From contig JACPHO010000001.1 of NCBI GenBank assembly GCA_016188545.1, positions 355,324 to 419,323 on the forward strand: a stretch of 64,000 nt of DNA, read 5' to 3'. Position numbers and translations under genes: made by a program. Origin of the DNA: Candidatus Shapirobacteria bacterium. GTDB lineage: Bacteria > Patescibacteriota > Microgenomatia > UBA12405. Positions 1-64,000 of the stretch are shown here, piece after piece. The notes below the pieces were generated by a model. That model searched no databases. It was given only the letters and a program-made list of their open reading frames with translations, and had not been told where the DNA came from. Each line of letters begins with the position of its first letter. The first letter of the stretch is position 1.

Positions 1-63
1 CCGCCTTATTCATAAGTCATACATCATACTTCATAAATCAAAGTAAATTAGTTACACTGAATC

Positions 64-954
64 GTGACCAAACTAGTCAAACTTCTCTTTTTCCCCCACG
101 AGGACAATAACCATAAAGCATTTTTAATCCAACCGGGTTATATTGGCCTTCTAATTGGTGTCTATCTCTTAAACCAGTCATTTATTCGCACCCTGACAAT
201 AGCTCGACCTGGAGTCTTGGGTTATTCATCAGAAATCACCGCTCAAAAAGTTATTGACCAAACAAACGCTCGCCGTGCCCAAGCCGGACTTGCCCCGTTA
301 CTACTCAACCCAGTATTGTCTCAATCAGCCGCCGCCAAAGCAGACAATATGTTTGCCGAAAACTACTGGTCTCACAACTCTCCTTCTGGTAAAACACCAT
401 GGGATTTCTTCAAAGCAGTCAAATACCAATATTCAGTGGCCGGTGAAAACTTAGCTAAGGACTTCTACGACACCGATTCTATGATGCGAGCCTGGATGAA
501 CTCTCCAACTCACAAAGCAAATATAGTAAATACAAAATATCAAGAGATAGGTATTGGGGTAGTCAATGGAGTTCTCCGTGGAGTCAAAACGACCTTAGTT
601 GTCCAGCACTTTGGTACACCACTTTCGAGTCAAGTCAGAGCAGCTGATACTTCAAACAATCAAACAGATGAAATCGCCATCGCAACCAACGAGCCACCCG
701 TCACTGAAACCGTACTAGCTGAAGTCTCCGCTCCAGCGGTAACACCCTCGTTCATGATAAGCCCACTTCAAATCAGTCAACTTGTCGGTCTGGCTATGTT
801 TATAGTTATTATAGTCACTCTAATTATTGACATCATTTCTTCAATGAAAACCAAGAACCATCGACTGAGTAGTTCATCATTAAGTCATGTTGGTTTCTTG
901 GCGATTATTCTGATGCTTTTGCTATTTACCCGACAAGGTAATATCCTCTATTAA
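64..954 (+). CDS. CAP/SCP (YkwD-like) domain protein with C-terminal transmembrane anchor; GTG start
   Basis: Motifs NYWSHNSPSGKTPW and GENLAK are typical of the CAP/SCP-PR1 fold. The C-terminus has a hydrophobic stretch, LVGLAMFIVIIVTLIIDII. Confidence 0.55.
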   Translation: MTKLVKLLFFPHEDNNHKAFLIQPGYIGLLIGVYLLNQSFIRTLTIARPGVLGYSSEITAQKVIDQTNARRAQAGLAPLLLNPVLSQSAAAKADNMFAENYWSHNSPSGKTPWDFFKAVKYQYSVAGENLAKDFYDTDSMMRAWMNSPTHKANIVNTKYQEIGIGVVNGVLRGVKTTLVVQHFGTPLSSQVRAADTSNNQTDEIAIATNEPPVTETVLAEVSAPAVTPSFMISPLQISQLVGLAMFIVIIVTLIIDIISSMKTKNHRLSSSSLSHVGFLAIILMLLLFTRQGNILY

Positions 955-1196
955 TGATCAAAAAACTTGAAAATATAATTCTTGGTTTTATTTTGGTTAC
1001 TGGTCTCTTTCTATATATCTATTTTAGGAACAATAGCCACTATCAACGTAATATTATCTATCTGACTGGTGGCTCATACTTTCTCTGGAGCCTCTACCAT
1101 CACTATCAAAAAGGGGATCTGCACCTATCTATTATTATCGAATACTTAATAATAATTTTATTTGCCCTGGTGGTTATTTCCTCGACTTTTCTCTAG
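954..1196 (+). CDS. small hypothetical membrane protein
   Basis: 80-aa ORF with two hydrophobic segments and no recognisable motif. Confidence 0.3.
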   Translation: MIKKLENIILGFILVTGLFLYIYFRNNSHYQRNIIYLTGGSYFLWSLYHHYQKGDLHLSIIIEYLIIILFALVVISSTFL

Positions 1197-1836
1197 TAAC
1201 GTCATTCTGCCATTCCTCGATTTTCTTCGGATCACCCGATAGTAGTACTTCTGGTACAGTTTCTCCATTAAATTCTCTTGGTCTGGTGTACTGCGGATAC
1301 TCAATATACCCTTCAGTCGAAAAACTTTCTCTCGTAGATGACTCATCTTTACCCAAAACACCTGGTAATAACCTACTGACGCTATCAATTACTACCATTG
1401 CTGGAATTTCCCCTCCGGTTAGGACAAAGTCTCCTATTGATATTTCCTCATCTACCAAACTGCTGACTCTTTCATCAAAACCTTCATAGTGACCACATAC
1501 TATCACCAAGTTCTTGTAGCCAGAAAGTCTTTTAGCATCAGCCTGAGTATATCTCTTCCCTCTCGCGCTCATCAACACCACCCTAGCACCCTCCTTTTTA
1601 ACGTCTTTTAGTGCCTTGGCAATCACATCAACGCGGATCAACATTCCTACTCCGCCTCCAAACGGGCGATCGTCTACAGCTCCATAGCTATTCCACGCCC
1701 ACTGGCGCATGTCGTGAGTATGGATTTCCACAACTCCCTTTTCGACAGCCCTCTTTACCATACTCTCTGCAAATGGCCCCTCAAACATTTTTGGAAACAA
1801 AGTCAGTACATCAAATCTCATAAGCGATGTTATCAT
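1174..1836 (-). CDS. trmD: tRNA (guanine37-N1)-methyltransferase TrmD
   Basis: The opening motif MRFDVLTLFPKMF is canonical for TrmD. The SPOUT-type SAM site motifs VVLMSARG and GHYEGFDERV are present. Confidence 0.9.
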   Translation of the reverse strand: MITSLMRFDVLTLFPKMFEGPFAESMVKRAVEKGVVEIHTHDMRQWAWNSYGAVDDRPFGGGVGMLIRVDVIAKALKDVKKEGARVVLMSARGKRYTQADAKRLSGYKNLVIVCGHYEGFDERVSSLVDEEISIGDFVLTGGEIPAMVVIDSVSRLLPGVLGKDESSTRESFSTEGYIEYPQYTRPREFNGETVPEVLLSGDPKKIEEWQNDVTREKSRK

Positions 1837-2116
1837 ATGCCATGAGAATAGGACTTGTTATAGAAGACGGCGAAAAACAAATCGGCTTTTACCCCACATC
1901 TATTCCACGATCACCAATCTCAGATACCTCCTTAACTATCTCTCGAGATTTTATTGGCGGTACGGTCACTATTAATGATGGAGACAGTGTTGTGACTAGG
2001 CCAATAAAATCCTTACTAAAAAAACCTGTCCTAATTAACTCACGAATGGTTTCCGGTACTTTAGCCAAAATAAAAGCTATAGAAACCTTCCACGGACTCC
2101 AAAGCTGAACAAGGAG

Positions 2117-2410
2117 CTAGACATTACATCTTCTAGCGAAGGTAAGTAAGTTGTCAGCTGTTCGTTCATCATCTGGCAAAAATGACAGTACTTCTTGAGC
2201 CAATGAATCTGGAGATCTTCCATCTTTTCTTCTTCTAATTTCGCCATCAACTACTGGATATGCTGAACTACCATACACAAGCAGTGTTATTTCACGTGCA
2301 GTTCGAGACTTGCGGTTTCTACCATTTGATCGACTCATAAATTCAGTTAATCTCAATCCTTCTAGGCTCCTGTGTCCATTGCTTTGCATCTCCAACTCAA
2401 CTTCCGCCAT
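2117..2410 (-). CDS. hypothetical small basic protein
   Basis: The ORF track gives 2117..2572, but that overlaps the upstream methyltransferase gene in another frame. An internal Met (MAEVELEM) at 2410 gives a non-overlapping, tightly spaced gene. No recognisable domain. Confidence 0.3.
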   Translation of the reverse strand: MAEVELEMQSNGHRSLEGLRLTEFMSRSNGRNRKSRTAREITLLVYGSSAYPVVDGEIRRRKDGRSPDSLAQEVLSFLPDDERTADNLLTFARRCNV

Positions 2411-2429
2411 GACAGCTTTCTCATATTCT

Positions 2430-2993
2430 TCATTGTCGAACTTGGACTGTCTTGACATTCTTTTTTTCATACACATACAAAATTTTATTTTGCCCTTTGA
2501 AATTAATTTTATCAGTTTTAATATCCAGACCCAATTTTCTTCCATAGTCAACAAGTGACTCAAACCAGTCAATGTTAGGTTTGATCTCGATCGGCTCGTC
2601 TACAACGCAGCAGGGGAGCAGAACAAACTTTTTGCCATATTTTTTACAAGCATCTATTATTTTCATGTTAACTCCATGAGCATGCAAACCAATTAGCAAA
2701 TCATAGTCTTTAGCCATTTCTGGCTCAAAATGTCTAACCCTCCGTGGAATACTCATTGCCTCCTTTTTACTCACCAATACCCGCTTACCTGTCTCAATAT
2801 TTTTGTACTTACTAAATGGTTGCGGTACAAATGGGTCGATCACAGTGCATTTCCACCCTTGGGAATTTAGCAAGTATGCCAACAATCCCTTGCTCCCTCC
2901 CACATCCGCCGCTAATTGCGGCTGATAATGATCGGTCAACCATTTTGTCAGCAACTGAAATCTAAACTTATGATCCATGGATCTCATCTTCAT
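2430..2993 (-). CDS. class I SAM-dependent methyltransferase (small)
   Basis: The motif DVGGSKGLLAYLL fits the glycine-rich SAM-binding motif I. An acidic residue follows a beta-strand at VIDPF. Confidence 0.5.
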   Translation of the reverse strand: MKMRSMDHKFRFQLLTKWLTDHYQPQLAADVGGSKGLLAYLLNSQGWKCTVIDPFVPQPFSKYKNIETGKRVLVSKKEAMSIPRRVRHFEPEMAKDYDLLIGLHAHGVNMKIIDACKKYGKKFVLLPCCVVDEPIEIKPNIDWFESLVDYGRKLGLDIKTDKINFKGQNKILYVYEKKNVKTVQVRQ

Positions 2994-3079
2994 ATCCGTA
3001 TTTTACCCAACAAATCAGCTTTTTTAGAATTTAGGATTTGGGATTTAGAATTTTCCCTGTTTTGGGTTATACTTTTAAC

Positions 3080-4267
3080 ATGAAAACCAGCCAAGAGACA
3101 GCCGTCATTGTAATTCCAACCTACAATGAAGCCGGAAGTATCGGTGAGATGATTGATCATCTTTGTACCAAGACCTTCCCCTCTCTTAATAAAAAGTGGG
3201 ACATGAAAATATTGGTAGTCGATGGCAACTCACCAGATGGTACCAGTAAGGTTGTTTTTGAAAAGACCAAAAAATATAAAAATGTCTTCCTTCTCACTGA
3301 GACTTCGAAGGATGGGATTGGAGCTGCCTATCTTAAGGGCTTCAAATATGCCCTAGAAAAACTAGCTGCCGATTATCTATTCGAATTTGATGGCGACTTC
3401 CAACATCCTCCGGAAACTATTCCTCTAATGCTCGACGCTATGGACGAAGGCTACGACTATGTTATCGGTTCTCGCAAGATAAAAGGCGGCAGCAATCCCA
3501 AGGGCTGGGGTTTCAAGCGTCTTTTCTTCTCCGAGGCCGGCGGCATGACTGCCAGGTTTATTCTCTTTTTCCCATTCAAGAACTTCTTCAAAGTTACCGA
3601 TCCAACCACTGGCCTCAAAGTTACCCGGGTCAAAGGATTCGCCGACAAACTAAATCTTGATTTTTCACATCTTTACACCAAAAGTTTTGGATACAAACTT
3701 CAGCTTCTTTTCGAGACCCTAAAAATGGGTGCCCGCTTCAAAGAGGTTCCCTTGGTGTTTAATGTCCGTAATGCAGGTGAATCAAAAATTGAACCTCAGA
3801 CTGCCAAAGATATTCTGCTGGTAGCCATAAAAATTCGTTGGTTTGATGATTTCACTCAAAAATTCCTCAAATTCGGCATTATTGGCGGTTTTGGCTTTGT
3901 GGTTAATGTTGTTGGTGCCAAGTTTTTTAAATCTGTTTTAATTACTCCAGATTCAAACATCAGTCTTCTAAATGGAGTTTGTAACGCTTTGGCTTCAGAG
4001 TTAGCCATTATTTCCAACTTTACCTTCAACAACATTTGGACTTTTTCCAATGAAAAAATCACCAGTCCTGGCGCACTTTTAACAAAGTTCCTCACCTTTA
4101 ACTTCTCTTCGCTTATCACCGGGATCGTTATTCCCTCGGTTGTTATCGCCGTACTTACCTCAATGTTTGGCGATTACCTCTTCCTCTACCAGGTTATTGC
4201 TATTTTTGGACTAACTATTCCCCTCAACTGGATGGTCTACAACACCATCATCTGGAAGAAAAAATAG
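3080..4267 (+). CDS. family 2 glycosyltransferase (Dpm1/polyprenyl-phosphate sugar transferase-like) fused to a C-terminal GtrA-like membrane domain
   Basis: GT2 motifs VIVIPTYNE, DGNSPDGT and DGDFQHPP are present. The C-terminal 120 aa is hydrophobic and GtrA-like (FLKFGIIGGFGFVVN). The likely start is the ATG at 3080 (MKTSQE), not the ORF-track start at 3038. Confidence 0.75.
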   Translation: MKTSQETAVIVIPTYNEAGSIGEMIDHLCTKTFPSLNKKWDMKILVVDGNSPDGTSKVVFEKTKKYKNVFLLTETSKDGIGAAYLKGFKYALEKLAADYLFEFDGDFQHPPETIPLMLDAMDEGYDYVIGSRKIKGGSNPKGWGFKRLFFSEAGGMTARFILFFPFKNFFKVTDPTTGLKVTRVKGFADKLNLDFSHLYTKSFGYKLQLLFETLKMGARFKEVPLVFNVRNAGESKIEPQTAKDILLVAIKIRWFDDFTQKFLKFGIIGGFGFVVNVVGAKFFKSVLITPDSNISLLNGVCNALASELAIISNFTFNNIWTFSNEKITSPGALLTKFLTFNFSSLITGIVIPSVVIAVLTSMFGDYLFLYQVIAIFGLTIPLNWMVYNTIIWKKK

Positions 4268-4270
4268 TTT

Positions 4271-4699
4271 TTAGGCAACAGTAAGCACTTTGCCTTCGGT
4301 TTTCGCCACCAACTCATCAAAAGTAAGTTCAAACACTGCATTATTCTTGCCGGCAGCTGCATAGATACGATCATATTTTGACAAATCAATATCAATTATT
4401 GTTATTGGTGTAACTTTGTGACCCCAAGGTGCGACACCTCCGATGACATAACCCGACATTTCTCTCACATATTCAGCATCCGCTTTGAGAATCTTTGTTC
4501 CGATCGCATTATTGATCTTAGTTTCATCAATTCTATTCACCCCTGAGGCTACCACCAAGACCGGCTTTCCTGCCTCAGTTTTGAAGACTATCGACTTCGC
4601 AATTTGGCCAATTTCGCACCCCAGAGCATCTGCCGCATCCTGAGCAGTTCTAGTCAATTTTTCAAATTCTATAACCTTAAAATTATCTGCAAAAAACAT
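4271..4699 (-). CDS. YbaK/ProX-family aminoacyl-tRNA deacylase (free-standing)
   Basis: It has the size and pattern of YbaK-type trans-editing domains (SIVFKTEAGKPVLVVASG, EMSGYVIGGVAPWG). Confidence 0.65.
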   Translation of the reverse strand: MFFADNFKVIEFEKLTRTAQDAADALGCEIGQIAKSIVFKTEAGKPVLVVASGVNRIDETKINNAIGTKILKADAEYVREMSGYVIGGVAPWGHKVTPITIIDIDLSKYDRIYAAAGKNNAVFELTFDELVAKTEGKVLTVA

Positions 4700-4784
4700 A
4701 ATCTTTGATCACAAATATACAACTCACCTAGTTTACTACAAATAGCTTGTTGCTTTCCCACTTCTGTTGTCATAAATTTACTTA

Positions 4785-5267
4785 ATGACAAAAACAACCC
4801 CATCTCAGAGCTCTTCTTCAGACTTTCGCACCATGTTCAATCAGTTGGAAGTCCTCTTTGATGAATACTTAGGTAAAAAAGCACCCGCTTTACCAGCAAA
4901 TGTCAAAGAGCTAATAGTCAAATACTCTCCCTACATCTCTTTGGTCGTAATTATCTTCACCCTCCCAGCCATCCTGTTTGCATTAGGTCTTGGAGCACTT
5001 TTGACCCCCTTTGCTTTTATGGGTGGTGTTCGTTATGGTTTTTCCTTTTCATTTTCGACCCTATTCCTACTTGCTACACTTATTCTTGATATTGTCGCAA
5101 TTCCAGGTTTGTTTGCTCGTCAACTCTCTGGATGGAAGAAAATTTATTTAGCCACACTTCTTGGAGCTGTTCATTCATTATTGAATTTTCAGCTTGGTAA
5201 CATGGTTATCGGAACCGCGATTTCCTTGTATTTTCTTTTCCAGGTCAAAAGCTATTATAAAAATTAG
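4785..5267 (+). CDS. hypothetical integral membrane protein
   Basis: 160 aa with three or four predicted TM helices and no motif. Confidence 0.4.
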   Translation: MTKTTPSQSSSSDFRTMFNQLEVLFDEYLGKKAPALPANVKELIVKYSPYISLVVIIFTLPAILFALGLGALLTPFAFMGGVRYGFSFSFSTLFLLATLILDIVAIPGLFARQLSGWKKIYLATLLGAVHSLLNFQLGNMVIGTAISLYFLFQVKSYYKN

Positions 5268-5268
5268 C

Positions 5269-6381
5269 CTAAATCGTCCGAACACTCAATCTATTTGCCG
5301 GTCCCTGTCCAAACCAAGAGTCACCGTGTACTACCACGACAGTATCCTTAGAATGCAACAGCCCATCTTTTTTTAAGTCTGAAAATATTGGATCTTCGGT
5401 TGCGTACGCCTCAGTCAGGAAGTCTTTATAATAGGGGATTACTCCGTAAGATAGGCATAACTGGTTCAACACCTTTTTGTCGTTACTTATGGCGATTATT
5501 GGTACTCCAAGTCTATAACGCGACATCATTTTCGTCGTCGTCCCTCCTCGAGTAAAAGTTAATACCGCTTTAATAGGTTTATCCAAATCGTCCTTAGTCA
5601 TCCTGGCAGCAGATTCTGTTAATGCATCTGTTAGTGTTTTTGCACCTAAGTTTATTGTTCTAAGTTCACCTGTCGTCTCACAAAACTTGGCAATTTTAGC
5701 CATAACCATAACTGCTTCAACTGGGTGATTACCTAAAGCTGTTTCTTCTGACAACATGACGGCATCTGTCCCATCAAACACCGCATTTGCCACATCGGTT
5801 GCCTCAGCCCTAGTCGGAGTCATGTTTTTAGTCATTGAGTAGAGCATCTCAGTGGCGACAATCACTGGTATACCTGCAGTTCTAGCCGCGTCAACTATCT
5901 TTTTTTGGAAAAAAGCCAACTCTTCTATGGGAGTTTCTCTACCCAAATCACCTCGAGCTACCATTAGCCCATCGGCCACCTCAATAATATTGTTGAGTTC
6001 CGTCATCGCATAACCATTTTCGATTTTGGCTATGATCTTGGTCTCTATTTTTCGTCTCCTAAGTCGATTCTTTAGTTCAATTATGTCTTTTGCACTCTTT
6101 AGATATGACAGCGCAATGTAGTCAAAATCAGTAATCTCAACCAGAAAATCATTTCTAGGCACATCAATAATTATTCCTGCCCGAATTCCGAGTCGCTTGG
6201 CGCACCTTCTGATTTTAGCGATCTTATCGTTATGCCACTCGTTAGGGCTATATTTCATGTTAAATCTAAACATGTTGGCGCCCCCTAGTAGTAGTTTTGA
6301 GATTATTTTCTCAGTCTCAGTAGCTGGACCTATAGTCGCTACTATCTTGGTTCTTTTGTCTATTTTTTGCATTTTTTCCAT
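5269..6381 (-). CDS. pyk: pyruvate kinase (compact form, C-terminal domain reduced)
   Basis: Motifs TKIVATIGPA, MVARGDLG, PTRAE, DVANAV and MLSEETA are present. At 370 aa it is shorter than typical pyruvate kinases. Confidence 0.85.
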   Translation of the reverse strand: MEKMQKIDKRTKIVATIGPATETEKIISKLLLGGANMFRFNMKYSPNEWHNDKIAKIRRCAKRLGIRAGIIIDVPRNDFLVEITDFDYIALSYLKSAKDIIELKNRLRRRKIETKIIAKIENGYAMTELNNIIEVADGLMVARGDLGRETPIEELAFFQKKIVDAARTAGIPVIVATEMLYSMTKNMTPTRAEATDVANAVFDGTDAVMLSEETALGNHPVEAVMVMAKIAKFCETTGELRTINLGAKTLTDALTESAARMTKDDLDKPIKAVLTFTRGGTTTKMMSRYRLGVPIIAISNDKKVLNQLCLSYGVIPYYKDFLTEAYATEDPIFSDLKKDGLLHSKDTVVVVHGDSWFGQGPANRLSVRTI

Positions 6382-6881
6382 AAACCTAGTTGATTATCTT
6401 TTGCATAATTTTGAGCATCTAATAATCGCTGATAATATTTTACATCAGGCGGGTATGTTGCTACCGATCCAAAACCTTGTTTGACCAATTCTTCGTTAAT
6501 TAAAGTTTCCTTAATCCACACATATCGTAGCAGTCTGCCATATTTATCCTTATCACTAACATCTTTTTCCAAAGTAACCGCCTTACCTTCAACCAGGCTT
6601 TTATTAAACTCATATGCCTCAATTCCAAAACACTCAACTCCTTTCCTTGGATCCTTAGTTTCTGGAGTATCAACTCCTATATAACGGACTTTTTCACCAT
6701 TTTCAATTTCGACAGTGTCACCATCAACCGCTCGTGTAACCACCATATTGTTTTTCGACAGCGGCTTTTCAGGTATTATTATTTTTACTTCAGTGAGGTT
6801 TTCTTGGATTTTTGGACCAATCAATATCGCGATGATAACAACAAAAAATACAAATAGCCATCCATACTTCTTTTCACTCAT
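6360..6881 (-). CDS. thermonuclease (staphylococcal nuclease-like) with N-terminal membrane anchor
   Basis: Motifs DGDTVEI, RYIGVDTPE, GRLLRYVWI and NEELVKQGFG are present, with an N-terminal TM helix. Confidence 0.75.
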   Translation of the reverse strand: MSEKKYGWLFVFFVVIIAILIGPKIQENLTEVKIIIPEKPLSKNNMVVTRAVDGDTVEIENGEKVRYIGVDTPETKDPRKGVECFGIEAYEFNKSLVEGKAVTLEKDVSDKDKYGRLLRYVWIKETLINEELVKQGFGSVATYPPDVKYYQRLLDAQNYAKDNQLGLWKKCKK

Positions 6882-6931
6882 ACCAAAAATTCTATCAAAA
6901 TAGAGCTTACTAGTGATATCATCTATGTATT

Positions 6932-8260
6932 ATGTCAAGGTACCTCATCAATGGCGGCCGGCCACTCCACGGCGAAGTATCAATTAGAGGGGCCAAGAAT
7001 GCTGGCTTTAAGCAAATAATTGCCTCACTGTTATCAGAAGAAACAACTCATCTAACCAATGTTCCTAGCATAACCGACGTCCATATAACTCAAAGCATTG
7101 CTGAGAGTCTGGGTTCAAACTTTGTCAAAATCGGTCCGCATGGGCTTGAGGTCACGACCCCAAAAATCACTAGTTCAGTTGTCCCGCAAGGAACCGGTGA
7201 AAAATCTCGCTCTTCTTTTATGTTTGCTGCGCCACTTTTAGCCCGTACAGGGGAGGCCACCATCCCCATCCCTGGAGGGGACAAATTAGGCGCCCGCCCG
7301 CTTGATCGTCTTTTTGAGTGCTATCGTCAGATGAATATTAAGGTAGAAGAAAGCGGTTCCAAAATCCATTTTTCTACCACCGGCATCCAGGGGACTGTCT
7401 ACAAATTTGAAAAACCTTCGCATACAGTTACCGAAGTCATACTTATGACCAGCGCTGTTGCCCGCGGTGAAAGTACCATCCACAACGCCGCTCTAGAACC
7501 AGAAATTGACGATCTTATCGAGATGCTCAACTCGATGGGAGCTAAGATTACCCGTGACCCTGTCGATCCCAAGATTATCCGAATCAAAGGCGTTCCTTTT
7601 CTGAATGGGGCTCACCATCAAGTGATCGCCGACCGTAACGAATCAATCACCTTTGCCTGTGCCGCGTTAAGTACTCGTGGTTCAATCAATATTCTTCGGA
7701 TTGAGCCAAAAATTATCGAAACCTTTCTTCGAACTATTGAAACAATGGGCGCGCATGTCGATCGTGGTCGCGACGAAGTTTCCATTACTTGGTTAGCTCC
7801 ACTTAAAGCAATTGACATCGAGACCGAACCTGAGCCTGGTTTCATGACCGATTGGCAAGCGCTTTTTAGTTTGGTTATGACCCAGTCAATTGGTTGTAGT
7901 ACTATTATTGAAAAAATATTTCCTTCCCGTTTTCAGCATATTGAAACCTTAGACCAGATGGGTGCTAAGACTAAGTTGTTTAACCCGGAGGTGTCCGACC
8001 CCTCAACTTATTATCACTTCAACCCAGAATCAGATTTGCCAACATACTTTCATGGAGTCAAAATTTATGGACCATGTAAACTATCCCCAGTAAACATTAC
8101 TGTTAAAGATCTAAGAGCGGGTGCTTTGGCTACTCTCGCCGCACTTACGGCCACAGGACAGTCAGTTATCGAAAGAGTGGAATATATTGAGCGTGGCTAT
8201 GAAAGGTTAGCTGAAAGGCTCTTAGCTCTTGGGGCCGATATCAAGTACATCAAGACCTAA
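6932..8260 (+). CDS. murA: UDP-N-acetylglucosamine 1-carboxyvinyltransferase MurA
   Basis: The N-terminus (GGRPLHGEVSIRGAKNAGFKQIIASLL) and C-terminus (LRAGALATLAALTATGQSVIERVEYIERGYE) are MurA/EPT-fold signatures. Confidence 0.9.
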   Translation: MSRYLINGGRPLHGEVSIRGAKNAGFKQIIASLLSEETTHLTNVPSITDVHITQSIAESLGSNFVKIGPHGLEVTTPKITSSVVPQGTGEKSRSSFMFAAPLLARTGEATIPIPGGDKLGARPLDRLFECYRQMNIKVEESGSKIHFSTTGIQGTVYKFEKPSHTVTEVILMTSAVARGESTIHNAALEPEIDDLIEMLNSMGAKITRDPVDPKIIRIKGVPFLNGAHHQVIADRNESITFACAALSTRGSINILRIEPKIIETFLRTIETMGAHVDRGRDEVSITWLAPLKAIDIETEPEPGFMTDWQALFSLVMTQSIGCSTIIEKIFPSRFQHIETLDQMGAKTKLFNPEVSDPSTYYHFNPESDLPTYFHGVKIYGPCKLSPVNITVKDLRAGALATLAALTATGQSVIERVEYIERGYERLAERLLALGADIKYIKT

Positions 8261-8262
8261 CC

Positions 8263-9321
8263 ATGTTTCGCCGACCCATTTTTCTCTACCTCATCTCTAT
8301 TTTATTTGCTGTACTCATCGTTTCATTGATATTTTCTTTTATTTACAAATTTAAAATTAAAAATTATAAATTACCACCAACGACACCTATTGTCGTTGTG
8401 GTTCCCTCTCCCACCCCCGACCCTCTAGCCCCAATCTCTATTTTGTTAATGGGCTACGGAGGTGTTGGCCATGACGGTGGATCACTGACCGATTCAATTG
8501 TTTTGGCTAATATCAAGCCAAAAGAAAAAAAGATTACCCTAATTTCCATTCCCCGCGACCTCTGGGTATTAGTCGATGATAGCCAGGTGGAGCCGCTCTA
8601 CTCCAAAATAAACTATGCCTTTCCTTTTGGTGGCGGTCAAAAGTCAAAAGAAATTGTTTCTCGTATCACCGGCATCAGCCCAGACTATTTTTTCGCAGTC
8701 GATTTTGCCGGTTTTTCAAAGGCAGTCGATCAAATTGGTGGAATTGATCTAAAAATTACCCGTCCTTTTATCGATAACTTCTATCCACTCGATATTGGTG
8801 CCACCGACTCTTGTGGCAAAACTCCTGAAGAAATAACCGCCCTCGAGGCCACTCTGTCAGGGGATCGTCTCGACCAACAGTTCAGCTGTCGCTATGAGCA
8901 GTTGGTATTTGATGTTGGCACTACTCACCTCAACGGCATCACTGCGCTAAAATATGCCCGCTCTCGTCATTCAGAAACCTCCGGAGGAGATTTCAACCGC
9001 AGCGACCGCCAACGCCAGGTTGTGGTCGCCATTCGTGACAAATTTTTGAAACTGGGAATTATTACCAAAATCATTCCTATTTATCAAACAATAGTTGCTC
9101 ACACCCAAACAGATCTTGGTATAAATGACATTCAAAAGCATATCTTCAAAACCGGGGAGTATTCCAGATATTCTGTGGAGTCAATCTCCCTAAATGATAA
9201 GAATGTTTTGACCCAATCATTTACACCCAAAGGCCAGTCTATTTTGATGCCAAAGTTAGGGGTAGAACAATATTCAGAAATTCAGGCGTACATAGCTTCC
9301 TCTTCTGCTATTTCACGCTAG
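8263..9321 (+). CDS. LytR-CpsA-Psr (LCP) family protein
   Basis: An N-terminal TM helix is followed by the LCP core (SLTDSIVLANIKP, ISIPRDLWV). Confidence 0.75.
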   Translation: MFRRPIFLYLISILFAVLIVSLIFSFIYKFKIKNYKLPPTTPIVVVVPSPTPDPLAPISILLMGYGGVGHDGGSLTDSIVLANIKPKEKKITLISIPRDLWVLVDDSQVEPLYSKINYAFPFGGGQKSKEIVSRITGISPDYFFAVDFAGFSKAVDQIGGIDLKITRPFIDNFYPLDIGATDSCGKTPEEITALEATLSGDRLDQQFSCRYEQLVFDVGTTHLNGITALKYARSRHSETSGGDFNRSDRQRQVVVAIRDKFLKLGIITKIIPIYQTIVAHTQTDLGINDIQKHIFKTGEYSRYSVESISLNDKNVLTQSFTPKGQSILMPKLGVEQYSEIQAYIASSSAISR

Positions 9322-10462
9322 TTACTATGGTTGCTGCAATCATTTCCGGAACATTTTTATCCAGAATACTTGGCAACAAATTATTAGCGGTTAGGTTCGG
9401 TAAATTATATTCATAAATAGCCTTAGCTGTCGCAAGTTTTATCTCTATCGTCGCTTTAGTAATCTTGGCCGCCAACAAACCCTTAAATACTCCCGGGTAT
9501 GCCAGAGCGTTATTGATTTGGTTATCAAAATCAGATCTACCAGTTGCTACTATCATTGCTCCAGCAACTTTTGCCAAGTCAGGCATAATTTCTGGAGTCG
9601 GGTTAGCCATCGCAAACACAATTGGGTCTTTGTTCATTGATCTGATCATATCTTCTGTCAGTGAGTTGGGTGCAGATACTCCTACAAAAATGTCAGCTCC
9701 AACTAATCCCTCTTGGATGGACATGGTTTTTGTCTGTCCAGTCAGTTGAGCCATCTCCATCTTATATTTATCCAAATCAGTTCTATCAGTCGACACCAGG
9801 CCTTTTGAGTCAAACAATTTGATATCACTAACCGGCAGTTCCGACGCCTTAATAAGTCGGGTTATTGCATTTCCAGCCGCCCCCGCTCCAGTAATCACCA
9901 CTTTTAAGTTTTTACTTTTAACTTTTAATTTTTTATTTTTTATTTTTATCGCCCCCATTAGTGCTGCTAAAGTCACAATTGCTGTTCCATGTTGATCATC
10001 GTGAATAATGGGGATTGGCAACTCATCACTCAATCTTTTTTCAATTTCAAAACATCTTGGTGCCGAAATATCTTCTAGATTTATGGCTGCAAAGTTTACC
10101 GATATTGCTTTTACAATTTTGATAATTTCTTCAGTGTCCTGAGTGTCAAGACAGATTGGGAAAGCATTTAGCCCAGCAAACTCCTTAAAAATTACACACT
10201 TACCTTCCATCACTGGAAGTGCTGCCTTGGCACCTATATTTCCAAACCCAAGAACTGCGCTTCCATCAGATATTACAGCTACCATTTTTCCGGCAATTGT
10301 ATATTCCCTTACCGCATCAGGATTATCTTTAATTACCATGCATATCTTACCTACATTTGGGGTGTAAATATTTGACAAATCTTCCTTTGTATTTACTTGC
10401 ACTGTCGGCACAATCTCTAACTTACCAGTATTTTTTTTATGAATTTCAAATGTGTCTGTCAT
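9308..10462 (-). CDS. NAD(P)-dependent malic enzyme (small bacterial type)
   Basis: Motifs LSNIYTPNVGK, VISDGSAVLGFGNIGAKAALPVMEGK, HDDQHGTA and the Rossmann motif VITGAGAAG are present. There is a lysine-rich insert, KIKNKKLKVKSK. Confidence 0.8.
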   Translation of the reverse strand: MTDTFEIHKKNTGKLEIVPTVQVNTKEDLSNIYTPNVGKICMVIKDNPDAVREYTIAGKMVAVISDGSAVLGFGNIGAKAALPVMEGKCVIFKEFAGLNAFPICLDTQDTEEIIKIVKAISVNFAAINLEDISAPRCFEIEKRLSDELPIPIIHDDQHGTAIVTLAALMGAIKIKNKKLKVKSKNLKVVITGAGAAGNAITRLIKASELPVSDIKLFDSKGLVSTDRTDLDKYKMEMAQLTGQTKTMSIQEGLVGADIFVGVSAPNSLTEDMIRSMNKDPIVFAMANPTPEIMPDLAKVAGAMIVATGRSDFDNQINNALAYPGVFKGLLAAKITKATIEIKLATAKAIYEYNLPNLTANNLLPSILDKNVPEMIAATIVTSVK

Positions 10463-10543
10463 ATGTCTCAGTCTCTAAATTTTCCTAATAATATTTTCAA
10501 AGATTATTCAATACAACTTTACCTCAGATCAATAATATTTTGG

Positions 10544-10855
10544 CTATTTTATCACCATATAGTAGATAGAACCAGGATACATTCTGAATGCAGATTTTTT
10601 ATCAGGTCCCCACACGAACCTAACCCCCAGTTTCTTTTCGCAACCGACGCAAACCAACTCCTTATTCTTTTTTAGGTTTATATTATCGAGCATCGAATCA
10701 AAAAATATCTTGTCTATCGGGCCATTACCACTTTTGTTGTACGTCATCTGGGTAGTTTTACAGTTTACACATTTTATTTCCACTTCAAGTCTTCGTGGAT
10801 TTCTTCCCTTCGGATATCGATCGTAAGAAAATAATTTTTTAATATTGGCTACCAT
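10544..10855 (-). CDS. hypothetical zinc-ribbon protein
   Basis: Two CxxC pairs are present (CVNCK ... CVGCEKK). Confidence 0.35.
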   Translation of the reverse strand: MVANIKKLFSYDRYPKGRNPRRLEVEIKCVNCKTTQMTYNKSGNGPIDKIFFDSMLDNINLKKNKELVCVGCEKKLGVRFVWGPDKKSAFRMYPGSIYYMVIK

Positions 10856-11066
10856 ATTCTGAGTGTATTATAGCTGTTTTAGAAGTTCTAAGTTACCAGA
10901 GATCAAGGCATCTTTTTTCTCTCTAGACCACCCCTTTATTTGTTTTTCCCTTCTCATAACATCAACTCTTGAAGAATATTCTTCTTTGTAAACTTTGCCC
11001 CATAAAGCGAGTGCTGTTGGTGATCAACAATTCTCAGCGAGCTCTCTAGGCGAGTCGAAAGGTTAA

Positions 11067-11189
11067 GGCTGTACGTACAAATTCGAACGTATTTTCAAAA
11101 TGGACTCTCGCCCCGCATCGCCGCGGGTGGGGGCGCGGCGAAAAAAGCGGGGCTCGATTGAACAAAACTGTCGGCTCGAAACGCAAAAA
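11067..11189 (+). repeat. mosaic GC-rich structured repeat, copy A (P1 imperfect palindrome + nested GC hairpin + tail)
   Basis: GGCTGTACGTACAAATTCGAACGTATTTT is followed by the nested hairpin GCCCCGC[ATCGCCGCG..CGCGGCGA]AAAAAGCGGGGC. The tail is CTCGATTGAACAAAACTGTCGGCTCGAAACGCAAAAA. Related copies lie at 13423..13520 and, inverted, at 16166..16280. Confidence 0.7.
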
Positions 11190-11348
11190 TTTATTCAGTA
11201 CTTAAACATTAACGTATATATCAACAAAAGTGTTACAATCGGATGAATTTGAAAAAATATGAACAAACAATACTTTTTTGTGATCATTGAATATTTATGA
11301 AAAATAGGTGATTTTTTTATCAAAACGGAAGTAGGAAGAATTATTGGA

Positions 11349-12179
11349 TTGCTTACAGGTGTGGTTGTATTTATTAAAACAATTGGTATTTGGGAAAAAT
11401 TGATCAATGTCATCAAAAATATCTTCATATTTTTGACCATAGTATTGCCATTACCATTTTTTAACATCCCTGTCTATTTTTGGATAATTTTACTTTGCGT
11501 AATTTTCTGGTTATTCAATCAATCAAGACTTTTAAAATTAGTTTCTGGAGAATTTTATGACGACTTTAGAAGTGGATTAAATAATTGGGAGTATGGCGGA
11601 GAGGGTTGGAAGACTGAATTTGAAAATGGCACCCCCTTGTTGAGTGTATCTGAGTCTCAAGATGGCGGAATAAGTAAAAAAGGGTTTAGTTGGAATGATT
11701 ATCAATTTAGTTTTAAAACTAAAATAATAAGTAAAAATTCTGGATGGATAATAAGGGCTGAAAATAGAAATAAATATATAATGATACAACTGTGGATGGA
11801 GAAATTGGACAGCCCAAAAATAAGACTACATTATAGAGTTCCTCCAAGTAGTGAAAGACAAATTCAATGGATAGTTGCGGAGGAAATAGCCATTAGTTCA
11901 GATAAAAAAATTAAGATTCTTGAGTGGGTTGACGTAAGGATAGCAGTACTGGGAAGTACTATTGATATTTATCTTAATAACCAACATTGTGCACATTACT
12001 TTATACCAGATCCAATCAGGTGGGAGAATAAATTTATAACGATTGCAGAAGAAGGAAGACCGAGTGAAAAAACATATATTGATTCCATCAATTATCCTGT
12101 GGGAAGAATCGGTTTTAGGTGCTCAGGTGGTGCAGAGCACGCACATTTTAGAGAAGTCAGAGTAAAACCGCTGCTTTGA
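11349..12179 (+). CDS. membrane-anchored DUF1080/LamG-like (3-keto-disaccharide hydrolase-like) domain protein; TTG start
   Basis: Two N-terminal TM helices are followed by a domain with a GWK..FENG pattern. The C-terminus GRIGFRCSGGAEHAHFREVRVKPLL resembles the DUF1080 C-terminal G.IaLQ.H....FRNI.IK.L signature. Confidence 0.45.
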   Translation: MLTGVVVFIKTIGIWEKLINVIKNIFIFLTIVLPLPFFNIPVYFWIILLCVIFWLFNQSRLLKLVSGEFYDDFRSGLNNWEYGGEGWKTEFENGTPLLSVSESQDGGISKKGFSWNDYQFSFKTKIISKNSGWIIRAENRNKYIMIQLWMEKLDSPKIRLHYRVPPSSERQIQWIVAEEIAISSDKKIKILEWVDVRIAVLGSTIDIYLNNQHCAHYFIPDPIRWENKFITIAEEGRPSEKTYIDSINYPVGRIGFRCSGGAEHAHFREVRVKPLL

Positions 12180-12203
12180 GATTTAGGTAACAGGTTTAAT
12201 TCG

Positions 12204-12253
12204 ATTGTTTTCGTCTTTGTAGACTCATCAGTCCCGCAATTCGGGATAACAAT
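12204..12253 (-). ncRNA. hammerhead ribozyme motif, type III (HHR-3)
   Basis: Minus-strand RNA, 5' to 3': AUUGUU-A-UCCCG[AAUUG]CGGGA-CUGAUGA-GUCU[ACAA]AGAC-GAAA-ACAAU. Conserved core nucleotides CUGAUGA, GAAA, U16.1 and H17 are all present. Stems I and II are closed and stem III is open. Confidence 0.7.
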
Positions 12254-12277
12254 TTCCTCTTGGCACAACCAACGCTT

Positions 12278-12297
12278 GGGTCCCCTTGAGGGGACCC
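12278..12297 (-). other. perfect 8-bp GC hairpin between the stop codon and HHR-3 (module hairpin)
   Basis: GGGTCCCC-TTGA-GGGGACCC. No U-run follows on the minus strand, so it is not a terminator. It lies 40 nt 3' of the stop of gene 12338..12976. Confidence 0.6.
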
Positions 12298-12337
12298 ACT
12301 CGTCGTTTTTTTTGTTGTGCCTTGAGGGCGATAGGAA

Positions 12338-12976
12338 TTACTGCACAATGATGGTGACTGTAATCGTTTCTGTTGTTGCAAGATTGACATAATCTTCGCC
12401 AGTTACGATAATCGTGAATGTCTGCCCAACAGCATCTGCGGGTGCATTTGCTTTCAGTAATCCCGATTGAGCAGCATAGAAATCATCTGAGGTAATCCAA
12501 CTCGGAAGGTTTGAGTATTCGTAATGACCATTCCCATTGGGGATGTTTGAACCGATGGATATCCAAGATTCTTGTCCAGCACTCACGACAGCTGTAGCGG
12601 TTAAGTCATAGTGCACTGTGTGAGGTATTTCAACTGTGTACACCAGAGTGATAACTTCATCACCTGATATGGAGGTTGCCTCGCAGGTGAATTCGCCTTC
12701 AACATCAGCAGAAGGGTATGAATCAATTGTTTGACTACCCAATGTCAGCCATGAGGGGCAGTCGGAAGACAAATTGTAGCCACCTGTAGTTGCAAATCCA
12801 GCAACTTTCAAATCCAGTGACTTGCCGAGACCTGCGGCAACTCTGATGTATTGAGTGCTGGTGATAACTGAGGCAGTGTCTTGGGGGGTGCTTGTGGCGG
12901 AAGGCGCGCAAGCAGTCATGATAATCGTCATGGCTACGAATGCAAAGAGCAGGGAACGTACGGTATTGCGGGACAT
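12338..12976 (-). CDS. secreted lipoprotein with tandem Ig-like/beta-rich repeats; visibly GC-richer than surroundings
   Basis: There is a signal peptide with a lipobox-like IMTAC. Repeated SWLT/SWIT segments are present. The likely start is the internal ATG at 12976 (MSRNTVRS). Its base composition is atypical for this window. Confidence 0.5.
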   Translation of the reverse strand: MSRNTVRSLLFAFVAMTIIMTACAPSATSTPQDTASVITSTQYIRVAAGLGKSLDLKVAGFATTGGYNLSSDCPSWLTLGSQTIDSYPSADVEGEFTCEATSISGDEVITLVYTVEIPHTVHYDLTATAVVSAGQESWISIGSNIPNGNGHYEYSNLPSWITSDDFYAAQSGLLKANAPADAVGQTFTIIVTGEDYVNLATTETITVTIIVQ

Positions 12977-13238
12977 GGCTTCTCCTTTTGAAGTCGAACA
13001 AAATTGTGGGAAATACTTGGACTCTTTATTAGAAAACAACCGAGTTGTTTTTACTAATTAAAAAGCCCAAATACTTGCTTAAATCGCCATTCCTATCCTA
13101 ATTATTAAAGTGCATCTGAACAGAAAATACATAGCTAATATGTAAACCTATTCGTCCATATTTTAACATAACTAGACATAAAAAACAATGTTATAAGATA
13201 TATAGAATATTTTCTTAATCGCGAGCGTAAAAATAATT

Positions 13239-13260
13239 GCGATGATTTATCAATCATCGC
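13239..13260. promoter_or_regulatory. perfect 9-bp inverted repeat GCGATGATT-TATC-AATCATCGC (operator-like or hairpin)
   Basis: Seen directly. It is intergenic, upstream of repeat copy B. Confidence 0.3.
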
Positions 13261-13332
13261 CAAAACCGTCGGCTCGAACTACTTTTTATTGGATAAAACC
13301 ATACTCCCAAAATATCAAAATGACGGATTCTT

Positions 13333-13520
13333 GGCGCTGGCCAATCCTGTGCGCCTGTCCGCCTCTGGCGGAGGCGTGGCCTGCGCCATGGCAAAAATCA
13401 TGCGATTTGCAAAAACTGTTGAGGCTGTACGTACAAATTCGAACGTATTTTAAGAAATTATAACAGTCGCCCCGCTCGTCCCGTCGCCGGTCGGGACGAA
13501 AAACGCGGGGCTCGATTGAA
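13333..13520 (+). repeat. mosaic GC-rich structured repeat, copy B (P3 long hairpin + CGATTTGCAAAAACTGTT linker + P1 + nested GC hairpin variant 2)
   Basis: P3 is TGGCGCTGGCCAATCCTGTGCGCCTGTCCGCCTCTGGCGGAGGCGTGGCCTGCGCCA at 13333-13390. P1 is at 13423-13451. The hairpin GCCCCGC[TCGTCCCG..CGGGACGA]AAAACGCGGGGC is at 13466-13520. Confidence 0.7.
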
Positions 13521-13580
13521 AATTATTTTTTGCGCGCGCGATTTTAAGAATTGTTGGAACTATTAAGATATAATCAAAAC

Positions 13581-14726
13581 ATGAAGTTGACCTCAAATCT
13601 CATCAAATATTACCTGTGGCAATTCATTTCTGGTTTTTATTTTATCTACACTCTCCAAGCACTGTATTTACTTAGTAAGGGTATTACACCGACACAATTA
13701 GCTCTATTTGCCAGTGTCACGGCCATTTCGTCAACTGCTCTCGAAATCCCCACCGGATTTATTGCAGACAAATTTTCTCGAAAATTATCCGTATCACTTG
13801 GGTTTTTTTGTAGTGGCTTGGCATATCTTGGTTTTATATTTATCACTAATTTTTATGGATTATTGATAATTTCGTTTTTACTGGGACTAGCAGAAGCTCT
13901 AAAAAGCGGTGCCGAGGAATCATTAATTTACGATGATTTAAAATCATTAAACCAAGAATCAGATTATTTGAAAGTCACATCAAAGGGAACAACTATCGGT
14001 ACAGTCTCGGGAGCAGTGGCCACATTTTTAGGGCCGATACTTTTTGTAATTCACGCCACAATTCCATTTATTTTAAGTTCCATAACTCACTTATTGCTCG
14101 GTGTGTTAATTCTTAGTTTTACTGAATCTAGAAATTCATCCGAAGTTAAGGAAGAAGTAAAAGTAATGGGAGGAGTAATGGCAATCTTAAAAAACAAATA
14201 TGTTCGCTTGATTGTCTTGATGGATACAATTTTACTTGTTTTTGTAAATATCTATTATCAGGTTTTATTTTTTCCAAAGATTAATGGTTTGGGTTTAGAT
14301 GTTCAGTATTTAGGAACTTTAGATGTAATCAATATCGTCTTAATGTCGGGGATGTTTATTATTTTGCCACGGTTAGTATTAAAGAATGAGAAAAACAATT
14401 TAGTCCTTTACACCATGTTGCCGGTATTATTTTTCATTTTGTTTGGACTTAGTAACAAGCTAATACCAGCCTTAATTTTTGGTGTAGTTTTTGATTTAGT
14501 TTGGTCAGCCAGAAAGCACATTTTACCTACAATTACCAACCGACATTTCAATTCCAGTGACCGCGCATTAAGTATTTCTAGTATGAGTTTTATTAGCAAT
14601 CTCTGCGCGGCAATATTTGTCCCAATTGCTCTAATCTTGTTTAATGTAAGTTATTATTACACTTTAATACCGGCAGTCTTTATTATATTTCTACTTTATA
14701 TTTACCCCAAGAATCAAAACTCATAA
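13581..14726 (+). CDS. MFS-family transporter
   Basis: About 12 TM segments. An MFS motif-A-like sequence, EIPTGFIADKFSRK, lies between TM2 and TM3. Likely start is the ATG at 13581. Confidence 0.6.
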   Translation: MKLTSNLIKYYLWQFISGFYFIYTLQALYLLSKGITPTQLALFASVTAISSTALEIPTGFIADKFSRKLSVSLGFFCSGLAYLGFIFITNFYGLLIISFLLGLAEALKSGAEESLIYDDLKSLNQESDYLKVTSKGTTIGTVSGAVATFLGPILFVIHATIPFILSSITHLLLGVLILSFTESRNSSEVKEEVKVMGGVMAILKNKYVRLIVLMDTILLVFVNIYYQVLFFPKINGLGLDVQYLGTLDVINIVLMSGMFIILPRLVLKNEKNNLVLYTMLPVLFFILFGLSNKLIPALIFGVVFDLVWSARKHILPTITNRHFNSSDRALSISSMSFISNLCAAIFVPIALILFNVSYYYTLIPAVFIIFLLYIYPKNQNS

Positions 14727-14750
14727 ACAATATCGTGTTTCGAGTCTGGT

Positions 14751-15497
14751 TTATTTCCAATTAGGGTAGTCAATAATTTGTAGGAATTCTTGATATACCA
14801 CCCTTAGTTCTTTTGATATGTTAATTAGGTCATCTCGTTTTGCAATGAATCTTCGATTGTGTGCGCTCAAATCTCCAAACCTCTTAATTTCTTTAAGGCC
14901 ACTTTTGCAATTCCGACTTAAGTTAAAACTAGCCTCAGCTACAGCAAGTCGAATCAAATCCTCAAGATAATAAAAGTCACCTTGAGAATTTTTAATTTTG
15001 GTCGACAAATTGTTCTTCTCGAATGTCTCAATTATTAATGTTTCTAACAACCTGCGCAACATTACGTTACATGCATCATATAAACCATTATCAAAACAGG
15101 CGATAGCTTGATATGCCACTTTTTCAATATAGCCACGAGTATTTTCAAACAAACTTATTGGAAGTAAATTATTTGATACCTCAGGCGTGGTTGGATTTTT
15201 AAGATATTTCTCTTCTATTAGTTTCTGTCCAAATGGGGTTAAGAAGTACATTCCTGATTTCACGAAAAATCTTGCCGTCTTCTTGACATTTCTCTTAGCG
15301 TTTATTTTTAGATACTGTGGGATGTTGGAGTATGACGGCAAATTCAATTCATCAAAACAAGCTACAACATCCGAAGATCTCACGCCAGGCTTATTTTGCT
15401 CTTTTAGTAAAAAATATACAAAACAATCTACCTGCGACGACAATCCGATATCGTTATGGTCGAAAATGCTTTTAGTAAAACTTTTCAGGTCTAACAT
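14751..15497 (-). CDS. HEPN/DUF4145-like domain protein with N-terminal winged-helix-like domain (candidate toxin or abortive-infection effector)
   Basis: The C-terminal motif EIKRFGDLSAHNRRF carries an R-x6-H spacing with G(D/N)..AH, as in DUF4145/HEPN. The preceding RRLLETLI helix fits the family pattern. It starts 5 nt after the stop of 15503..16078. Confidence 0.5.
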   Translation of the reverse strand: MLDLKSFTKSIFDHNDIGLSSQVDCFVYFLLKEQNKPGVRSSDVVACFDELNLPSYSNIPQYLKINAKRNVKKTARFFVKSGMYFLTPFGQKLIEEKYLKNPTTPEVSNNLLPISLFENTRGYIEKVAYQAIACFDNGLYDACNVMLRRLLETLIIETFEKNNLSTKIKNSQGDFYYLEDLIRLAVAEASFNLSRNCKSGLKEIKRFGDLSAHNRRFIAKRDDLINISKELRVVYQEFLQIIDYPNWK

Positions 15498-15502
15498 TTA
15501 AG

Positions 15503-16078
15503 TTATTGATTTTTATCAGCAACCACTTTTGATTTTTTCGTTTTCTTTTTCGGTAATTTCGCAGTACCACTATCCCTTGAAATTATTTCTAAAGCTTTCC
15601 TTTTTCCATCATCGGTGACGACATATTCTGCTCCATTTAGTTGGCTGAGCCATTTATTTTTAACTACATTGTTAAGTGATGCGGATAGATTTTTAATTTT
15701 ACTTGGTGTCTTTCTCCTTGACTCCGCATACTTATCAATTATTTCTTTTCTGGTTAAAGTATCTTTGCCTTCCTTTGTTATATAAAACGCATATATCAAA
15801 ACCCATTCAGTTTCACCTTGTGGTTTATTTTGTCTTGCCAAATCAAACAACGTCATTGTTCCCACTTCCGATACAACCTCACTAACAGTGTCCGTAGAAA
15901 TTGGCTTTGTTACTGGATTAAAAGATATTGGTTTTTCATTTTTGACTGCATATACATCGGCAATTTTACCAATACCATCCTGTTTTATTTGATTGAATTG
16001 ACTAATAACTTCACTAGAATCTCCCTCAAGTTCTACCTTAAAGTCACCAACAGAAACATTTATTTTTAAGTTTCCCAT
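15503..16078 (-). CDS. hypothetical partner protein of the HEPN-like gene; shares a winged-helix-like domain with it; lysine-rich C-terminal tail
   Basis: The segment QNKPQGETEWVLIYAF...NVVKNKWLSQLNGAEYVVTDDGKRKALEII aligns with the downstream protein's EQNKPGVRSSDVVACF...NAKRNVKKTARFFVKSGMYFLTPFGQKLIEE. The tail is KKKTKKSK. Confidence 0.45.
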   Translation of the reverse strand: MGNLKINVSVGDFKVELEGDSSEVISQFNQIKQDGIGKIADVYAVKNEKPISFNPVTKPISTDTVSEVVSEVGTMTLFDLARQNKPQGETEWVLIYAFYITKEGKDTLTRKEIIDKYAESRRKTPSKIKNLSASLNNVVKNKWLSQLNGAEYVVTDDGKRKALEIISRDSGTAKLPKKKTKKSKVVADKNQ

Positions 16079-16165
16079 ATAAGTAATAACATATAATTAA
16101 TATGACTATATCATACGACTGTTACAAATGCCATACGACATCATATCTTCAAATCATTTAAAAAT

Positions 16166-16280
16166 TTTTGCGTTTCGAGCCGACAGTTTTGTTCAATCGA
16201 GCCCCGCGTTTTTCGTCCCGACCGGCGACGGGACGAGCGGGGCGATGTTAAAATATTTGAAATACAGTTCGAATTTTTCG
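16166..16280 (-). repeat. mosaic GC-rich structured repeat, copy C (inverted orientation)
   Basis: Its reverse complement reads P1-like AATTCGAACTGTATTT, then hairpin variant 2 (identical to copy B), then GGGGCTCGATTGAACAAAACTGTCGGCTCGAAACGCAAAAA (tail identical to copy A). Confidence 0.7.
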
Positions 16281-16322
16281 GTACAATGCCGACAATTCGT
16301 GAATGTCATGATTTTTTGATGT

Positions 16323-16381
16323 GGCGCTGGCCAATTCTGTGCGCCTGTCCGCCTATGGCGGAGGCGTGGCCTGCGCCACAT
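16323..16381 (+). repeat. P3 long GC hairpin element, second copy, abutting tRNA-Gln
   Basis: TGGCGCTGGCCAATTCTGTGCGCCTGTCCGCCTATGGCGGAGGCGTGGCCTGCGCCA. It differs from the 13333-13390 copy at only two positions, both in predicted unpaired regions. The same CGATTTGCAAAAACTGTT linker follows. Confidence 0.7.
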
Positions 16382-16407
16382 CAAAATCTTTCGATTTGCA
16401 AAAACTG

Positions 16408-16478
16408 TTACCCCGCATGGATTCGAACCACAATCACGAAGTTCAGAGCTTCGTGTCCTACCATTAGACGACGGGGTA
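16408..16478 (-). tRNA. tRNA-Gln (anticodon CUG)
   Basis: Reverse complement: TACCCCG-TC-GTCTAATGGTAGGAC-A-CGAAG-CTCTGAA-CTTCG-TGAT-TGTGG-TTCGAAT-CCATG-CGGGGTA-A. The cloverleaf has a 7-bp acceptor stem and a TTCGAAT T-loop. Confidence 0.85.
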
Positions 16479-16490
16479 TTAAAAAATAAA

Positions 16491-16581
16491 GAGCTAGTGT
16501 CCTATTGTACCAAGCCGTAGCCTTGGCGTAGGCTGGTTTACCTTGCCGTAACGGGGTGAAGGCAGGCCATTAGACGACGGG
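16491..16581 (-). pseudogene. partial duplicate of the tRNA-Gln 5' half, interrupted by about 62 nt
   Basis: TACCCCGTCGTCTAATGG is followed by a 62-nt insert and then TAGGACAC-TAGCTC. This matches the first 18 nt, the D-arm 3' part and the anticodon-stem start of the adjacent tRNA-Gln. Confidence 0.55.
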
Positions 16582-16668
16582 GTATCGACGTATTTTACAT
16601 TATATTGTTTTAAAAGTCTCCCTTGTCAAAGGGAGATTTAGAGGGATTGAACATGTTAAAATAAACCC

Positions 16669-16854
16669 ATGCAAACCATAGATGAACTTTGTCAGCAACT
16701 AAAACTAACCCCAGAACAAAAACTAGCAATCGAAGCCTATTGTAGCCAACTGGTTGTCGAGCTTCTCGAAAGCATCAAGCAGGACAATGTCCAAAACTTC
16801 GATGAGACCATCAGCACTATAAGCTCCCAAGTCGACGCGAAGAATTCAAAATAG
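16669..16854 (+). CDS. hypothetical small protein (uncertain)
   Basis: 61-aa ORF whose 3' end overlaps the convergent MBL gene. No motif. Confidence 0.2.
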   Translation: MQTIDELCQQLKLTPEQKLAIEAYCSQLVVELLESIKQDNVQNFDETISTISSQVDAKNSK

Positions 16855-17455
16855 TATCTTCTTCCCCGTGTCCAGGTAGAACTATAACCTCTCCCGGTAA
16901 TTTAATAAGCTCTCTTAAACTTTTTCGTAAATCAGACATCGAGGAATAGTTATGATCAGTACTTCCTATCCCACCCTCCGCAAACAGGGTATCCCCGCTA
17001 AACAATAATTTACCACTGGTATCATAAAAACAAACCCCACCAGGCGTATGACCGGGGGTTTTCAGTACCTTCAGCTTCTCCTCCCCAAGTAATATGTTTT
17101 TTGCGTTACTCAGGTCAACATCTGTCTCAGCTATGTCTAGCGTGTCTACTCTATGTTTCAAAAAATGTTCTGCTGTTTCTTTTTGTCGCTTAAGTAAAAA
17201 CATGTCGAGTTTGCTTACTCCGATAGGAATGTTGTACATCAATTTTAAGTCCATAGCTGCCAACAAGTGGTCAAAGTGCCCGTGTGTCGCCAGTATCATT
17301 AGTAGCTTCAATTGGAGCCTCTGAACCTCATCGCTAATCTCAGTCGCAGCATCAGCCGGGTCAATAATTACTCCTTCTTTTGTTTCATCATCCCAGACTA
17401 TATAACAGTTGGTTTCTAGTTCACCCAAGACCAACTTTTCGTATTTCAACATCAT
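16817..17455 (-). CDS. MBL-fold metallo-hydrolase (glyoxalase II-like)
   Basis: The HxHxDH motif ATHGHFDH is present, with downstream His/Asp ligands. Confidence 0.75.
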   Translation of the reverse strand: MMLKYEKLVLGELETNCYIVWDDETKEGVIIDPADAATEISDEVQRLQLKLLMILATHGHFDHLLAAMDLKLMYNIPIGVSKLDMFLLKRQKETAEHFLKHRVDTLDIAETDVDLSNAKNILLGEEKLKVLKTPGHTPGGVCFYDTSGKLLFSGDTLFAEGGIGSTDHNYSSMSDLRKSLRELIKLPGEVIVLPGHGEEDTILNSSRRLGSL

Positions 17456-17504
17456 TATATTTTACTTTTTATTTTTTATTTTTGAATTTTTGATATACTT
17501 CACT

Positions 17505-18098
17505 ATGCCTTCGCCAAATATTGACCCAACTGTTCGACTTTTTATTGGTGGCCTTCCTTACCGTTTTACGGAAGGGGAGTTACTTACTCTCTTCGCTCCC
17601 TTCGGGCGAGTCGTTTCACTTAAAATAATGCACACCCCTTGGGGTAAAAGCCGAGGTATGGGATTTGTTGAGTTTGATAACGTTGATTCTGCCATCAAAG
17701 CCAAGCAAAGTCTTCACAATCATCGAGTCTCTGAAGAGAGAACTATTATTGTCGACTTTGCCGCTCCAGACCCAGCCACTACTGAAGAAGGTCGCTTGCG
17801 TCGAGAGCAGGTCCAGAGTCGCAAACCCCTCCGTCGTCAATTTTCAAATGTAAGTAATACTAGTATAAGTCCTAAGGATCCATTTACTCGTCAAAATCGT
17901 GGTACCAACAAATCAGATTCAGGTCGTCGACCATATAGCCCCAAGACATCCGAGGGTACAGACTCAGAAAAACCCCGCAAATTCGGCAATTTCAAGCGTG
18001 GAAAAAGTGCTTTTGGAAACAACCGTCAATCGGTATTTGATTCTCGGTCCCATCATTCCCGAGTCGGTGCCAAGTTTGCCAACCGACAAAAGAACTGA
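17505..18098 (+). CDS. RRM-domain RNA-binding protein with R/S/G-rich disordered tail
   Basis: RNP-2 LFIGGL and RNP-1 RGMGFVEF are present. Start moved to the ATG at 17505 (MPSPNID) to avoid overlap with the divergent MBL gene. Confidence 0.8.
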   Translation: MPSPNIDPTVRLFIGGLPYRFTEGELLTLFAPFGRVVSLKIMHTPWGKSRGMGFVEFDNVDSAIKAKQSLHNHRVSEERTIIVDFAAPDPATTEEGRLRREQVQSRKPLRRQFSNVSNTSISPKDPFTRQNRGTNKSDSGRRPYSPKTSEGTDSEKPRKFGNFKRGKSAFGNNRQSVFDSRSHHSRVGAKFANRQKN

Positions 18099-18099
18099 T

Positions 18100-18357
18100 T
18101 TAGCCGTTGATTTTAGGTTCAATCACCTCTACCAACCTAGCACATACTAGTTCAAACTCTGGCATAGTCTCCTTATACATTTGAATTCCGCCGCCAAAAA
18201 TAGCAGCCACCTCAACCCTATTATTATTGCCTTTTATTGAGGCAGTCAAGTCTTTTAATGTCGCTTCCTGATACCGAGCTATTTCAACAAGCCTGTTCAT
18301 CAGAGCTTCTTCCTTAAGTTCAATAATATTTTCAGCTGTAATAACTGGTTTATACAT
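18100..18357 (-). CDS. hypothetical protein
   Basis: 85-aa ORF with no motif. Confidence 0.3.
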   Translation of the reverse strand: MYKPVITAENIIELKEEALMNRLVEIARYQEATLKDLTASIKGNNNRVEVAAIFGGGIQMYKETMPEFELVCARLVEVIEPKING

Positions 18358-18393
18358 AACCCAATTCTACACCACTATAGGGTATAATTCAAC

Positions 18394-19446
18394 ATGGATT
18401 TTAGAGAGTTTATTCATAGCCAGAAAATAATTGCCCTTTCCCCGATGGATGGTGTAACCGATTGTAGCTATCGACAAACCCAATGTTTTGTCAAAAAACC
18501 AGACGTCATCTTTACTGAGTTTGTCAGTGCCGAAGGGATTAGTCGGGGTGGAGTTCGTCTTTACGATCAATTGCTATATGGGAACAATGAAAGGTATATT
18601 GTTGGTCAAATTTTTGGCAAAGACCCAGAAAGTTTTTATAAAGCAGCTGTCATTCTTTGCCACCTAGGCTTCGATGGTATTGATATCAATATGGGTTGTC
18701 CCGCCAAGACTGTCACCCAACACGGTTCCGGAGCCGCCCTCATCGAGAAGCCGGAAGTCGCCAGTCAAATAATCAATTCAACTCGACAGGGGATTGAAGA
18801 TTATTGTAGTGGCAAGACAACAGTCACCGATATTGGTATCAAGCAATCTTCCCTGGACGTTATTGAGCGAAACTGTCTGTTTTCCGAATACACAGGCACA
18901 TATAAGGACTATCAAAAACCCACTCTTTCGGTAAAAACAAGAGTTGGTGTTACTCACAATGTTGTCCCTGTTTGGATTCCCCATCTACTTTCTCACAATT
19001 TGGATTTTCTCAGTTTACACGGTCGAACCCTAAAACAAGGATACTCGGGTCTTGCCGATTGGGAAGCCATAAAACTGGCCGCCAGCTTTGCCAAGGAAGC
19101 AGGGACACTTATCTGGGGAAATGGCGATGTGACTACTCTTCCCCAAGCCTATGAATATATAGACAAATACAACGTCGATGGGATATTAATCGGACGTTCC
19201 AGTATGGGCAACCCATGGGTATTTACAAATACCGAACCGTCCCTCAAAGATAAGTTCTCACTCATGTGTTACCACGCAGACCAGTTCACCCGCATTTTTC
19301 CTCATCGTCGACTAGATCCACTAAGAAGGCATTTTCTACTCTATGCTAGCGGTCATCCCCGTGCCAAACAGCTTCGGGAAAAGATTGTCCATGTCAACAC
19401 CATTGCTGAACTTTATGCTCTTGAAGAAGATTTTTTGACCTGCTAA
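18394..19446 (+). CDS. dus: tRNA-dihydrouridine synthase (Dus family)
   Basis: Motifs ALSPMDGVTD, GFDGIDINMGCPAKTV and GSGAALI are present. The MGCP motif holds the catalytic Cys. Confidence 0.8.
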   Translation: MDFREFIHSQKIIALSPMDGVTDCSYRQTQCFVKKPDVIFTEFVSAEGISRGGVRLYDQLLYGNNERYIVGQIFGKDPESFYKAAVILCHLGFDGIDINMGCPAKTVTQHGSGAALIEKPEVASQIINSTRQGIEDYCSGKTTVTDIGIKQSSLDVIERNCLFSEYTGTYKDYQKPTLSVKTRVGVTHNVVPVWIPHLLSHNLDFLSLHGRTLKQGYSGLADWEAIKLAASFAKEAGTLIWGNGDVTTLPQAYEYIDKYNVDGILIGRSSMGNPWVFTNTEPSLKDKFSLMCYHADQFTRIFPHRRLDPLRRHFLLYASGHPRAKQLREKIVHVNTIAELYALEEDFLTC

Positions 19447-19456
19447 AGTTATCCGT

Positions 19457-19852
19457 ATGTCAAATCAAGCCACAACCCTTCTCTCTATCGAGTCCCTTAT
19501 TAACAGCCACGATGCTAAGCTCAGCACTCTTTCAAAAGAACTTTCTGTTCAAAAGGAAATGCTCAGTAATATTTTGGAAAATGACGAAGAATATGTCAAG
19601 CTCGCGGCTGAAGCAGGTAAACTTGCAAAGCAAAAAACAATTGCAAAGCAAAAAGTTCTACACACTCAAAATGCTATTTCTGTTGTTGAAAAAACCAAAG
19701 ATCTCCAAAGTCAGCTCAAAGAATTAAAAGTGGCCATGTCAGATTATTTATCGCAGTACGTCAGTCTTTCTGGTACCAACCAGTTTGAAGGCGCCGATGG
19801 GGTTACTCGTCAAATTACTTTTAGTGCTAAGTTAATCAAGAAAAACGACTAG
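19457..19852 (+). CDS. hypothetical coiled-coil protein
   Basis: 131 aa with heptad-like K/E/L-rich sequence. Confidence 0.35.
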   Translation: MSNQATTLLSIESLINSHDAKLSTLSKELSVQKEMLSNILENDEEYVKLAAEAGKLAKQKTIAKQKVLHTQNAISVVEKTKDLQSQLKELKVAMSDYLSQYVSLSGTNQFEGADGVTRQITFSAKLIKKND

Positions 19853-19853
19853 T

Positions 19854-20156
19854 ATGATTTCAGCCACAAAGGCAAGTTTCCAGACAGAGGTCTTAGACTT
19901 TAAAGGTAAAGTTTTAGTAGATTTCTGGGCGCAGTGGTGCGGTCCATGCCAGATGTTGTCTCCAATCATTGACCAAATTGCCGCCGAAAAACCAGATGTT
20001 AAGATTGTCAAAGTCAACGTCGACGAAGAGATCGATCTAGCTACTGCGTACAATATTTCCAGCATTCCCGCCATTATGATTTTTGATAATGGAAAACCAG
20101 TTAAAACTATCATTGGTTTTCGCCAAAAGCAGGAATACCTCCAAATCCTGGTATAA
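19854..20156 (+). CDS. trxA: thioredoxin
   Basis: The WCGPC active site is present (WAQWCGPCQ). Confidence 0.85.
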   Translation: MISATKASFQTEVLDFKGKVLVDFWAQWCGPCQMLSPIIDQIAAEKPDVKIVKVNVDEEIDLATAYNISSIPAIMIFDNGKPVKTIIGFRQKQEYLQILV

Positions 20157-20162
20157 TCCATC

Positions 20163-21152
20163 ATGGATTTTACCGAACTTTCCAACTATCTAGTTGAAAA
20201 ATCATTCCCAGCATACCGACTCCGTCAGATTCAGAAAAACTATTTCTCTGGTAGGTATTCAAGCTTTTTGGAAATGTCAGACTTACCCCTAGGCCTTCGC
20301 ACAGAACTTGATCAAAAATTTCCACTATTTTCTGTAGCGGTAAAAAACATTTTAAAAGGGGATTCATCTCAAAAAGCTGTGCTCGAGCTAAGCGACGGTC
20401 TTAAAATCGAGACCGTACTCATGGATTACGAGCAGTGGTTAACCGCCTGTGTTAGTACACAAGTAGGTTGTCCCTTAGCTTGTACTTTTTGCGCCACTGG
20501 CAAAATGGGATTAAAAAGAAATTTAACAGCCTCAGAAATAGTTGATCAAATTATTTTCTGGAACCATCAGGTGTATCCAAAATACGTTGGTCGGATAGTC
20601 TTTATGGGGATGGGAGAACCATTTTTGAACTGGGATAATCTAGTTAACTCCTTACAGATTCTTCGTAATGAACTAAAAATCGGTGCTCGAAAAATCAGCA
20701 TATCCACTGCCGGAGTTGTGCCTCGAATCTACGACTTTGCCAATTTAGATACTGAGATAAACTTAGCCATCTCCCTTCATTCAGCCGATCAAATTACTCG
20801 CGAAGAAATGATGCCCATCGCCAAGCAATATTCACTTACAGATCTGGCCAAAGCACTAGATTACTACACTAAAAAGACCAATAGACAGGTATTTTTTGAA
20901 TATCTCTTGGCTAAGGATGTCAATGATAGTGACTACCATCTCGATCAATTAATCGAATTTTTGAGAACCAACAAATTGTTTTACTTGAATCTAATTCCTC
21001 TAAATCCAATAAAAGGCGGCCTTACTCCTTCACCTCGACTTGATATCTTTCAAAAAGAGTTAGTCAAAAATAATATTGATTTTTCAGTAAGACATTCAAT
21101 TGGTCAATCAATCAACTCCGCCTGCGGTCAATTAATAGTAAATGACCAGTAG
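20163..21152 (+). CDS. rlmN: 23S rRNA m2A2503 methyltransferase RlmN (radical SAM)
   Basis: The CxxxCxxC cluster GCPLACTFCATG is present. GMGEPFLN and a C-terminal Cys are also present. Confidence 0.85.
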   Translation: MDFTELSNYLVEKSFPAYRLRQIQKNYFSGRYSSFLEMSDLPLGLRTELDQKFPLFSVAVKNILKGDSSQKAVLELSDGLKIETVLMDYEQWLTACVSTQVGCPLACTFCATGKMGLKRNLTASEIVDQIIFWNHQVYPKYVGRIVFMGMGEPFLNWDNLVNSLQILRNELKIGARKISISTAGVVPRIYDFANLDTEINLAISLHSADQITREEMMPIAKQYSLTDLAKALDYYTKKTNRQVFFEYLLAKDVNDSDYHLDQLIEFLRTNKLFYLNLIPLNPIKGGLTPSPRLDIFQKELVKNNIDFSVRHSIGQSINSACGQLIVNDQ

Positions 21153-21243
21153 ACTGATATTGGTCATTAGTTGTTATATTAACCTATAAATAGGATATAA
21201 TAACTTTACAAACTTTTAACTTTTAAACTTTATAAACTACCCC

Positions 21244-22191
21244 ATGTTAGTCGATGAAGTCAAAATTACCCTCCAAGCCGGAAAAGGTGGCGATGGTCTA
21301 GTCCATTTTTATACCGATCGTTGGCGCCCTAAGGGTGGGCCAGATGGTGGTAACGGTGGTGATGGTGGTAATGTCTATTTCCGGGCAGTTTCAGACATTA
21401 GTCGACTCCATCAATTTCGTCACCAAAAAAACTTTGAGGCGCAAGATGGTGGAAAAGGTGGCCCCAACAATTGCACCGGTAAAAATGGTGTCGATCTCTA
21501 TTTAGATATTCCCTATGGTTCTGTTATTAGTTATGACAACGGTACCCAAGTAGAGCTGGAAACTGTCGGCCAAATTATTCTCGCTTCAAAAGGAGGGAGG
21601 GGAGGCAAAGGTAATCATCATTATCGTAGCGCCACCAATCAGACACCCAAAGAACACACCACCGGTTTTTCACCTCCAGTAAAAAACATTCATATCAAAC
21701 TAAAACTTATTGCTGATATAGGCTTTATCGGGCTACCAAATGCCAGTAAAACGTCACTCCTTAACGAATTGACCAGTGCTAACGCCCAAGTAGCCAACTA
21801 CGCTTTTACCACCCTAGAACCAAATCTTGGTGTCATGAAAGGTGGCCAAATCATTGCTGACATCCCAGGGTTAATAGAAGGCGCCAGTGATGGTAAAGGT
21901 TTGGGATATAAGTTCCTTAAGCATGTCGAACGCACCAAGATTCTGGTCCATTGTGTCTCAGCCGAATCGGCCGACCCAGTAGCTGACTATCAAGTCGTTC
22001 GCCAAGAGCTCAAAAACTATAGTAGTGTTCTCGATTCCAAAACCGAGATTGTCGTCCTCACTAAATCAGATCTCCTTGATCAAAAAGATATCAAGAAAAT
22101 AAGTAAAAAAATCGGAGCCGCTCTAGCAGTGTCAATAGTTGACGACAAAAGTCTCAAGAGTCTGTCAGACATGCTTTCCAAATTGATTTAA
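21244..22191 (+). CDS. obg: GTPase Obg
   Basis: A glycine-rich Obg fold (KGGDGLVHF, GGPDGGNGGDGGNVYF) is followed by the G domain (GLPNASKTSLLN). Confidence 0.85.
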   Translation: MLVDEVKITLQAGKGGDGLVHFYTDRWRPKGGPDGGNGGDGGNVYFRAVSDISRLHQFRHQKNFEAQDGGKGGPNNCTGKNGVDLYLDIPYGSVISYDNGTQVELETVGQIILASKGGRGGKGNHHYRSATNQTPKEHTTGFSPPVKNIHIKLKLIADIGFIGLPNASKTSLLNELTSANAQVANYAFTTLEPNLGVMKGGQIIADIPGLIEGASDGKGLGYKFLKHVERTKILVHCVSAESADPVADYQVVRQELKNYSSVLDSKTEIVVLTKSDLLDQKDIKKISKKIGAALAVSIVDDKSLKSLSDMLSKLI

Positions 22192-22250
22192 CCCACAGCC
22201 CCCGTCTTTTGTTTTTTACTTTTGAATTTTTACTTTTGAAATTCTCAGCT

Positions 22251-22679
22251 TTAGCTGAGCGCCTTCTTCATTCTTTCCCAGTCTTTCTTGAGATAAGTGA
22301 CAATTTTTTCGGCACCTGATTTTGTACTCTTAAAATCATCCTTAAAGTCAGCCACCACACCCTCGACTACTTTTCCATATTTGTCTTTATCAAGTTCTTC
22401 ACCCGCAGTTCGTATTGAGGCCACTTTACCGACTACCGCATTCTTTACCTCATTGTACTTGTCAGTCGCATCTTCGGTCGCTTTACCAAAAACATCCCTA
22501 ACTCTTTCTTTTGTTTCACTGGTCTCAGTCTTAATCCTTTTCGAAATCTCTGAGGCAAGCTTGGCAATATCTTTCCTGGTTTCTTTCCCAGATTTTGGCG
22601 CTAGAAGTAAACCTCCAACTGCACCGGCCAAAGCACCGAGTAAACCAGCTAAGAAAAATCCACCTTTATTTTTTGACAT
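22251..22679 (-). CDS. YtxH-like protein
   Basis: The N-terminus GGFFLAGLLGALAGAVGGLLLAPKSGKETRKDI fits the YtxH pattern. Confidence 0.5.
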   Translation of the reverse strand: MSKNKGGFFLAGLLGALAGAVGGLLLAPKSGKETRKDIAKLASEISKRIKTETSETKERVRDVFGKATEDATDKYNEVKNAVVGKVASIRTAGEELDKDKYGKVVEGVVADFKDDFKSTKSGAEKIVTYLKKDWERMKKALS

Positions 22680-22687
22680 GTATTTAT

Positions 22688-24139
22688 TTAAAGAATAACT
22701 GTCTTAAGTCTACGAGATCGTCTAATCTGTGTCAAGAAATATACCCCGACCAATAGGAGTACTGGCACTGCCATATTGCCGTATTTAATTACATTTTTTA
22801 TATTATCAGGCACCTCTCTGAGCTGATTTACGCTCATCACTTTATTTCGAATCTCAAATATTCCGCTATCCCCCGACATGTAGTCAATCAAGTTTAGTGC
22901 TAGCGCCAAGTTCTGTTGGCTATTAACCACAAACTGATCGGTCACAAAGTCTTTATCGCTTATCACCGCCAGTTTTAACTTATCACTCCGAACCGCTCCC
23001 ACAACATATCGCTTACCCGCTTCTGAGGATTTTTTCAGGCTAGCCGGGGAGACATCACTCACACTATCGTCCAGTGTTGAGTTATCAACCCAAAACAACG
23101 GCTTTGCCTCGTTGTTTACTTCGATATTCGAAGCCCAGGGAATCAACAATGAATTAATCCCTGATAATGTTGGATTTGAACTATCAATTTGGTTGGAATT
23201 TATTTGCAACCAATAAGGATATTGAACCAAAAAACTTCCTGTCTGAGTTTTGAAGCTAGCTACCGCACCCTTGGGACTACTAATTAGTCCACTGTTCATT
23301 TTCATTCCTCGATCCTCAAATATTTTTTCCAAGCCGGTATCAACCGTTTTTGTAACTACCATATTCTGGTTCACCTCAGTTCGATCAACAAATGCCACGG
23401 TCGGTCTGCCACTGTCAATCCACCTTACTAGTTTAGTGATGCCTTTATCATCTATTTTTGTTGATCTTCCCACAATAACAAGGCCGCTTGCCTCCGTCGG
23501 AAACTCTTTATCACCATCCAGCGCCACCTCGACAACTTTATATGAACCCTCTAAATACTTTTTCAAATATTGAATTCCACTTTGAACCGTACCTTCATCT
23601 TCATAAAAAGCTAGTATTGGTATTGCAGTCGAAGTCAATCTCTTTATTCCCGAGACTAGTAGATATTCCAGGTTACCAACATCACCCGCCACTGGTAACA
23701 CTTCGTATTTTTCTTTGTACTTCATCACCAGTCCAAAATATCCTTTTTGAACTTCAAACTTATCATTTTTAATCGACGAAAATTGCAGTTCTTTTATACC
23801 GTATTTGGCCACATCAGCCTTTGCCTTATCATCACTGGATGGATCAATTATTGTCAGTTTGAATTTCGATTTATTCACTGTTTCCATCGACTTTAATATC
23901 GCCCTCAATCCATAAAGTACTGGTCTAGCTTCCCCAGGCAAATTGTTTGAGGCATACACCACCATCTCTACCTGTCCGTCAATATTATTAATTGTTTTCG
24001 TGGTGTAGTTTGATAGGCTGTTTATTTTATTGGCACTCAGGTCAATTTTTAAGTCCGGAAGTTGATACACCCCCAAATTAACTCCGATAATTATTGTCAA
24101 AAATAACAAGGTAGTTGTAAAACTAATTATTTTTTTCAT
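22688..24139 (-). CDS. GldG-like ABC-transporter auxiliary component
   Basis: N- and C-terminal TM anchors flank a large periplasmic domain. It is the last gene of an ATPase-permease-auxiliary operon. Confidence 0.55.
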   Translation of the reverse strand: MKKIISFTTTLLFLTIIIGVNLGVYQLPDLKIDLSANKINSLSNYTTKTINNIDGQVEMVVYASNNLPGEARPVLYGLRAILKSMETVNKSKFKLTIIDPSSDDKAKADVAKYGIKELQFSSIKNDKFEVQKGYFGLVMKYKEKYEVLPVAGDVGNLEYLLVSGIKRLTSTAIPILAFYEDEGTVQSGIQYLKKYLEGSYKVVEVALDGDKEFPTEASGLVIVGRSTKIDDKGITKLVRWIDSGRPTVAFVDRTEVNQNMVVTKTVDTGLEKIFEDRGMKMNSGLISSPKGAVASFKTQTGSFLVQYPYWLQINSNQIDSSNPTLSGINSLLIPWASNIEVNNEAKPLFWVDNSTLDDSVSDVSPASLKKSSEAGKRYVVGAVRSDKLKLAVISDKDFVTDQFVVNSQQNLALALNLIDYMSGDSGIFEIRNKVMSVNQLREVPDNIKNVIKYGNMAVPVLLLVGVYFLTQIRRSRRLKTVIL

Positions 24140-24833
24140 TTGTCCTCTGCGCCAACCAAGTAAAAAGAACTATTGTAGAAACCAAATATACCGTGGTGTT
24201 TAAGCCAATTTCACCATTATAAAACGGTGTCATTTTATCATTCAGGCTTAATTGTTCAAAAACTCTCGCTAAAAAATATGGAATCTTTGACAATACCATT
24301 TCCTGACTCATCAAACTGTTTAACACTAAGACTATTGTTGTTCCGATAAAAGCCACTGCTGGATGTTTTGTCAAGCTTGATATCCATAACCCTATTGCCA
24401 GATATGTCGATCCAAGTAAGAAAAGGCCAACATAACCACTAAAAACCACACCAATATCCATTTTCCCTAGGTACAATAAACTAAGTAATGTTGGTGTTGT
24501 TAACAATAAACTAACCAGTAAAAATCCCATACCAGCTAACATTTTCCCCCACAAAATCATTTTTATGTTTACCGGGTTTGTAATTAAAACTTCCCAAGTA
24601 CCACTTTTTTTCTCATCAGCAATCCAGCCCATAGTTATCGCCGGTATAAAAACAGAAAACAAGTATGTCAGTGTCTGAAAAAGTGGTTTTATGTCGGCAT
24701 TTCCGGCCACAAACACATCCCCCCAAAAAACCCAACACGCCAACATCAACATAATTCCCAAAAATACGTATCCGATAGGATTAAAAAAATATCCTTGAAA
24801 CTCTTTGGCAGCAATAGTCAGTACTTTTTTCAT
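24123..24833 (-). CDS. ABC-2 type permease (GldF-like)
   Basis: Six TM helices. It sits between the ATPase and the GldG-like gene. Confidence 0.6.
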   Translation of the reverse strand: MKKVLTIAAKEFQGYFFNPIGYVFLGIMLMLACWVFWGDVFVAGNADIKPLFQTLTYLFSVFIPAITMGWIADEKKSGTWEVLITNPVNIKMILWGKMLAGMGFLLVSLLLTTPTLLSLLYLGKMDIGVVFSGYVGLFLLGSTYLAIGLWISSLTKHPAVAFIGTTIVLVLNSLMSQEMVLSKIPYFLARVFEQLSLNDKMTPFYNGEIGLNTTVYLVSTIVLFTWLAQRTNEKNN

Positions 24834-25516
24834 GATGTAAGTTGTATAAACTTTTTCTCGAGGTTTTTTATTTTTGAAGTCGTCTCATCCAAAACAATTT
24901 TTCCACTATTAATTATCAATAGTTGACTGCAAATAGCTGCTGCCTCAGGAAGTATATGTGTCGATAGAATAACCATCTTCTGCTTAGCCAGTTTCTTAAT
25001 AAGTTGTCTTATTTCAATTATCTGCTTGGGGTCCAGACCAGTTGTCGGTTCATCTAGTATCAGTAGGTCTGGATTGCCAATAAGTGCGGCAGCCAACCCT
25101 ACTCTTTGGCGATATCCCTTGGACAGGGTTTCTATCTTACTCTCGTACACATTAGCCAGTCCACATTCCGTCGTCACCCTCATTGTTTCCATAACACAAT
25201 CCTCAGCCCCTTTTATTTTTACGATGTATTCCAAATATTCCCTGACCAACATATACCCGTAGAGTGGATTATTTTCAGGTAAATAGCCGATCTTCGATTT
25301 GTGAAGAAGTGATTTTAGATTAACTTCCTTCATATCCCAAGTCACCGACCCGCTATCTGCTCCAAAATAACCCGTTAAAATTCTCATCAATGTTGTCTTA
25401 CCAGCACCGTTTGGGCCAAGTAGACCAGTAACACTCTTGTCTTTTATTTCAAAACTGACATTATCAAGTACTGTCTTGTCTCCAAATTTTTTACTTATAT
25501 TTTTAACACTCAACAT
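24830..25516 (-). CDS. ABC transporter ATP-binding protein (GldA-like)
   Basis: Walker A GPNGAGKTT, the signature LSKGYRQR and Walker B LLILDEPT are present. Confidence 0.85.
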   Translation of the reverse strand: MLSVKNISKKFGDKTVLDNVSFEIKDKSVTGLLGPNGAGKTTLMRILTGYFGADSGSVTWDMKEVNLKSLLHKSKIGYLPENNPLYGYMLVREYLEYIVKIKGAEDCVMETMRVTTECGLANVYESKIETLSKGYRQRVGLAAALIGNPDLLILDEPTTGLDPKQIIEIRQLIKKLAKQKMVILSTHILPEAAAICSQLLIINSGKIVLDETTSKIKNLEKKFIQLTS

Positions 25517-25520
25517 GTTT

Positions 25521-25898
25521 TTACTTTTTACTTTTTACTTTCGAATTTTCTATCCTAAGTATCTTTTTTATCACAACAAAAACCAGTAGTGCAATAATCA
25601 AAAAGTTTAAAGTAGATCCCATCATATTACCGATCTTAAATTCCGATCCAGCTATTGTGAATACAATTTCTCTCCATGAACCGGTAGGAGATATAATCCC
25701 TATTATTGGCATAATCATATCATTGGCAATCGATGTAGTTAGATCCTTTACTGCCCCGGCAATCACCACCCCGATAGCCAGTTCCAATACATTATAGTTT
25801 TTCAAAAAATCCAAAAACTCATTTTTACTTTCACTCGCTTTCTCGATAATAATTTTAGTTCTTCCTGCTTTAACTTTTACAACTTTTGTTTTTTCCAT
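25521..25898 (-). CDS. mscL: large-conductance mechanosensitive channel MscL
   Basis: Motifs FLDFLKNYNVLELAIGVVIAGAV, DMIMPIIG and a C-terminal hydrophobic helix are present. Confidence 0.75.
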   Translation of the reverse strand: MEKTKVVKVKAGRTKIIIEKASESKNEFLDFLKNYNVLELAIGVVIAGAVKDLTTSIANDMIMPIIGIISPTGSWREIVFTIAGSEFKIGNMMGSTLNFLIIALLVFVVIKKILRIENSKVKSKK

Positions 25899-26231
25899 GA
25901 CAAATTATACAACCTGTTCGGTAGGTTAGTTTACCCTGAGCGAATGAAACGAGTCGAATGGGTCATTGCGCTTTGCCCGCCGAAGCGAAGCGTAGGTGGG
26001 AGCGAAGGAATGAGCGTGGCAATCTTCTGTAATTCTGCCAGTGGGATTAACTTTTCCCACTATTCCAAATTCTGTTTACTTTTGAATTTATTTTTTTTGC
26101 CTTATTCTCGTTTCTATCCTATTCCAGTTACTAGTTACTAATTACCAGTGACATCTCACACCTTATGTTTCTTGTTTTTATTTTTAACTTTTTACTTTTA
26201 ACCTTTTACTTTTGTACTTAGTTTTTTTGTT

Positions 26232-26291
26232 AATGATTTCGTCCTCCGAATCGAAGGACTCATCAGGCCCGATACCTATCGGACAATCATT
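26232..26291 (-). ncRNA. hammerhead ribozyme motif, type III (HHR-1)
   Basis: Minus-strand RNA: AAUGAU-U-GUCCGAU[AGGU]AUCGGGC-CUGAUGA-GUCCUUCG[AUU]CGGAGGAC-GAAA-UCAUU. All invariant core nucleotides are present. Stem III is a 6-bp AAUGAU/AUCAUU duplex. Confidence 0.75.
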
Positions 26292-26308
26292 CACTAAGCA
26301 CACCGCGG

Positions 26309-26333
26309 CTGGCAGGGGATAAACCCCTGCCAG
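26309..26333 (-). other. perfect 10-bp GC hairpin between the stop codon and HHR-1 (module hairpin)
   Basis: CTGGCAGGGG-ATAAA-CCCCTGCCAG. It lies 30 nt 3' of the stop at 26363 and is not followed by a U-run. Confidence 0.6.
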
Positions 26334-26362
26334 TAGCATGTGCGCTCAGCGCTTTGGATAGG

Positions 26363-27085
26363 TTATTGGTAAGGAGTTGCGCAGAATACCGCATTTTCGT
26401 GATCAGTATGTTCATCTCTGTCAAACTCGTAGTAGTTATCCCACTTCTGCGAGGCGACATTAATATATGGACTTTCAATCGTTATTACTGGCATTGGGAT
26501 TGCCATTTCGTTTGAATAACCAACTTGGTCATCGAACAGCATCCATCTGGCGTCGTTTACGTATAAAAGGCTTCCTTTGGCTTCACGCGTGTTCGTGTCA
26601 GTATGCATAACAATACTATTATCGTAGCAAGTCAAGCTTCGTTGATTTGTTTCAGGAGCTGTTCTAGGCAAAGCATCAAAGTAGGCATAAACCTCAGTCA
26701 CGACTGTTTCTTTGTGCTCGGCAAACGCCCAGATCGTCATCCTATACAAGCCTGACTTTCCAGTCGTCCATTCAAAAACATCGAAATCCCCCGGTTGAAT
26801 CTCAAAATGGCCATAGTCTTCATCCATCCACATTACACTTCTCCAGGTAATTCTCTGGGGGTTGACGTTTTCTTCAGATTTATCAATTCCATCTCCTTCA
26901 GGTGCAAAGTCGATTTTTGCATAATAAAGAAGGGGGTCCTCGGATGAATTTGGATGGATAGTTGCTTTGCAAGTTTTGCGGTCACAGATTATCTTTGCAT
27001 TTGCAGGCATTGCTTTCCCACATGCTGAAAGAAACAACCCAATTGTTGCAAAGAACAATACAGCTAACAGTTTTCTTGTTTTCAT
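26363..27085 (-). CDS. secreted hypothetical lipoprotein
   Basis: The signal peptide MKTRKLLAVLFFATIGLFLSACG has a lipobox-like LSAC. No known domain. Confidence 0.45.
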   Translation of the reverse strand: MKTRKLLAVLFFATIGLFLSACGKAMPANAKIICDRKTCKATIHPNSSEDPLLYYAKIDFAPEGDGIDKSEENVNPQRITWRSVMWMDEDYGHFEIQPGDFDVFEWTTGKSGLYRMTIWAFAEHKETVVTEVYAYFDALPRTAPETNQRSLTCYDNSIVMHTDTNTREAKGSLLYVNDARWMLFDDQVGYSNEMAIPMPVITIESPYINVASQKWDNYYEFDRDEHTDHENAVFCATPYQ

Positions 27086-27138
27086 TTCAATCTCCTCTGT
27101 TTAGATAGAATATTTCAAACGACCTTTTAGGGTCATCA

Positions 27139-27441
27139 TCAGGCACGCCTGGAATTACGAATTACCGCTATGATCAAAAATCCCCCAAGCAAAATCAACC
27201 CCAGTGATACAAGGAAAATCCCTTCAAACCCCCAGGTAATTTCCCATAACATTCGTTCAATTGAGACCTTGGTTATTGGAAAAAACTGCCAAATTAGCCA
27301 AATTTTTTCGCGACAATTTATCGCCGCGTTGCCATTGGGGCAATTTGGCCACAACCCCATTGAGGTTACCCACAACAGGGAACCGGCAACCATCGAGTAA
27401 AGCCCCGCTAAAATTCCAAAAAAACTTACAAATCTTTTCAT
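27139..27441 (-). CDS. small hypothetical membrane protein
   Basis: The likely start is the ATG at 27441 (MKRFVSFFGILAG), preceded by AAGGAG. It ends in the triple stop TGATGATGA. Confidence 0.4.
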   Translation of the reverse strand: MKRFVSFFGILAGLYSMVAGSLLWVTSMGLWPNCPNGNAAINCREKIWLIWQFFPITKVSIERMLWEITWGFEGIFLVSLGLILLGGFLIIAVIRNSRRA

Positions 27442-27585
27442 CTCACATTCTCCTTTTTGTATATTTTTAGACACACGGTCAATTCCCCTTTTGGGGTAAC
27501 TGACTAGTGTGTCTAAAACTTTTTCCTATCCAAATTTTTAAAGAACTAAACCTACTTCAACACGCAATGTATTGAGTTAGTTGCA

Positions 27586-27646
27586 AATGATTTCGTTCTT
27601 CAAATCAATGAAGAAGCTCATCAGTCCGCCTTGGGCGGAAATCATT
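27586..27646 (-). ncRNA. hammerhead ribozyme motif, type III (HHR-2)
   Basis: Minus-strand RNA: AAUGAU-U-UCCGCC[CAA]GGCGGA-CUGAUGA-G(C)UUCUUC[AUUGAUUU]GAAGAAC-GAAA-UCAUU. The core and stem III match HHR-1. Stems I and II differ but remain paired. Confidence 0.75.
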
Positions 27647-27666
27647 CACGGCATACAATCGCAGGT

Positions 27667-27686
27667 GGGGAGCCAGAAGGCTCCCC
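27667..27686 (-). other. perfect 8-bp GC hairpin between the stop codon and HHR-2 (module hairpin)
   Basis: GGGGAGCC-AGAA-GGCTCCCC, 23 nt 3' of the stop at 27709. Confidence 0.6.
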
Positions 27687-27708
27687 AAATCCTGGATTGC
27701 GCCGCGCT

Positions 27709-28200
27709 TTACGGAGTTTCGATAATGGAGTTGACACAGTATAGTGTTTCATCTTGATAGAAACGGCAGTCCGCCAATTTTTCAACCTTGTATCCTGTAA
27801 ATTCCGATATCCAACCGGATGTATTATCGTCTTGCGTTGCAACTTCCCGCATCCAAACTTCTTCTCCATACAGAAGATAAACAATATGAACTCCGTCTGG
27901 ACTCCAGAAGAATTCAGTCACAGAGGTGACTATTAGGACCAAACCACCTGGAATTGTAGGATTGACTTGCAACACCGAAACCCCTGTTTCAAGGTTTTTA
28001 AGTATAAATGCTTCCTGTCCTTTAGTCGAAAACTTACTTTCCCCATGTTGATAAATCAACTTTGGTGCTTCGGTGGCTACAGGCATTGCAGTAGGGCTGA
28101 TTGCTGGCCGATGATCGCCATTATTTATGGTCGATGCAAGTAATGCAACTGCGAGACCCAAAACAATGTGCCACCATTTTAAACCTAGTCGAGTTTTCAT
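27709..28200 (-). CDS. secreted hypothetical protein
   Basis: Signal peptide MKTRLGLKWWHIVLGLAVALLAS. No known domain. Confidence 0.45.
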   Translation of the reverse strand: MKTRLGLKWWHIVLGLAVALLASTINNGDHRPAISPTAMPVATEAPKLIYQHGESKFSTKGQEAFILKNLETGVSVLQVNPTIPGGLVLIVTSVTEFFWSPDGVHIVYLLYGEEVWMREVATQDDNTSGWISEFTGYKVEKLADCRFYQDETLYCVNSIIETP

Positions 28201-28279
28201 CTCTTCTCCTTAAATATAATTCCTCTGACAAAAAGCTGTCAGGCCAATTGAACTTCCCGAATCATTTGATTCGATCGTT

Positions 28280-28726
28280 TTAGCGCTCTGATTTTGCTTT
28301 TGGTGTGCAGGTTGGTATGGTTCTTCCAGCAGTTACAACACAAACCTGTGAAGAGGTATCGTAGGTCATTTGACCATAAGCTACCCACTTCGTCGAACCT
28401 GCTACGAACCAAGGTTCAGTCCAACAACTCCAGTCAAGTGTATTGCGATCATTCAATACTGCTATACACAATGATTGACTGTTGTGGTTCTGGTAAACAG
28501 CAGCTTGCATAATCTGCCTACCAGAAAAAGGAGACATCTGAGATGTTCCGTCAATATAGACCCCCTTCGGCTCTTCTGAAAATGGATTTTCGATGTGAAT
28601 ATTTTTTACTGTTTTAATTCCCCATGTTTTTATATCATCATCAAATCCGACCCCAACAGATACTGCAGCCAAAATCATACAAGCACAGACGCCGATCAAA
28701 ATTCCAATAACCAACAGTTTGTTCAT
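28280..28726 (-). CDS. secreted or membrane-anchored hypothetical protein (Cys-rich)
   Basis: N-terminal hydrophobic helix and several Cys residues. No known domain. Confidence 0.4.
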   Translation of the reverse strand: MNKLLVIGILIGVCACMILAAVSVGVGFDDDIKTWGIKTVKNIHIENPFSEEPKGVYIDGTSQMSPFSGRQIMQAAVYQNHNSQSLCIAVLNDRNTLDWSCWTEPWFVAGSTKWVAYGQMTYDTSSQVCVVTAGRTIPTCTPKAKSER

Positions 28727-28968
28727 CTCAACTCTCCTTTGAGTTTCAAATAGTCTTTGGATACACAGTTAACTTCCCCCTTTGGGTGAAATTAATCGGT
28801 GTACCCAAATCTTCTCTACTCCGTAATTTTTTAAAGTGCCAAGTAATCGGCATTACACAGCAATTGTGTAGTTTGATTACTTAGCAAATACTAGCAAAAA
28901 ATAACCCAAATGTCAATATTATGGGCTGTAATTTAAAGTAAAAATTCAAAAGTAAAAAGTAAAATAAC

Positions 28969-29319
28969 TTATGACTTAAGTTTATTTACAATAGAACTTA
29001 AAATTAGGCTTACTTCTTTGGTTTCTTGATATAAATTTGCTGATTTCACCCTTAGCTTTGGCTCAGCCTCAATTAGCATTATTATCCAATATAGGGTTTC
29101 TCGAGCTTCTTTTCTCGCAATACCAACTTTGTGTATAAAATCATTTTTACTTTCTGAATTATTGGCTTCACAATAATTTGCCCCAATACTAGTACCTGCA
29201 CGAATAAATTGACTGATCAGTGGCAAAGTAATCGTATTTTTGGGCACCAACTTTGCGAAACATATGACTTGCTTACCCAAACTTTCCAGTCTCTCAATAA
29301 GATCAAATTTTGTTGCCAC
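28969..29319 (-). CDS. four-helix-bundle protein (23S rRNA intervening-sequence protein family)
   Basis: The pattern IGANYCEA...KEARETLYWI is characteristic of this family. Confidence 0.65.
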   Translation of the reverse strand: MATKFDLIERLESLGKQVICFAKLVPKNTITLPLISQFIRAGTSIGANYCEANNSESKNDFIHKVGIARKEARETLYWIIMLIEAEPKLRVKSANLYQETKEVSLILSSIVNKLKS

Positions 29320-29370
29320 GTATTAATTCTAACAAGTTTAGTTTTTACTTTTTATTTTTTACTTTTGAAT

Positions 29371-30270
29371 TTATGCATTAAAGCTCCTCTCCATCCAATG
29401 TCGGTCTATCTCCACTGTCATTTCCAAAAATACTTTACGTCCAGACATTAGCTCCAATTCCTTTCTGGCGTTAAATCCGATTTCTTTTATTTTTTGCCCG
29501 TTCTTACCGATAATCATTTTCTTGTATCTATCTGCATTAGTGTTGATAACTGCCTTAATATAGATCAATTTTCCCTTATCTTTTACCTCTTTTACTTCAA
29601 CGTTAATGGTATAAGGCAGCTCTTCTCGTAAAAACAAATATGCCTTCTCCCTGATTATCTCTCCGATATACTCACGTGAACCCATTCCCATAAGTAGGCC
29701 TTTCTTTTCAGCCATCACACCCAGCTCGCTGTTTATTTCTTTCTCAGTTTTTTCGGGTAAAAAGTCAAAAATTAGGTTTAAAAGTCCCTTGACATTCTTT
29801 TCTTTTATAGCGCTAATACTGATGACCTTGTCAAATTCTTCCTCCAAGTAGTTATATTCAGCCAAGTGATCCTTGGTCCCAATAGCTTTATCTGTTTTGT
29901 TGTATACCAATATTTTTTTTGAAGGCATTTTACGAACTAATCCAATTACCTTATTCTCTTCTTCAGATTTCTCTCGGGAAATATCGACCAAGCAGACAAT
30001 TACATCCTTCCTGGCTGTTGACTTGGGCGCTTCCAAATTGATGTTCTTTGACATCAAGTCTTCTACTTGGTTAATGATTCCGGGTGTATCAGTAAAAACA
30101 ATCACTCCTTTCTCATTTCGGAACACCACTTGACTACTTTTTCGGGTTGTTTGCGGTAGGGGAGAAGTAATCGCTACCTTTTGGTTCATCAGCGCGTTTA
30201 GTAGAGTTGATTTACCGGTATTTGGTCGACCTACAATCGCGACACGACCAAACTTTAACTTATTTATCAT
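29371..30270 (-). CDS. era: GTPase Era
   Basis: The G1 motif GRPNTGKSTLLNAL and DTPG are present, with a C-terminal KH domain. Confidence 0.9.
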   Translation of the reverse strand: MINKLKFGRVAIVGRPNTGKSTLLNALMNQKVAITSPLPQTTRKSSQVVFRNEKGVIVFTDTPGIINQVEDLMSKNINLEAPKSTARKDVIVCLVDISREKSEEENKVIGLVRKMPSKKILVYNKTDKAIGTKDHLAEYNYLEEEFDKVISISAIKEKNVKGLLNLIFDFLPEKTEKEINSELGVMAEKKGLLMGMGSREYIGEIIREKAYLFLREELPYTINVEVKEVKDKGKLIYIKAVINTNADRYKKMIIGKNGQKIKEIGFNARKELELMSGRKVFLEMTVEIDRHWMERSFNA

Positions 30271-30377
30271 TATTGGTATTTTACACTAAATTTGTTTTAC
30301 TCATAAATCATAAATCATTCATCATAAATCATATTTCTCTCTTGACACCTAGCAGTTCAGTTGTTAGACTGCTAAAT

Positions 30378-32765
30378 ATGTCCGAAGAACAACCAATAAT
30401 TGATCAAACCAATCGAGAAACAGCCCTCGAGCCTGTCAAGAAAATTCTGCCTCTAATTCCACTTCGTAACATCGTTTTATTTCCATCGGTAGAAACCTCG
30501 CTTTTCTTTGGCCGCAAGGAGTCCATGAACTCACTGCTACACGCCTACGACAATACTAACAAGTTGGTAATTATCACCACCCAGCAAAATTCAAAAACCG
30601 AAAAGCCAACTCTAAATGATTTATATACAGTTGGTGTCCTAGCCAAAATCGAACACATTCTCCATACTGACGGTTCACTTCATGCCATTGTTAAGGGGAT
30701 TTCTCGGGTCAACATTATCAATATGGTTCAATCCGAACCTCATTTTCTTGTCGAATTTGTCGATCTTCCAGTTATTACCGAGTCCCTTACTGATATCCAG
30801 CAATCGGCTGAAGTCCTACTAGATCAACTCAAAAAGGCATTTGCTATGGGTCGTCAATTCGACCTCCCCGCCATGATGCAACTTAGCACTGGTGTCAGTA
30901 GTAGCGACCTAGCCGACCAGGTTTGTTTTTCGGTCAATGCCAAGCTACCCGAGAAACAACAGCTTTTAGAAACCCTCATGGTAAGTCAGCGCCTTCGTTC
31001 TGCCGCCGAACACCTGGTTAAAGAAATGAAAGTTGCCGAGCTTGAGCGATCAATTGAAGACAAAACCCAGGAAAAGTTCAATTCGAGTATGAAGCGAAAT
31101 GTGCTTGAAGAACGTAAGCATCAAATTGAAAAGGAGCTCAAAAAACTTGGGCATGAATCCGGCAGTGATACTGATGAATTAGCTAAGAAGATTAAGAAGC
31201 TAACCATGCCCAAAGAGATTAGGAAAAAGATCCTCAAAGAACTTCACCGTCTCGAAGAAATGGGTAGTATGTCTCCTGAGTCTAGCTACATTCGTACTTA
31301 TCTAGAAACTGTCGTTGAACTCCCTTGGGGAAAATACGGCAAATCAGTATTAAGCTTAAAAGAAGCCGAAAAGATTCTCGAACATGACCACTTTGGTCTA
31401 AAAGACGTTAAAGATCGTATTTTAGAGTACCTTTCTGTTTTGAAGCTCAAAGAATCCCAAAAAGACAAAAACCAAATCGCTACCGCCAACATCCTTTGTT
31501 TCATCGGCCCTCCGGGGGTAGGTAAGACTTCCCTTGGTAAATCCATTGCCAAAGCTCTCGGCCGTGAGTTCATTAGAGCCTCGCTCGGTGGTATTCGTGA
31601 TGAAGCAGAGATTCGTGGACATCGTCGAACTTATGTTGGAGCCATGCCAGGTCGTATCGTAAAGGGGTTAAAAGAAGCCAAATCAATGAACCCAGTCTTC
31701 ATGTTAGATGAGGTAGATAAAATCGGAGCCGACTACCGGGGTGACCCGTCTGCTGCCCTTCTCGAAACACTGGACCCAGAACAGAATCGTGAGTTTTCCG
31801 ATCATTACCTCGATTTTCCCCTCGATTTATCTAAAGTGTTTTTTATTTTAACCGGTAACGATCTTGGTTCAATTCCACATGCGCTTAGAGATCGTCTCGA
31901 AATCATCAGCTTCAGTGGTTACACTCTAGAGGAAAAGTTCAATATTGCCAAAAAATATTTATCTAAGAAACAATTGGAAGCCAATGGACTTACCGATAAA
32001 AGTATCGAAACCATTTCCGATGACACCTACCGCTATCTGATCGACAAATACACTCGTGAAGCTGGTGTTCGTAATTTAGAAAGAACGGTTTCAGCTCTAT
32101 ATCGTAAAGTTGCCAAGGAAATTGTTTCCAAAAAAAGTACCAAAGTAAATCTAAACGACCAAAAAGTAATCAAAAAATATCTTGGGCCGGAGCGGTTTAC
32201 TTCCCAGCTTAAAGGTAAAAAAGACGAAATCGGTGTCAGTACTGGTCTTGCCTGGACTAGTGTCGGTGGAGATATTCTCTTCATTGAAGTCAATATTATG
32301 CCAGGTAAGGGTTCTTTGATCCTTACAGGTAAGCTTGGTTCAGTCATGAAAGAATCCTGTCAGGCTGCTGTTTCCTTTGTTAGATCTATGGCTAAAGATT
32401 GGGGGATTAAGCAAGATTTCCATAAAGTTGACATTCATATCCACGTTCCGGAAGGGGCAACTCCTAAGGATGGCCCTAGTGCTGGTGGTGCAATTACCAC
32501 TGCCCTCATTTCAGCACTTAAAGAAGTCCCTATGCCCCGCGACATTGGTATGACCGGCGAAATCACTCTTCGGGGAAATATTTTAGAAATAGGTGGGCTT
32601 AAGGAAAAATCAATAGCGGCTCATCGAGCCGGGCTCAAGACTATCTTTATTCCAAAAGACAACGAGAAGTCTCTAGTGGAAATCCCCAAAGAAGTTAAAA
32701 AAGCCATAAAATTCATTCCAGTTGAGCACTACACCGAAATCTATCGTCGGATATTCAAAAAATAG
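30378..32765 (+). CDS. lon: ATP-dependent Lon protease
   Basis: An N-terminal LON domain is followed by the AAA+ Walker A GPPGVGKTS and the catalytic Ser in PKDGPSAG. Start moved to the ATG at 30378 (MSEEQP). Confidence 0.9.
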   Translation: MSEEQPIIDQTNRETALEPVKKILPLIPLRNIVLFPSVETSLFFGRKESMNSLLHAYDNTNKLVIITTQQNSKTEKPTLNDLYTVGVLAKIEHILHTDGSLHAIVKGISRVNIINMVQSEPHFLVEFVDLPVITESLTDIQQSAEVLLDQLKKAFAMGRQFDLPAMMQLSTGVSSSDLADQVCFSVNAKLPEKQQLLETLMVSQRLRSAAEHLVKEMKVAELERSIEDKTQEKFNSSMKRNVLEERKHQIEKELKKLGHESGSDTDELAKKIKKLTMPKEIRKKILKELHRLEEMGSMSPESSYIRTYLETVVELPWGKYGKSVLSLKEAEKILEHDHFGLKDVKDRILEYLSVLKLKESQKDKNQIATANILCFIGPPGVGKTSLGKSIAKALGREFIRASLGGIRDEAEIRGHRRTYVGAMPGRIVKGLKEAKSMNPVFMLDEVDKIGADYRGDPSAALLETLDPEQNREFSDHYLDFPLDLSKVFFILTGNDLGSIPHALRDRLEIISFSGYTLEEKFNIAKKYLSKKQLEANGLTDKSIETISDDTYRYLIDKYTREAGVRNLERTVSALYRKVAKEIVSKKSTKVNLNDQKVIKKYLGPERFTSQLKGKKDEIGVSTGLAWTSVGGDILFIEVNIMPGKGSLILTGKLGSVMKESCQAAVSFVRSMAKDWGIKQDFHKVDIHIHVPEGATPKDGPSAGGAITTALISALKEVPMPRDIGMTGEITLRGNILEIGGLKEKSIAAHRAGLKTIFIPKDNEKSLVEIPKEVKKAIKFIPVEHYTEIYRRIFKK

Positions 32766-32922
32766 AAAACTAAAATAATTGATATTGATCCTGGAACAAT
32801 TACCGAACCGAGTCTGCAAATCGATGGTAAAATTCTCGGTAATAAAAAAAGACACCTATCTAACGACTCGTTTCCACCACGTATCAGTTGATGAATTAAC
32901 CAATAGTGCCTAGGTTAGCTGT

Positions 32923-34671
32923 CTACTTAAGATATTCTGTTTTCCAGACTGAAAAATCGACCAAGTTAACCTGACCATCGTTGTTAAAGTCAGAAATTTT
33001 GGTAGTCACTTGCCCAAGATACTCAGCTTTCCACCTGGAAAAATCAACTAGATTGATTTTTCCATCACAGTTAGTGTCTCCCTTTATTTTTGGCAAAGAA
33101 CACCCTTCGGTTATCAAGGTGGGTTTGGTCGAAGGTAATGTACTACTACCTTTATTTTCATACGCTCCGATATCATAATTTCCCGACTGGGGGCGGGGCA
33201 CTCCATCAAAATCATCAGAGACCAAAGAACCTAAGTTATATCCAGAATTAATCAGCGGAGAATTACTTTTTAAACCGAAGTTATGGGCATTTACATCTAC
33301 AAAACTAAAATTTCCCTGACTAGCGTTATGATCAGCAATCAGACTTGTTGGTAGCCCCCGACAGGTCCCGTTGCTTGAGTTATAGAGACAAATACTGCCT
33401 CTGCTCCACATAGAAAAAACATTATTACGGATAATAGTGCCACTTCCAACTAGTGGATAAAGACGAATCCCTTCAACAAACCCATGAATTGTGTTGTTAT
33501 AAATTTGATTGCCATAAGAATGGCAATTTCTAGGATTGTAATAATATTTATAATCGGGATGTGCCGGATTGTTAGGAGGAACAATCGCCTGAGAACTACC
33601 CTCCGTCTCGTCACAAGGCCAGTCTTTTTTTACGTTATTATCGTATGACTTAATTTCAATACCACCCACAAATTTGCTAGGGGTATCTGTCGAGTAAATA
33701 ATGTTATTACGGATAATATTGTTGTCACCACCCTCAATATCAATCCCTTTTGACGTTCCAAAAATTTTGTTTTTCTCAATCACATTGTTATCAGATATAT
33801 CCCATTCGAACAAAATACCAGTACAGTTAGTTTTGCTCCCCAACTGACTCAATTTATTTCCTCTAACCACATTATTATTTCCCAGTAAGTTTATTAGCTG
33901 ACATCCATATGGAGTATCTACTCGATCAGTGACTTTGTAAATTTCATTGTTCTCAATTCTATTGTGATTACCGTTAAACTGCATACCCGACTCCCGATAA
34001 TATGTGTGTACCCGGTTGTCATGGACGTACCAATGGTCAGTGCTATGCTCAGTCATAGTGGACCAGTTGTCTTTGAAAGTAAAAATTCCATTTGAAACAT
34101 CGACAAAATCTATTCCAGATACTTCCCAGCTGTCACAATCACCTGCGATAATTCCCGAAGATTGTTCCGCTACCATTCCCTGCACTACAATTCCCTTTTT
34201 GCTATCGACACCATTTGACAACTTCCTTGTAGTTACATCAATGCCAATAATATGAATATAATCAGCTTTCGGAGTAGACCAAGACGGAGGATTGCGGGGA
34301 TTAATAATACAGCGAAAAATTTCACGATCGTTTCTGTCGGCAGTTAATATTTTTAAAATAACTTGCTCACCTGGAAAATTTGAAAATGTGATTGGTTTAG
34401 ATTGTGTCCCTGAGTTTTGGAATCTCCACCCATTGGAAATTCCCTCGTATTGACCACCGCGTACATAGACTGTATCACCGGCTACTATGCTTTTTGTCGC
34501 CTTTTCTATTGTTCTCCATGGAGCAGTTGTCGATCCACTGTTGACGTCACTTCCCGAATTGGAGACATAATAATTAGCTGAATATGAATATTTAGGCAAA
34601 GAAAATATCAATATTAGTAGATAACAAATTACATACTTCATATATTTTAATATACTCCTTTTCGCCGACAC
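32923..34671 (-). CDS. secreted right-handed parallel beta-helix (pectate-lyase-like) protein with C-terminal dockerin-like duplicated Ca-binding repeats
   Basis: A signal peptide is followed by many NN..I/G repeats typical of beta-helix proteins. The C-terminus carries two copies of D.N.DG..N..D (DTNCDGKINLVDF and DFNNDGQVNLVDF). Confidence 0.55.
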   Translation of the reverse strand: MSAKRSILKYMKYVICYLLILIFSLPKYSYSANYYVSNSGSDVNSGSTTAPWRTIEKATKSIVAGDTVYVRGGQYEGISNGWRFQNSGTQSKPITFSNFPGEQVILKILTADRNDREIFRCIINPRNPPSWSTPKADYIHIIGIDVTTRKLSNGVDSKKGIVVQGMVAEQSSGIIAGDCDSWEVSGIDFVDVSNGIFTFKDNWSTMTEHSTDHWYVHDNRVHTYYRESGMQFNGNHNRIENNEIYKVTDRVDTPYGCQLINLLGNNNVVRGNKLSQLGSKTNCTGILFEWDISDNNVIEKNKIFGTSKGIDIEGGDNNIIRNNIIYSTDTPSKFVGGIEIKSYDNNVKKDWPCDETEGSSQAIVPPNNPAHPDYKYYYNPRNCHSYGNQIYNNTIHGFVEGIRLYPLVGSGTIIRNNVFSMWSRGSICLYNSSNGTCRGLPTSLIADHNASQGNFSFVDVNAHNFGLKSNSPLINSGYNLGSLVSDDFDGVPRPQSGNYDIGAYENKGSSTLPSTKPTLITEGCSLPKIKGDTNCDGKINLVDFSRWKAEYLGQVTTKISDFNNDGQVNLVDFSVWKTEYLK

Positions 34672-34683
34672 ATGATATTTATA

Positions 34684-37005
34684 TTACATTTTTTCCAGTG
34701 TCCCAATTCCCAAAATATTTAGGCCATCCCTAATAATTTTTGCAGTTACAGCCGTCAAAAACACTCGCCGTCCCTCCTGAGGATCCCCAATAACTCTACA
34801 CTTCCCATAAAACTCATTATATTTTCTAGCCAAATTTAGTAAATATTCCGCCAACACCGCCGGGTTATATCTTTCACCAGCCTCGACAATCTTTTCCTTA
34901 AAAATATAAAAATATCGCAGCAGGGGAGTCTCATTCTCATCAAACCCTTCGCTTGTTTTGATGTTTGATGTTTGATGTTTGGATTTTAATATAACACTCT
35001 TACATCTGGCATAAGTGTATTGTAGATATGGTGAAGAATTTCCCTCCATGCTCATAACCCTATCCCAGTCAAAAACGATATCCTTTTTAGGGTCAGATGA
35101 CAAATCATTAAATTTCACCGCTCCTATAGCTACTTTTGCAATCGACACATTATCATTTTCAGGAGCGATACTTTTTGCCATATCCATGGCTTTATCAATT
35201 ATATCTGATAAATGGATAGTGTCACCTTTGCGAGTTGAAAATTTTCCGTCTTTCCAGCGAATCAAACCGTGGCCAATGTGGACAAAATTTGCCTCCCAGC
35301 CTACTAGTTTAGCCGCCGCGAATACTTGCTTAAAGTGCAATGTCTGCTCTGAGCCAACCTCATAAATAATCAAATCCGGGTTCCATTTTTCTTTTCTAAA
35401 TTTAATCGTTGCCAAATCTCGAGTAAAATATGTCGTCGCCCCATCCGATTTTAATATCATTGCCGGTGGTAAATTTGGCACTTCCACTATCTCTGCGCCA
35501 GCACTTATTTTACTCAATTTTTTATCCCTAAAAATCTGCTCGATTTCTGACAACATTTTTAAATAGAACTCCTCACCATAAGCATTATCAATTTTTACGC
35601 CCAACATTTCATAGACCCTGTTAAATTCTTTAATGGATATATCGATACATTCTCGCCAAATTTTTCGTGCCTCAACATCACCCTTTTCTAGCTTGGCAAA
35701 CCAGTCTCTACCCTCATCAATTAATGTTTTATCATTTTCTGACTCAGCGTGAAATCTGACATAAAGCTTTTCTAGTCCTTCTATTGTGCTTTCCATTCCC
35801 CAATGTTTTATCGCTGTTATCATTTTTCCAAATTGTGTACCCCAATCACCCAAGTGATTATCGCCAATTGTATTCCAACCCAACACTTTGTAAATGTTAT
35901 ACAAAGCATGTCCAATATTGGTTGACCTTAGGTGGCCTATCCCAAAAGGCTTCGCGATATTTGGTGATGAATATTCAACAATTACTGTTTTTCCTTTTCC
36001 GATGTTTTCTAATTCGTTTTTATACATATCACTCAAAATATAATTTGATTCATCAATCAGTACACTTTCTTTTATCCACAAGTTGCTAAATCCAGCTACA
36101 GTATCAACTCTTTCAATAACATCTAAATCGGAAAAATTAGCTATACCCCTTACTGCATAATCCCCAAATTTTTCCACTGCTGGGTGTTCAACTGGCATCT
36201 TTGCCACATCAAATATTTGTTTGGCAATGCCATAATATTTCTTTGCGTTAACAATCTTCTTTTTTTTACTTTCAATAATATCCTCAACTTTTTTTGATAC
36301 AAAATCAATTTCGACCGTAGGGTTATCCTTATCCAGCCACAATATCTCGAATGTTCCCCCAAACAATCCCTTAACTTTTTGTACAAATTCATTAGCTATT
36401 TTTTTTATCAAATCATCATTTATCCCCCTAAACCCATCCATCACGAAGTAACCGTTAGTCGACTCGCTCGTGAGTTTTGTGCGCTCACATTGTCGCCAGT
36501 TCAGCGCTCTAGTTGACAGGTCCAGTCCGTCACCCCACACTAGTTCACCTTCCACTGCCGATTTACTTTTTATTGCTCCAATTGGAAACCATTTTTCTCC
36601 ACCTTTGGCAATAAACAATCTAAAATTCCCATATACTTTGTCCAAGTCCTCACCTCCAAACGGAATAATATTGGTGATACTATACGAATTGTATAAATTT
36701 ACCATCGGGTTAATATCCGGAATCAGTCCGCCTTCCAAAACCCTTTTTGATAGTGCTACATGAGCCGGTGCAAAAACTTTTGGGTCAGTTCCAAATTCAC
36801 TGAAACACTTTTCGTAAGCTGTTACTTTTTCTAACTCAAAAAAACTTTCGCTGGTGTGTTGTTTTTTAAGACTTTCCTCGGCACTTCTCAAGAGTTCGAC
36901 TGATTTTTCAACTGACTGGTGGTTGTCAAATCCATAAATAATCGGTATCGCTACTACTAGGTTCGGAAACTTTTCAAAAACACTATTATCAATTTCAAAT
37001 TTCAT
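34684..37005 (-). CDS. argS: arginine--tRNA ligase with an N-terminal B3/4-like domain extension of about 230 aa
   Basis: The ArgRS core has SSPNIAKPFGIGHLRS (HIGH-type) and the Add-1 N-domain. Residues 1-230 resemble the PheT B3/4 editing or tRNA-binding fold (PMVNLYNSYSITNIIPFGGEDLDKV, ALNWRQCERTKL). Confidence 0.8.
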   Translation of the reverse strand: MKFEIDNSVFEKFPNLVVAIPIIYGFDNHQSVEKSVELLRSAEESLKKQHTSESFFELEKVTAYEKCFSEFGTDPKVFAPAHVALSKRVLEGGLIPDINPMVNLYNSYSITNIIPFGGEDLDKVYGNFRLFIAKGGEKWFPIGAIKSKSAVEGELVWGDGLDLSTRALNWRQCERTKLTSESTNGYFVMDGFRGINDDLIKKIANEFVQKVKGLFGGTFEILWLDKDNPTVEIDFVSKKVEDIIESKKKKIVNAKKYYGIAKQIFDVAKMPVEHPAVEKFGDYAVRGIANFSDLDVIERVDTVAGFSNLWIKESVLIDESNYILSDMYKNELENIGKGKTVIVEYSSPNIAKPFGIGHLRSTNIGHALYNIYKVLGWNTIGDNHLGDWGTQFGKMITAIKHWGMESTIEGLEKLYVRFHAESENDKTLIDEGRDWFAKLEKGDVEARKIWRECIDISIKEFNRVYEMLGVKIDNAYGEEFYLKMLSEIEQIFRDKKLSKISAGAEIVEVPNLPPAMILKSDGATTYFTRDLATIKFRKEKWNPDLIIYEVGSEQTLHFKQVFAAAKLVGWEANFVHIGHGLIRWKDGKFSTRKGDTIHLSDIIDKAMDMAKSIAPENDNVSIAKVAIGAVKFNDLSSDPKKDIVFDWDRVMSMEGNSSPYLQYTYARCKSVILKSKHQTSNIKTSEGFDENETPLLRYFYIFKEKIVEAGERYNPAVLAEYLLNLARKYNEFYGKCRVIGDPQEGRRVFLTAVTAKIIRDGLNILGIGTLEKM

Positions 37006-37020
37006 ACTTAATATTAAACC

Positions 37021-37064
37021 AAAAACCCCGCCTTTGGGATTAAATAATTAATCACAAGGACGGG
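37021..37064 (-). terminator. intrinsic terminator-like hairpin plus U-run in the argS leader (attenuator candidate)
   Basis: Minus-strand RNA CCCGUC-[loop with GAUUAA/UUAAUC sub-hairpin]-GGCGGG-G-UUUUU. It lies 16 nt before the argS ATG. Confidence 0.4.
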
Positions 37065-37092
37065 ATTTATCTGCCGGTAGGTAGATTTCTCT

Positions 37093-37104
37093 CGTGGTAC
37101 CACC
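37093..37104 (-). promoter_or_regulatory. T-box-like sequence in the argS leader
   Basis: Minus-strand AAAGGUGGUACCACG compares with the T-box consensus AGGGUGGNACCGCG. The UGGU would pair with a tRNA ACCA 3' end. Confidence 0.3.
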
Positions 37105-37261
37105 TTTATTTTTCTCTTTTGAGTTTGTACGGTTCACTCCGTTTCCGATTTTGCGGAAGACTCCACCTTCGCGACAGGCTTCGTTGTCTTTGGAAATTAT
37201 ATACTATTCATTGTCATCTGGGTAGAATCTAACTAATCTCCACACGAAACACACCTAATAG

Positions 37262-37588
37262 TTATTTCGCCTCTTTCTGAATTGTTTTCCAGTGATACAA
37301 ATACAATGGCAAACCTACCGAAATCATCGCCAAAGAATTGGCCAGTTCGCTTTGTCGTAGATTTTTCGTTTGCTGTTCCTGCTGAGCTTTCATTGCCTCA
37401 GGATCAACATATTCCGGATCAGTTTTTGCTGGAGTAGGACCGTAAAACACGAATCCATCAGCATCCCTAAAAACCCAGGTCTTCAATCCAAGATTAACAA
37501 TCTGAATCCCTCCAAACACCACAATTAACAACCCTACAAATGAAAATAAATACAAATAAAGCAATCTTAAATTAAATTTCATTACCAA
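37262..37588 (-). CDS. small hypothetical membrane protein
   Basis: Two TM helices and no motif. Confidence 0.4.
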   Translation of the reverse strand: MVMKFNLRLLYLYLFSFVGLLIVVFGGIQIVNLGLKTWVFRDADGFVFYGPTPAKTDPEYVDPEAMKAQQEQQTKNLRQSELANSLAMISVGLPLYLYHWKTIQKEAK

Positions 37589-37975
37589 TTATACTACAAC
37601 CATTTCTTAACAGCTTTACAATTTAAATATTATCCTATATAATAATCTATGTCATGTTTAGTAGCCAGAAAAGTTGATATAGGTGGTTTTTATTGTCCTC
37701 TGACTGATGTAATTTATGCAAAAAGAGCCGATGTCCCATTTTGTAGAAATTATGCACAACAAGCAGCCTGTGGAATAGTTGCCAATCAAGTGATTAGTCG
37801 GGAATCAGGTTTAGGAGGGGTTAAAAAGAATGAAGGGAAAAGCAGTGGTCTTTCACCTACGGTTGAAGGTATGCCTCATGTAAAGGGTCGAGGTAAGTCC
37901 AAAAAATAACTAAAATACGAGGTATTCTCTCCTTGTTCTTTTATAGTTTTTGGTTTAGAATTTACTTACATAAAT

Positions 37976-38419
37976 ATGGCTTTTTCAATTAATTTGGCAA
38001 TTATCACCGGCAACTTAACTCGCGACCCAGAGCTTCGTTTTACTCCCTCCGGTCAGGCAGTTTGTTCATTCGGAGTCGCCACCAACCGATCCATTAAAAA
38101 AGGTGAACAATGGGAAGATGTCCCAACCTTCCACAATGTAGTTCAGTGGGGTAAGCCAGCTGAGTTTACCGCCAACAATCTAAAAAAAGGTATGAAAGTT
38201 ACTGTTACTGGTCGAATCGATAACCGTAGTTACGATGCCAAAGATGGTACCAAAAAATATATTAGTGAAATAGTCGCCGATACTGTCATTGGTCTTACCG
38301 ATCACCGTGGTGGCGGAACCCAAGCTAGTCATGACTCTTCAAACGAATCAGCCCCACTTCCCGATAAAACTATCGATGCCGTCGAAGACATTGTAATACC
38401 AGACGAAATGCCTTTTTAG
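37976..38419 (+). CDS. ssb: single-stranded DNA-binding protein
   Basis: The OB-fold is present (TGNLTRDPELRFTPSG, TFHNVVQWGK) and the acidic C-terminal tail ends IPDEMPF. Confidence 0.85.
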   Translation: MAFSINLAIITGNLTRDPELRFTPSGQAVCSFGVATNRSIKKGEQWEDVPTFHNVVQWGKPAEFTANNLKKGMKVTVTGRIDNRSYDAKDGTKKYISEIVADTVIGLTDHRGGGTQASHDSSNESAPLPDKTIDAVEDIVIPDEMPF

Positions 38420-38488
38420 ATAACCGAAGATATTGCTTGCCAGTCCGTAGCTTCAGCGTAGGATGGTCATCCCTGACGAAATGCCGTT

Positions 38489-38815
38489 TTAGCCAAACCG
38501 CTTTCTATCACGACTTCGATAATAATCGGCAGTAAGGTTAGATTCATTATCCGTACTTCTGCGAGATCTCAAATATACGGCAGCAGCATGCCCACCTTGG
38601 TATCTCTGAACTCTTCGATATTCGTCACAATCAAATTGCAACGGCAAGGGAGGGGTTACCCTTGTCGACCCTTCGCAACCTTGAGACTCATCACCCGACA
38701 ACACGCTTAATACCTCATCGCTTATTTGCCCTTCACGTCTCAACCTTAGCAAGTCTTCCGTGGATAACAAAACAATATCCTCCCTCAATGTTATTCCAGC
38801 AATTACAACTGCCAT
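38489..38815 (-). CDS. hypothetical protein (uncertain)
   Basis: 108-aa ORF, GC-richer than surroundings, with no motif. Confidence 0.2.
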   Translation of the reverse strand: MAVVIAGITLREDIVLLSTEDLLRLRREGQISDEVLSVLSGDESQGCEGSTRVTPPLPLQFDCDEYRRVQRYQGGHAAAVYLRSRRSTDNESNLTADYYRSRDRKRFG

Positions 38816-38826
38816 AATTCACTATT

Positions 38827-39507
38827 CTACCACACGATCGGTCCACATCCATTTAATATAAGATACTCATTACACTTTGAAAACGGTTTGGATCCAAAAA
38901 ATCCGCTTCTGGCCGCAAACGGTGATGGGTGTGGTGATTCGATGACCAAATGTTTTTGCCTATCAATTACCACTCCTTTCTTTTTGGCATAGTTACCCCA
39001 GAGGATAAATACTAGATGTTCTCTTTGTTCTGATAATAGTTTAATAACCTTATCTGTAAAATTTTCCCAACCTTTATTTTGATGTGAACCAGCCTTATTT
39101 GCCTCTACCGTCAGCGTCGCATTCAGTAGTAGCACTCCCTGTTTAGCCCACTCTTCCAAATCACCTTCTGGATACTTTGATTTATGATCTAGGTCAGACT
39201 CTATTTCTTTGTAAATATTCTGAACTGATGGTGGTAGAGTTACGCCTTTATTAACGGCAAAACAAAGTCCATTTGCTTGTTTTGGCCCGTGGTAAGGATC
39301 TTGTCCGATTATTACTACCTTAACTTTGTCAAAAGGTGTTAGCCAAAATGCCCTAAAAATAAATCCGGGTGGGGGATAGATAGTTTTGCTCGCGTATTCC
39401 TTTTTGACAAATTCAGATAACAGCCCAAAATAATCTTTATCAAACTCCTTCTCGAGTACACTTTTCCAAGTCGGTTCAATTTTTACATCCACTCCCAATT
39501 TTATCAA
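38827..39507 (-). CDS. ung: uracil-DNA glycosylase (family 1)
   Basis: The water-activating loop GQDPYHGP, a C-terminal HPSPF-like segment and LLNATLTV are present. Confidence 0.85.
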   Translation of the reverse strand: MIKLGVDVKIEPTWKSVLEKEFDKDYFGLLSEFVKKEYASKTIYPPPGFIFRAFWLTPFDKVKVVIIGQDPYHGPKQANGLCFAVNKGVTLPPSVQNIYKEIESDLDHKSKYPEGDLEEWAKQGVLLLNATLTVEANKAGSHQNKGWENFTDKVIKLLSEQREHLVFILWGNYAKKKGVVIDRQKHLVIESPHPSPFAARSGFFGSKPFSKCNEYLILNGCGPIVW

Positions 39508-39512
39508 GTTTT

Positions 39513-39587
39513 TGGTGACCCCACGGGGAATCGAACCCCGGTTAGTAGAATGAGAATCTACTGTCCTAACCGCTAGACGATGGGGCC
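39513..39587 (-). tRNA. tRNA-Glu (anticodon CUC), CCA encoded
   Basis: Reverse complement: GGCCCCA-TC-GTCTAGCGGTTAGGAC-A-GTAGA-TTCTCAT-TCTAC-TAAC-CGGGG-TTCGATT-CCCCG-TGGGGTC-A-CCA. Confidence 0.9.
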
Positions 39588-39823
39588 TTGTTTAATAGTC
39601 TTTCTACTGCCTTCCTACTATGCCAAGACTTAATTTGTTTTTCCCTACTTCTTGCTTCAGATAGAGTTAAAAACTCTTCGTAGTATATCAATTTCCACGG
39701 CCGTTTTCTGGAAGTATATTTCGATCTCCCATTATTATGGTAAACCAACCTTATGGAAAGATTATTCGTAGATCCAATATAGTAGCTATTGTCAATTTCG
39801 GATTGCAAAATGTATGTATACAT
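39566..39823 (-). CDS. GIY-YIG nuclease-family small protein
   Basis: YTYILQSEIDNSYYIGSTNNLSIRLVYHNNG ... E...K (GIY-YIG, Arg, Glu). Its 3' end overlaps the tRNA-Glu 5' end by 22 nt. Confidence 0.55.
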   Translation of the reverse strand: MYTYILQSEIDNSYYIGSTNNLSIRLVYHNNGRSKYTSRKRPWKLIYYEEFLTLSEARSREKQIKSWHSRKAVERLLNKAPSSSG

Positions 39824-39956
39824 TATTTACTCCGCTAGTCCCGATCTTTCAGATCGTGGATGCTCGATCAACGACGAAGTCGTGATCGGCAACGATGGGG
39901 CCTTAAATGTTCATCGATGCCTACCCAAGTAGGTATATGTTGTACAATTAAGGCAG

Positions 39957-41093
39957 ATGAATTTTATCAAATATTCGCATTATATCTACCTCACCATTTT
40001 TACAGTCCTCCTAAGCGTAACTTTTTGGTTTGGCTTCTACTACGACATACCCGGAAAGATGGGCTTTCCCCACACAACTCTTGAAACTGTATTTTCAAAT
40101 TACGACGGTCCCAATTATATGGTCATTGCCAAGTGTGGCTATGTCAAGAATTGTATCGCTACCAAGTTTTCCTTACCTCAGCCTCTTGAATACTATCCGG
40201 CCCATTTTCCCGGCTTTCCTATACTTGTAAAATACTTTGGACTTTATACTACTACTCCCAAGGCCATGTTAATCGCTGGTCTTCTTGGTTCCATTGTTTT
40301 TACCCTGGCTGTCTATCAGTTTTTTAAAAATTATCTAGGTGATACAGCCGCTTATTATTTATCCGTTCTCTCACTGTTTTTCCCAGCTAGAATGTTAGTA
40401 CTCCGTCTAGCTGGTGCTCCTGAAACACTATTTATTGGTCTGACTTTATTTTCTATTATCTACTTCCAAAAACAGCGCTATATAATTTCGGCTATTTTAG
40501 CATCACTCGCTCTATCTCTTAAAAGTCCAGGGATAATTCTATTTATGGCCTATCTTTGTATGGCCATTTTTGACTATGTCAAAAATAAAAACATCGCCGC
40601 CGTAGTAAATAAATATTTTATATACTTACTTGGTCCTATCGTTCTCGGGCTGATCTTCTATAGCTACTATCTTCAAACAGGTGATTTTCTGGCTTATTTC
40701 CACAGTGGTGACAATATCCACTTAAACATACTTCCTTACCTCGTATTCATTAGTAATCACACTTGGATTAATACCATCTGGCTAGAAGATGTGTTGTACA
40801 TATTCCTTTTAGCTTTTGTTGGTCTAAAATCAGTCTTTACCAAATACCGTTTTAATCTAATTTTTGTTTATCCATTTCTTTTTGTCTTGGCCACAATTTT
40901 CGTCGCTCATCGAGATATTAGTCGCTACATTGCCCCAGCCTATCCTTTTCTACTTCTAGGTTTTAGCCATTTTTTATTACAAAAAAGCTCGAAATATATT
41001 TTCTGGCTAATACTTCCAGCCATTATTCTTTTTGCTGTCAACTTCATCATCGGCAATACCGCACCGATCTCTGACTGGACTCCTTATCTATGA
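39957..41093 (+). CDS. polytopic integral membrane protein (possible GT-C-type glycosyltransferase)
   Basis: About 10 TM helices with no clear motif. The GT-C assignment rests on topology only. Confidence 0.4.
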   Translation: MNFIKYSHYIYLTIFTVLLSVTFWFGFYYDIPGKMGFPHTTLETVFSNYDGPNYMVIAKCGYVKNCIATKFSLPQPLEYYPAHFPGFPILVKYFGLYTTTPKAMLIAGLLGSIVFTLAVYQFFKNYLGDTAAYYLSVLSLFFPARMLVLRLAGAPETLFIGLTLFSIIYFQKQRYIISAILASLALSLKSPGIILFMAYLCMAIFDYVKNKNIAAVVNKYFIYLLGPIVLGLIFYSYYLQTGDFLAYFHSGDNIHLNILPYLVFISNHTWINTIWLEDVLYIFLLAFVGLKSVFTKYRFNLIFVYPFLFVLATIFVAHRDISRYIAPAYPFLLLGFSHFLLQKSSKYIFWLILPAIILFAVNFIIGNTAPISDWTPYL

Positions 41094-41195
41094 GTAGTGA
41101 TCTAACCTCAAAATCATTAGAACGGTTGATTTTCGACCAACCTGAGTCAACTTCTCTTGATATTTCCCCCTAAACTATTCAGTACCACACTTAAA

Positions 41196-42074
41196 TCAGC
41201 TTAAATAAATTTTCCCTCCGTTTTCCTCGACAAGATCCCTCATCATCATAAGAGAAATATTTCGACCTATCTCAGCTACTGATATTTTCAACTTCTGTCC
41301 TAACTCGTCCACTGTCACTGCCTCATTTTCCAAAACTACAATAATCTTTTTCTCTATTTCCGATAAGTCAGCGTAATCTCTAAATAGATCTGTTTGTACA
41401 TGCACTGAATTAGTTTCTTTTAAAATATCGCTAATTTCAGTAATCATTTCTGCTCCATCCGTTTTAATTAGCCAGTTAGTTCCCTCCGACACCATCGAAT
41501 TAATTGGCCCTGGGATAGCCATAACCCTTTTACCTTGTTTTAGGGCAAACTTGGCAGTAATTAAGCTTCCAGACTTAATTCCTCCCTCAATTACTAATAC
41601 TCCAATTGTTGATATTGCCGACATCAGTCGGTCCCTTTGGGGAAACGACCAGATTGTTGGTTTAAAATTTGGCTCGTACTCCGACATAACCAACCCACCA
41701 CTTTCCAATATTCGTGTATACAACTTTTCATTATATTGAGATTCAATTGTATCCAACCCACCGCCGGCAATTGCTAGTGTTTTTCCACCACAGTCGAGAC
41801 ATTGATTATGACACTCAATATCAACACCATACATAAATCCAGAGATAATTGTGATTCCGTTTGCTACCAGGATGGGTATAACTTTTTTAATGATGTCAGC
41901 CCCATATTTTGTCATCCTGCGGCTACCTACAATGGTGATTGTCTTCTCGTACAACTTTTCATCCCAACTACCTCTATAAAACATTCTCGCAGGCGGGTTA
42001 CTAATGTTCCTCAATCCCTTTGGAAAATCATCTTTAGTCAATAATTCTATCGGCCATTTTTTCCACTCATTCAT
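41196..42074 (-). CDS. dprA: DNA processing protein DprA (Smf)
   Basis: Rossmann-like IISGFMYGVD, GKTLAIAGGGLD and VMAIPGPI motifs are present. The likely start is the ATG at 42074, which overlaps the yraN stop by 8 nt (ATGAATGA). Confidence 0.8.
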   Translation of the reverse strand: MNEWKKWPIELLTKDDFPKGLRNISNPPARMFYRGSWDEKLYEKTITIVGSRRMTKYGADIIKKVIPILVANGITIISGFMYGVDIECHNQCLDCGGKTLAIAGGGLDTIESQYNEKLYTRILESGGLVMSEYEPNFKPTIWSFPQRDRLMSAISTIGVLVIEGGIKSGSLITAKFALKQGKRVMAIPGPINSMVSEGTNWLIKTDGAEMITEISDILKETNSVHVQTDLFRDYADLSEIEKKIIVVLENEAVTVDELGQKLKISVAEIGRNISLMMMRDLVEENGGKIYLS

Positions 42075-42426
42075 AGCCCAAATTCTTATAATATCTAATT
42101 TCAGATCCCAAGATACACACCCCGTCGATTCTGTATTTTTCAAATACACTTCTCATTTGTTGATTTTTCATTAAATAAATTTCTGCCACCCGCTTTACCT
42201 GAGAAATTTTTCTTTTATTAATCATTTCTTCAGGCATTCCCATGTGGTCATCACTTTTATATTTCACCTCTACAAATACCAGCCAATCATGATCAGACAT
42301 AATTAAATCTATTTCTCCAATATCCACCTCAAAATTACTTACTATAAACTCAAATCCTCTGTTAACTAAATACTGCTTTGCAATATCTTCCCCACCCCTT
42401 CCTTTTTTATAATTATGTTTTTTCAT
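42067..42426 (-). CDS. yraN: YraN-family (UPF0102) endonuclease
   Basis: The PD-(D/E)xK-like core GEIDLIM...VFVEVKYK is present. Confidence 0.7.
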   Translation of the reverse strand: MKKHNYKKGRGGEDIAKQYLVNRGFEFIVSNFEVDIGEIDLIMSDHDWLVFVEVKYKSDDHMGMPEEMINKRKISQVKRVAEIYLMKNQQMRSVFEKYRIDGVCILGSEIRYYKNLGYE

Positions 42427-43958
42427 TCGTTTCTGACTCTATATTGCAACGCTTCCGCCACATGACTATCTCCAATATTTAGTGATCCAGCCAAGTCAGC
42501 AATTGTCCTTGACACTTTTATTAAGCGAAAGTAGGTACGTGCCGACAAATTAAACTTATTAACTGCCTGTTTTAGCAGTAAATTAGCGTCAGTTGTTAAC
42601 TTAGCAAATTCCTTTAAATGTACGTTTTTCATATCGGCATTACAATGAATATCGATAACCTTATCAAACCTTTTTCGCTGAACTTCTCTGGCCTGTATCA
42701 CTCGTAATTTTATATTCTTCGATTTCTCAGACATAATTCCATCTGTGCTGTCCAACATTAGCTTATTAATGTCCACCGCTGGTACATTAAGATGTAAATC
42801 AATGCGATCCATTATGGGTCCAGACAGCTTCTTTTGATAATTCATAATTTGATGAACCGAGCAATGACACTCCTTTTTGATATCACCCAAGAATCCACAG
42901 GGGCAGGGATTGGCAGCTGCTACTAGCATAAACTGGGCAGGAAAAGATATTGATCCTGCCGATCTGGAAATATTAACCGATCCATCCTCCAGCGGCTGAC
43001 GAAGAGCTTCCAACGAATTTCTCCCAAATTCCGGAAACTCATCCAGGAACAACACACCTCTATGTGCCATCGACACTTCTCCGGGGTGGGGGATCGACCC
43101 TCCACCAATCAGTCCCACTAAAGAAGTTGTGTGGTGAGGACAACGAAACGGTCGCAGACGAATCAGTGAGCCACCAGCCGGAATATTACCTGTAATAGAA
43201 AAAATTTTAGTTACCTCGAGACTTTCTCTTTCACTCAAATCAGGTAGTATTCCGGCTGTCGCCCTTGACAACATTGTCTTACCGCTTCCCGGTGGTCCCA
43301 TCATAAAAATATTGTGTCCGCCTGAAGCCGCAATTTCCAAGGCTCTCTTGGCTGTCTCTTGTCCCAATATTTCACCAAAGTCAAACTCAGGGCGAATGTC
43401 ACTCAGTACTTCCTCTACTATCACTGTCTCCAATGGCACAATTTTTTTGGCACCTCGTAAATGTAATATCAAAGATTTTAAACTATCTACTGGATACACA
43501 CTCACTCCCTCAACGACGCTTGCCTCGTTAGCGCACAGTCGCGGTACAAAAATATTTTTAATCCCTTGCTCTTTAGCTAGCACTGCTAGCAAAAAAACTC
43601 CTCTGGTATGTCTCAATGTCCCATCTAATGATAATTCTCCATAAAAATAGGCTTTTTCTCTGGTCATATCCAGCTCACCCATTGATGACAGTATTCCAAC
43701 AGCAATTGGCAGGTCATACCCTGATCCATCCTTTGGTAAATCGGCCGGTGCTAGGTTTACAGTGACCTTCATCGGCCGAAAGTCGATATCAGTATTAATA
43801 ATTGCTGTTTTGACCCGTTCTTTTAATTCTTCCCCACTTTTACTAGCTATTCCTACTATCCCAAATGAGGGAAAGCCTTTCTCAGCCACATTTACTTCGA
43901 CCTCTATTTCTACGGCTTTTAATCCATAGTTAGCCACCGATGACACTTTTGTAAGCAT
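42423..43958 (-). CDS. comM: YifB/ComM family Mg-chelatase-like AAA+ ATPase
   Basis: An N-terminal Lon-like domain is followed by the AAA+ Walker A GPPGSGKTML and Walker B VLFLDEF, then the C-terminal domain. Confidence 0.85.
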   Translation of the reverse strand: MLTKVSSVANYGLKAVEIEVEVNVAEKGFPSFGIVGIASKSGEELKERVKTAIINTDIDFRPMKVTVNLAPADLPKDGSGYDLPIAVGILSSMGELDMTREKAYFYGELSLDGTLRHTRGVFLLAVLAKEQGIKNIFVPRLCANEASVVEGVSVYPVDSLKSLILHLRGAKKIVPLETVIVEEVLSDIRPEFDFGEILGQETAKRALEIAASGGHNIFMMGPPGSGKTMLSRATAGILPDLSERESLEVTKIFSITGNIPAGGSLIRLRPFRCPHHTTSLVGLIGGGSIPHPGEVSMAHRGVLFLDEFPEFGRNSLEALRQPLEDGSVNISRSAGSISFPAQFMLVAAANPCPCGFLGDIKKECHCSVHQIMNYQKKLSGPIMDRIDLHLNVPAVDINKLMLDSTDGIMSEKSKNIKLRVIQAREVQRKRFDKVIDIHCNADMKNVHLKEFAKLTTDANLLLKQAVNKFNLSARTYFRLIKVSRTIADLAGSLNIGDSHVAEALQYRVRNE

Positions 43959-43999
43959 TATTACTAAACTATAGTCATAAAAGTCCTCAAATGAAAGTC

Positions 44000-44794
44000 T
44001 TACTTTTCAAACCCTCTCATTTCTGGTTGGTAGTCATATCTGGCAGGAAGATTGTTTATTCCCACTAAACAAAAACTATGACTTAGTTCTGTAGCAATCG
44101 AAGTATTCCTCAGGGTGTGAACGAGGAACAGATCAGGAAAATGAGTCCGTGATATCAAACTTGTTTGATCGCCATCAACCAATCTTACTGGGGTGTATTT
44201 CCCCAATACCCCACTCAAAAACATACCCATGGCCGGAGGTTTTGCACCTGAATATCCTCCTATGAACAAGTATGTCTCTTCAAGTGGTTCTCCTTTTGCT
44301 GTTACTGATTTAACTTCGTGAACAAACTCGTACACATAGCTGGCTAAACGAATACATTTTTGTTTTTTTGAGTTAGAGTCGGCTTGAAAAGGCATCCCGA
44401 TAATTAATGACTTTGCTTTTAACTCAACTTTGTTTAAGGCGTTGTCGAGTACTCTTGATTGGACAGTTGGTGGAGAATCGTCTGATTGTTGATGAAAAAG
44501 TGCTCCAGAAACTTTTTCAGCCATATCTTTTTCTGCATAAATTGAAACATAAGTTCGAATTATATCCACTGTCAGTGGTGTATCAGATTGAACTAAAGAA
44601 GAAAGATTTTGGACGAGGTCAATATAAAAACTCACAAAGTTAAGACACTCCCTTTTATCCCTGATTCCTTTCGAGTTATCAAACGATGAGACAACTAAAC
44701 TATTCATTCTATGAATCACACCAGTAAGTACATGTTCATTAGCTTCTGGCACACTCATTAAGTTCGGTTCGCTCACAGCTACATCAAACGTCAT
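44000..44794 (-). CDS. hypothetical protein
   Basis: 264 aa with no recognisable motif. Confidence 0.35.
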   Translation of the reverse strand: MTFDVAVSEPNLMSVPEANEHVLTGVIHRMNSLVVSSFDNSKGIRDKRECLNFVSFYIDLVQNLSSLVQSDTPLTVDIIRTYVSIYAEKDMAEKVSGALFHQQSDDSPPTVQSRVLDNALNKVELKAKSLIIGMPFQADSNSKKQKCIRLASYVYEFVHEVKSVTAKGEPLEETYLFIGGYSGAKPPAMGMFLSGVLGKYTPVRLVDGDQTSLISRTHFPDLFLVHTLRNTSIATELSHSFCLVGINNLPARYDYQPEMRGFEK

Positions 44795-44901
44795 AATGGA
44801 TTATAACCAAAACTACCTGCCAACAATCAACTCATATAGCCTTTGCATCATCCATTGATATTAGACCCGAAACAAACCCAAATAATTTGTTAAAATCAAG
44901 A

Positions 44902-46917
44902 ATGTCTTTTGAACTCGTAACCAATATGATCCCATCAGGTGATCAGCCTGAAGCCATTTCCAAATTAACCACCAATTTTGACGCCGGTATTGATCGTCAA
45001 ACCTTACTCGGAGTAACTGGCTCGGGTAAGACTTTTACCATAGCCAATGTCATAGCCAAGACCCAGCTACCAACCCTAATAATTTCTCACAACAAAACCC
45101 TAGCAGGCCAGTTGTACCAGGAGTTCAAAGAACTTTTTCCCAAAAACAAAGTCTCATATTTTGTTTCTTACTACGATTATTACCAGCCTGAAGCTTATAT
45201 TCCCGCCTCCGACACCTATATTGCCAAAGAAGTCGAAATTAATGATCTGATTGACAAGCTCAGGCTCGAGGCCACTTCAAATCTTTTTGAAGGAGCTGAC
45301 AATATCGTCATCGCTTCAGTCTCTTGTATCTATAATATTGGAGACCCGCGAGTGTTTGGAGACAAAACATTTGATCTAAAAATAGGTGACAATTGGTCAA
45401 GGCGTCAGCTTTTTGAAGAATTTGTCAAGCTTTATTACACCAGGTCAGAATTGGAATTCAAACGTTCCCAGTTTCGCCTCCGTGGTTCAAATGTCGAAAT
45501 CTGGCCAAGTAGTGCCGATTGGATTATCGCCATCGAATTTAGTCCAGATGACAAGATAATCTCCATAACTCAAAGGAACCCCTTTTCTGGCCATGAATTT
45601 GATCTTCAAAAATATCGTCTTTATCCAGCCAAACAGTTTGTCGGTGCCAGTGGTGAACTAAAAGATATTATTGCCAAGATCAGAAGTGATTGTGCTCTAG
45701 AAGTTGAAAAATTTAAATCGCAGGGAAAAATACTGGAGGCTCATCGCCTGGAACAACGTGTCGATTATGACTTAGAAATGCTCCAAGAACTAGGTTATGT
45801 CAATGGTATTGAGAATTATTCGCTTTACTTTGAGCCAGGCCGACAAACAAGTGACCCTCCGTATACATTAATCGACTATTTCCGCCACCTATGGAGAGAT
45901 AAATTTTTAACTGTCATTGATGAGTCGCATGTCACCGTTCCCCAAGTCCATGGGATGTATGGTGGTGACTTTTCCCGTAAGACTAATCTCGTCGAATTTG
46001 GTTTTCGTCTTCGTAGTGCATTTGATAATCGTCCCTTAAAATGGGAAGAATTCAACGACCGTCTTTCAAAAGTTGTTTACGTCTCTGCCACTCCATCTGA
46101 ATTTGAAATCAAAGACGCCCATGACAATGTCATAGAACAAATTATCCGCCCTACCGGACTAGTTGATCCACCCATCACCATCAAAGCCACCAAAGATCAG
46201 ATTCCCAATCTTATCAAAGAGATCGCGTCTCGTGTCGCCAAAAAGGAGCGGACTCTAGTCGTGACCATCACCAAAAAAATGTCCGAGGATCTGGCCAACT
46301 ATCTTTCTGACGAAAAAAAGACAGGAGTCAAATTAAAAGTAGCCTATCTTCATTCAGATATCGAAACTTTGGAGCGTTCAGATATCTTAGATAAGCTCCG
46401 CTCTGGTGACTTCGATGTCTTGGTGGGTATTAATTTGCTTCGCGAGGGTCTCGATTTGCCTGAAGTATCACTTGTCGCCATTCTCGATGCTGACTCCCAA
46501 GGTTTTCTCCGTTCTCGTTCTTCACTGATTCAGTTAATGGGCCGTGCTTCCCGTAACGTCGAAGGTCAAGTAATTCTCTATGCCGATTCTATTTCTGATG
46601 CTATGAATGCCGCCATTAAGGAAGTCAACCGTCGTCGCCAAATTCAACTCAAGTACAACCAGGAACACGGTATTACTCCCCAAACTATCATCAAATCAAT
46701 TCGGGCCCGAATTATCGAAAAACCTGCCGACAAAACCTTAGAAATACCCATCATTTCCGTCGATACATTATCACTTACACCAAACCAACGTAAACACCAC
46801 ATCTCTTCACTCAAAAAGGAAATGCGCACAGCAGCTGCTGACCTAAACTTCGAACTTGCCATCCGCCTCCGCGACAAAATCCTCGAAATCGAACACCTCT
46901 TTCATCACCTATTTTAG
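44902..46917 (+). CDS. uvrB: excinuclease ABC subunit B
   Basis: The helicase motif GVTGSGKT, DESH and a C-terminal UVR domain (ELAIRLRDKILEIE) are present. Likely start is the ATG at 44902. Confidence 0.9.
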   Translation: MSFELVTNMIPSGDQPEAISKLTTNFDAGIDRQTLLGVTGSGKTFTIANVIAKTQLPTLIISHNKTLAGQLYQEFKELFPKNKVSYFVSYYDYYQPEAYIPASDTYIAKEVEINDLIDKLRLEATSNLFEGADNIVIASVSCIYNIGDPRVFGDKTFDLKIGDNWSRRQLFEEFVKLYYTRSELEFKRSQFRLRGSNVEIWPSSADWIIAIEFSPDDKIISITQRNPFSGHEFDLQKYRLYPAKQFVGASGELKDIIAKIRSDCALEVEKFKSQGKILEAHRLEQRVDYDLEMLQELGYVNGIENYSLYFEPGRQTSDPPYTLIDYFRHLWRDKFLTVIDESHVTVPQVHGMYGGDFSRKTNLVEFGFRLRSAFDNRPLKWEEFNDRLSKVVYVSATPSEFEIKDAHDNVIEQIIRPTGLVDPPITIKATKDQIPNLIKEIASRVAKKERTLVVTITKKMSEDLANYLSDEKKTGVKLKVAYLHSDIETLERSDILDKLRSGDFDVLVGINLLREGLDLPEVSLVAILDADSQGFLRSRSSLIQLMGRASRNVEGQVILYADSISDAMNAAIKEVNRRRQIQLKYNQEHGITPQTIIKSIRARIIEKPADKTLEIPIISVDTLSLTPNQRKHHISSLKKEMRTAAADLNFELAIRLRDKILEIEHLFHHLF

Positions 46918-47235
46918 CTGATATGGCCGCCGTCATAGCAACAGCCTTCAGCTCTTCATGCCTCGCTTCAAAACCACTAACAAATCTGACAACTCCATGT
47001 TGATTTACAGTCAATGCAGTTGTTAACGGTGAAGTCTCAGAAAAAAATGCAACTGTTGTAGACATAATGGCGATTATATCACCAAACTAACTAAATCAAT
47101 AAATAAAATACCCGAAGACAAACCGAAGACTTTGACGTATAATTAACAATTGTTGCAATTTTGTCATAAATTTTTTGTAAGATAAAATTTGTGTCAAAAT
47201 GCAATCCGCCGAGGCGGATAGTTCCAAAGAAATAT

Positions 47236-49941
47236 ATGATTAACAAAATAACTGTCAAAGGTGCCCGCGAAAACAACCTAAAAAGCGTTTCATTTGAGTT
47301 CCCTAAAAACCAACTGGTTGTCTTTACTGGTGTTTCCGGATCCGGTAAATCCAGCATGGCTTTTGACACCTTATTTGCCGAAGGTCAGCGTCGTTATGTA
47401 GAATCACTATCATCCTACGCACGTCAGTTTCTTGGCAACATGCATCGACCCGAAGTAGATCAAATTGAAGGACTTTCCCCCAGTATTGCTATTAACCAAA
47501 AAGCTATTTCACATAATCCTCGTTCCACTGTTGGTACAGTCACTGAAATATACGACTACCTTAGACTTTTATTTGCCCGTATCGGTCACCCTCACTGTCC
47601 CACTTGTGGTCGTGAAGTCATGCCCCAGACTAGTAAGCAGATAGTTACTCAGATTATCGAAAGCGCCCAAAAATACTGCACCCCTACTACAAACTATCGT
47701 TTCTTTATCCTCGCTCCCATTGTTCGTTCCAAGGCAGGTGACTTGCATGGATTACTCGAAAACCTCCGCAAACAAGGTTATAAGTGGATTAGAGCTGATG
47801 GTAAGATAATTGATCTTTATTCTGACTTTGGCCTCACTAAGACTAACAAACACACTATCGAGGCTGTCTGCGACAGAGTATCGTTGAACTTTGAGCAGCT
47901 TAAAAAGTCAGAAGAGATATTTTCCCGACTAGTCGATAGCGTCGAACAGGCACTCAAGTTGAGTAATGGCTTGTGTATGGTGGCTCAAATAAATGATATT
48001 GGTTTCGACTTTCCTGATAGCCCCAAGGATTTAACTGATACCCTGTATTCCGAAAATTTTGCCTGTCCTGTCTGTAACTTATCTCTTCCCCAAATCGAGC
48101 CCAGACTGTTTTCGTTCAACTCACCCGAAGGTGCCTGTACAGAATGTAAAGGTCTAGGTAACAAATATCAGATTGACCGCAGTAAGTATCCTGAGTGGAA
48201 AGCCCGCTACTTAGAATCACGGTATTTTACTTCTCAATCAGAAACAATTCGTGAAGAGCTGGAAAAGTTTATGATCAAGACAAACTGTCCCGTTTGCCAC
48301 GGCTCTAGACTAAACCCAGATGCTCTTTCAGTCACAATCGAAAGCAAAAACATCCATGACATTTGCCAACAACCCATAGGAGAGTTGACCACCTGGGTAG
48401 ATGCCCTGGAATCAAAACTAAACAGTTCCAAGGAAAAAGAAATCCTCGATTCAATTCATCGCGAAATCCACACCCGTTTAGAATTCTTACTGGCAGTTGG
48501 TTTAGATTATCTGTCACTTGAAAGAGAAGCTGGAACGCTTTCGTCTGGTGAGTCACAACGCATCCGTTTAGCTTCTCAAATAGGTACCGGACTCACTGGT
48601 GTTCTATATATTCTTGATGAACCTACCATCGGTCTCCACTCTCGAGATAATGACAGGTTGATTGGCACTCTCAAAAAGCTACGTGATACTGGCAACTCAG
48701 TTGTGGTTGTAGAACACGATGAAGAAGTAATTCGTTGTGCCGATCACATCGTTGATTTTGGCCTACATGCTGGTAAAAACGGTGGTCAAATTGTCGCCCA
48801 AGGTAGCTTAGAATCTATTCTTAAAGACAAAAATAGTCTGACCGGTCAGTATCTCTCAGGAAGAAAAATAATCTCTACTTCTCTCCAGCCTGAAATAGTA
48901 CCCAAGCACAAATCAATCACCATCAAAGGGGCTCGTCAGTGGAATTTAAAAAACGTTGATGTTTCTTTCCCCCTAAATAAACTTATTTCCGTCACTGGTG
49001 TTTCCGGATCAGGTAAATCAACTTTGGTTCACGACACCCTCTATGGTGGAGTCAGAAAATCCACTCTTGGTACCTACTTTGGGACGATAGGTGAGTATGA
49101 CGAAATAACCGGTGCCGATGGAGTCAAGGATGTTTTATTGGTCGACCAGTCACCCATTGGTCGTACTCCCCGAAGCAATCCAGCTACTTATACAAAAGTC
49201 TTCGATGATATCCGTGCCCTTCTAGCCCGAACTACAGAAGCTCAGATCCGAGGATATAGTGCCTCTCGTTTTTCTTTCAATACCAAAGGTGGTCGTTGTG
49301 AGGCGTGTCAAGGTCAAGGACAAATCAAAATTGAGATGCAATTTTTAGCCGACATTTACGTCACTTGCGACGAGTGTCACGGTTCCCGATTCAAAGATGA
49401 AACTTTGGAAGTCTACTATAAAGAAAAAAACACTGACGAAATTCTCAAGCTCACTTTTGATGAGGCTGCTGATTTCTTTAAGAACATCAACTCCCTCCGA
49501 CGCAAAATTACTACTATTCAGGAGGCAGGCCTAGGCTATCTCCAGTTAGGTCAACCTAGCAACACACTCTCAGGAGGAGAATCCCAAAGACTCAAAATCA
49601 GCCGCGAATTAGTCAAGCGTTTTAATGGACAAATCCTCTATATTCTCGACGAACCTACTACTGGATTACATTTCTACGATATTGATAAGTTAATCAAAGT
49701 TCTTCGCAAGTTAGTTGATATGGGTAATACTGTGGTTGTTATCGAACACAATCTTGATGTCATCAAAAATTCCGACTGGATAGTTGACCTTGGGCCCGAA
49801 GGTGGTCATCGTGGTGGTGAAGTTTTGACATCAGGTACTGTTGAAGATATTATCGCTTGTAAAAACAGTTATACCGGTATCTACCTAAAAAAACATCTTG
49901 ACCAATTAGATGCTATCCGGCCAAAAAAAGTAAATCGATAA
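47236..49941 (+). CDS. uvrA: excinuclease ABC subunit A
   Basis: Two ABC modules are present (GVSGSGKSS twice, LSGGE, ILDEPT), with CxxC zinc-finger pairs. Start moved to the ATG at 47236 (MINKITVKG). Confidence 0.9.
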   Translation: MINKITVKGARENNLKSVSFEFPKNQLVVFTGVSGSGKSSMAFDTLFAEGQRRYVESLSSYARQFLGNMHRPEVDQIEGLSPSIAINQKAISHNPRSTVGTVTEIYDYLRLLFARIGHPHCPTCGREVMPQTSKQIVTQIIESAQKYCTPTTNYRFFILAPIVRSKAGDLHGLLENLRKQGYKWIRADGKIIDLYSDFGLTKTNKHTIEAVCDRVSLNFEQLKKSEEIFSRLVDSVEQALKLSNGLCMVAQINDIGFDFPDSPKDLTDTLYSENFACPVCNLSLPQIEPRLFSFNSPEGACTECKGLGNKYQIDRSKYPEWKARYLESRYFTSQSETIREELEKFMIKTNCPVCHGSRLNPDALSVTIESKNIHDICQQPIGELTTWVDALESKLNSSKEKEILDSIHREIHTRLEFLLAVGLDYLSLEREAGTLSSGESQRIRLASQIGTGLTGVLYILDEPTIGLHSRDNDRLIGTLKKLRDTGNSVVVVEHDEEVIRCADHIVDFGLHAGKNGGQIVAQGSLESILKDKNSLTGQYLSGRKIISTSLQPEIVPKHKSITIKGARQWNLKNVDVSFPLNKLISVTGVSGSGKSTLVHDTLYGGVRKSTLGTYFGTIGEYDEITGADGVKDVLLVDQSPIGRTPRSNPATYTKVFDDIRALLARTTEAQIRGYSASRFSFNTKGGRCEACQGQGQIKIEMQFLADIYVTCDECHGSRFKDETLEVYYKEKNTDEILKLTFDEAADFFKNINSLRRKITTIQEAGLGYLQLGQPSNTLSGGESQRLKISRELVKRFNGQILYILDEPTTGLHFYDIDKLIKVLRKLVDMGNTVVVIEHNLDVIKNSDWIVDLGPEGGHRGGEVLTSGTVEDIIACKNSYTGIYLKKHLDQLDAIRPKKVNR

Positions 49942-49974
49942 GAACCCAGTAATAATACATCACCCTCCGTCTTC

Positions 49975-50280
49975 TTATTCTTTCATTTCAAATGAATCAG
50001 CACCTATCATAACTTTTTGATTCTGTCTCAGTGCTACCATCCCAACTACTTCGTTATCAATCGCACTTATGGTTATTTCCGGACTCCCTTTGAGTGTCCT
50101 CAATCTTAAATCGGGAGCATCTGACCTAAATCTAATACTTGCTATCTCATGTACTACCACCAACTGGTTGACCGAGCTAGAATCAACACCTAACACGGCG
50201 TTGACATTAAGCCTATGATCACCCTCCTCAATAACATGTCTTTTCACCCCCGAGTCAATGTTCCGATGTATAAGTGACAT
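49975..50280 (-). CDS. hypothetical protein
   Basis: 101 aa with no motif. Confidence 0.3.
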   Translation of the reverse strand: MSLIHRNIDSGVKRHVIEEGDHRLNVNAVLGVDSSSVNQLVVVHEIASIRFRSDAPDLRLRTLKGSPEITISAIDNEVVGMVALRQNQKVMIGADSFEMKE

Positions 50281-50317
50281 ATATTTATAATATTATAAAG
50301 ACTTTTTAAAAAAATAA

Positions 50318-50674
50318 CTAATCGTTTGCGGTAAAAGAAAAGACCTCACGGTCATCAATTATCGTCAAAGACGCACCAACACTTTTCAATCGATAAATCA
50401 GTCTTTCTTTAGGCATTCTAGCATCAACTTCTAGTTCAATTTCTCCACCTCTCATTTCAATATGGTCTCTCAACCAAGGTTTTTCCAAATTAATCACAAT
50501 TGAGCCACTATTCACTCTTGCGGCCACAAAGAGGTTGGCATATTCGCCATCCAAATCAGCTAATAATCTTCTTCTACTTACCCGTGCACCTAAGCAATAT
50601 AAGTTATTGCTATTAACTTCTAATTCATCAGTAGCAAATTTTTCCACTAATAATTTCATGCCATATAGTATCAT
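50318..50674 (-). CDS. hypothetical protein
   Basis: 118 aa with no motif. Confidence 0.3.
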   Translation of the reverse strand: MILYGMKLLVEKFATDELEVNSNNLYCLGARVSRRRLLADLDGEYANLFVAARVNSGSIVINLEKPWLRDHIEMRGGEIELEVDARMPKERLIYRLKSVGASLTIIDDREVFSFTAND

Positions 50675-50685
50675 AAAGATATAAA

Positions 50686-51966
50686 ATGGCTAATATTGAT
50701 CTAAAAAAAATTCCTGCATCTCCCGGTATTTATATTTATCGAAATATTCTTGGTGAAATCATCTACGTCGGTAAGGCTATAAATCTTAAAAAAAGAGTTA
50801 CTCAATACTTTCAGCGTGATGATGCCCTGGGCCCGAAAACCAAAACACTTGTCGCTCAGATAAACACTATCGAAACCAAAGTCGTTGGCTCAGAAATTGA
50901 GGCTTTGATTCTAGAAGCCTCATTTATCAAAAAGTACCATCCCAAATATAATTCACTTCTCAAAGACGACCGAAGCTACCAATATATTTGTATTACAAAG
51001 GAAAAGCATCCACGGGTATTTAGTGTTTTTCAATCTCGTGCCGATGCTAGTCAAAACTTATACGGACCTTTTCCTAGTGGCTTGGCTGTCCGGTCGCTAC
51101 TCAAAATCCTCCGGCATATATTTCCCTATTACGGTCTAAAACAACACCAAAAGACCAAGTGTCTCTATTGCCATCTCAATATGTGCCCAGGACCACTACC
51201 TGACCCGGTAGCTTATAGACAAAACATCCGAAAGATTAAAAGTATACTTTCAGGCAGATTCACAACTGTCCAAAGACAGCTTAAAAAAGAGATGCTTCTT
51301 GCCTCCTCTTTGCACAATTTCGAACAAGCACTAATAATACGAAATCAATTAGATTCGATTAATTATATTGTCTCCGGTTGGCACAATCTTAATAACTTGT
51401 TTGACCAAATCAATCTTCCTGAAGATCGCCAAAGCTCAGCAGTATCTGAGTTAGTTACCACCCTAAAACCTTATCTGAACATCACCAAAATAGACCGTGT
51501 AGAGTGTTTTGATATTTCCCAACTAGGAATCAAATACTTTGTCGGATCGATGACGGTTTGGCAAAATGGAAAACAAGACCACTCCCAATACCGAAAGTTC
51601 AAAATAAATACTAAGGTAACACCTGACGATCAATATATGATCAAAGAAGTAGTCTACAGGCGTTTGCAACACCCAGAATGGGGAACACCTGACCTTATTG
51701 TCGTAGACGGTGGAAAGCCTCAAGTGGCTGCGGCACTCTCTGCAGCCATCCTGAGCGAGCATAGCGAGTCGAAGGATCTACCAATTATCGGATTAGCCAA
51801 GAAACAGGAAACCATCGTTATCAAACCGGATAAACAGTTTATCGAGATAAATTTACCTAAAAATTCAACAGCCTTGAACCTACTCCAATCACTTCGTGAT
51901 GAAGCCCATAGATTTGCCAACCGTTACCGTAAATCACTGATGCTAAAATCAATCAATGGTAACTAA
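50686..51966 (+). CDS. uvrC: UvrC-like excinuclease subunit, short form (GIY-YIG + Cys-rich + RNase H-like endonuclease domain; no C-terminal HhH pair)
   Basis: GIYIYRNILGEIIYVGKAINLKKR is the GIY-YIG motif. The UvrC Cys cluster CLYCHLNMCPGP and the C-terminal DLIVVDGGKPQ...IGLAKK are present. At 426 aa it is about 170 aa shorter than canonical UvrC. Confidence 0.7.
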   Translation: MANIDLKKIPASPGIYIYRNILGEIIYVGKAINLKKRVTQYFQRDDALGPKTKTLVAQINTIETKVVGSEIEALILEASFIKKYHPKYNSLLKDDRSYQYICITKEKHPRVFSVFQSRADASQNLYGPFPSGLAVRSLLKILRHIFPYYGLKQHQKTKCLYCHLNMCPGPLPDPVAYRQNIRKIKSILSGRFTTVQRQLKKEMLLASSLHNFEQALIIRNQLDSINYIVSGWHNLNNLFDQINLPEDRQSSAVSELVTTLKPYLNITKIDRVECFDISQLGIKYFVGSMTVWQNGKQDHSQYRKFKINTKVTPDDQYMIKEVVYRRLQHPEWGTPDLIVVDGGKPQVAAALSAAILSEHSESKDLPIIGLAKKQETIVIKPDKQFIEINLPKNSTALNLLQSLRDEAHRFANRYRKSLMLKSINGN

Positions 51967-52693
51967 ACCGCCACTTGTTTCAGTCATAACTTGTGTCAAA
52001 AATAACGAAGTTTATCTCCACAAATGCCTTAGTTCGATAGCTTCTCAAACTTACCCCTATATCGAACATATCATCGTTGAAGGACACTCCACCGATACCT
52101 CGCTTCAGATAGTAAAAAAGTATATTTCCGACCATCCACATAAAAACATTAAATTGTATATACGTCCAGCCAAAGGAATAGCTAATGCCCTAAATTATGG
52201 TATTTCCAAAGCATCCGGCAAGTTTGTCCATATTGTTCATTCCGATGATTATTACTATTCCCGTTATTCGGTTAGTAAGGCTGTCAAGGTTTTTAAAAAC
52301 AATCCAGGTGCTACTTGGATTGTAGGTAATCATTTACTGGATGTTGACGGACAAGTCGTTACTCTTGAGAACAGACTTTTAGCCAAAAAATTGGGTAAGT
52401 ATCTGATCTGGCTTTTACCATGGATGTCACACCAAAACATGTTTTACGACAGAGAGGTCTACGAGCATGGTGGTTTGTATGATGAAAGCTATGGCAATTC
52501 ACTCGATTATGAACAGTGGCTTCGCCTAATAAAAAAAATCCCAATTTTGGTAGTTAACGAAAAATTCAGCGTCTTTCGGGTTCACCTTAAAAGCACCACT
52601 TTTAACCCCATGAACTTACCTAGGTTGCTTTCTGAAAACTTTAGGGCAGTAACTTCCAACCTACTTTCTCAAAAGCTCCCTCATTCTAGCTAA
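51956..52693 (+). CDS. family 2 glycosyltransferase
   Basis: VSVITCVKNNE is the nucleotide-sugar binding start. DxD-like HSDDYY and the ED motif are present. Confidence 0.65.
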   Translation: MVTKPPLVSVITCVKNNEVYLHKCLSSIASQTYPYIEHIIVEGHSTDTSLQIVKKYISDHPHKNIKLYIRPAKGIANALNYGISKASGKFVHIVHSDDYYYSRYSVSKAVKVFKNNPGATWIVGNHLLDVDGQVVTLENRLLAKKLGKYLIWLLPWMSHQNMFYDREVYEHGGLYDESYGNSLDYEQWLRLIKKIPILVVNEKFSVFRVHLKSTTFNPMNLPRLLSENFRAVTSNLLSQKLPHSS

Positions 52694-54223
52694 GCCATTA
52701 GCCACCTCAGGTATCTCAAAGTGAGCTCTAGCCGGCTCAAGTTTTTTAATGATCCAGTCAGCTAAAGCGTTTTTAAGATCTAGTGGAAAAAGAGAACCAT
52801 CAGAATAACTGTTAACTACATCAGAGAATTTGCTAAAAGTAATATTACCTCCAAATTTGTCTGGTCTTTCAATCACAAATTCACCGCTCTCTTCTCCCCA
52901 AAATACCAATGTTTTAACCCAGTTTAGAAGAGGGTTGAATTCAACTACTTTTGGTGGACCATAGGCTTTTCGGATCTTATCCCTAATTTCATCAGGTGTA
53001 TCATGTATGAATATCGCACTTCCTGGCTTCGACTTGCTCATCTTTAAACTCTCCTCATCATTTGCACCTGTCTCAGGCGCAGTCAGCCCCGCAATCAAAT
53101 TTTGATGAATCGCTAGTGGCTTCCACTTGCCAATCTTCTCACCAACTTCTAGAGCTATTACATGAGCTTTACGTTGGTCTATTCCTCCGTGAGCCAAGTT
53201 AACATTCATTGTAAAAATATCTGCCACTTGTAGTGGTGGGTAAAACAGAGTTGCCATATCGACATCTTCTTTCATTTTCTTGCCCATAATCGAAATTGAC
53301 CTTAGGTTTCGAGACAAGGTAACGTGTTTACCTACTCTCATAAATGTTTCCCAATGTTCCGGATGTTGTTCGTATAGTTCTTTTCCACTAATAAATTCGA
53401 CTTGGTCCTCATTAACCCCAAAACATTTCAGCGAGGCGATCAATCCCTCCTTAAAGTAGCTATCTGTCGCAGTTCTAATATTCTCCCAATTACCTCCCAT
53501 TTTATTATTTAAAAAGGAATGAAAGTCAGCCAAAAATATTTTGCATTTAACCCCAGCCTTCAGAAAGTCAGCAATCTTTCCCATCGACATTAATCCGGTT
53601 CCCAAATGAACTAACCCAGAAATTTCAAAACCGATGTAATGCTGTATTTCTTTTCCAGACTCGATAAGTTCCTTTAAATCCACCTCAGTCAGCACTTCCT
53701 GACAGTTTCTAGTAATTAGTCTAAACTTTTCTTCTGTATTCTCAGAAAACACTGTCGACTTCAAAGATACCTTCATCTTCTCGAACTTCAACACTTTCAA
53801 GACATCTTTAGTTTTTACATTCAGTCCCGTTTTTATTTCACCACTTCCCATACTCCAAACATCCTTACAAAGTACATTTTCGTCCACAATTAGAGGAATT
53901 CCCAATACCAGTGGGCACACTGTACCCGGAACAAATCCAAATTCATCAAGCAGAGTTTCCTCATCGACTACGCTCCATTTTCCCACCAACTTCTCCAGCG
54001 ACAGACTGTCAATTTTTTCATTACCGTCTAGCACCACCGCCTTAAATCCATCCTTTGTTGTGATGACCAAAGTTTTTATAGCGTTCTTAGGATCGTAATT
54101 CTGATCAATCGAAGTATCACTCTTCCTGGCAGCAACTACCTCATCAGTAAAAGTTACTACATCAAATGTAATATTCTTTTGTTTTAATAATTTTATTACT
54201 GTTTCAAAATTCATAAATTTCAT
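52661..54223 (-). CDS. tyrS: tyrosine--tRNA ligase (archaeal/eukaryotic type) with an N-terminal YbaK/ProX-like domain of about 170 aa
   Basis: The class I core has HLGTG (HIGH-like), KIADFLKAG, LADFHSFLNN, GGIDQRK and KMSKS. These strings closely match eukaryote/archaeal-type TyrRS. The N-terminus FDVVTF...FGFVPGTVCPLVLGIPLIVDENVL...GSGEIKTGL follows the YbaK deacylase pattern. Confidence 0.75.
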   Translation of the reverse strand: MKFMNFETVIKLLKQKNITFDVVTFTDEVVAARKSDTSIDQNYDPKNAIKTLVITTKDGFKAVVLDGNEKIDSLSLEKLVGKWSVVDEETLLDEFGFVPGTVCPLVLGIPLIVDENVLCKDVWSMGSGEIKTGLNVKTKDVLKVLKFEKMKVSLKSTVFSENTEEKFRLITRNCQEVLTEVDLKELIESGKEIQHYIGFEISGLVHLGTGLMSMGKIADFLKAGVKCKIFLADFHSFLNNKMGGNWENIRTATDSYFKEGLIASLKCFGVNEDQVEFISGKELYEQHPEHWETFMRVGKHVTLSRNLRSISIMGKKMKEDVDMATLFYPPLQVADIFTMNVNLAHGGIDQRKAHVIALEVGEKIGKWKPLAIHQNLIAGLTAPETGANDEESLKMSKSKPGSAIFIHDTPDEIRDKIRKAYGPPKVVEFNPLLNWVKTLVFWGEESGEFVIERPDKFGGNITFSKFSDVVNSYSDGSLFPLDLKNALADWIIKKLEPARAHFEIPEVANGLARMRELLRK

Positions 54224-54236
54224 AAAGTAGTATATC

Positions 54237-55493
54237 TCAGTCTTCCATTACTCTCTCGTTCCAAAAAAACAAAAAGGCAGGTTTATTGTTACTTTTTTTA
54301 GCTCCATTTAGAAAGACATCTGCTGCTGCAGGAGTTCTCGCTCTTTGAACAAAAACTACGTTATCTTCACCGGCTAGTTCTTTTCCCATTACAAATTCCA
54401 GAGCCATTTTCTTCTTCGCTAAATTTCTTGCTGACTCCCTTGTTTTTAAATTTTCAGGTAGACGTCTTTCTTGAAGACGGGTAAAAATTCCATCAACCTC
54501 AGATTCAACCTGCTTTTCAGTAAACACAGTCTCAGGATGTACCATAATTTTTTTTACATCAGGGAGGCAGAAAAATTCTTCTCTACTCCTTACACCCAAT
54601 TGTCTCGATACTTTTTCAATTTTTGAGCCTGGCAGTATCTTACTAGTTAAGGGCTCAAATTTTTTTTCAAATTCTTCAACGGCTTGTTCCCTATTTGGGG
54701 AATCAATGACAAAAGCGTCAATGTCCACTAAAGTCACCTTTGGAGAATTCATTATTTTCCACTTGTTTAATATTTTCGTAATTCCCTGAACAGAAGCAAA
54801 GTTTACTTCCTGATCAACAACGGCTTTCCTCCCACTCGACGTAGTAGTTTCAAACCAAATTTCCGGAGAAACCGATATCCCCTCAGTTTCCGAGTCACGC
54901 TGAGGTGGACATCTTAATATATTCAGGTCCAAACCTCTTTTTCCGCAAGCGGCATTTGCCAATGATTTTACTAATGACGCCATATTCAACATATCACCAA
55001 AATCTGTTTGAGTCGACACCAGCTCAACCAAACAGTTAACCACATTATCCGCCTGAGAATTTGTACAACCAAGTTCTTTTGCCCTGAGTTTCCATGATTC
55101 AATTTGACCATCCAATCTTATGTTTCTAGCAATTTCAATTCCATTACCTTGAAGTTCATCTCTAATTCTCCGTTTTAATATACCTGACTGAATGCCTTGT
55201 TCAGTTTTAGCTTTTGTTGGTCGGTCTGTAGTCAGCTGCTTCTTTACTTCACTTACGGTCAAGCCCAACCTGTCGGCGGACATTCTAGCAGTAATTTCTC
55301 CCCATTTTGAGCCAAAATCATTATTAGTATCATGAATGACTAGTGGACGAATTGTTTCATTTACTTTTGCGTTAATTGCAGGCCCAATTTCCTTCTCAGG
55401 TATTTGAGGAAACAAAAAATTAGCAACTTTATGTTTTGTTTGATTTGATATTTTCATATTATCAATAAGGTAACCTCCCATTCTCCCTACCAA
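54237..55493 (-). CDS. hypothetical protein
   Basis: 418 aa with no recognisable motif. It sits between tyrS and tRNA-Tyr. Confidence 0.35.
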   Translation of the reverse strand: MVGRMGGYLIDNMKISNQTKHKVANFLFPQIPEKEIGPAINAKVNETIRPLVIHDTNNDFGSKWGEITARMSADRLGLTVSEVKKQLTTDRPTKAKTEQGIQSGILKRRIRDELQGNGIEIARNIRLDGQIESWKLRAKELGCTNSQADNVVNCLVELVSTQTDFGDMLNMASLVKSLANAACGKRGLDLNILRCPPQRDSETEGISVSPEIWFETTTSSGRKAVVDQEVNFASVQGITKILNKWKIMNSPKVTLVDIDAFVIDSPNREQAVEEFEKKFEPLTSKILPGSKIEKVSRQLGVRSREEFFCLPDVKKIMVHPETVFTEKQVESEVDGIFTRLQERRLPENLKTRESARNLAKKKMALEFVMGKELAGEDNVVFVQRARTPAAADVFLNGAKKSNNKPAFLFFWNERVMED

Positions 55494-55584
55494 TCGGCAA
55501 AAACCCCAAATTTTTAGTATTACCGAAACCGATCATTTTTTCTGTTGTTTTTATAAACATATTATTAATAAATAATAAACTTAG

Positions 55585-55656
55585 TACGGAGGAGGGGAGT
55601 TGAACCCCTATAAAACTGTTTTACAGACAGTTGCATTACCGGCCTGCCCCCTCCGT
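55585..55656 (-). tRNA. tRNA-Tyr (anticodon GUA), short variable arm
   Basis: Reverse complement: ACGGAGG-GG-GCAGGCCGGTAATGCA-ACTGT-CTGTAAA-ACAGT-TTTAT-AGGGG-TTCAACT-CCCCT-CCTCCGT. The 7-bp acceptor stem is perfect. The D-stem is short. Confidence 0.7.
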
Positions 55657-55660
55657 AGAA

Positions 55661-55717
55661 CCAAAAAAGCCCTCGCCTTTGCAAAACCAATAAATGGCTT
55701 CACAAGGGTGAGGGCTT
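55661..55717 (-). terminator. intrinsic terminator on the minus strand, immediately 5' of tRNA-Tyr
   Basis: The 11-bp stem CCGUGAGAAGCCCUCACC...GGCGAGGGCUU (one G-U) is followed by UUUUUUGG on the minus strand. Confidence 0.5.
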
Positions 55718-55957
55718 CTCACGGTACCACCTTGTTTCGTAAATAAAAAAAGCTCCCACAGGAGCTCGATAATTATTTACCTTATTATCGAGTACTTGTT
55801 TACCTCGCCTCTGGCGGACTTGCAGTGATACTCTAGCTCTATTTAGGGAGCTCCCTTACCGATTTTGTCGGTATGCTCAGAGGGTGTATTATGTCCTCCT
55901 TAACGCGTTCCAAACTTAGTCAAGTTTATCACGAGGAAATTTCTTGTCAAGAATATA

Positions 55958-56683
55958 TTATAAGACTCTTTCTCCAAACACCAACAATCTCTTCCAATCA
56001 GTCCCTAGAGGCCAACAAGTCTGCATTATCAAGACTTCTTTAGAGGGATCGGAATACTTTAGGTATTCAATTTCAGAGGCATTCACAATTTTCCTCATAT
56101 AAACTTTATAAGTAAAAATCTTTCCCTTGTCGTTTACAAAAAATACATCACCATCTTTAAGTTCACCAAGTAGGTAAAAAATTGCATTCTGTCTTACCAT
56201 GCTCAAACCTTGTTCTGTCGAGTGAGCAAAAATAAATGTTGAGCTACCATTTCCCATTCCCGGTCTAGATGAGCCCTTTGCTTGAGCCACCACCCTATCT
56301 TTAAGAACTTGAGAATATGCCTTCTGGTCAAAAGGGGATATTCCATCAACTATGCTTGCATATGCCCCTATTTTAGGGATGGAAATGGAGTACTCAGTTG
56401 TACCAATTTCTGTGACAGTTGGTGTTGGAATTGGCGCACTCGTGGGCTCACCCGAAATTACTACAGTAGGTGAAGTATTTTGGCTTATTTGCCAATATGC
56501 CAGTACCGCATCCGCCAAAGGATAATATAAGTAGATCGTATAAAGCAGAGCCCCGATTAAAAGGCCATTTCCTAGGTGAAAAAGAGACCTTCCTAACTTG
56601 CCAGGATCGTTAAACAGCACGCCACTTTTTTTAATCAATTTTATTGTTCTTCTTTTAGGTACTGGTCTAAAAAAATCAAGCAC
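55958..56683 (-). CDS. sortase-family transpeptidase
   Basis: An N-terminal TM helix, a His in FIFAHST, the catalytic LIMQTCWP (TLxTC-like) and a downstream Arg are present. Confidence 0.6.
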   Translation of the reverse strand: MLDFFRPVPKRRTIKLIKKSGVLFNDPGKLGRSLFHLGNGLLIGALLYTIYLYYPLADAVLAYWQISQNTSPTVVISGEPTSAPIPTPTVTEIGTTEYSISIPKIGAYASIVDGISPFDQKAYSQVLKDRVVAQAKGSSRPGMGNGSSTFIFAHSTEQGLSMVRQNAIFYLLGELKDGDVFFVNDKGKIFTYKVYMRKIVNASEIEYLKYSDPSKEVLIMQTCWPLGTDWKRLLVFGERVL

Positions 56684-56757
56684 ATTCTTATTGTATCAGA
56701 AGAAAAACCGATGGAAATATCCATAAGTATTCAATGTGTATCACAAAAAACATTTAG

Positions 56758-56786
56758 TTGACAAACGGCGAGAACTCACTTAATAT
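56758..56786 (+). promoter_or_regulatory. sigma70-like promoter for greA (TTGACA-17 nt-TAATAT)
   Basis: The hexamers TTGACA and TAATAT have a 17-nt spacing. Seen directly. Confidence 0.45.
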
Positions 56787-56829
56787 AACTACCTGTGGCC
56801 CAAGAAATATTAACCAAAGTAAACCTTTC

Positions 56830-56865
56830 ATCCCGTTCACGGGATCGCGTTTCTTTTATTTTCTG
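56830..56865 (+). terminator. intrinsic terminator/attenuator in the greA leader
   Basis: The hairpin ATCCCG-TTCA-CGGGAT is followed by CGCGTTTCTTTTATTTTCT. It lies between the promoter and the greA start. Confidence 0.4.
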
Positions 56866-56932
56866 CGTCATTACTTGCCTCTCCAAATAAGTTTGGTTTA
56901 ATACAACCAACTTATAAAAATCGGGAGGCTTT

Positions 56933-57412
56933 TTGTTTATTAAAATGAAAACAATGAGTAAAACTCTATTGACACAAGAGGGGTTCCAAAAGTTAACCGA
57001 AGAGTTGTCAGTCCTTAAAGATAAAAGTAATCACTTGATTACTCAAATCGAAGAAGTTGCTCAACCTGATGAGTCAGGTGAGGATGGTTTGGCAACTCAA
57101 CTAAAAGAAGAGTTGGAAGTAGTCAATGAAAAAATTGACTCCATCGAAGAAGCTTTAGGCAATTCTGAAATTATTTCCGGAAAACTTTCCAAAAGCCAGG
57201 TTCAAGTTGGTTCCAAAGTTAAAATTAAACTTACCGGTAACACTATAAAATCATTTCACATCGTTAGTCACATTGAAGCCGATCCGGTCCAGCAAAAAAT
57301 CTCGGATCAGTCTCCACTCGGTCAGGCTTTACTTGGTCGTAAAATCAATGATCTGGTTGAGGTTACCGCCCCTGTTGGTAAAATCACCTACAAGATTGTC
57401 GCTATAAGCTAG
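56933..57412 (+). CDS. greA: transcription elongation factor GreA
   Basis: An N-terminal coiled-coil and the C-terminal FKBP-like domain (SDQSPLGQALLGRKINDLVEVTAPVGKITYKIVAIS) are present. The ORF track uses a TTG start. An ATG at 56945 or 56954 is equally plausible. Confidence 0.8.
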   Translation: MFIKMKTMSKTLLTQEGFQKLTEELSVLKDKSNHLITQIEEVAQPDESGEDGLATQLKEELEVVNEKIDSIEEALGNSEIISGKLSKSQVQVGSKVKIKLTGNTIKSFHIVSHIEADPVQQKISDQSPLGQALLGRKINDLVEVTAPVGKITYKIVAIS

Positions 57413-57442
57413 AAGTTTGATGGTAAACTTCTCTAATCAATT

Positions 57443-59320
57443 ATGACCGATCTAATCAAGATTCGCCAGGAAAAGCTGGGTAAGCTTATCGAAGCTGGAC
57501 ACGACCCTTACCCCCAACCAAATTTGGCCAAGCGTGATCTTGCTGCTACTATCGCCTCCAAAAAAGACCAAACGGTAGAAGTCGCTGGGCGGCTAATGCT
57601 TCTCCGAGGTCATGGCAAGATTTTATTTGCTGATCTTCATGATGACTCTGGTAAAATCCAACTTTTTTTCCAGCAAAAGTCTCTGGGGACTTCCTTTCCT
57701 CTGACCAAACTCTTTGATATTGGTGACATTATCAGTGCCAAGGGAAAGGTCATTACCACCGAAGCTGGTGAGACTACTATCGATATTACTGAATTCCAGA
57801 TACTTGCCAAAAACCTCAGACCACTTCCTGAAAAATGGCATGGTTTGACTGATGTTGAGGAAAGATATCGTCAACGCTATGTAGACCTAATTACCAACCC
57901 AGAATCCCGGAAAGTCTTCACGGTACGTACCAAGATTTTATCAACTATGCGTCAGTTCCTCGATGACAATGGATTTATGGAAGTGGAAACACCTATACTC
58001 CAACCGGTTTATGGCGGTGCCTCAGCCAAACCATTTGTTACCCATCACAACGAACTTGATCAAGATATGTATCTCCGTATTAGCGACGAGTTGTATCTCA
58101 AAAGACTAATTGTTGGTGGTTTTGAAAAAGTATACGAAGTTTCTCGAGACTTCAGAAACGAAGGTGTCTCCCGTTTTCATAATCCAGAATTCACTCAAAT
58201 CGAGTTTTATTGGGCATATATTGATTACGACGAATTGATGAAGTTTACTGAAAAACTTGTTTCTCACGTTATCAAAACAATCAATAGTAACTATATCGTC
58301 GAATTCCAGGGAAAAAGTTTAGACTTCACCCCACCTTTCAAAAGATTAACCTTTAGAGATGCCATTCTTGAAAAGACCAAAATAGACATTGACGAAATAA
58401 ATACCGAAGAAGAGTTTTTTGACAAATTAAAATCCTCAAAACTAAAAGTAGATACCAAAGGAGTAATTGGGCTAGGTGCTTTATTCGATGCTCTATATAA
58501 AGAATACGTTCGTCCTTACTTACTCGGACCCGTCTACATCACCGATTATCCAGCAGAAATGATTGCTCTCGCCAAGAGAAAATCTGACAATCCCAAAAAA
58601 ATTGCCTCATTCCAACTGTTGGCCGATGGCGCCGAGTTACTTAAAGCTTACAATGAGTTAAACGACCCCAAAGATCAATACGACCGCTGGATGGACGAGG
58701 TAGCCCTCGAGAAAAAAGGCGCTCAAAATACCATGCAAATGGACGACGATTATATTCGTGCCCTCGAATACGGCATGCCACCTACCGCTGGTTGGGGTAT
58801 GGGTATCGACCGTTTCACCCAGTTCGTCACCAACTCACCCACCATCAAAGACGTCATCCTCTTCCCCTCCATGCGAAGTGAAGAAAAGCCTGCGTCATTG
58901 CGCCTGCCCGCCTCGGAGGGAGGAACTGAGGGCGACGCGGCAATCTCGTTGGGAATCGGTCTCGCCTCCAACCTCATTGTCATCGGCAAAATCACCAAAC
59001 TTGAATCTCACCCCAACGCTGACAAACTCCATGTTCTCCACGTTGACATTGGTACAGAATCTTTACAGATAGTCTGCGGTGCCAACAACATAAAAGTTGG
59101 CGACATTGTCCCTGTGTCTCTAATTGGCGCCTCAGTCTATGGTGACGAAATGGTTCCCTGGCAAGTCGGTTTATCCAAGCTACGTGGAGTCGAGTCGAAC
59201 GGAATGCTCTGTTCCACCCGCGAACTCGGTCTTGGCCCAGATCATGATGGGATATATCTTCTCGACAAAAAACTATCTCAACACCTCGGCGAACCAGTCA
59301 ACAAACATCTTAAAAAATGA
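57443..59320 (+). CDS. lysS: lysine--tRNA ligase (class II) with a C-terminal Trbp111/EMAP-like OB-fold tRNA-binding domain of about 120 aa
   Basis: An N-terminal anticodon-binding OB and class II motifs (FRNEG, GGASAKPF, ELKAYNELNDP, GMGIDR) are present. The C-terminus GKITKLESHPNADKLHVLHVDIG...IVCGANNIKVGD...GVESNGMLCS matches the Trbp111/CsaA-type domain. The extension is visibly GC-richer. Confidence 0.8.
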   Translation: MTDLIKIRQEKLGKLIEAGHDPYPQPNLAKRDLAATIASKKDQTVEVAGRLMLLRGHGKILFADLHDDSGKIQLFFQQKSLGTSFPLTKLFDIGDIISAKGKVITTEAGETTIDITEFQILAKNLRPLPEKWHGLTDVEERYRQRYVDLITNPESRKVFTVRTKILSTMRQFLDDNGFMEVETPILQPVYGGASAKPFVTHHNELDQDMYLRISDELYLKRLIVGGFEKVYEVSRDFRNEGVSRFHNPEFTQIEFYWAYIDYDELMKFTEKLVSHVIKTINSNYIVEFQGKSLDFTPPFKRLTFRDAILEKTKIDIDEINTEEEFFDKLKSSKLKVDTKGVIGLGALFDALYKEYVRPYLLGPVYITDYPAEMIALAKRKSDNPKKIASFQLLADGAELLKAYNELNDPKDQYDRWMDEVALEKKGAQNTMQMDDDYIRALEYGMPPTAGWGMGIDRFTQFVTNSPTIKDVILFPSMRSEEKPASLRLPASEGGTEGDAAISLGIGLASNLIVIGKITKLESHPNADKLHVLHVDIGTESLQIVCGANNIKVGDIVPVSLIGASVYGDEMVPWQVGLSKLRGVESNGMLCSTRELGLGPDHDGIYLLDKKLSQHLGEPVNKHLKK

Positions 59321-59868
59321 TCACCTCATCACTAATTTCCTCAGTCCGTGAGTTTGCCAAGGTCGACGGCCCGATGGAAACTCACCAACTAATTGCTAAC
59401 GAAGCAGGTCAGAAAATTTCTCAACTACTTCACGCCGACCCAAATATTGTTTTGCTAGGCACATTATTAATGGATTGTGTAATTGGTATTGCCATCCAAG
59501 AAAATAGAATGGCGGAACATGTAAGTATGTGTCAACATAAAGCCAAAGAACTACTTGACCAGGATCCAGACATCACGCCAGAAGAAAAAAATAATGTCCT
59601 CGCTTGTGTCCTCGAACACCACGGTGTTCCCAAGTTCACAACTTTAGAGTCAGAAATTGTTTGCAATTCTGATTGCTACCGGTTTGCATCCGTTAAAGGA
59701 TTTTATTATTCCCTCAGATATTTCCGTCAAATGCCTGATGAAAACTTCATATCTCTAGTCAAAGTCAAATTCAATGAAAAGAGAAATTGTGTAACTTTAG
59801 ATATTGTAAAAAATGAACTAAAATATCAATTTATTGCAATTGAAAATTATTTAAATTTATTAAAATAA
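59317..59868 (+). CDS. hypothetical protein, possible HD-superfamily
   Basis: HADPNIVLLGTLLMD and VLEHHGV suggest a weak HD-like pattern. Confidence 0.35.
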   Translation: MITSSLISSVREFAKVDGPMETHQLIANEAGQKISQLLHADPNIVLLGTLLMDCVIGIAIQENRMAEHVSMCQHKAKELLDQDPDITPEEKNNVLACVLEHHGVPKFTTLESEIVCNSDCYRFASVKGFYYSLRYFRQMPDENFISLVKVKFNEKRNCVTLDIVKNELKYQFIAIENYLNLLK

Positions 59869-59870
59869 GT

Positions 59871-60458
59871 ATGGATCGTCAAAAATTTGCGGGTGCAGTC
59901 AAGTCAAATTTAGAAAATAACATTTACAATCACAGCTTATCACTCGAAGCTTGTATGTTTGGGCTCTACGATTATTTCAAATCAAATAATTTATTAGCTG
60001 ACACCGAGCCAACTCGAGAAGAATGGGGAATAGCAGGACTGATTCATGACATCGACTTTGCCGGTGATACCAAGGAATTGCACCCACTTCGTACCCGCGA
60101 AGTACTTGCCAAATACGGTCTGGAAATAAACAACACCGTCCAACAAATAATTTTATCTCACGACAAAAGACAGGGGATTTCAATGGACAGCAAAGCCAAG
60201 TGGTCCATCTATTGTGCCGATTCCCTCACTGGTCTAATTACCGCCGTTGCATTCGTTTATCCGGATCGCAAACTGGCCTCAGTCAAAGTTTCCTCCGTCC
60301 TAAAACGTTTTTTAAAAGAACCAAAGTTTGCGGCTGGCACCAGGCGCGACGAGGTTACCGAGTGCACCAACCCAGATGGTCTAAACCTACCTCTCGAAAA
60401 ATTCATCGAAATTTGTCTCACTTCAATGCAAAAAATCGCCACAGAAATCGGACTTTAA
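59871..60458 (+). CDS. HD-domain phosphohydrolase
   Basis: H..L..A......GLIHDIDF supplies the His and the HD dyad, and a downstream His (ILSHD) is present. Confidence 0.55.
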   Translation: MDRQKFAGAVKSNLENNIYNHSLSLEACMFGLYDYFKSNNLLADTEPTREEWGIAGLIHDIDFAGDTKELHPLRTREVLAKYGLEINNTVQQIILSHDKRQGISMDSKAKWSIYCADSLTGLITAVAFVYPDRKLASVKVSSVLKRFLKEPKFAAGTRRDEVTECTNPDGLNLPLEKFIEICLTSMQKIATEIGL

Positions 60459-60629
60459 TATTATCTTCCTACATATTCACTATATACCACTTTGATATAT
60501 TTATATGTATTTAAATTTGCTCCAAATTTGCGGTAAAAAAACATTCCTTTTGTGCTAGAATATCTAATCAATGAAACGAATCTTTCGCACTTCTTTGGTA
60601 AGTTTTTCTTCATCTACTTTGGGGTGCTT

Positions 60630-60665
60630 TTGGCGTCTCCCCCACACCAACTGACGCCAGTTTTT
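60630..60665 (+). terminator. intrinsic terminator in the serS leader with an overlapping alternative (antiterminator-like) pairing
   Basis: The hairpin UGGCGUC-[15 nt]-GACGCCA is followed by GUUUUU, 21 nt before the serS ATG. The upstream GGGG (60620-60623) can pair with the CCCCC (60638-60642) in the terminator loop as a competing fold. Confidence 0.4.
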
Positions 60666-60686
60666 ACTTTTGAATTTAAATTAACT

Positions 60687-61952
60687 ATGTTAGATATAAA
60701 CCAAGTCAGGAAGGAACCTGACACTATCAAAAAAGCCCTCGTCGATCGTCAAAAAGATCCTGCAATATTAGATCAAGTAATTACCCAAGATTCTCAGTAT
60801 CGTCAGTTACTTTTAGAAGTTGAAGAACTACGTAGTCAGCAAAACACACTCTCAAAAACAATTAAAGGTAAGCCAACTGATGAACAGTTATCACAAGGCA
60901 AGGAAATTAAAGAAAAGCTGAGGGGCTTGGAAGACACTCTCGATACAACTCAGTCTGCCCTAAATTCTCTCCTCGAAGAGATACCTAATATCCCATCAGC
61001 CGATACCCCAGTTGGTAAAGACGACTCAGAAAATGTAGTAATTAAGACTTATAGAGAAAAACCAACATTTGATTTTCAGCCGCTAGATCACCAAGATCTC
61101 GGAGATAAACTAAATATTATCGACAAAGAGCATGCTAGTAAATTATCTGGGTCACGTTTTGGCTATTACAAAAATCAAGGTGCAATTCTAGAAATGGCAG
61201 TGATGTTTTACACCATGAAGAAAGTTTCTTCAATGGGTTTTAGCGCCATGCTTCCACCACTGATGGTCAAGTCAAAAACTGAGTGGGGTTGTGGTTATGC
61301 CAGCAATAAAAATTTATTTAATGCCTACTATTCTATTCCTGAAGATGATTTGGTTTTCATCAGTAGCTCAGAACACTCAGTAGTCCCTTTTCACTCCGAC
61401 GAAGTTCTCGACTCTAGTATCTTCCCTATAAAGTACGTCAACTTTACTCCCTGTTTTCGTCGTGAGTCAGGTACCTATGGAAAGGATATGAAGGGGATGC
61501 TCCGGGTACATCATTTCAACAAAGTCGAGATGAATGTATTTACACTACCAGACTATGAGATATCTGACCAAATGTGTCTTGATATGCTCGGCATCGAAGA
61601 AGGTATCTTGCAAGATTTCGGATTACATTATCAAATAGTCCAAGCTTGCACTGGAGATCTACCTCAACCTAACCGACGAATGTATGACATCAACGCCTGG
61701 TTTCCAGGTCTTGGTCAGTACAAAGAAACCGGCTCATGTAGTAACTGTGGTGACTACCAAGCCAGAAGGCTAAATACAAAAGTAAAAATCAATGGTAAAA
61801 ACGAATTTGTTCATATTCTCAACTCTACCGCCGTTTCAGATAGACCATTCCTAGCTATATTAGAAAACTTCCAGCAAAAAGATGGAAGTATTAAAATTCC
61901 CGAGGTTCTTTGGCCCTTAACCGGCTTTAAAGATATCGGCCCTACATTATAG
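60687..61952 (+). CDS. serS: serine--tRNA ligase
   Basis: An N-terminal coiled-coil arm and class II motifs (FRRESGTYGKDMKGMLRVHHF, TGDLPQPNRR, SNCGDYQARRL) are present. The start is the ATG at 60687. The ORF-track N-terminal extension covers the leader terminator. Confidence 0.85.
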   Translation: MLDINQVRKEPDTIKKALVDRQKDPAILDQVITQDSQYRQLLLEVEELRSQQNTLSKTIKGKPTDEQLSQGKEIKEKLRGLEDTLDTTQSALNSLLEEIPNIPSADTPVGKDDSENVVIKTYREKPTFDFQPLDHQDLGDKLNIIDKEHASKLSGSRFGYYKNQGAILEMAVMFYTMKKVSSMGFSAMLPPLMVKSKTEWGCGYASNKNLFNAYYSIPEDDLVFISSSEHSVVPFHSDEVLDSSIFPIKYVNFTPCFRRESGTYGKDMKGMLRVHHFNKVEMNVFTLPDYEISDQMCLDMLGIEEGILQDFGLHYQIVQACTGDLPQPNRRMYDINAWFPGLGQYKETGSCSNCGDYQARRLNTKVKINGKNEFVHILNSTAVSDRPFLAILENFQQKDGSIKIPEVLWPLTGFKDIGPTL

Positions 61953-62058
61953 AGGAGCCACTCTTTCCCCGGTCTATAGCTTGCTATAGCACCGGGGCCA
62001 GAGCATCTTTATCATCACTTTTATTAATGTTTATCTCTAGTTAAGCTATAATAGCCTC

Positions 62059-64000
62059 ATGCTCTCTTTTCTAAAAAATATCTTTGATGAAGATCGTCGT
62101 CGGATCAGTTCATTTAAGCCAATCATCCAGCAAATCAACAGTTTTGAAGCTGCAATTAAAGAACTCACTGACAAGGAGTTATCCGCAAAAACAGTCTATT
62201 TTAAGGAACAATTGTCAAATGGTAAAAAACTTAATGACATTCTTCCTGAGGCCTATGCTGTGTGCCGCGAAGCTATTAGTCGTACCATCGGTGAACGTGC
62301 CTATGATGTTCAATTAATGGCCGCAATTACTTTACACCAAGGTGCTATTGCTGAGCAGAGAACTGGAGAAGGTAAAACTCACTCAGTTATTTTTCCGGCA
62401 TATCTAAACGCTCTAACTGGGAAAGGAGTCCACGTAGTTACCCCAAATGATTACCTAACCCGTGTTGGTGCAGGTTGGTATCCCCAGGCTTTAAATCTAT
62501 TAGGTATTAGTACTGCTTGCATAGTTCATGAACAATCATTTATTCTAGATCCGACATTCACCGACGCGTCAGAAGACGTAGATGAACGTCTCGCCCATCT
62601 TCGACCTGTCTCACGTACTGAAGCTTATCAAGCTGACATTACCTACGGAACCAACAATGAATTTGGATTTGACTATCTTCGGGATCATATGGTTGGTAGT
62701 CAAACTGAAAAAGTCCAGCGTGACTACCATTATTTTGCCATAGTCGATGAGGTCGACTTTGTCCTTATCGACGAAGCCAGAACTCCTTTGATTATTTCGT
62801 CCCCAAACAATTCTCCAGTCGACAAGTACTACAAATTTGCCCAAATCGCCGATACATTGCAATCATCAGATTATGTCATCGAAGAAAAGTCACGTTCAGC
62901 TTCCTTATCTGAATTTGGCATCCGTAAAGTCGAAAAAATTCTCGGAGTCGGCAACCTTTACGAAGAATCTTTTGAAACTATTCATTTTATTGAAAATGCC
63001 ATTAAAGCTAGAGCAATTTTTCATAAAGATAAAGATTATGTCATCAAAGATGGCGAAATTATAATTGTTGATGAATTTACCGGCCGTCTGATGCCAGGTC
63101 GTCGTTGGTCTGATGGTTTGCATCAGGCAGTCGAAGCCAAAGAAAACGTTACCGTCCAAAAAGAATCCCAAACTTGGGCTACCATAACTTTCCAAAACTT
63201 TTTCCGTCTTTATGAAAAACTCGCCGGGATGACTGGAACCGCCGCTACTGAAGCTGAAGAGTTCAAAAAAATCTACAATCTCGATGTTATTACCATCCCC
63301 ACTTATCGGAATCTGCAACGTCTCGATGGTCACGACTATATTTTCAAAACCCAAAGAGCCAAATACGCTGCCATCGCCGCCACTGTCGAAAAACTACATC
63401 AATCAGGTCAACCAGTATTAATTGGAACCACCTCAATTGAGAAAAATGAAATCATCGCATCCTTGCTCCGTAAGAATGGAATTCCCTTCCAAATGCTCAA
63501 TGCCAAGAATCACCGTTCTGAAGCAGAGATAATTGCCAAGGCGGGTATCAAGGGTGCTGTCACAGTGGCCACCAATATGGCCGGAAGGGGAGTCGATATT
63601 ATTTTGGGTGGACCAAAAGCTACCACCAAAAACTGGCAAGCCGCCCATGACGAAGTCATCTCTCTTGGTGGACTCCATGTAATCGGCACCGAACGACACG
63701 AATCTCGTCGTATCGACAATCAGCTTCGTGGTCGCGCCGGTCGTCAAGGTGATCCTGGTTCATCCCAATTTTATGTGGCCCTCGACGATGATCTCATGAG
63801 AATCTTTGGAGGTGAAAAAATATCGTCCCTCATGACTAGATTCAATATGCCCGATGAAGAAGCCCTAACACATCCACTTGTATCTAGGGTGATCGAACAA
63901 ATCCAAGTAAAGGTCGAGGGCTACAACTTTGATGTTCGCAAGAACATTGTCGAATACGATGATGTCATCAACAAACAGCGTAAAATTATTTATAACCTCA
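62059..64000 (+). CDS. secA: preprotein translocase ATPase SecA (5' partial; continues beyond the window)
   Basis: It begins MLSFLKNIFDEDRRRISSF. Motifs AEQRTGEGKTH, VDEVDFVLIDEARTPLIIS, TGTAATEAEEF and RGRAGRQGDPG are present. It is not in the ORF track because no stop falls in the window. Confidence 0.9.
   Translation, partial: MLSFLKNIFDEDRRRISSFKPIIQQINSFEAAIKELTDKELSAKTVYFKEQLSNGKKLNDILPEAYAVCREAISRTIGERAYDVQLMAAITLHQGAIAEQRTGEGKTHSVIFPAYLNALTGKGVHVVTPNDYLTRVGAGWYPQALNLLGISTACIVHEQSFILDPTFTDASEDVDERLAHLRPVSRTEAYQADITYGTNNEFGFDYLRDHMVGSQTEKVQRDYHYFAIVDEVDFVLIDEARTPLIISSPNNSPVDKYYKFAQIADTLQSSDYVIEEKSRSASLSEFGIRKVEKILGVGNLYEESFETIHFIENAIKARAIFHKDKDYVIKDGEIIIVDEFTGRLMPGRRWSDGLHQAVEAKENVTVQKESQTWATITFQNFFRLYEKLAGMTGTAATEAEEFKKIYNLDVITIPTYRNLQRLDGHDYIFKTQRAKYAAIAATVEKLHQSGQPVLIGTTSIEKNEIIASLLRKNGIPFQMLNAKNHRSEAEIIAKAGIKGAVTVATNMAGRGVDIILGGPKATTKNWQAAHDEVISLGGLHVIGTERHESRRIDNQLRGRAGRQGDPGSSQFYVALDDDLMRIFGGEKISSLMTRFNMPDEEALTHPLVSRVIEQIQVKVEGYNFDVRKNIVEYDDVINKQRKIIYNL

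Follow-up and report, generated by a model that had tools for sequence, protein, structure and literature searches.

A two-part hairpin joined to a type III hammerhead behind exported-protein genes of Candidatus Shapirobacteria, a possible trailer for mRNA 3′ ends

Cassette genes and genomic context

The host chromosome belongs to Candidatus Shapirobacteria (Patescibacteria/CPR), and the window is the whole 64 kb stretch of it that was analysed. Three copies of a module composed of a hairpin and a hammerhead were found in the window, all on the minus strand, and are called m26, m27 and m12 here. The modules belong to a hypervariable island, located between era and mscL, whose genes are orphans for lipoproteins and membrane proteins; era, lon, mscL and an ABC transporter are its neighbours. 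The era-mscL interval contains different orphan genes in close relatives, and the leaders and trailers of the cassettes are conserved.

All cassette genes described here are on the minus strand. The first cassette of the island has a promoter (TTGACA-17-TAGTAT, 28916-28888) upstream of its leader strand and starts with a gene for a 148 aa exported protein (28280-28726); a gene for a 163 aa signal-anchored protein (27709-28200) lies upstream of m27. The cassette flanked by m27 and m26 starts with a 100 aa membrane protein gene (27139-27441), which has a Shine-Dalgarno site, and a gene for a 240 aa lipoprotein (26363-27085, lipobox LSAC) is located upstream of m26. Upstream of m12, we found a gene for a lipoprotein of about 212 aa (12338-12976, start MSRNT, lipobox MTAC). 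Homologs of the 240 aa lipoprotein were found by synteny in the relatives L060 (243 aa) and L065 (271 aa), each with a module downstream, and a word-based homolog search with this protein returned only itself.

The preliminary description of this DNA had suggested that the module may be a portable cassette end of secreted-protein genes. This agrees with our result: the module was found behind at least seven unrelated orphan genes, all for exported or membrane proteins, and the upstream genes encode lipoproteins, signal-anchored or membrane proteins.

The genes on either side of m12 are convergent, an extended −10 promoter (TGTATAAT, 25896-25913, minus strand) serves mscL itself and lies 5 nt before its ATG, and in L036, L059b and L065 the ribozyme has a canonical terminator after it; therefore, the module belongs to the upstream gene. 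The leaderless mscL promoter, a boundary marker outside the module, is conserved in L036, L037, L039 and L059.

The island genes that were scanned gave no recombinase, integrase or transposase. A phage origin was rejected, with no blastn match to phage DNA and no PHROG matches for the island genes. A gene of the PF05635 (Avd-like) family was observed at 28969-29319. A diversity-generating retroelement, suggested by this gene, was likewise rejected, as there was no template/variable repeat pair among the direct repeats and no reverse transcriptase among the ORFs scanned.

Hammerhead ribozymes

A complete type III hammerhead core was read directly in the sequence at all three minus-strand sites. 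In m26 (26232-26291), stem III is AAUGAU/AUCAUU, stem I is GUCCGAU/AUCGGGC and stem II is GUCCUUC/GGAGGAC, and cleavage is predicted 3′ of position 26285, after the triplet AUU. The hammerhead of m27 (27583-27649) has the same stem III as m26 and a bulged C in stem II, with predicted cleavage 3′ of 27640 (triplet AUU); that of m12 (12204-12253) would be cleaved 3′ of 12247 (triplet UUA).

Together with the relatives described below, ten copies were compared. The sequences CUGAUGA and GAAA (C3-U4-G5-A6-N7-G8-A9 and G12-A13-A14) are invariant in 10/10 copies; the A15.1-U16.1 and G10.1-C11.1 pairs are also invariant in all copies, and position 17 is never G. The cleavage triplets across copies were AUU, AUU, UUA, GUA, GUA, GUA, AUC, AUC and AUU. 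Minimum-energy folds and a descriptor scan gave three helices round the core; stem III is open, and loops of 3-6 nt, variable between copies, close stems I and II. Whole modules fold, at minimum energy, into the long hairpin and the three-way junction. For fast cleavage at cellular Mg2+, hammerheads require tertiary contacts between loops I and II or a pseudoknot.

At the Rfam gathering threshold, no ribozyme was detected in the window. A permissive scan with Hammerhead_3 (RF00008, clan CL00010) gave 31.4, 26.7 and 23.4 bits for the three sites against a gathering score of 48.5, with E-values of 0.009, 0.2 and 1.7 in which the multiplication by 4227 families is already included, and missed the copies of L019 and L036 entirely. 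The low scores reflect the seed of the model rather than the motif, in which all structural features of the class were found. Our own type III descriptor gave 0 matches in 100 dinucleotide shuffles of the window, and a covariance model of hairpin plus hammerhead recovered the three window copies at E = 4e-33, 4e-12 and 7e-06, with no further copy in the 64 kb. Judged by core, fold and covariation, the three sites are real type III hammerheads, and their self-cleavage is predicted.

The two-part hairpin

Through direct reading, we confirmed the arrangement reported in the preliminary description, in which a stop codon, a perfect GC hairpin and a type III hammerhead follow each other three times on the minus strand. 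In m26, the TAA stop (26365-26363) is followed after 29 nt by a 10 bp stem, CTGGCAGGGG/CCCCTGCCAG (26333-26309), and after another 17 nt by the hammerhead (26291-26232). In m27, the stop (27711-27709) and a 9 bp stem (27687-27666) are 22 nt apart, and the hammerhead (27649-27583) comes about 17-19 nt later; the corresponding distances in m12 are 40 nt between the stop (12340-12338) and a 9 bp stem (12298-12277), and 23 nt between the stem and the hammerhead (12253-12204).

The GC hairpin is only the inner segment of a two-part helix of about 25 bp, which is placed directly against stem III of the hammerhead. The long hairpin of m26 (26292-26351, minus strand) has an outer part of 12+3 bp with 4 G-U pairs and contains the perfect 10 bp GC stem at 26309-26333. 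That of m27 (27650-27706, minus strand) is also two-part and adjoins stem III, with its inner 9 bp GC stem at 27666-27687, and that of m12 (12256-12327, minus strand) has its inner 9 bp GC stem at 12277-12298 and an A8 bulge in the 5′ arm. A hairpin before the hammerhead was thus correctly described earlier, but it is a long helix stacked on stem III instead of a simple hairpin; the distance of 15-25 nt was also right (about 17-23 nt), but the supposed spacer is the 3′ strand of the outer helix.

The long hairpin adjoins the hammerhead in 10/10 independent copies, and stem III begins 0-3 nt past the hairpin base in all ten ribozymes. On both strands of the window there are six perfect GC-rich hairpins, three of which are the hammerhead-linked ones. 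The association of hairpin and hammerhead is not accidental. The long hairpin contains 17 G-U pairs and 0 A-C, indicating a structure on the sense RNA strand.

As had been claimed, none of the three hairpins is followed by a U-run (flanks CCGCGGUG, CCUGCGAU and AGCGUUGG), and a terminator scan of the window listed none of them. In L039, the same hairpin was found without a ribozyme and with a T-run next to it, so the hairpin can serve alone, which counts against the explanation that we favour below.

Pairing between leader and trailer

At or just after the stop codon, a strand of 9-17 nt is complementary to the cassette's own 5′ leader; it was found in 7/7 Shapirobacteria cassettes at equivalent positions, and the Saccharibacteria copies are without it. 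All strands of the window given here are on the minus strand. In m26, the trailer strand CCUAUCCAAA (26353-26362) comes right after the stop (26363-26365) and pairs with the leader strand UUUGGAUAGG (27525-27534); the 1355 nt RNA contains this helix in its minimum-energy fold, at a mean pair probability of 0.96. Between the leader strand and the Shine-Dalgarno site there is a leader hairpin, UUUUAGACACAC...GUGUGUCUAAAA (27465-27518), with an inner CCCC/GGGG stem, which is conserved in L059. The trailer strand of m27, ACUCCGUAA (27709-27717), includes the stop codon and pairs with the leader strand of the first cassette, UUACGGAGU (28818-28826). The pair UUACGGAGU/ACUCCGUAA is a fully compensated variant, in which the sequence is wholly different and the complementarity is kept. 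In the m12 cassette, the trailer strand AUUCCUAUC (12330-12338) at the stop codon is complementary to the leader strand GAUAGGAAU (13089-13097).

The closing helix occurred in the minimum-energy fold of 6/6 full-length RNAs, with mean pair probabilities of 0.86-0.97, and shuffle tests of single cassettes were only modestly significant (0-27 of 500). The strands are mostly one conserved motif, GGAUAGGAA/UUCCUAUCC, and they could be two inverted copies of a protein or DNA site. The motif TGGATAGGAA with at most 2 mismatches is not enriched in the window (70 against 76 expected); only its exact, positioned copies matter. For first cassettes, we rejected a pairing between the beginning of the leader and the 3′ tail left by cleavage, since shuffled tails paired no worse (17-254 of 300).

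Copies in relatives and covariation

Seven more copies of hairpin plus hammerhead were found in related metagenome contigs and one Saccharibacteria MAG. A stem-III-specific pattern scan of genome contigs gave 34 loci, of which 33 were chance matches in coding DNA and only L019 was real. Apart from the Saccharibacteria MAG, the module was found only in a narrow clade, in genomes with an Era of 87% or more identity to that of the window, and it is absent from relatives with 79-80% Era identity. Hammerhead pairs or clusters flank genes in m27/m26, L059a/b and L019a/b. The two L059 modules share an 84 nt repeat; that such a repeat ends exactly at the cleavage site was rejected as a rule, since it holds for these two modules and not for the window or L019 pairs.

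Among eight copies, 97.0% of the base-pair cells have standard pairs, compared with 75.6% in shuffles, and 0/500 shuffles reach the observed value. Both sides have changed in 32/40 pairs, while slid controls pair at about 40%. Changes on both sides affect 7/7 pairs of stem I, 4/5 of stem II and 3/6 of stem III (0/500 shuffles reach the observed values). With all ten copies, compensatory changes were seen in 37/40 pairs, and the invariant pairs are only those that a hammerhead requires. Three orthologous lipoprotein genes (window, L060 and L065) retain the module, with compensated stems.

Neither the two-part helix nor the conserved leader/trailer helix nor the hypervariable island setting had been recognized in the preliminary description.

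Proposed function and alternative explanations

On balance, we favour the explanation that the module is a portable trailer which, through functional hammerheads, would mature mRNA 3′ ends and insulate cassettes of one to three exported- or membrane-protein genes. Shown above are how the module is built, its conservation and covariation, the strand on which its structure lies, its gene context and its portability; we infer cleavage in vivo, the chemistry of the ends, a stabilising effect and a role of the closing helix.

The trailer is ordered 5′ to 3′ as leader-pairing strand (9-17 nt), two-part hairpin (about 25 bp) and hammerhead. Without a U-tract at the hairpin, RNA polymerase would read through into the ribozyme, and the hairpin may shield the folding of the ribozyme from any upstream coding sequence. 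Self-cleavage 7-10 nt past the hairpin would free the mRNA from the next cassette, from the terminator, or from read-through antisense to a convergent gene. After the cut, the mRNA would end in the long helix and a short tail with a 2′,3′-cyclic phosphate, with its trailer paired to the 5′ leader, an end on which 3′ exonucleases and tailing would act only poorly. Where cassettes stand in tandem, this cut would also leave the next one with a 5′-OH end buried in stems I and II of the hammerhead, by which we propose that a polycistronic transcript becomes separately stable units. The 3′ role given to the module in the preliminary description can be kept on this basis, but in tandem arrays the same ribozyme is also the 5′ boundary of the next cassette.

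It had also been suggested that the ribozyme defines the mRNA 3′ end. That it takes the place of a terminator was contradicted by the canonical terminators that follow the ribozyme in three relatives, which indicate that the ribozyme trims the transcript and does not replace termination. Where a terminator comes after the ribozyme, a benefit of trimming it off is doubtful, and this counts against the favoured explanation. The window triplets AUU, AUU and UUA are not among the fastest cleavers and stem II of m27 is bulged, which also counts against it, as do the sub-threshold Rfam scores and the Saccharibacteria copies without closing helix.

Several other explanations must be weighed. The hairpin may itself be the working 3′ element, as a terminator without U-tract or as a stabiliser, and the hammerhead would act only on read-through RNA; its cut would expose a 5′-OH, and the downstream RNA might be degraded, by analogy with the glmS ribozyme and RNase J, sparing the next or convergent gene. 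The solitary hairpin with T-run in L039, the lack of enrichment of canonical terminator-like sites in the window (19 against 15.2 expected) and the convergent gene faced by m12 are consistent with this. However, the junction of 0-3 nt in all ten ribozymes indicates that hairpin and ribozyme are one folded unit and not a terminator plus a separate element; the downstream 5′ end after cleavage would be paired in stem I, giving poor access to a 5′ exonuclease, and in arrays the downstream RNA is the mRNA of the next cassette, which should not be destroyed. We consider this explanation unlikely. A purely selfish origin, in which decaying ribozyme repeats have spread with a repeat family and have no host role, is very improbable in view of the perfectly conserved core, the compensatory changes in all five helices across diverged copies and the constant placement with respect to the stop codons and to the leader complement, even though most bacterial hammerheads are of unknown function (PMC3088659) and the distribution, a narrow clade and one Saccharibacteria MAG, would suit it.

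A further explanation, which is quite unlikely and would apply to internal cassettes only, is that the two hammerhead cuts release an RNA whose ends are clamped and then joined, giving a circular and exonuclease-proof mRNA. For the clamp, the leader/trailer helix would act together with a stem III that the two ribozyme halves form anew, and the 5′-OH and 2′,3′-cyclic phosphate would be joined by RtcB or by hammerhead reversal. Eukaryotic retrozymes, in which ribozyme-flanked RNAs are circularised, provide a precedent (PMC4918200, PMC7229834). The required closing helix is present, the stem III strands of m27 and m26 are the same, and in the minimum-energy fold of the excised 1064 nt RNA of L059, the two ends pair as stem III again; L019 keeps the needed cross-pairing via G-U, where the combination of no relevance would mismatch as C-A, and for the duplex of tail and upstream ribozyme, shuffled tails were as good in 6/300 (window) and 38/300 (L059). 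But the similarity of stem III may simply be common descent, 5/7 Shapirobacteria cassettes have a 3′ ribozyme only and keep the closing helix all the same, and Perreault et al., who looked at clustered bacterial hammerheads, could detect neither circular nor spliced products (PMC3088659). If true, it would be a natural 'Tornado-like' CPR system for surface proteins and the first ribozyme-made circular mRNA in bacteria.

The inverted repeats of 9-17 bp and the long palindrome may also be sites of recombination or inversion by which cassettes are moved as DNA, with the hammerhead as a passenger. Bracketing of ORFs by inverted repeats, the 84 nt repeat common to the two L059 modules, and the orphan genes that differ among close relatives between conserved leaders and trailers would fit such a boundary. 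We regard it as improbable: the 17 G-U pairs without A-C in the long hairpin indicate selection on one RNA strand and not on duplex DNA, the hammerhead core is invariant while its stems covary, every cassette seen was in sense orientation, and neither recombinase, integrase or transposase among the island genes scanned nor core sites of the attC type were found.

For the favoured explanation of a 3′-end trailer, specific predictions can be made, by which the vague question of what bacterial hammerheads are for becomes a defined one: mRNA 3′ ends at three coordinates with a cyclic-phosphate terminus, an mRNA level that depends on the core of the ribozyme, and a closing helix that compensatory changes can rescue. 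Thousands of hammerheads have been found in bacteria, and what they do is still largely unexplained (PMC3088659); in the module, the ribozyme has a fixed context, as the last element of a conserved trailer behind exported-protein genes in organisms of very small genome. Our analysis also points to a Shapirobacteria island of surface-protein cassettes that is hypervariable. The hammerhead is of a known kind, while the composite arrangement of hairpin, hammerhead and trailer appears to be undescribed; in the open-access literature, we found no paper in which hammerheads are connected with Patescibacteria, CPR, Saccharibacteria or Microgenomates.

Comparison with known systems

The ribozymes resemble the type III hammerheads of RF00008 in the full core, three-way junction, open stem III, NUH triplet and covarying stems. 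They differ in their sub-threshold Rfam scores, in their location on a CPR chromosome and in being always fused to a long upstream hairpin on stem III.

In bacterial prophages, Perreault et al. (2011) described hammerheads that occur in clusters and flank single genes, and a role in processing long transcripts into gene-length mRNAs was proposed for them (PMC3088659). Here, too, several hammerheads bracket single genes or short blocks (m27/m26, L059a/b and L019a/b). However, the context is not a prophage with integrase but a region with era, lon, mscL and an ABC transporter as neighbours, and the constant 3′ UTR position, the obligatory two-part hairpin, the leader/trailer complement and the exported-protein cargo are further differences.

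Retrozymes and viroid-like RNAs are eukaryotic, non-coding and 0.3-1 kb long, and their circles have been demonstrated (PMC4918200, PMC7229834). Like these RNAs, three cassettes in our set are bounded by two direct-repeat hammerheads with compatible stem III and would have 5′-OH and 2′,3′-cyclic phosphate ends; five cassettes have one ribozyme only. Unlike a retrozyme, the unit is a protein-coding bacterial cassette, for which a circle is hypothetical.

As with an intrinsic terminator or a REP stem-loop, the stop codon is closely followed in the module by a GC-rich stem-loop, perfect over 9-10 bp, which would block 3′ exonucleases. But the helix of the module has no U-tract, is much longer and two-part, a true terminator follows it in some relatives, and the 3′ end would come from self-cleavage of the RNA instead of termination. 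Integron attC sites were rejected as a counterpart, with no recombinase among the island genes scanned, outer stems that do not fit RYYYAAC/GTTRRRY, and selection on the RNA strand.

In Staphylococcus aureus, the 3′ UTR of icaR pairs with the 5′ leader of its own mRNA, on the Shine-Dalgarno site; the closing helix of the module is about 60-200 nt upstream of the start codon and is coupled to a ribozyme. RiboJ is an engineered insulator of the 5′ UTR composed of a hammerhead and a hairpin downstream of it, and this part behaves alike whatever the flanking sequence. A hammerhead with an extra hairpin is common to both, whereas the module is natural and belongs to the 3′ UTR, with the hairpin placed before the ribozyme. 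The module would be a natural counterpart to engineered ribozyme insulators.

Structure of the hammerhead modules

In the window, a stop codon followed by a perfect GC stem-loop and a type III hammerhead, the order proposed in the preliminary description, was present at all three sites (m26, m27 and m12) when the minus strand was read. Sequence reading placed the m26 stop codon at 26365-26363, followed by 29 nt, the GC stem (26333-26309), 17 nt and the hammerhead (26291-26232). For m27 these were the stop codon 27711-27709, 22 nt, the GC stem 27687-27666, about 17-19 nt and the hammerhead 27649-27583; for m12, the stop codon 12340-12338, 40 nt, the GC stem 12298-12277, 23 nt and the hammerhead 12253-12204. 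CUGAUGA, GAAA, the A15.1-U16.1 and G10.1-C11.1 pairs and a base other than G at the cleavage position were found in all three ribozymes. The cleavage triplets were AUU in m26 and m27 and UUA in m12, and stem II of m27 contained a single bulged C.

Several tests show that the arrangement exceeds chance. At the curated threshold of Rfam none of the three sites was reported. A permissive scan identified all three as Hammerhead_3, scoring them at 31.4, 26.7 and 23.4 bits, below the gathering score of 48.5; the E-values already include multiplication by 4227 families. By all structural criteria tested the ribozyme reads as an ordinary type III hammerhead, its sole failure being the Rfam score cut-off. 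Our own type III descriptor found the copies, whereas 100 versions of the window shuffled by dinucleotide gave no match. Counting either strand, the whole window contains no more than six perfect hairpins rich in GC with a stem of 7 bp or longer; three were those preceding the ribozymes and the other three were members of an unrelated repeat family. Canonical terminator-like sites were not enriched in the 20 kb around the modules (19 found, 15.2 expected).

The spacer of 15-25 nt described between GC stem and hammerhead does exist as sequence, but it is one strand of an outer stem: by pairing with sequence 5' of the GC stem it forms 12-15 bp, and the GC stem is the inner part only. The long hairpin of m26 spans 26351-26292 and stem III starts at the next base. 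Minimum-energy folds of whole modules gave precisely this architecture, a long hairpin followed by the three-way junction.

Seven additional copies were found outside the window. A pattern scan of reference genomes, whose matches were otherwise mostly chance, gave one real match in a Saccharibacteria MAG (L019), where two hammerheads, each with a GC-rich hairpin directly 5', bracket the gene of a 149 aa membrane protein. Loci retrieved by way of relatives of MscL and Era also contained modules, namely L036, L059 (two), L060, L065 and L067. The long hairpin stands 5' of the ribozyme in 10 of 10 distinct copies and ends 0-3 nt from stem III. Hairpin and hammerhead occur together at all sites, as one folded unit. 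A covariance model of this unit, run on 421 kb of sequence, recovered all copies (E = 7e-36 to 2.5e-05), and in the window revealed no copy beyond m26, m27 and m12.

When eight copies were aligned to the model, standard pairs occupied 97.0% of cells against 75.6% after shuffling (0 of 500 shuffles reached the observed value), both sides had changed in 32 of 40 pairs, and pairing fell to about 40% when the partner was slid by 1-3 columns; this alignment was fitted to the model and is biased toward the structure, although the copies are very divergent in sequence. With ten copies, compensatory changes were seen in 37 of 40 pairs, the invariant ones being just those that hammerhead chemistry requires. 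Judged from these alignments, the hairpin and hammerhead structure is under selection. Because the long hairpin contains 17 G-U pairs and no A-C pair, selection acts on the sense RNA strand and not on duplex DNA. The module is a real and non-trivial feature, and m26, m27 and m12 are very probably true hammerhead modules, conserved as part of 3' trailers.

Genomic setting and cargo genes

The genes of the window are chromosomal, including lon, era, mscL, an ABC transporter with a GldG-like subunit, uvrA, uvrB and the tRNA ligases for Arg, Tyr, Lys and Ser. In NCBI the 240 aa protein encoded 5' of m26 and the Era protein are assigned to Candidatus Shapirobacteria, which puts the window in the Patescibacteria/Microgenomates group (CPR). 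We found no similarity between the window and known phages, and no PHROG matches among the island genes. The gene order in relatives is lon, era, variable orphan genes, mscL, ABC transporter, ytxH and obg. Some genomes have era directly adjoining mscL or ytxH and contain no ribozyme; in others the era-mscL interval holds differing orphan genes and one or two modules. This interval is a hypervariable island (window 25899-29370, minus strand; L059 10320-13236; L060 10904-12939; L065 3121-5425); close relatives with 87-96% Era identity have differing orphan genes there, and others have none. Through blastn across loci, leaders and trailers were found conserved and coding parts not.

All proteins encoded 5' of modules are exported or located in the membrane, and Pfam gave no match for any of them. 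They comprise a lipoprotein family (240 aa in the window, 5' of m26; 243 aa in L060; 271 aa in L065), a second lipoprotein before m12, signal-anchored proteins (163 aa in the window, 217 aa in L059), a multipass membrane protein (229 aa in L059, also in L036) and two Saccharibacteria proteins. At the island start, adjoining era, a gene (28969-29319, minus strand) encodes a protein of 116 aa belonging to PF05635 ("23S rRNA intervening sequence protein"), the fold family that includes DGR Avd proteins; no reverse transcriptase was seen among the ORFs scanned, and no template/variable repeat among the direct repeats.

mscL is preceded by an extended -10 promoter of its own (TGTATAAT, 25896-25913, minus strand), conserved in L036, L037, L039 and L059. 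This box lies only 5 nt before the ATG, so the mscL mRNA is probably leaderless. m12 is located between convergent genes, and in L036, the second L059 module and L065 the ribozyme has a canonical terminator some 10-45 nt beyond it. For these three reasons we assigned the module to the upstream and not the downstream gene. In tandem cassettes (window m27 then m26, and the pairs in L059 and L019) the upstream ribozyme occupies the spot held by the promoter in first cassettes. On the plus strand the m12 hairpin (12277-12310) is followed by CTCGTCG and then T8, and therefore its DNA may also terminate the convergent gene 11349-12179.

Complementarity of leader and trailer

All seven Shapirobacteria cassettes have, at the stop codon or immediately 3' of it and in the same position in each, a short strand complementary to the 5' leader of that cassette. 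In the window's second cassette, leader UUUGGAUAGG (27534-27525) and trailer CCUAUCCAAA (26362-26353) form 10 pairs, and in the m12 cassette GAUAGGAAU (13097-13089) and AUUCCUAUC (12338-12330) form 9, all on the minus strand. Leaders with the complement as trailer were found in L059 (UCGGAUAGGAAA, 12 pairs, and UGGAUAGGAA, 10 pairs), L060 (UAGGAAUUAAUU, 12 exact pairs, about 17 with one bulge) and L065 (UUGGAUAGGA, 10 pairs). In the window's first cassette the usual motif is swapped for another sequence on both strands and pairing is retained (leader UUACGGAGU, 28826-28818; trailer ACUCCGUAA, 27717-27709, stop codon included; minus strand, 9 pairs). Shuffle tests on single cassettes gave modest significance only (0-27 of 500). 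Folding of full-length RNAs (0.95-1.5 kb) placed this closing helix in the minimum-energy structure in 6 of 6, with mean pair probability of 0.86-0.97. The helix, missed in the preliminary description, is part of the predicted module design; it is absent from the Saccharibacteria copies.

The L060 and m12 cassette leaders (L060 11062-11125; window 13020-13075, minus strand) share a second conserved hairpin, GGGCUUUU-AAUUAGUAAAAA..UUUUCUAAU..AAAAGCCC, directly 5' of the Shine-Dalgarno site and unlike the leader hairpin of the window island cassettes. When the m27-to-m26 RNA is folded to minimum energy, the Shine-Dalgarno/start region (AAGGAGAAUGUGAGA; 27441-27455, nt 185-199 after excision) is paired to the end of the 240 aa ORF, which contains CUCCUU (26371-26385, nt 1255-1269 after excision; both minus strand). 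This pairing might be chance or translational control.

Other elements in the window

A T-box-like leader (55701-55912, 45 bits against an Rfam gathering score of 93) lies directly 5' of the tRNA-Tyr(GUA) gene (55584-55656), followed by an unknown 418 aa ORF (54237-55493) and a fusion of a YbaK domain with an archaeal-type TyrRS (52661-54223), all on the minus strand; a T-box preceding a tRNA gene is an unusual order. A second weak T-box-like match (37053-37193, minus strand, 25.8 bits) was found just 5' of argS (34684-37005), which in relatives has an N-terminal B3_4 domain.

Three repeats of one family, about 100-190 nt long with 88-92% identity (11062-11162, 13332-13520 and 16213-16386), have their own two-part GC hairpin, TCGTCCCG...CGGGACGA inside GCCCCGC/GCGGGGC, and no Rfam match. 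Two direct copies flank a 2.3 kb segment containing a DUF1080-type gene, m12 and the m12 lipoprotein gene, and the third adjoins tRNA-Gln; the repeat could mark the boundary of an island or encode a small RNA. Many intergenic regions contain, on the minus (coding) strand, A-rich repeats of the form AAAAGUAAAAAGU (9892-9949, 17443-17492, 22197-22246, 25502-25551, 26154-26229, 29326-29375 and 37103-37130), one being the stretch immediately 3' of the m26 ribozyme.

Proposed processing and alternatives

The module is a conserved, covarying and strand-specific RNA element with a complete hammerhead core, fixed 3' of variable exported-protein cassettes. We propose that RNA polymerase would pass through the hairpin and transcribe the ribozyme, and that the hairpin would stack on stem III and decouple ribozyme folding from the variable upstream coding sequence. 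Self-cleavage 7-10 nt past the hairpin would release the mRNA from downstream RNA, leaving a long terminal helix, a short tail with a 2',3'-cyclic phosphate and the trailer paired to the leader; in arrays the same cut would leave the next cassette with a structured 5'-OH end. We consider this whole mechanism of cleavage-matured 3' ends somewhat more probable than its failure. The preliminary proposal of ribozyme-made mRNA 3' ends comes close to it, but the terminators after the ribozyme suggest that the ribozyme trims and does not replace termination.

That the hairpin is itself the terminator and the ribozyme cleans up read-through RNA fits L039 (2-131, plus strand), a covariance-model match where a hairpin much like that of m27 (GGGGGGCC..GGCTCCCC ACCTGCGATTGTGTGC) has no ribozyme, with a T-run and then the mscL promoter 3' of it. 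The constant abutment of hairpin and ribozyme and the tandem arrays speak against this. Circular mRNA is a further, less probable reading. The ends of doubly flanked cassettes can rebuild a hammerhead: m27 and m26 have the same stem III sequence, folding of the excised L059 RNA restores this stem, and in L019 cross-pairing is retained via a G-U pair. Most cassettes, however, have a single ribozyme, and such circles have been observed by nobody in bacteria (PMC3088659). A cassette site acting at the DNA level would agree with the inverted repeats and with the variability of the island, but not with the G-U asymmetry of the long hairpin, the invariant catalytic core or the lack of a recombinase among the island genes scanned. 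A selfish relic is hard to square with covariation of the module stems.

Comparison with known systems

In the full-text literature covered, we found nothing relevant tying hammerheads or ribozymes to CPR, Patescibacteria, Saccharibacteria or Microgenomates, nor on roles in bacterial 3' UTRs or stability. These full texts are largely open-access papers, so we regard the arrangement only provisionally as undescribed. The closest published case is that of clustered hammerheads in prophages, which likewise flank genes and have been proposed to process transcripts into gene-length mRNAs (PMC3088659). Unlike those clusters, the modules described here sit in a CPR chromosome at a fixed position after the stop codon, with an obligatory stacked hairpin, a leader/trailer helix and exported-protein cargo.

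Follow-up and report, generated by a model that had tools for sequence, protein, structure and literature searches.

What is a self-cleaving ribozyme doing among small orphan genes on the chromosome of a CPR bacterium? The window, a stretch of 64,000 nucleotides from the genome of a tiny groundwater bacterium of Candidatus Shapirobacteria (CPR), contains an island of gene cassettes inserted between era and mscL. Three hammerheads occur in the window, and one of them, HHR-2, occupies 61 bases of the minus strand at 27586..27646. An earlier note had read it as a type III hammerhead. The sequence and coordinates given there match the minus strand exactly, and the reading itself is supported by a full catalytic core, the A15.1-U16.1 pair, H17, the G10.1-C11.1 pair, three helices and an E-value of about 1e-13 with the covariance model R2. 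HHR-2 is almost certainly a genuine type III hammerhead, and from its sequence we predict that it very probably cleaves itself in vivo.

The minus-strand RNA reads AAUGAU-U-UCCGCC[CAA]GGCGGA-CUGAUGA-G(C)UUCUUC[AUUGAUUU]GAAGAAC-GAAA-UCAUU. The 5' strand of stem III (27646-27641, with U16.1 at 27641) is followed by U17 (27640), stem I (27639-27625), CUGAUGA (27624-27618), stem II (27617-27595), GAAA (27594-27591) and the 3' strand of stem III (27591-27586), all on the minus strand. The core C3 U4 G5 A6 N7 G8 A9 ... G12 A13 A14 is complete, being supplied by CUGAUGA at 27624-27618 and GAA at 27594-27592. A27591 pairs with U27641 to form A15.1-U16.1, position 17 is U27640 and thus non-G, and the core-adjacent pairs 1.1-2.1 and 10.1-11.1 are U27639-A27625 and G27617-C27595. 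Cleavage is predicted between 27640 and 27639, on the 3' side of U17. The stems measure 6 bp (stem I), 7-8 bp with one bulged C at 27616 (stem II) and 6 bp (stem III); loops close stems I and II, and stem III is open and holds both ends, which is the type III topology. The bulged C, which can also be drawn as a C.A mismatch, lies directly after G10.1-C11.1. By nearest-neighbour folding, an alternative with core bases U4-U7 paired to the 3' strand of stem III is 2.7 kcal/mol more favourable than the hammerhead structure. The CAA of loop 1 is complementary to the UUG of loop 2, and the two are swapped in HHR-3. A Watson-Crick pseudoknot between these loops is unsupported across the family, since loop-loop complementarity of at least 3 bp is found in 9.7% of members and in 6.5% of partner-shuffled controls.

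Model R2 was built from 89 metagenomic hammerheads only and includes no sequence of the window. It scores HHR-2 at 46.6 bits (E 9e-14), HHR-1 (26232..26291, minus strand) at 44.9 bits and HHR-3 (12204..12253, minus strand) at 49.4 bits, the next best score in the window being 12.1 bits. With the curated Rfam model RF00008 (Hammerhead_3) all three fall under the gathering score of 48.5 bits (HHR-2 23.4, HHR-1 26.7, HHR-3 31.4), HHR-2 aligning over the full length of the model (positions 1-54; E 0.011 in 401 nt). This sub-threshold score reflects the limited reach of the curated model and not the lack of any ribozyme feature. A strict hammerhead descriptor finds HHR-1 and HHR-3, missing HHR-2 because of the bulged C alone, and the CUGAUGA..GAAA combination occurs 9 times against 2.1 expected. 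The exact stem III pattern of HHR-1 and HHR-2 has two matches, in Desulfobacterales and Clostridia MAGs, among 596 Gb of genomes that did not include the source genome; both lack stems I and II and are taken as chance. The idea that A/T-rich intergenic DNA happens to match the hammerhead consensus, for which these two hits and the position of HHR-2 under the Rfam gathering score might speak, is effectively refuted by the absence of descriptor matches in 300 dinucleotide shuffles, the E-value from the independent model, the three coding-strand copies in equivalent contexts and the synteny kept in related genomes.

The behaviour of the paired positions leads to the same class. In the alignment of 94 distinct relatives, which is fitted to the model, 94.9% of stem cells are paired, whereas shuffles reach 68.7% and slid controls 31-52%; 16 of 18 pairs are changed on both sides, and the covariation score is 0.588 against 0.145. 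Among nine distinct hammerheads from the islands of related Shapirobacteria, likewise fitted to the model, 91.3% of cells are paired and 12 of the 18 pairs have changed on both sides. The earlier note had named loss of pairing in further homologues as one observation that would count against it; in both sets pairing is kept. CUGAUGA is present in 92 of the 94 family members, as is G10.1-C11.1, and at position 17 the counts are C 69, U 18, A 7 and G 0. A same-strand ORF ends within 300 nt upstream in 79 of 93 members. The proteins flanking the metagenomic hammerheads are mostly unannotated, the exceptions being glycosyltransferases and an anti-restriction family on two contigs, one of which comes from a viral collection.

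Within the window, the flanks GUGAAUGAUU and GAAAUCAUU are indeed identical between HHR-1 and HHR-2, as had been claimed. The further statement that their stems differ completely yet stay paired holds for the pairing; the stem II sequences, however, are homologous. The 3' half of stem II with the GAAAUCAUU region shows 81% identity over 26 nt (repeat D3), and the two stems II are separated by two changes on both sides (C-G to U-A and G-C to A-U), one U.G to U-A replacement, the 1-nt bulge (C) and a 3-nt insertion in the loop. In stem I at least two changes affect both sides.

Could HHR-2 nevertheless be an inactive copy, crippled by its bulged C and A/U-rich stems, so that only HHR-1 and HHR-3 work? 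Its Rfam score is the lowest of the three, it is irregular at 10.2/11.2, a state seen in only 7 of 94 relatives, and its module is without the UUCCUAUCC motif present in the other modules. All core bases and core-adjacent pairs are intact, however, six or seven contiguous stem II pairs follow the bulge, six other family members share the irregularity, and a positional counterpart is kept in two related genomes (L127 and L128). In minimal hammerheads the pairs past 10.1-11.1 are not critical, which also counts against loss of function. We regard this possibility as very doubtful.

All three hammerheads lie on the coding strand, 62-84 nt past a stop codon, and share a 3' module consisting of the stop codon, a short motif, a hairpin of 60-72 nt and the hammerhead, behind mutually unrelated orphan genes for membrane or secreted proteins. 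HHR-2 starts 62 nt after the stop codon (27709-27711) of a 163-aa gene. Its long hairpin (27647..27706, minus strand; 60 nt, irregular, with a GC-rich tip; fold z = -8.3) begins 2 nt past that stop codon and runs right up to stem III. The 60-nt hairpin of HHR-1 (26292..26351, minus strand; z = -8.1) is homologous to that of the relative L130, and HHR-3, which stands behind a 233-aa lipoprotein-like gene and is followed by a convergent gene, is preceded by the UUCCUAUCG motif at 12329-12337 and a 72-nt hairpin at 12256-12327 (together 12256..12337, minus strand); the cut of HHR-3 would fall at 12247/12246. In each of the three window copies the hairpin directly adjoins stem III. In the wider family, 28% of members have a perfect hairpin of 8 bp or more whose end is no farther than 6 nt from stem III; at random positions the figure is 3.5%. 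Homologous long hairpins occur in nine modules, with pair changes on both sides; the sense strand is the more stable one in eight of the nine, and G.U pairs are present. Sense-strand bias and G.U pairs point to a structure that would act at the level of RNA.

Two other identities of the hairpin were considered. As an intrinsic terminator it is ruled out by the absence of a T-tract: a terminator scan gave no terminator-like site at 27647-27706 or 26292-26351, and the HHR-2 hairpin is followed by AAUGAUU. Its likeness to an integron attC site is loose only, the structure being biased to the sense strand; inspected by eye, the HHR-2 and HHR-1 hairpins are without AAC/GTT core sites of attC, and hairpins of other modules (CUAAAC/GUUUAG, CACAAC/GUUGUG) agree at only 6 of 7 attC core positions. 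A scan between HHR-2 and the next gene found no promoter-like site.

HHR-2 stands between two cassettes on the minus strand. The upstream one, cassette A, carries two orphan genes (27709..28726), encoding 148 aa (28280..28726) and 163 aa (27709..28200), both products having a hydrophobic segment at the N terminus. A search of 5.8 billion proteins gave no homologue of the 163-aa protein, and none of the window's cassette proteins has a significant Pfam or PHROG match; a phage origin of the flanking genes accordingly finds no support in these searches. A sigma-70-like promoter match (TTGACA-17-TAGTAT with TG; 28888..28916, minus strand), defined by consensus only with 10 of 12 positions matching, precedes the leader, and a similarly placed TTGACT-17-TAGTAT is found in the relative L140. 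In the 5' leader, right after CACUUUAAAAAA, lies UUACGGAGU (28818..28826, minus strand), which is perfectly complementary to ACUCCGUAA (27709..27717, minus strand), a sequence overlapping the stop codon and sitting where other cassettes carry UUCCUAUCC. By sequence complementarity the two would form a 9-bp long-range closing helix, P1. Downstream of HHR-2, cassette B begins with a conserved leader, GUUCUUUAAAAA then UUUGGAUAGGAA (27523..27546, minus strand), whose P1 5' arm at 27525-27534 has its 10-bp complement in CCUAUCCAAA at 26353..26362 (minus strand). A leader hairpin with a 12-bp perfect outer stem (27465..27518, minus strand; inverted repeat I9) directly precedes the RBS and start of a 111-aa gene, and a similar one is present in the leader of cassette A. 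The cargo of cassette B (26363..27474, minus strand) comprises this membrane-protein gene (27139..27474, the start likely being ATG 27441) and a 240-aa lipoprotein-like gene (26363..27085). In the HHR-3 cassette, GGAUAGGAA at 13090-13098 complements the UUCCUAUCG motif. Such 9-11-mer complements between 5'UTR and 3'UTR surround every cassette of the Shapirobacteria group, in three sequence versions (GGAUAGGAA/UUCCUAUCC, GGAUAGAAA/UUUCUAUCC and UUACGGAGU/ACUCCGUAA) and a U.G variant. One further exact GGATAGGAA/CGATAGGAA pair, at 16963-17229, falls within a coding gene and is coincidental.

Because the 163-aa protein gave no relatives, the synteny comparison was anchored on MscL. A hammerhead precedes mscL in L127, L128, L129, L130, L131, L132, L133 and L139, and HHR-1 is the orthologue of these mscL-proximal copies. 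L127 and L128 have a second hammerhead about 1 kb upstream, whose downstream leader is homologous to that following HHR-2. No hammerhead was found in L134-L138, in which era and mscL are adjacent or no cassette is present. Hammerheads at the same position in the relatives differ in stem sequence and keep the pairing.

What, then, could be the role of HHR-2? The explanation we favour is that a real hammerhead probably cuts the island transcript into cassette-length mRNAs with protected ends. HHR-2 would be transcribed within a multi-gene minus-strand RNA, and this RNA would cut itself 3' of U27640. The upstream mRNA, with the 148-aa and 163-aa genes, would end seven bases past the long hairpin in a 2',3'-cyclic phosphate, a compact end that should be a poor substrate for 3' exonucleases or tailing enzymes. 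The downstream mRNA, with the 111-aa and 240-aa genes, would begin with a 5'-hydroxyl and the folded ribozyme body, then the conserved leader. HHR-1, whose predicted cut lies between 26285 and 26284, would cut likewise at the end of cassette B, so that each cassette of the island transcript would become an mRNA of its own with defined, protected ends; any terminator that follows a hammerhead would be removed by the cleavage. The benefit of cyclic-phosphate or 5'-OH ends in CPR bacteria is assumed here from general knowledge of RNA decay. For the specific assignment of HHR-2 to 3'-end formation and processing between cassettes we infer about even chances. Behind the mscL-proximal hammerhead of the relatives come a canonical intrinsic terminator and a new promoter, and the ribozyme is therefore not needed there to separate cistrons; the terminator hairpin would already protect the 3' end, which counts against a processing role. 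HHR-3, which has no co-directional gene downstream, likewise counts against cistron separation.

The ribozyme might instead serve the propagation of an element and not host gene expression. On this account hammerhead, hairpin and inverted 9-mers belong to a selfish or recombination-driven system of mobile or exchangeable cassettes, moving as retrozyme-like RNA or through exchange or inversion of DNA at the repeats on either side. The number and cargo of cassettes inserted between era and mscL vary among close relatives, and the cargo ORFs are mostly unrelated from genome to genome. In L099 the HHR-3 module is 89% identical although the gene ahead is a different one, an ORF swapped between conserved flanks, and the two modules of L127 have almost the same sequence over the hairpin and on to the cleavage site, past which they diverge. 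The G+C content of the cassettes is slightly raised (0.41-0.46 against 0.31-0.39 nearby), and many bacterial hammerheads lie near integrases and prophages (PMC3088659). However, no recombinase, reverse transcriptase or phage gene is seen beside the cassettes, the entirely different 9-mer pair of cassette A is ill-suited to be the site of a sequence-specific recombinase, the hairpins have the RNA-level features described above, and the conservation of the flanks also permits plain homologous recombination. We consider such a system unlikely to be the explanation.

The remaining alternative accepts the cuts of the processing account and differs in the fate of their product. Cleavage at HHR-2 and HHR-1 would release a 1,355-nt RNA (27639 to 26285), its 5' end formed by the HHR-2 body and the 3' strand of stem III, and its 3' end by the P1 arm, the long hairpin, the identical 5' strand of stem III and a cyclic phosphate. 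Stem III and the 10-bp P1 could join these ends and rebuild a complete hammerhead, and the rebuilt hammerhead or an RtcB-type ligase could ligate them, as in viroid-like RNAs and retrozymes, giving a closed-loop or circular cassette RNA. The identity of stem III and flanks between HHR-1 and HHR-2, with stems I and II differing, is consistent with this, and the same holds in L127 and L128. The 5' strands of stem III from one locus are 0.54-0.56 identical against 0.315, a level reached by at most 3 of 5000 permutations; the complementary 9-11-mers of three versions at every cassette of the group point the same way, and circular hammerhead RNAs use the type III topology (PMC7761336). Against it, the group's island hammerheads all have related stems III, so that much of the identity is accounted for by common descent. 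The two hammerheads of L139 are separated by one compensatory stem III pair (AAUUAU/AUAAUU and AAUGAU/AUCAUU), so that cross-pairing would contain a mismatch, which contradicts strict stem III cross-compatibility in tandem pairs. P1 is also found in cassettes without an upstream hammerhead (cassette A, the HHR-3 cassette, L130, L140), and as a general property of metagenomic tandem hammerheads it is not significant (6.75 against 6.44, reached in 25 of 300 permutations), being confined to the Shapirobacteria group. Perreault et al. detected neither circular nor spliced products when they looked for them with clustered bacterial hammerheads (PMC3088659). A circular or closed-loop product appears improbable.

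An extended form of this idea, which we hold to be quite improbable, would make the hammerheads the joints of an undescribed RNA-level cassette system in CPR bacteria: cassettes would be cut out and their ends clamped, by the covarying 5'UTR/3'UTR helix and the shared stem III, into a closed-loop or circular translatable mRNA, and possibly the same RNA unit would also copy or exchange cassettes between genomes. If closing helix and shared stem III did produce closed-loop or circular mRNAs, this would constitute a new mode of bacterial gene expression. The locus is an unusually clean setting for asking what bacterial hammerheads do: they are chromosomal here, conserved in position and fixed in place within a 3'UTR module that follows variable genes for surface proteins, and relatives carrying zero, one or two cassettes provide natural controls. 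A large family of type III hammerheads from groundwater also escapes current Rfam thresholds, which matters for the annotation of CPR genomes.

How does the locus compare with known systems? HHR-2 shares with the type III hammerhead of Rfam (RF00008, clan CL00010) the core, A15.1-U16.1, H17, G10.1-C11.1, the topology and a length of about 60 nt; it differs in the triloop on its 6-bp stem I and the bulged C after G10.1, and its family is without a supported Watson-Crick contact between the loops. Hammerheads have been catalogued by the thousands in bacteria and phages, and their bacterial function is still debated (PMC3088659). Perreault et al. (2011) described clustered bacterial hammerheads that flank single genes or short gene blocks in prophage regions, for which processing into gene-length mRNAs was proposed (PMC3088659). 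Common to those clusters and the present locus are same-strand hammerheads 0.4-1.7 kb apart bracketing small uncharacterised genes, and the same proposed role. Here, in contrast, they lie on a CPR chromosome between the housekeeping genes era and mscL, with no phage genes in view, each come with a conserved long hairpin and a 9-mer complementary between the 5' and 3' sides, and in relatives are followed by an intrinsic terminator. Our literature search found no paper linking hammerheads with CPR bacteria.

Retrozymes and viroid-like RNAs (PMC4918200, PMC7761336) have the type III topology in common with the window hammerheads. As in retrozymes, tandem same-strand copies share stem III, and an excised RNA could rebuild the ribozyme across its ends. 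Retrozymes are non-coding RNAs, whereas the RNA between HHR-2 and HHR-1 encodes proteins of 111 aa and 240 aa; long identical LTR-like repeats are absent here, repeat identity being limited to about 10 + 26 nt, and L139 breaks perfect cross-compatibility of stem III. In engineered ribozyme-flanked 'Tornado' circles the 5'-OH and 2',3'-cyclic-phosphate ends can be joined by RtcB. In engineered insulators a RiboJ-type hammerhead and hairpin between expression units standardise mRNA ends; the window hammerhead is natural, with the hairpin on its upstream side, where the preceding mRNA would have its 3' end. With stabilising 3' hairpins and terminators the module shares a stable, G+C-rich stem-loop right after the stop codon that would block 3' exonucleases; unlike an intrinsic terminator it has no U-tract, and the 3' end would come from self-cleavage of the RNA. 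The class to which HHR-2 belongs is thus already known, and what is new is its well-defined and testable genomic context.

HHR-2 lies on the coding strand and is a canonical hammerhead of type III. Its RNA, read from the minus strand of 27586-27646, is the one given in the earlier note, AAUGAU-U-UCCGCC[CAA]GGCGGA-CUGAUGA-G(C)UUCUUC[AUUGAUUU]GAAGAAC-GAAA-UCAUU, and it begins 62 nt beyond the stop codon of the 163-aa ORF 27709..28200. In hammerhead numbering, U16.1 (27641) pairs with A15.1 (27591), and H17, the predicted cleavage-site base, is U27640. Stem I (27639-27625) has 6 bp and a CAA triloop, the core CUGAUGA occupies 27624-27618, and stem II (27617-27595) consists of G10.1-C11.1, a bulged C and then six or seven pairs, followed by GAAA at 27594-27591, all on the minus strand. 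The same strand carries a second copy, HHR-1 (26232-26291), and a third, HHR-3 (12204-12253).

The window holds nine occurrences of CUGAUGA-N8-38-GAAA against 2.1 expected. A strict type III descriptor finds HHR-1 and HHR-3, with no match in 300 dinucleotide-preserving shuffles of the window; it misses HHR-2 because it does not allow the bulged C. Rfam Hammerhead_3 aligns end to end with all three (HHR-2 23.4, HHR-1 26.7, HHR-3 31.4 bits), each under the gathering score of 48.5 bits. R2, a covariance model trained without window sequence on 89 metagenomic hammerheads and run with filters off, gives 49.4 bits for HHR-3, 46.6 bits (E 9e-14) for HHR-2 and 44.9 bits for HHR-1, and its best further match in the rest of the 64-kb window reaches just 12.1 bits; the window therefore contains exactly three hammerheads of the R2 family. 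HHR-2 displays every sequence and secondary-structure feature of the type III class, and falls short only of the Rfam score threshold.

Metagenomes were scanned with a pattern that fixed only UH-UCC...GGA-CUGAUGAG...ACGAAA, and at least 120 loci matched. Among the matches listed, about 75 loci hold complete type III hammerheads with stems extending beyond the pattern requirement; several of these come, by their contig names, from aquifer and groundwater projects, and 16 of the ~75, plus the window, carry 2-3 same-strand copies 0.4-1.7 kb apart. The covariation claimed in the earlier note is borne out in these further homologues: in an alignment of 94 distinct sequences, whose fitting to a model biases it toward pairing, standard pairs fill 94.9% of stem cells compared with 68.7% after partner shuffling and just 31-52% with partners slid along by 1-3 columns, both sides have changed in 16 of 18 pairs, and the covariation score is 0.588 versus 0.145. 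Despite this bias the covariation is convincing, given the slid controls and how many pair types occur. The core is CUGAUGA in 92 of the 94 members, and G10.1-C11.1 is likewise present in 92; the pair adjoining it is irregular in seven, HHR-2 among them, and the base at position 17 is never G, being C in 69, U in 18 and A in 7.

Many loci within L008-L125 show a motif, (A/U)G(U/A)UCUUU and often a subsequent AAAA, 2-6 nt past stem III, and in many metagenomic type III loci it stands just 5' of the RBS and start codon of the following gene; the window copy lies at 27535-27546 (minus strand), 39 nt past HHR-2. A metagenomic contig with two hammerheads, L025, has DNA about 70-74% identical to the window's far end (2168-2824 versus 62632-63288), and so at least some metagenomic hammerhead loci come from related CPR organisms. 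In L005, an IMG/VR viral contig, and L029, a TARA metagenome scaffold, a hammerhead of the same family follows anti-restriction genes (phrog_7245) by 13-14 nt; since L005 comes from a viral collection, at least one phage also uses these ribozymes.

The flanks GUGAAUGAUU and GAAAUCAUU are the same in HHR-1 and HHR-2, as had been reported, and the stems stay paired despite their divergence. The description of stem II as completely different does not hold, however: its 3' half and the GAAAUCAUU region form a repeat, D3, that is 81% identical over 26 nt. Stem II differs by the pair changes C-G to U-A, G-C to A-U and U.G to U-A, a one-base bulge and a three-base loop insertion, and stem I has at least two both-side changes. 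HHR-1 and HHR-2 are diverged paralogues with compensatory evolution, which is a sharper form of the original point.

On the minus strand, the window genes (locus tags HYV64_023xx) run from era (29371..30270) through a 23S-rRNA-IVP-family gene (28969..29319) and the orphan genes of cassette A (148 and 163 aa) to HHR-2, and then through those of cassette B (111 and 240 aa) to HHR-1, mscL (25521..25898) and an ABC transporter. HHR-3 stands behind a 233-aa orphan lipoprotein-like gene, with a convergent gene on its other side. All cassette proteins have a hydrophobic N-terminal segment and none has a Pfam or PHROG match; a homologue search with the 163-aa protein found none. Elsewhere in the window, sub-threshold T-box leader matches (gathering score 93) occur on the minus strand at 37053-37193 (25.8 bits) and at 55701-55912 (45.3 bits), the latter just downstream, on that strand, of tRNA 55585-55656.

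Directly 5' of each window hammerhead lies an irregular hairpin of 60-72 nt whose tip is G+C-rich (27647-27706 for HHR-2, 26292-26351 for HHR-1 and 12256-12327 for HHR-3, minus strand). These hairpins start 2-11 nt past the stop codon, end 0-2 nt short of stem III and have fold z-scores of about -8. The sense strand forms the more stable hairpin in 8 of 9 modules, G.U pairs are present, and pairs of the outer stem and tip helix change on both sides between modules. In the wider family, among the matches listed, 28% have a perfect hairpin, 8 bp or longer, that ends at most 6 nt from stem III, versus 3.5% of random positions. The long hairpin was rejected as an intrinsic terminator: it has no T-tract and received no terminator call. 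A separate G+C-rich long-hairpin element of ~90 nt occurs in the window at 13323-13420 and 16320-16410 (minus strand) and in the relative L099 (58-170), with the leader CAGUUUUUGCAAAUCG and the 21-mer GGCGCAGGCCACGCCUCCGCC in common; one copy (fold z -8.0) directly follows tRNA 16408-16478, and is similar at its tip hairpin to stem I of HHR-2, with no hammerhead core alongside.

Related Shapirobacteria contigs were reached via MscL homologues. An R2 hammerhead lies immediately upstream of mscL in L127, L128, L129, L130, L131, L132 and L133 (37-42 bits) and in L139 (36.5 bits), in all cases with a homologous long hairpin. L127 and L128 carry a second hammerhead about 1 kb upstream, which is the positional counterpart of HHR-2 because the leader downstream of it, AAUACAUUGCGU...GUUCUUUAAAAAUUUGGAUAGGAA, shares homology with the post-HHR-2 sequence; all three stems of this hammerhead differ in sequence and are still paired. 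In L140 a hammerhead lies past the first orphan gene. Across nine distinct island hammerheads, in an alignment likewise fitted to the model, 91.3% of cells are paired and 12 of 18 pairs show both-side changes. The hammerhead is absent from more distant relatives in which era and mscL are 15 nt apart (L134, L135) or separated by a 255-nt gap without an ORF (L136-L138), and from these island-less relatives it follows that the cassettes are insertions in the spacer. The comparison shows HHR-2 as the fixed last element of a conserved 3'UTR module, with its position kept across relatives and no hammerhead without a cassette.

Genomes carry zero to at least two cassettes, with cargo mostly unrelated among them. 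In L099 the HHR-3 module and downstream DNA are 89% identical to the window and the 5' region 80%, with the gene between them replaced; a compensatory U-A to C-G change in stem II distinguishes the L099 hammerhead from HHR-3. The gene swap and the insertion polymorphism would fit hammerheads being the signature of a mobile or exchangeable cassette, but neither a recombinase nor a reverse transcriptase was seen beside the cassettes.

The era-to-mscL spacer (window 25899-29370) is a hypervariable island in Shapirobacteria (window; L127, L130, L132, L134-L140), in which the number of small orphan genes for membrane or secreted proteins ranges from zero to at least five; L140 also has a RhuM-family gene there. 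An extended -10 match, TGTATAAT, about 5 nt 5' of the mscL start (window 25899-25925, minus strand; L127, L128, L130, L136) suggests a leaderless or very short-leader mscL mRNA. The canonical terminator 5' of this match in relatives is apparently absent in the window.

Each cargo gene is preceded by a leader with (G/C)UUCUUUAAAAA, 1-4 nt and then GGAUAGGAA, and UUCCUAUCC stands directly past each cassette stop codon; the leader and post-stop 9-mers are complementary, giving a predicted helix, P1, between 5'UTR and 3'UTR. At these positions cassette A carries an entirely different pair, UUACGGAGU (28826-28818) with ACUCCGUAA (27717-27709), cassette B has 10 bp (27534-27525 with 26362-26353), L130 has GGAUAGAAA with UUUCUAUCC (11 bp in all), and L128 has a U.G wobble. 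P1 is drawn from about ten cassettes of one bacterial group, and such complementarity does not reach significance across the metagenomic tandem loci at large. The different cassette A 9-mer and the wobble variant favour pairing as RNA; a role of the 9-mers as inversion or recombination repeats in DNA is less favoured. Sigma-70-like promoter matches precede the leaders of cassette A (28916-28888, minus strand) and L140, and none was seen between HHR-2 and the next gene. A conserved, structured leader hairpin, which may be a cis-regulatory element, lies just 5' of the first-gene RBS in each cassette (27465-27518 and 28765-28812, minus strand), with arms GUUUUAGACACAC...GUGUGUCUAAAA and GGGUACAC...GUGUAUCC and an inner CCCC-AAA-GGGG; L127 and L128 have similar sequences, and Rfam has no match.

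What is the most likely role of HHR-2 in this setting? Island transcription would start at the predicted cassette A promoter, and HHR-2 would cleave itself after U27640, leaving an upstream mRNA that ends in the long hairpin and a 7-nt tail bearing a 2',3'-cyclic phosphate, and a downstream mRNA that begins with a 5'-OH, the ribozyme body and then the leader. HHR-1 would repeat the cleavage ahead of mscL. The products should separate, because stem III has just six A/U-rich pairs. A canonical terminator and a new promoter come after the mscL-proximal hammerhead in relatives, so that the job of the ribozyme there would be 3'-end trimming and not cistron separation. The same processing role was proposed, and never proven, for clustered prophage hammerheads (PMC3088659). 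Alternatively, and less probably, a doubly cut 1,355-nt RNA and P1 could rebuild a hammerhead across the ends, producing a closed-loop or circular cassette RNA. Stem III is exactly common to HHR-1 and HHR-2 and likewise to the two copies within L127 and within L128, and its 5' strands are more alike in same-locus hammerheads than expected (0.54-0.56 versus 0.315), but much of this similarity is explained by shared ancestry, the L139 pair differs at one compensatory base pair, P1 also occurs in cassettes without an upstream ribozyme, and Perreault et al. found no circles (PMC3088659).

For processing by HHR-2, its bulged C could slow the predicted cleavage, and in a nearest-neighbour model its active secondary structure lies 2.7 kcal/mol above an alternative with U4-U7 paired to the stem III 3' strand. 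In both HHR-1 and HHR-2 the core U4-G5-A6-U7 can pair with AUCA of that strand in a predicted fold 2.7 kcal/mol more stable, which could be a folding trap or a switch. That HHR-2 is a crippled copy is possible but unlikely, and a chance match to the hammerhead consensus is excluded.

Clustered bacterial hammerheads as such are already known, and HHR-2 is a new member of a known ribozyme class, itself ordinary. A hairpin-plus-hammerhead 3' module on variable orphan-gene cassettes of a CPR chromosome was not found in the literature searched, and this setting provides a concrete way to test ideas on the long-standing question of what purpose bacterial hammerheads serve.
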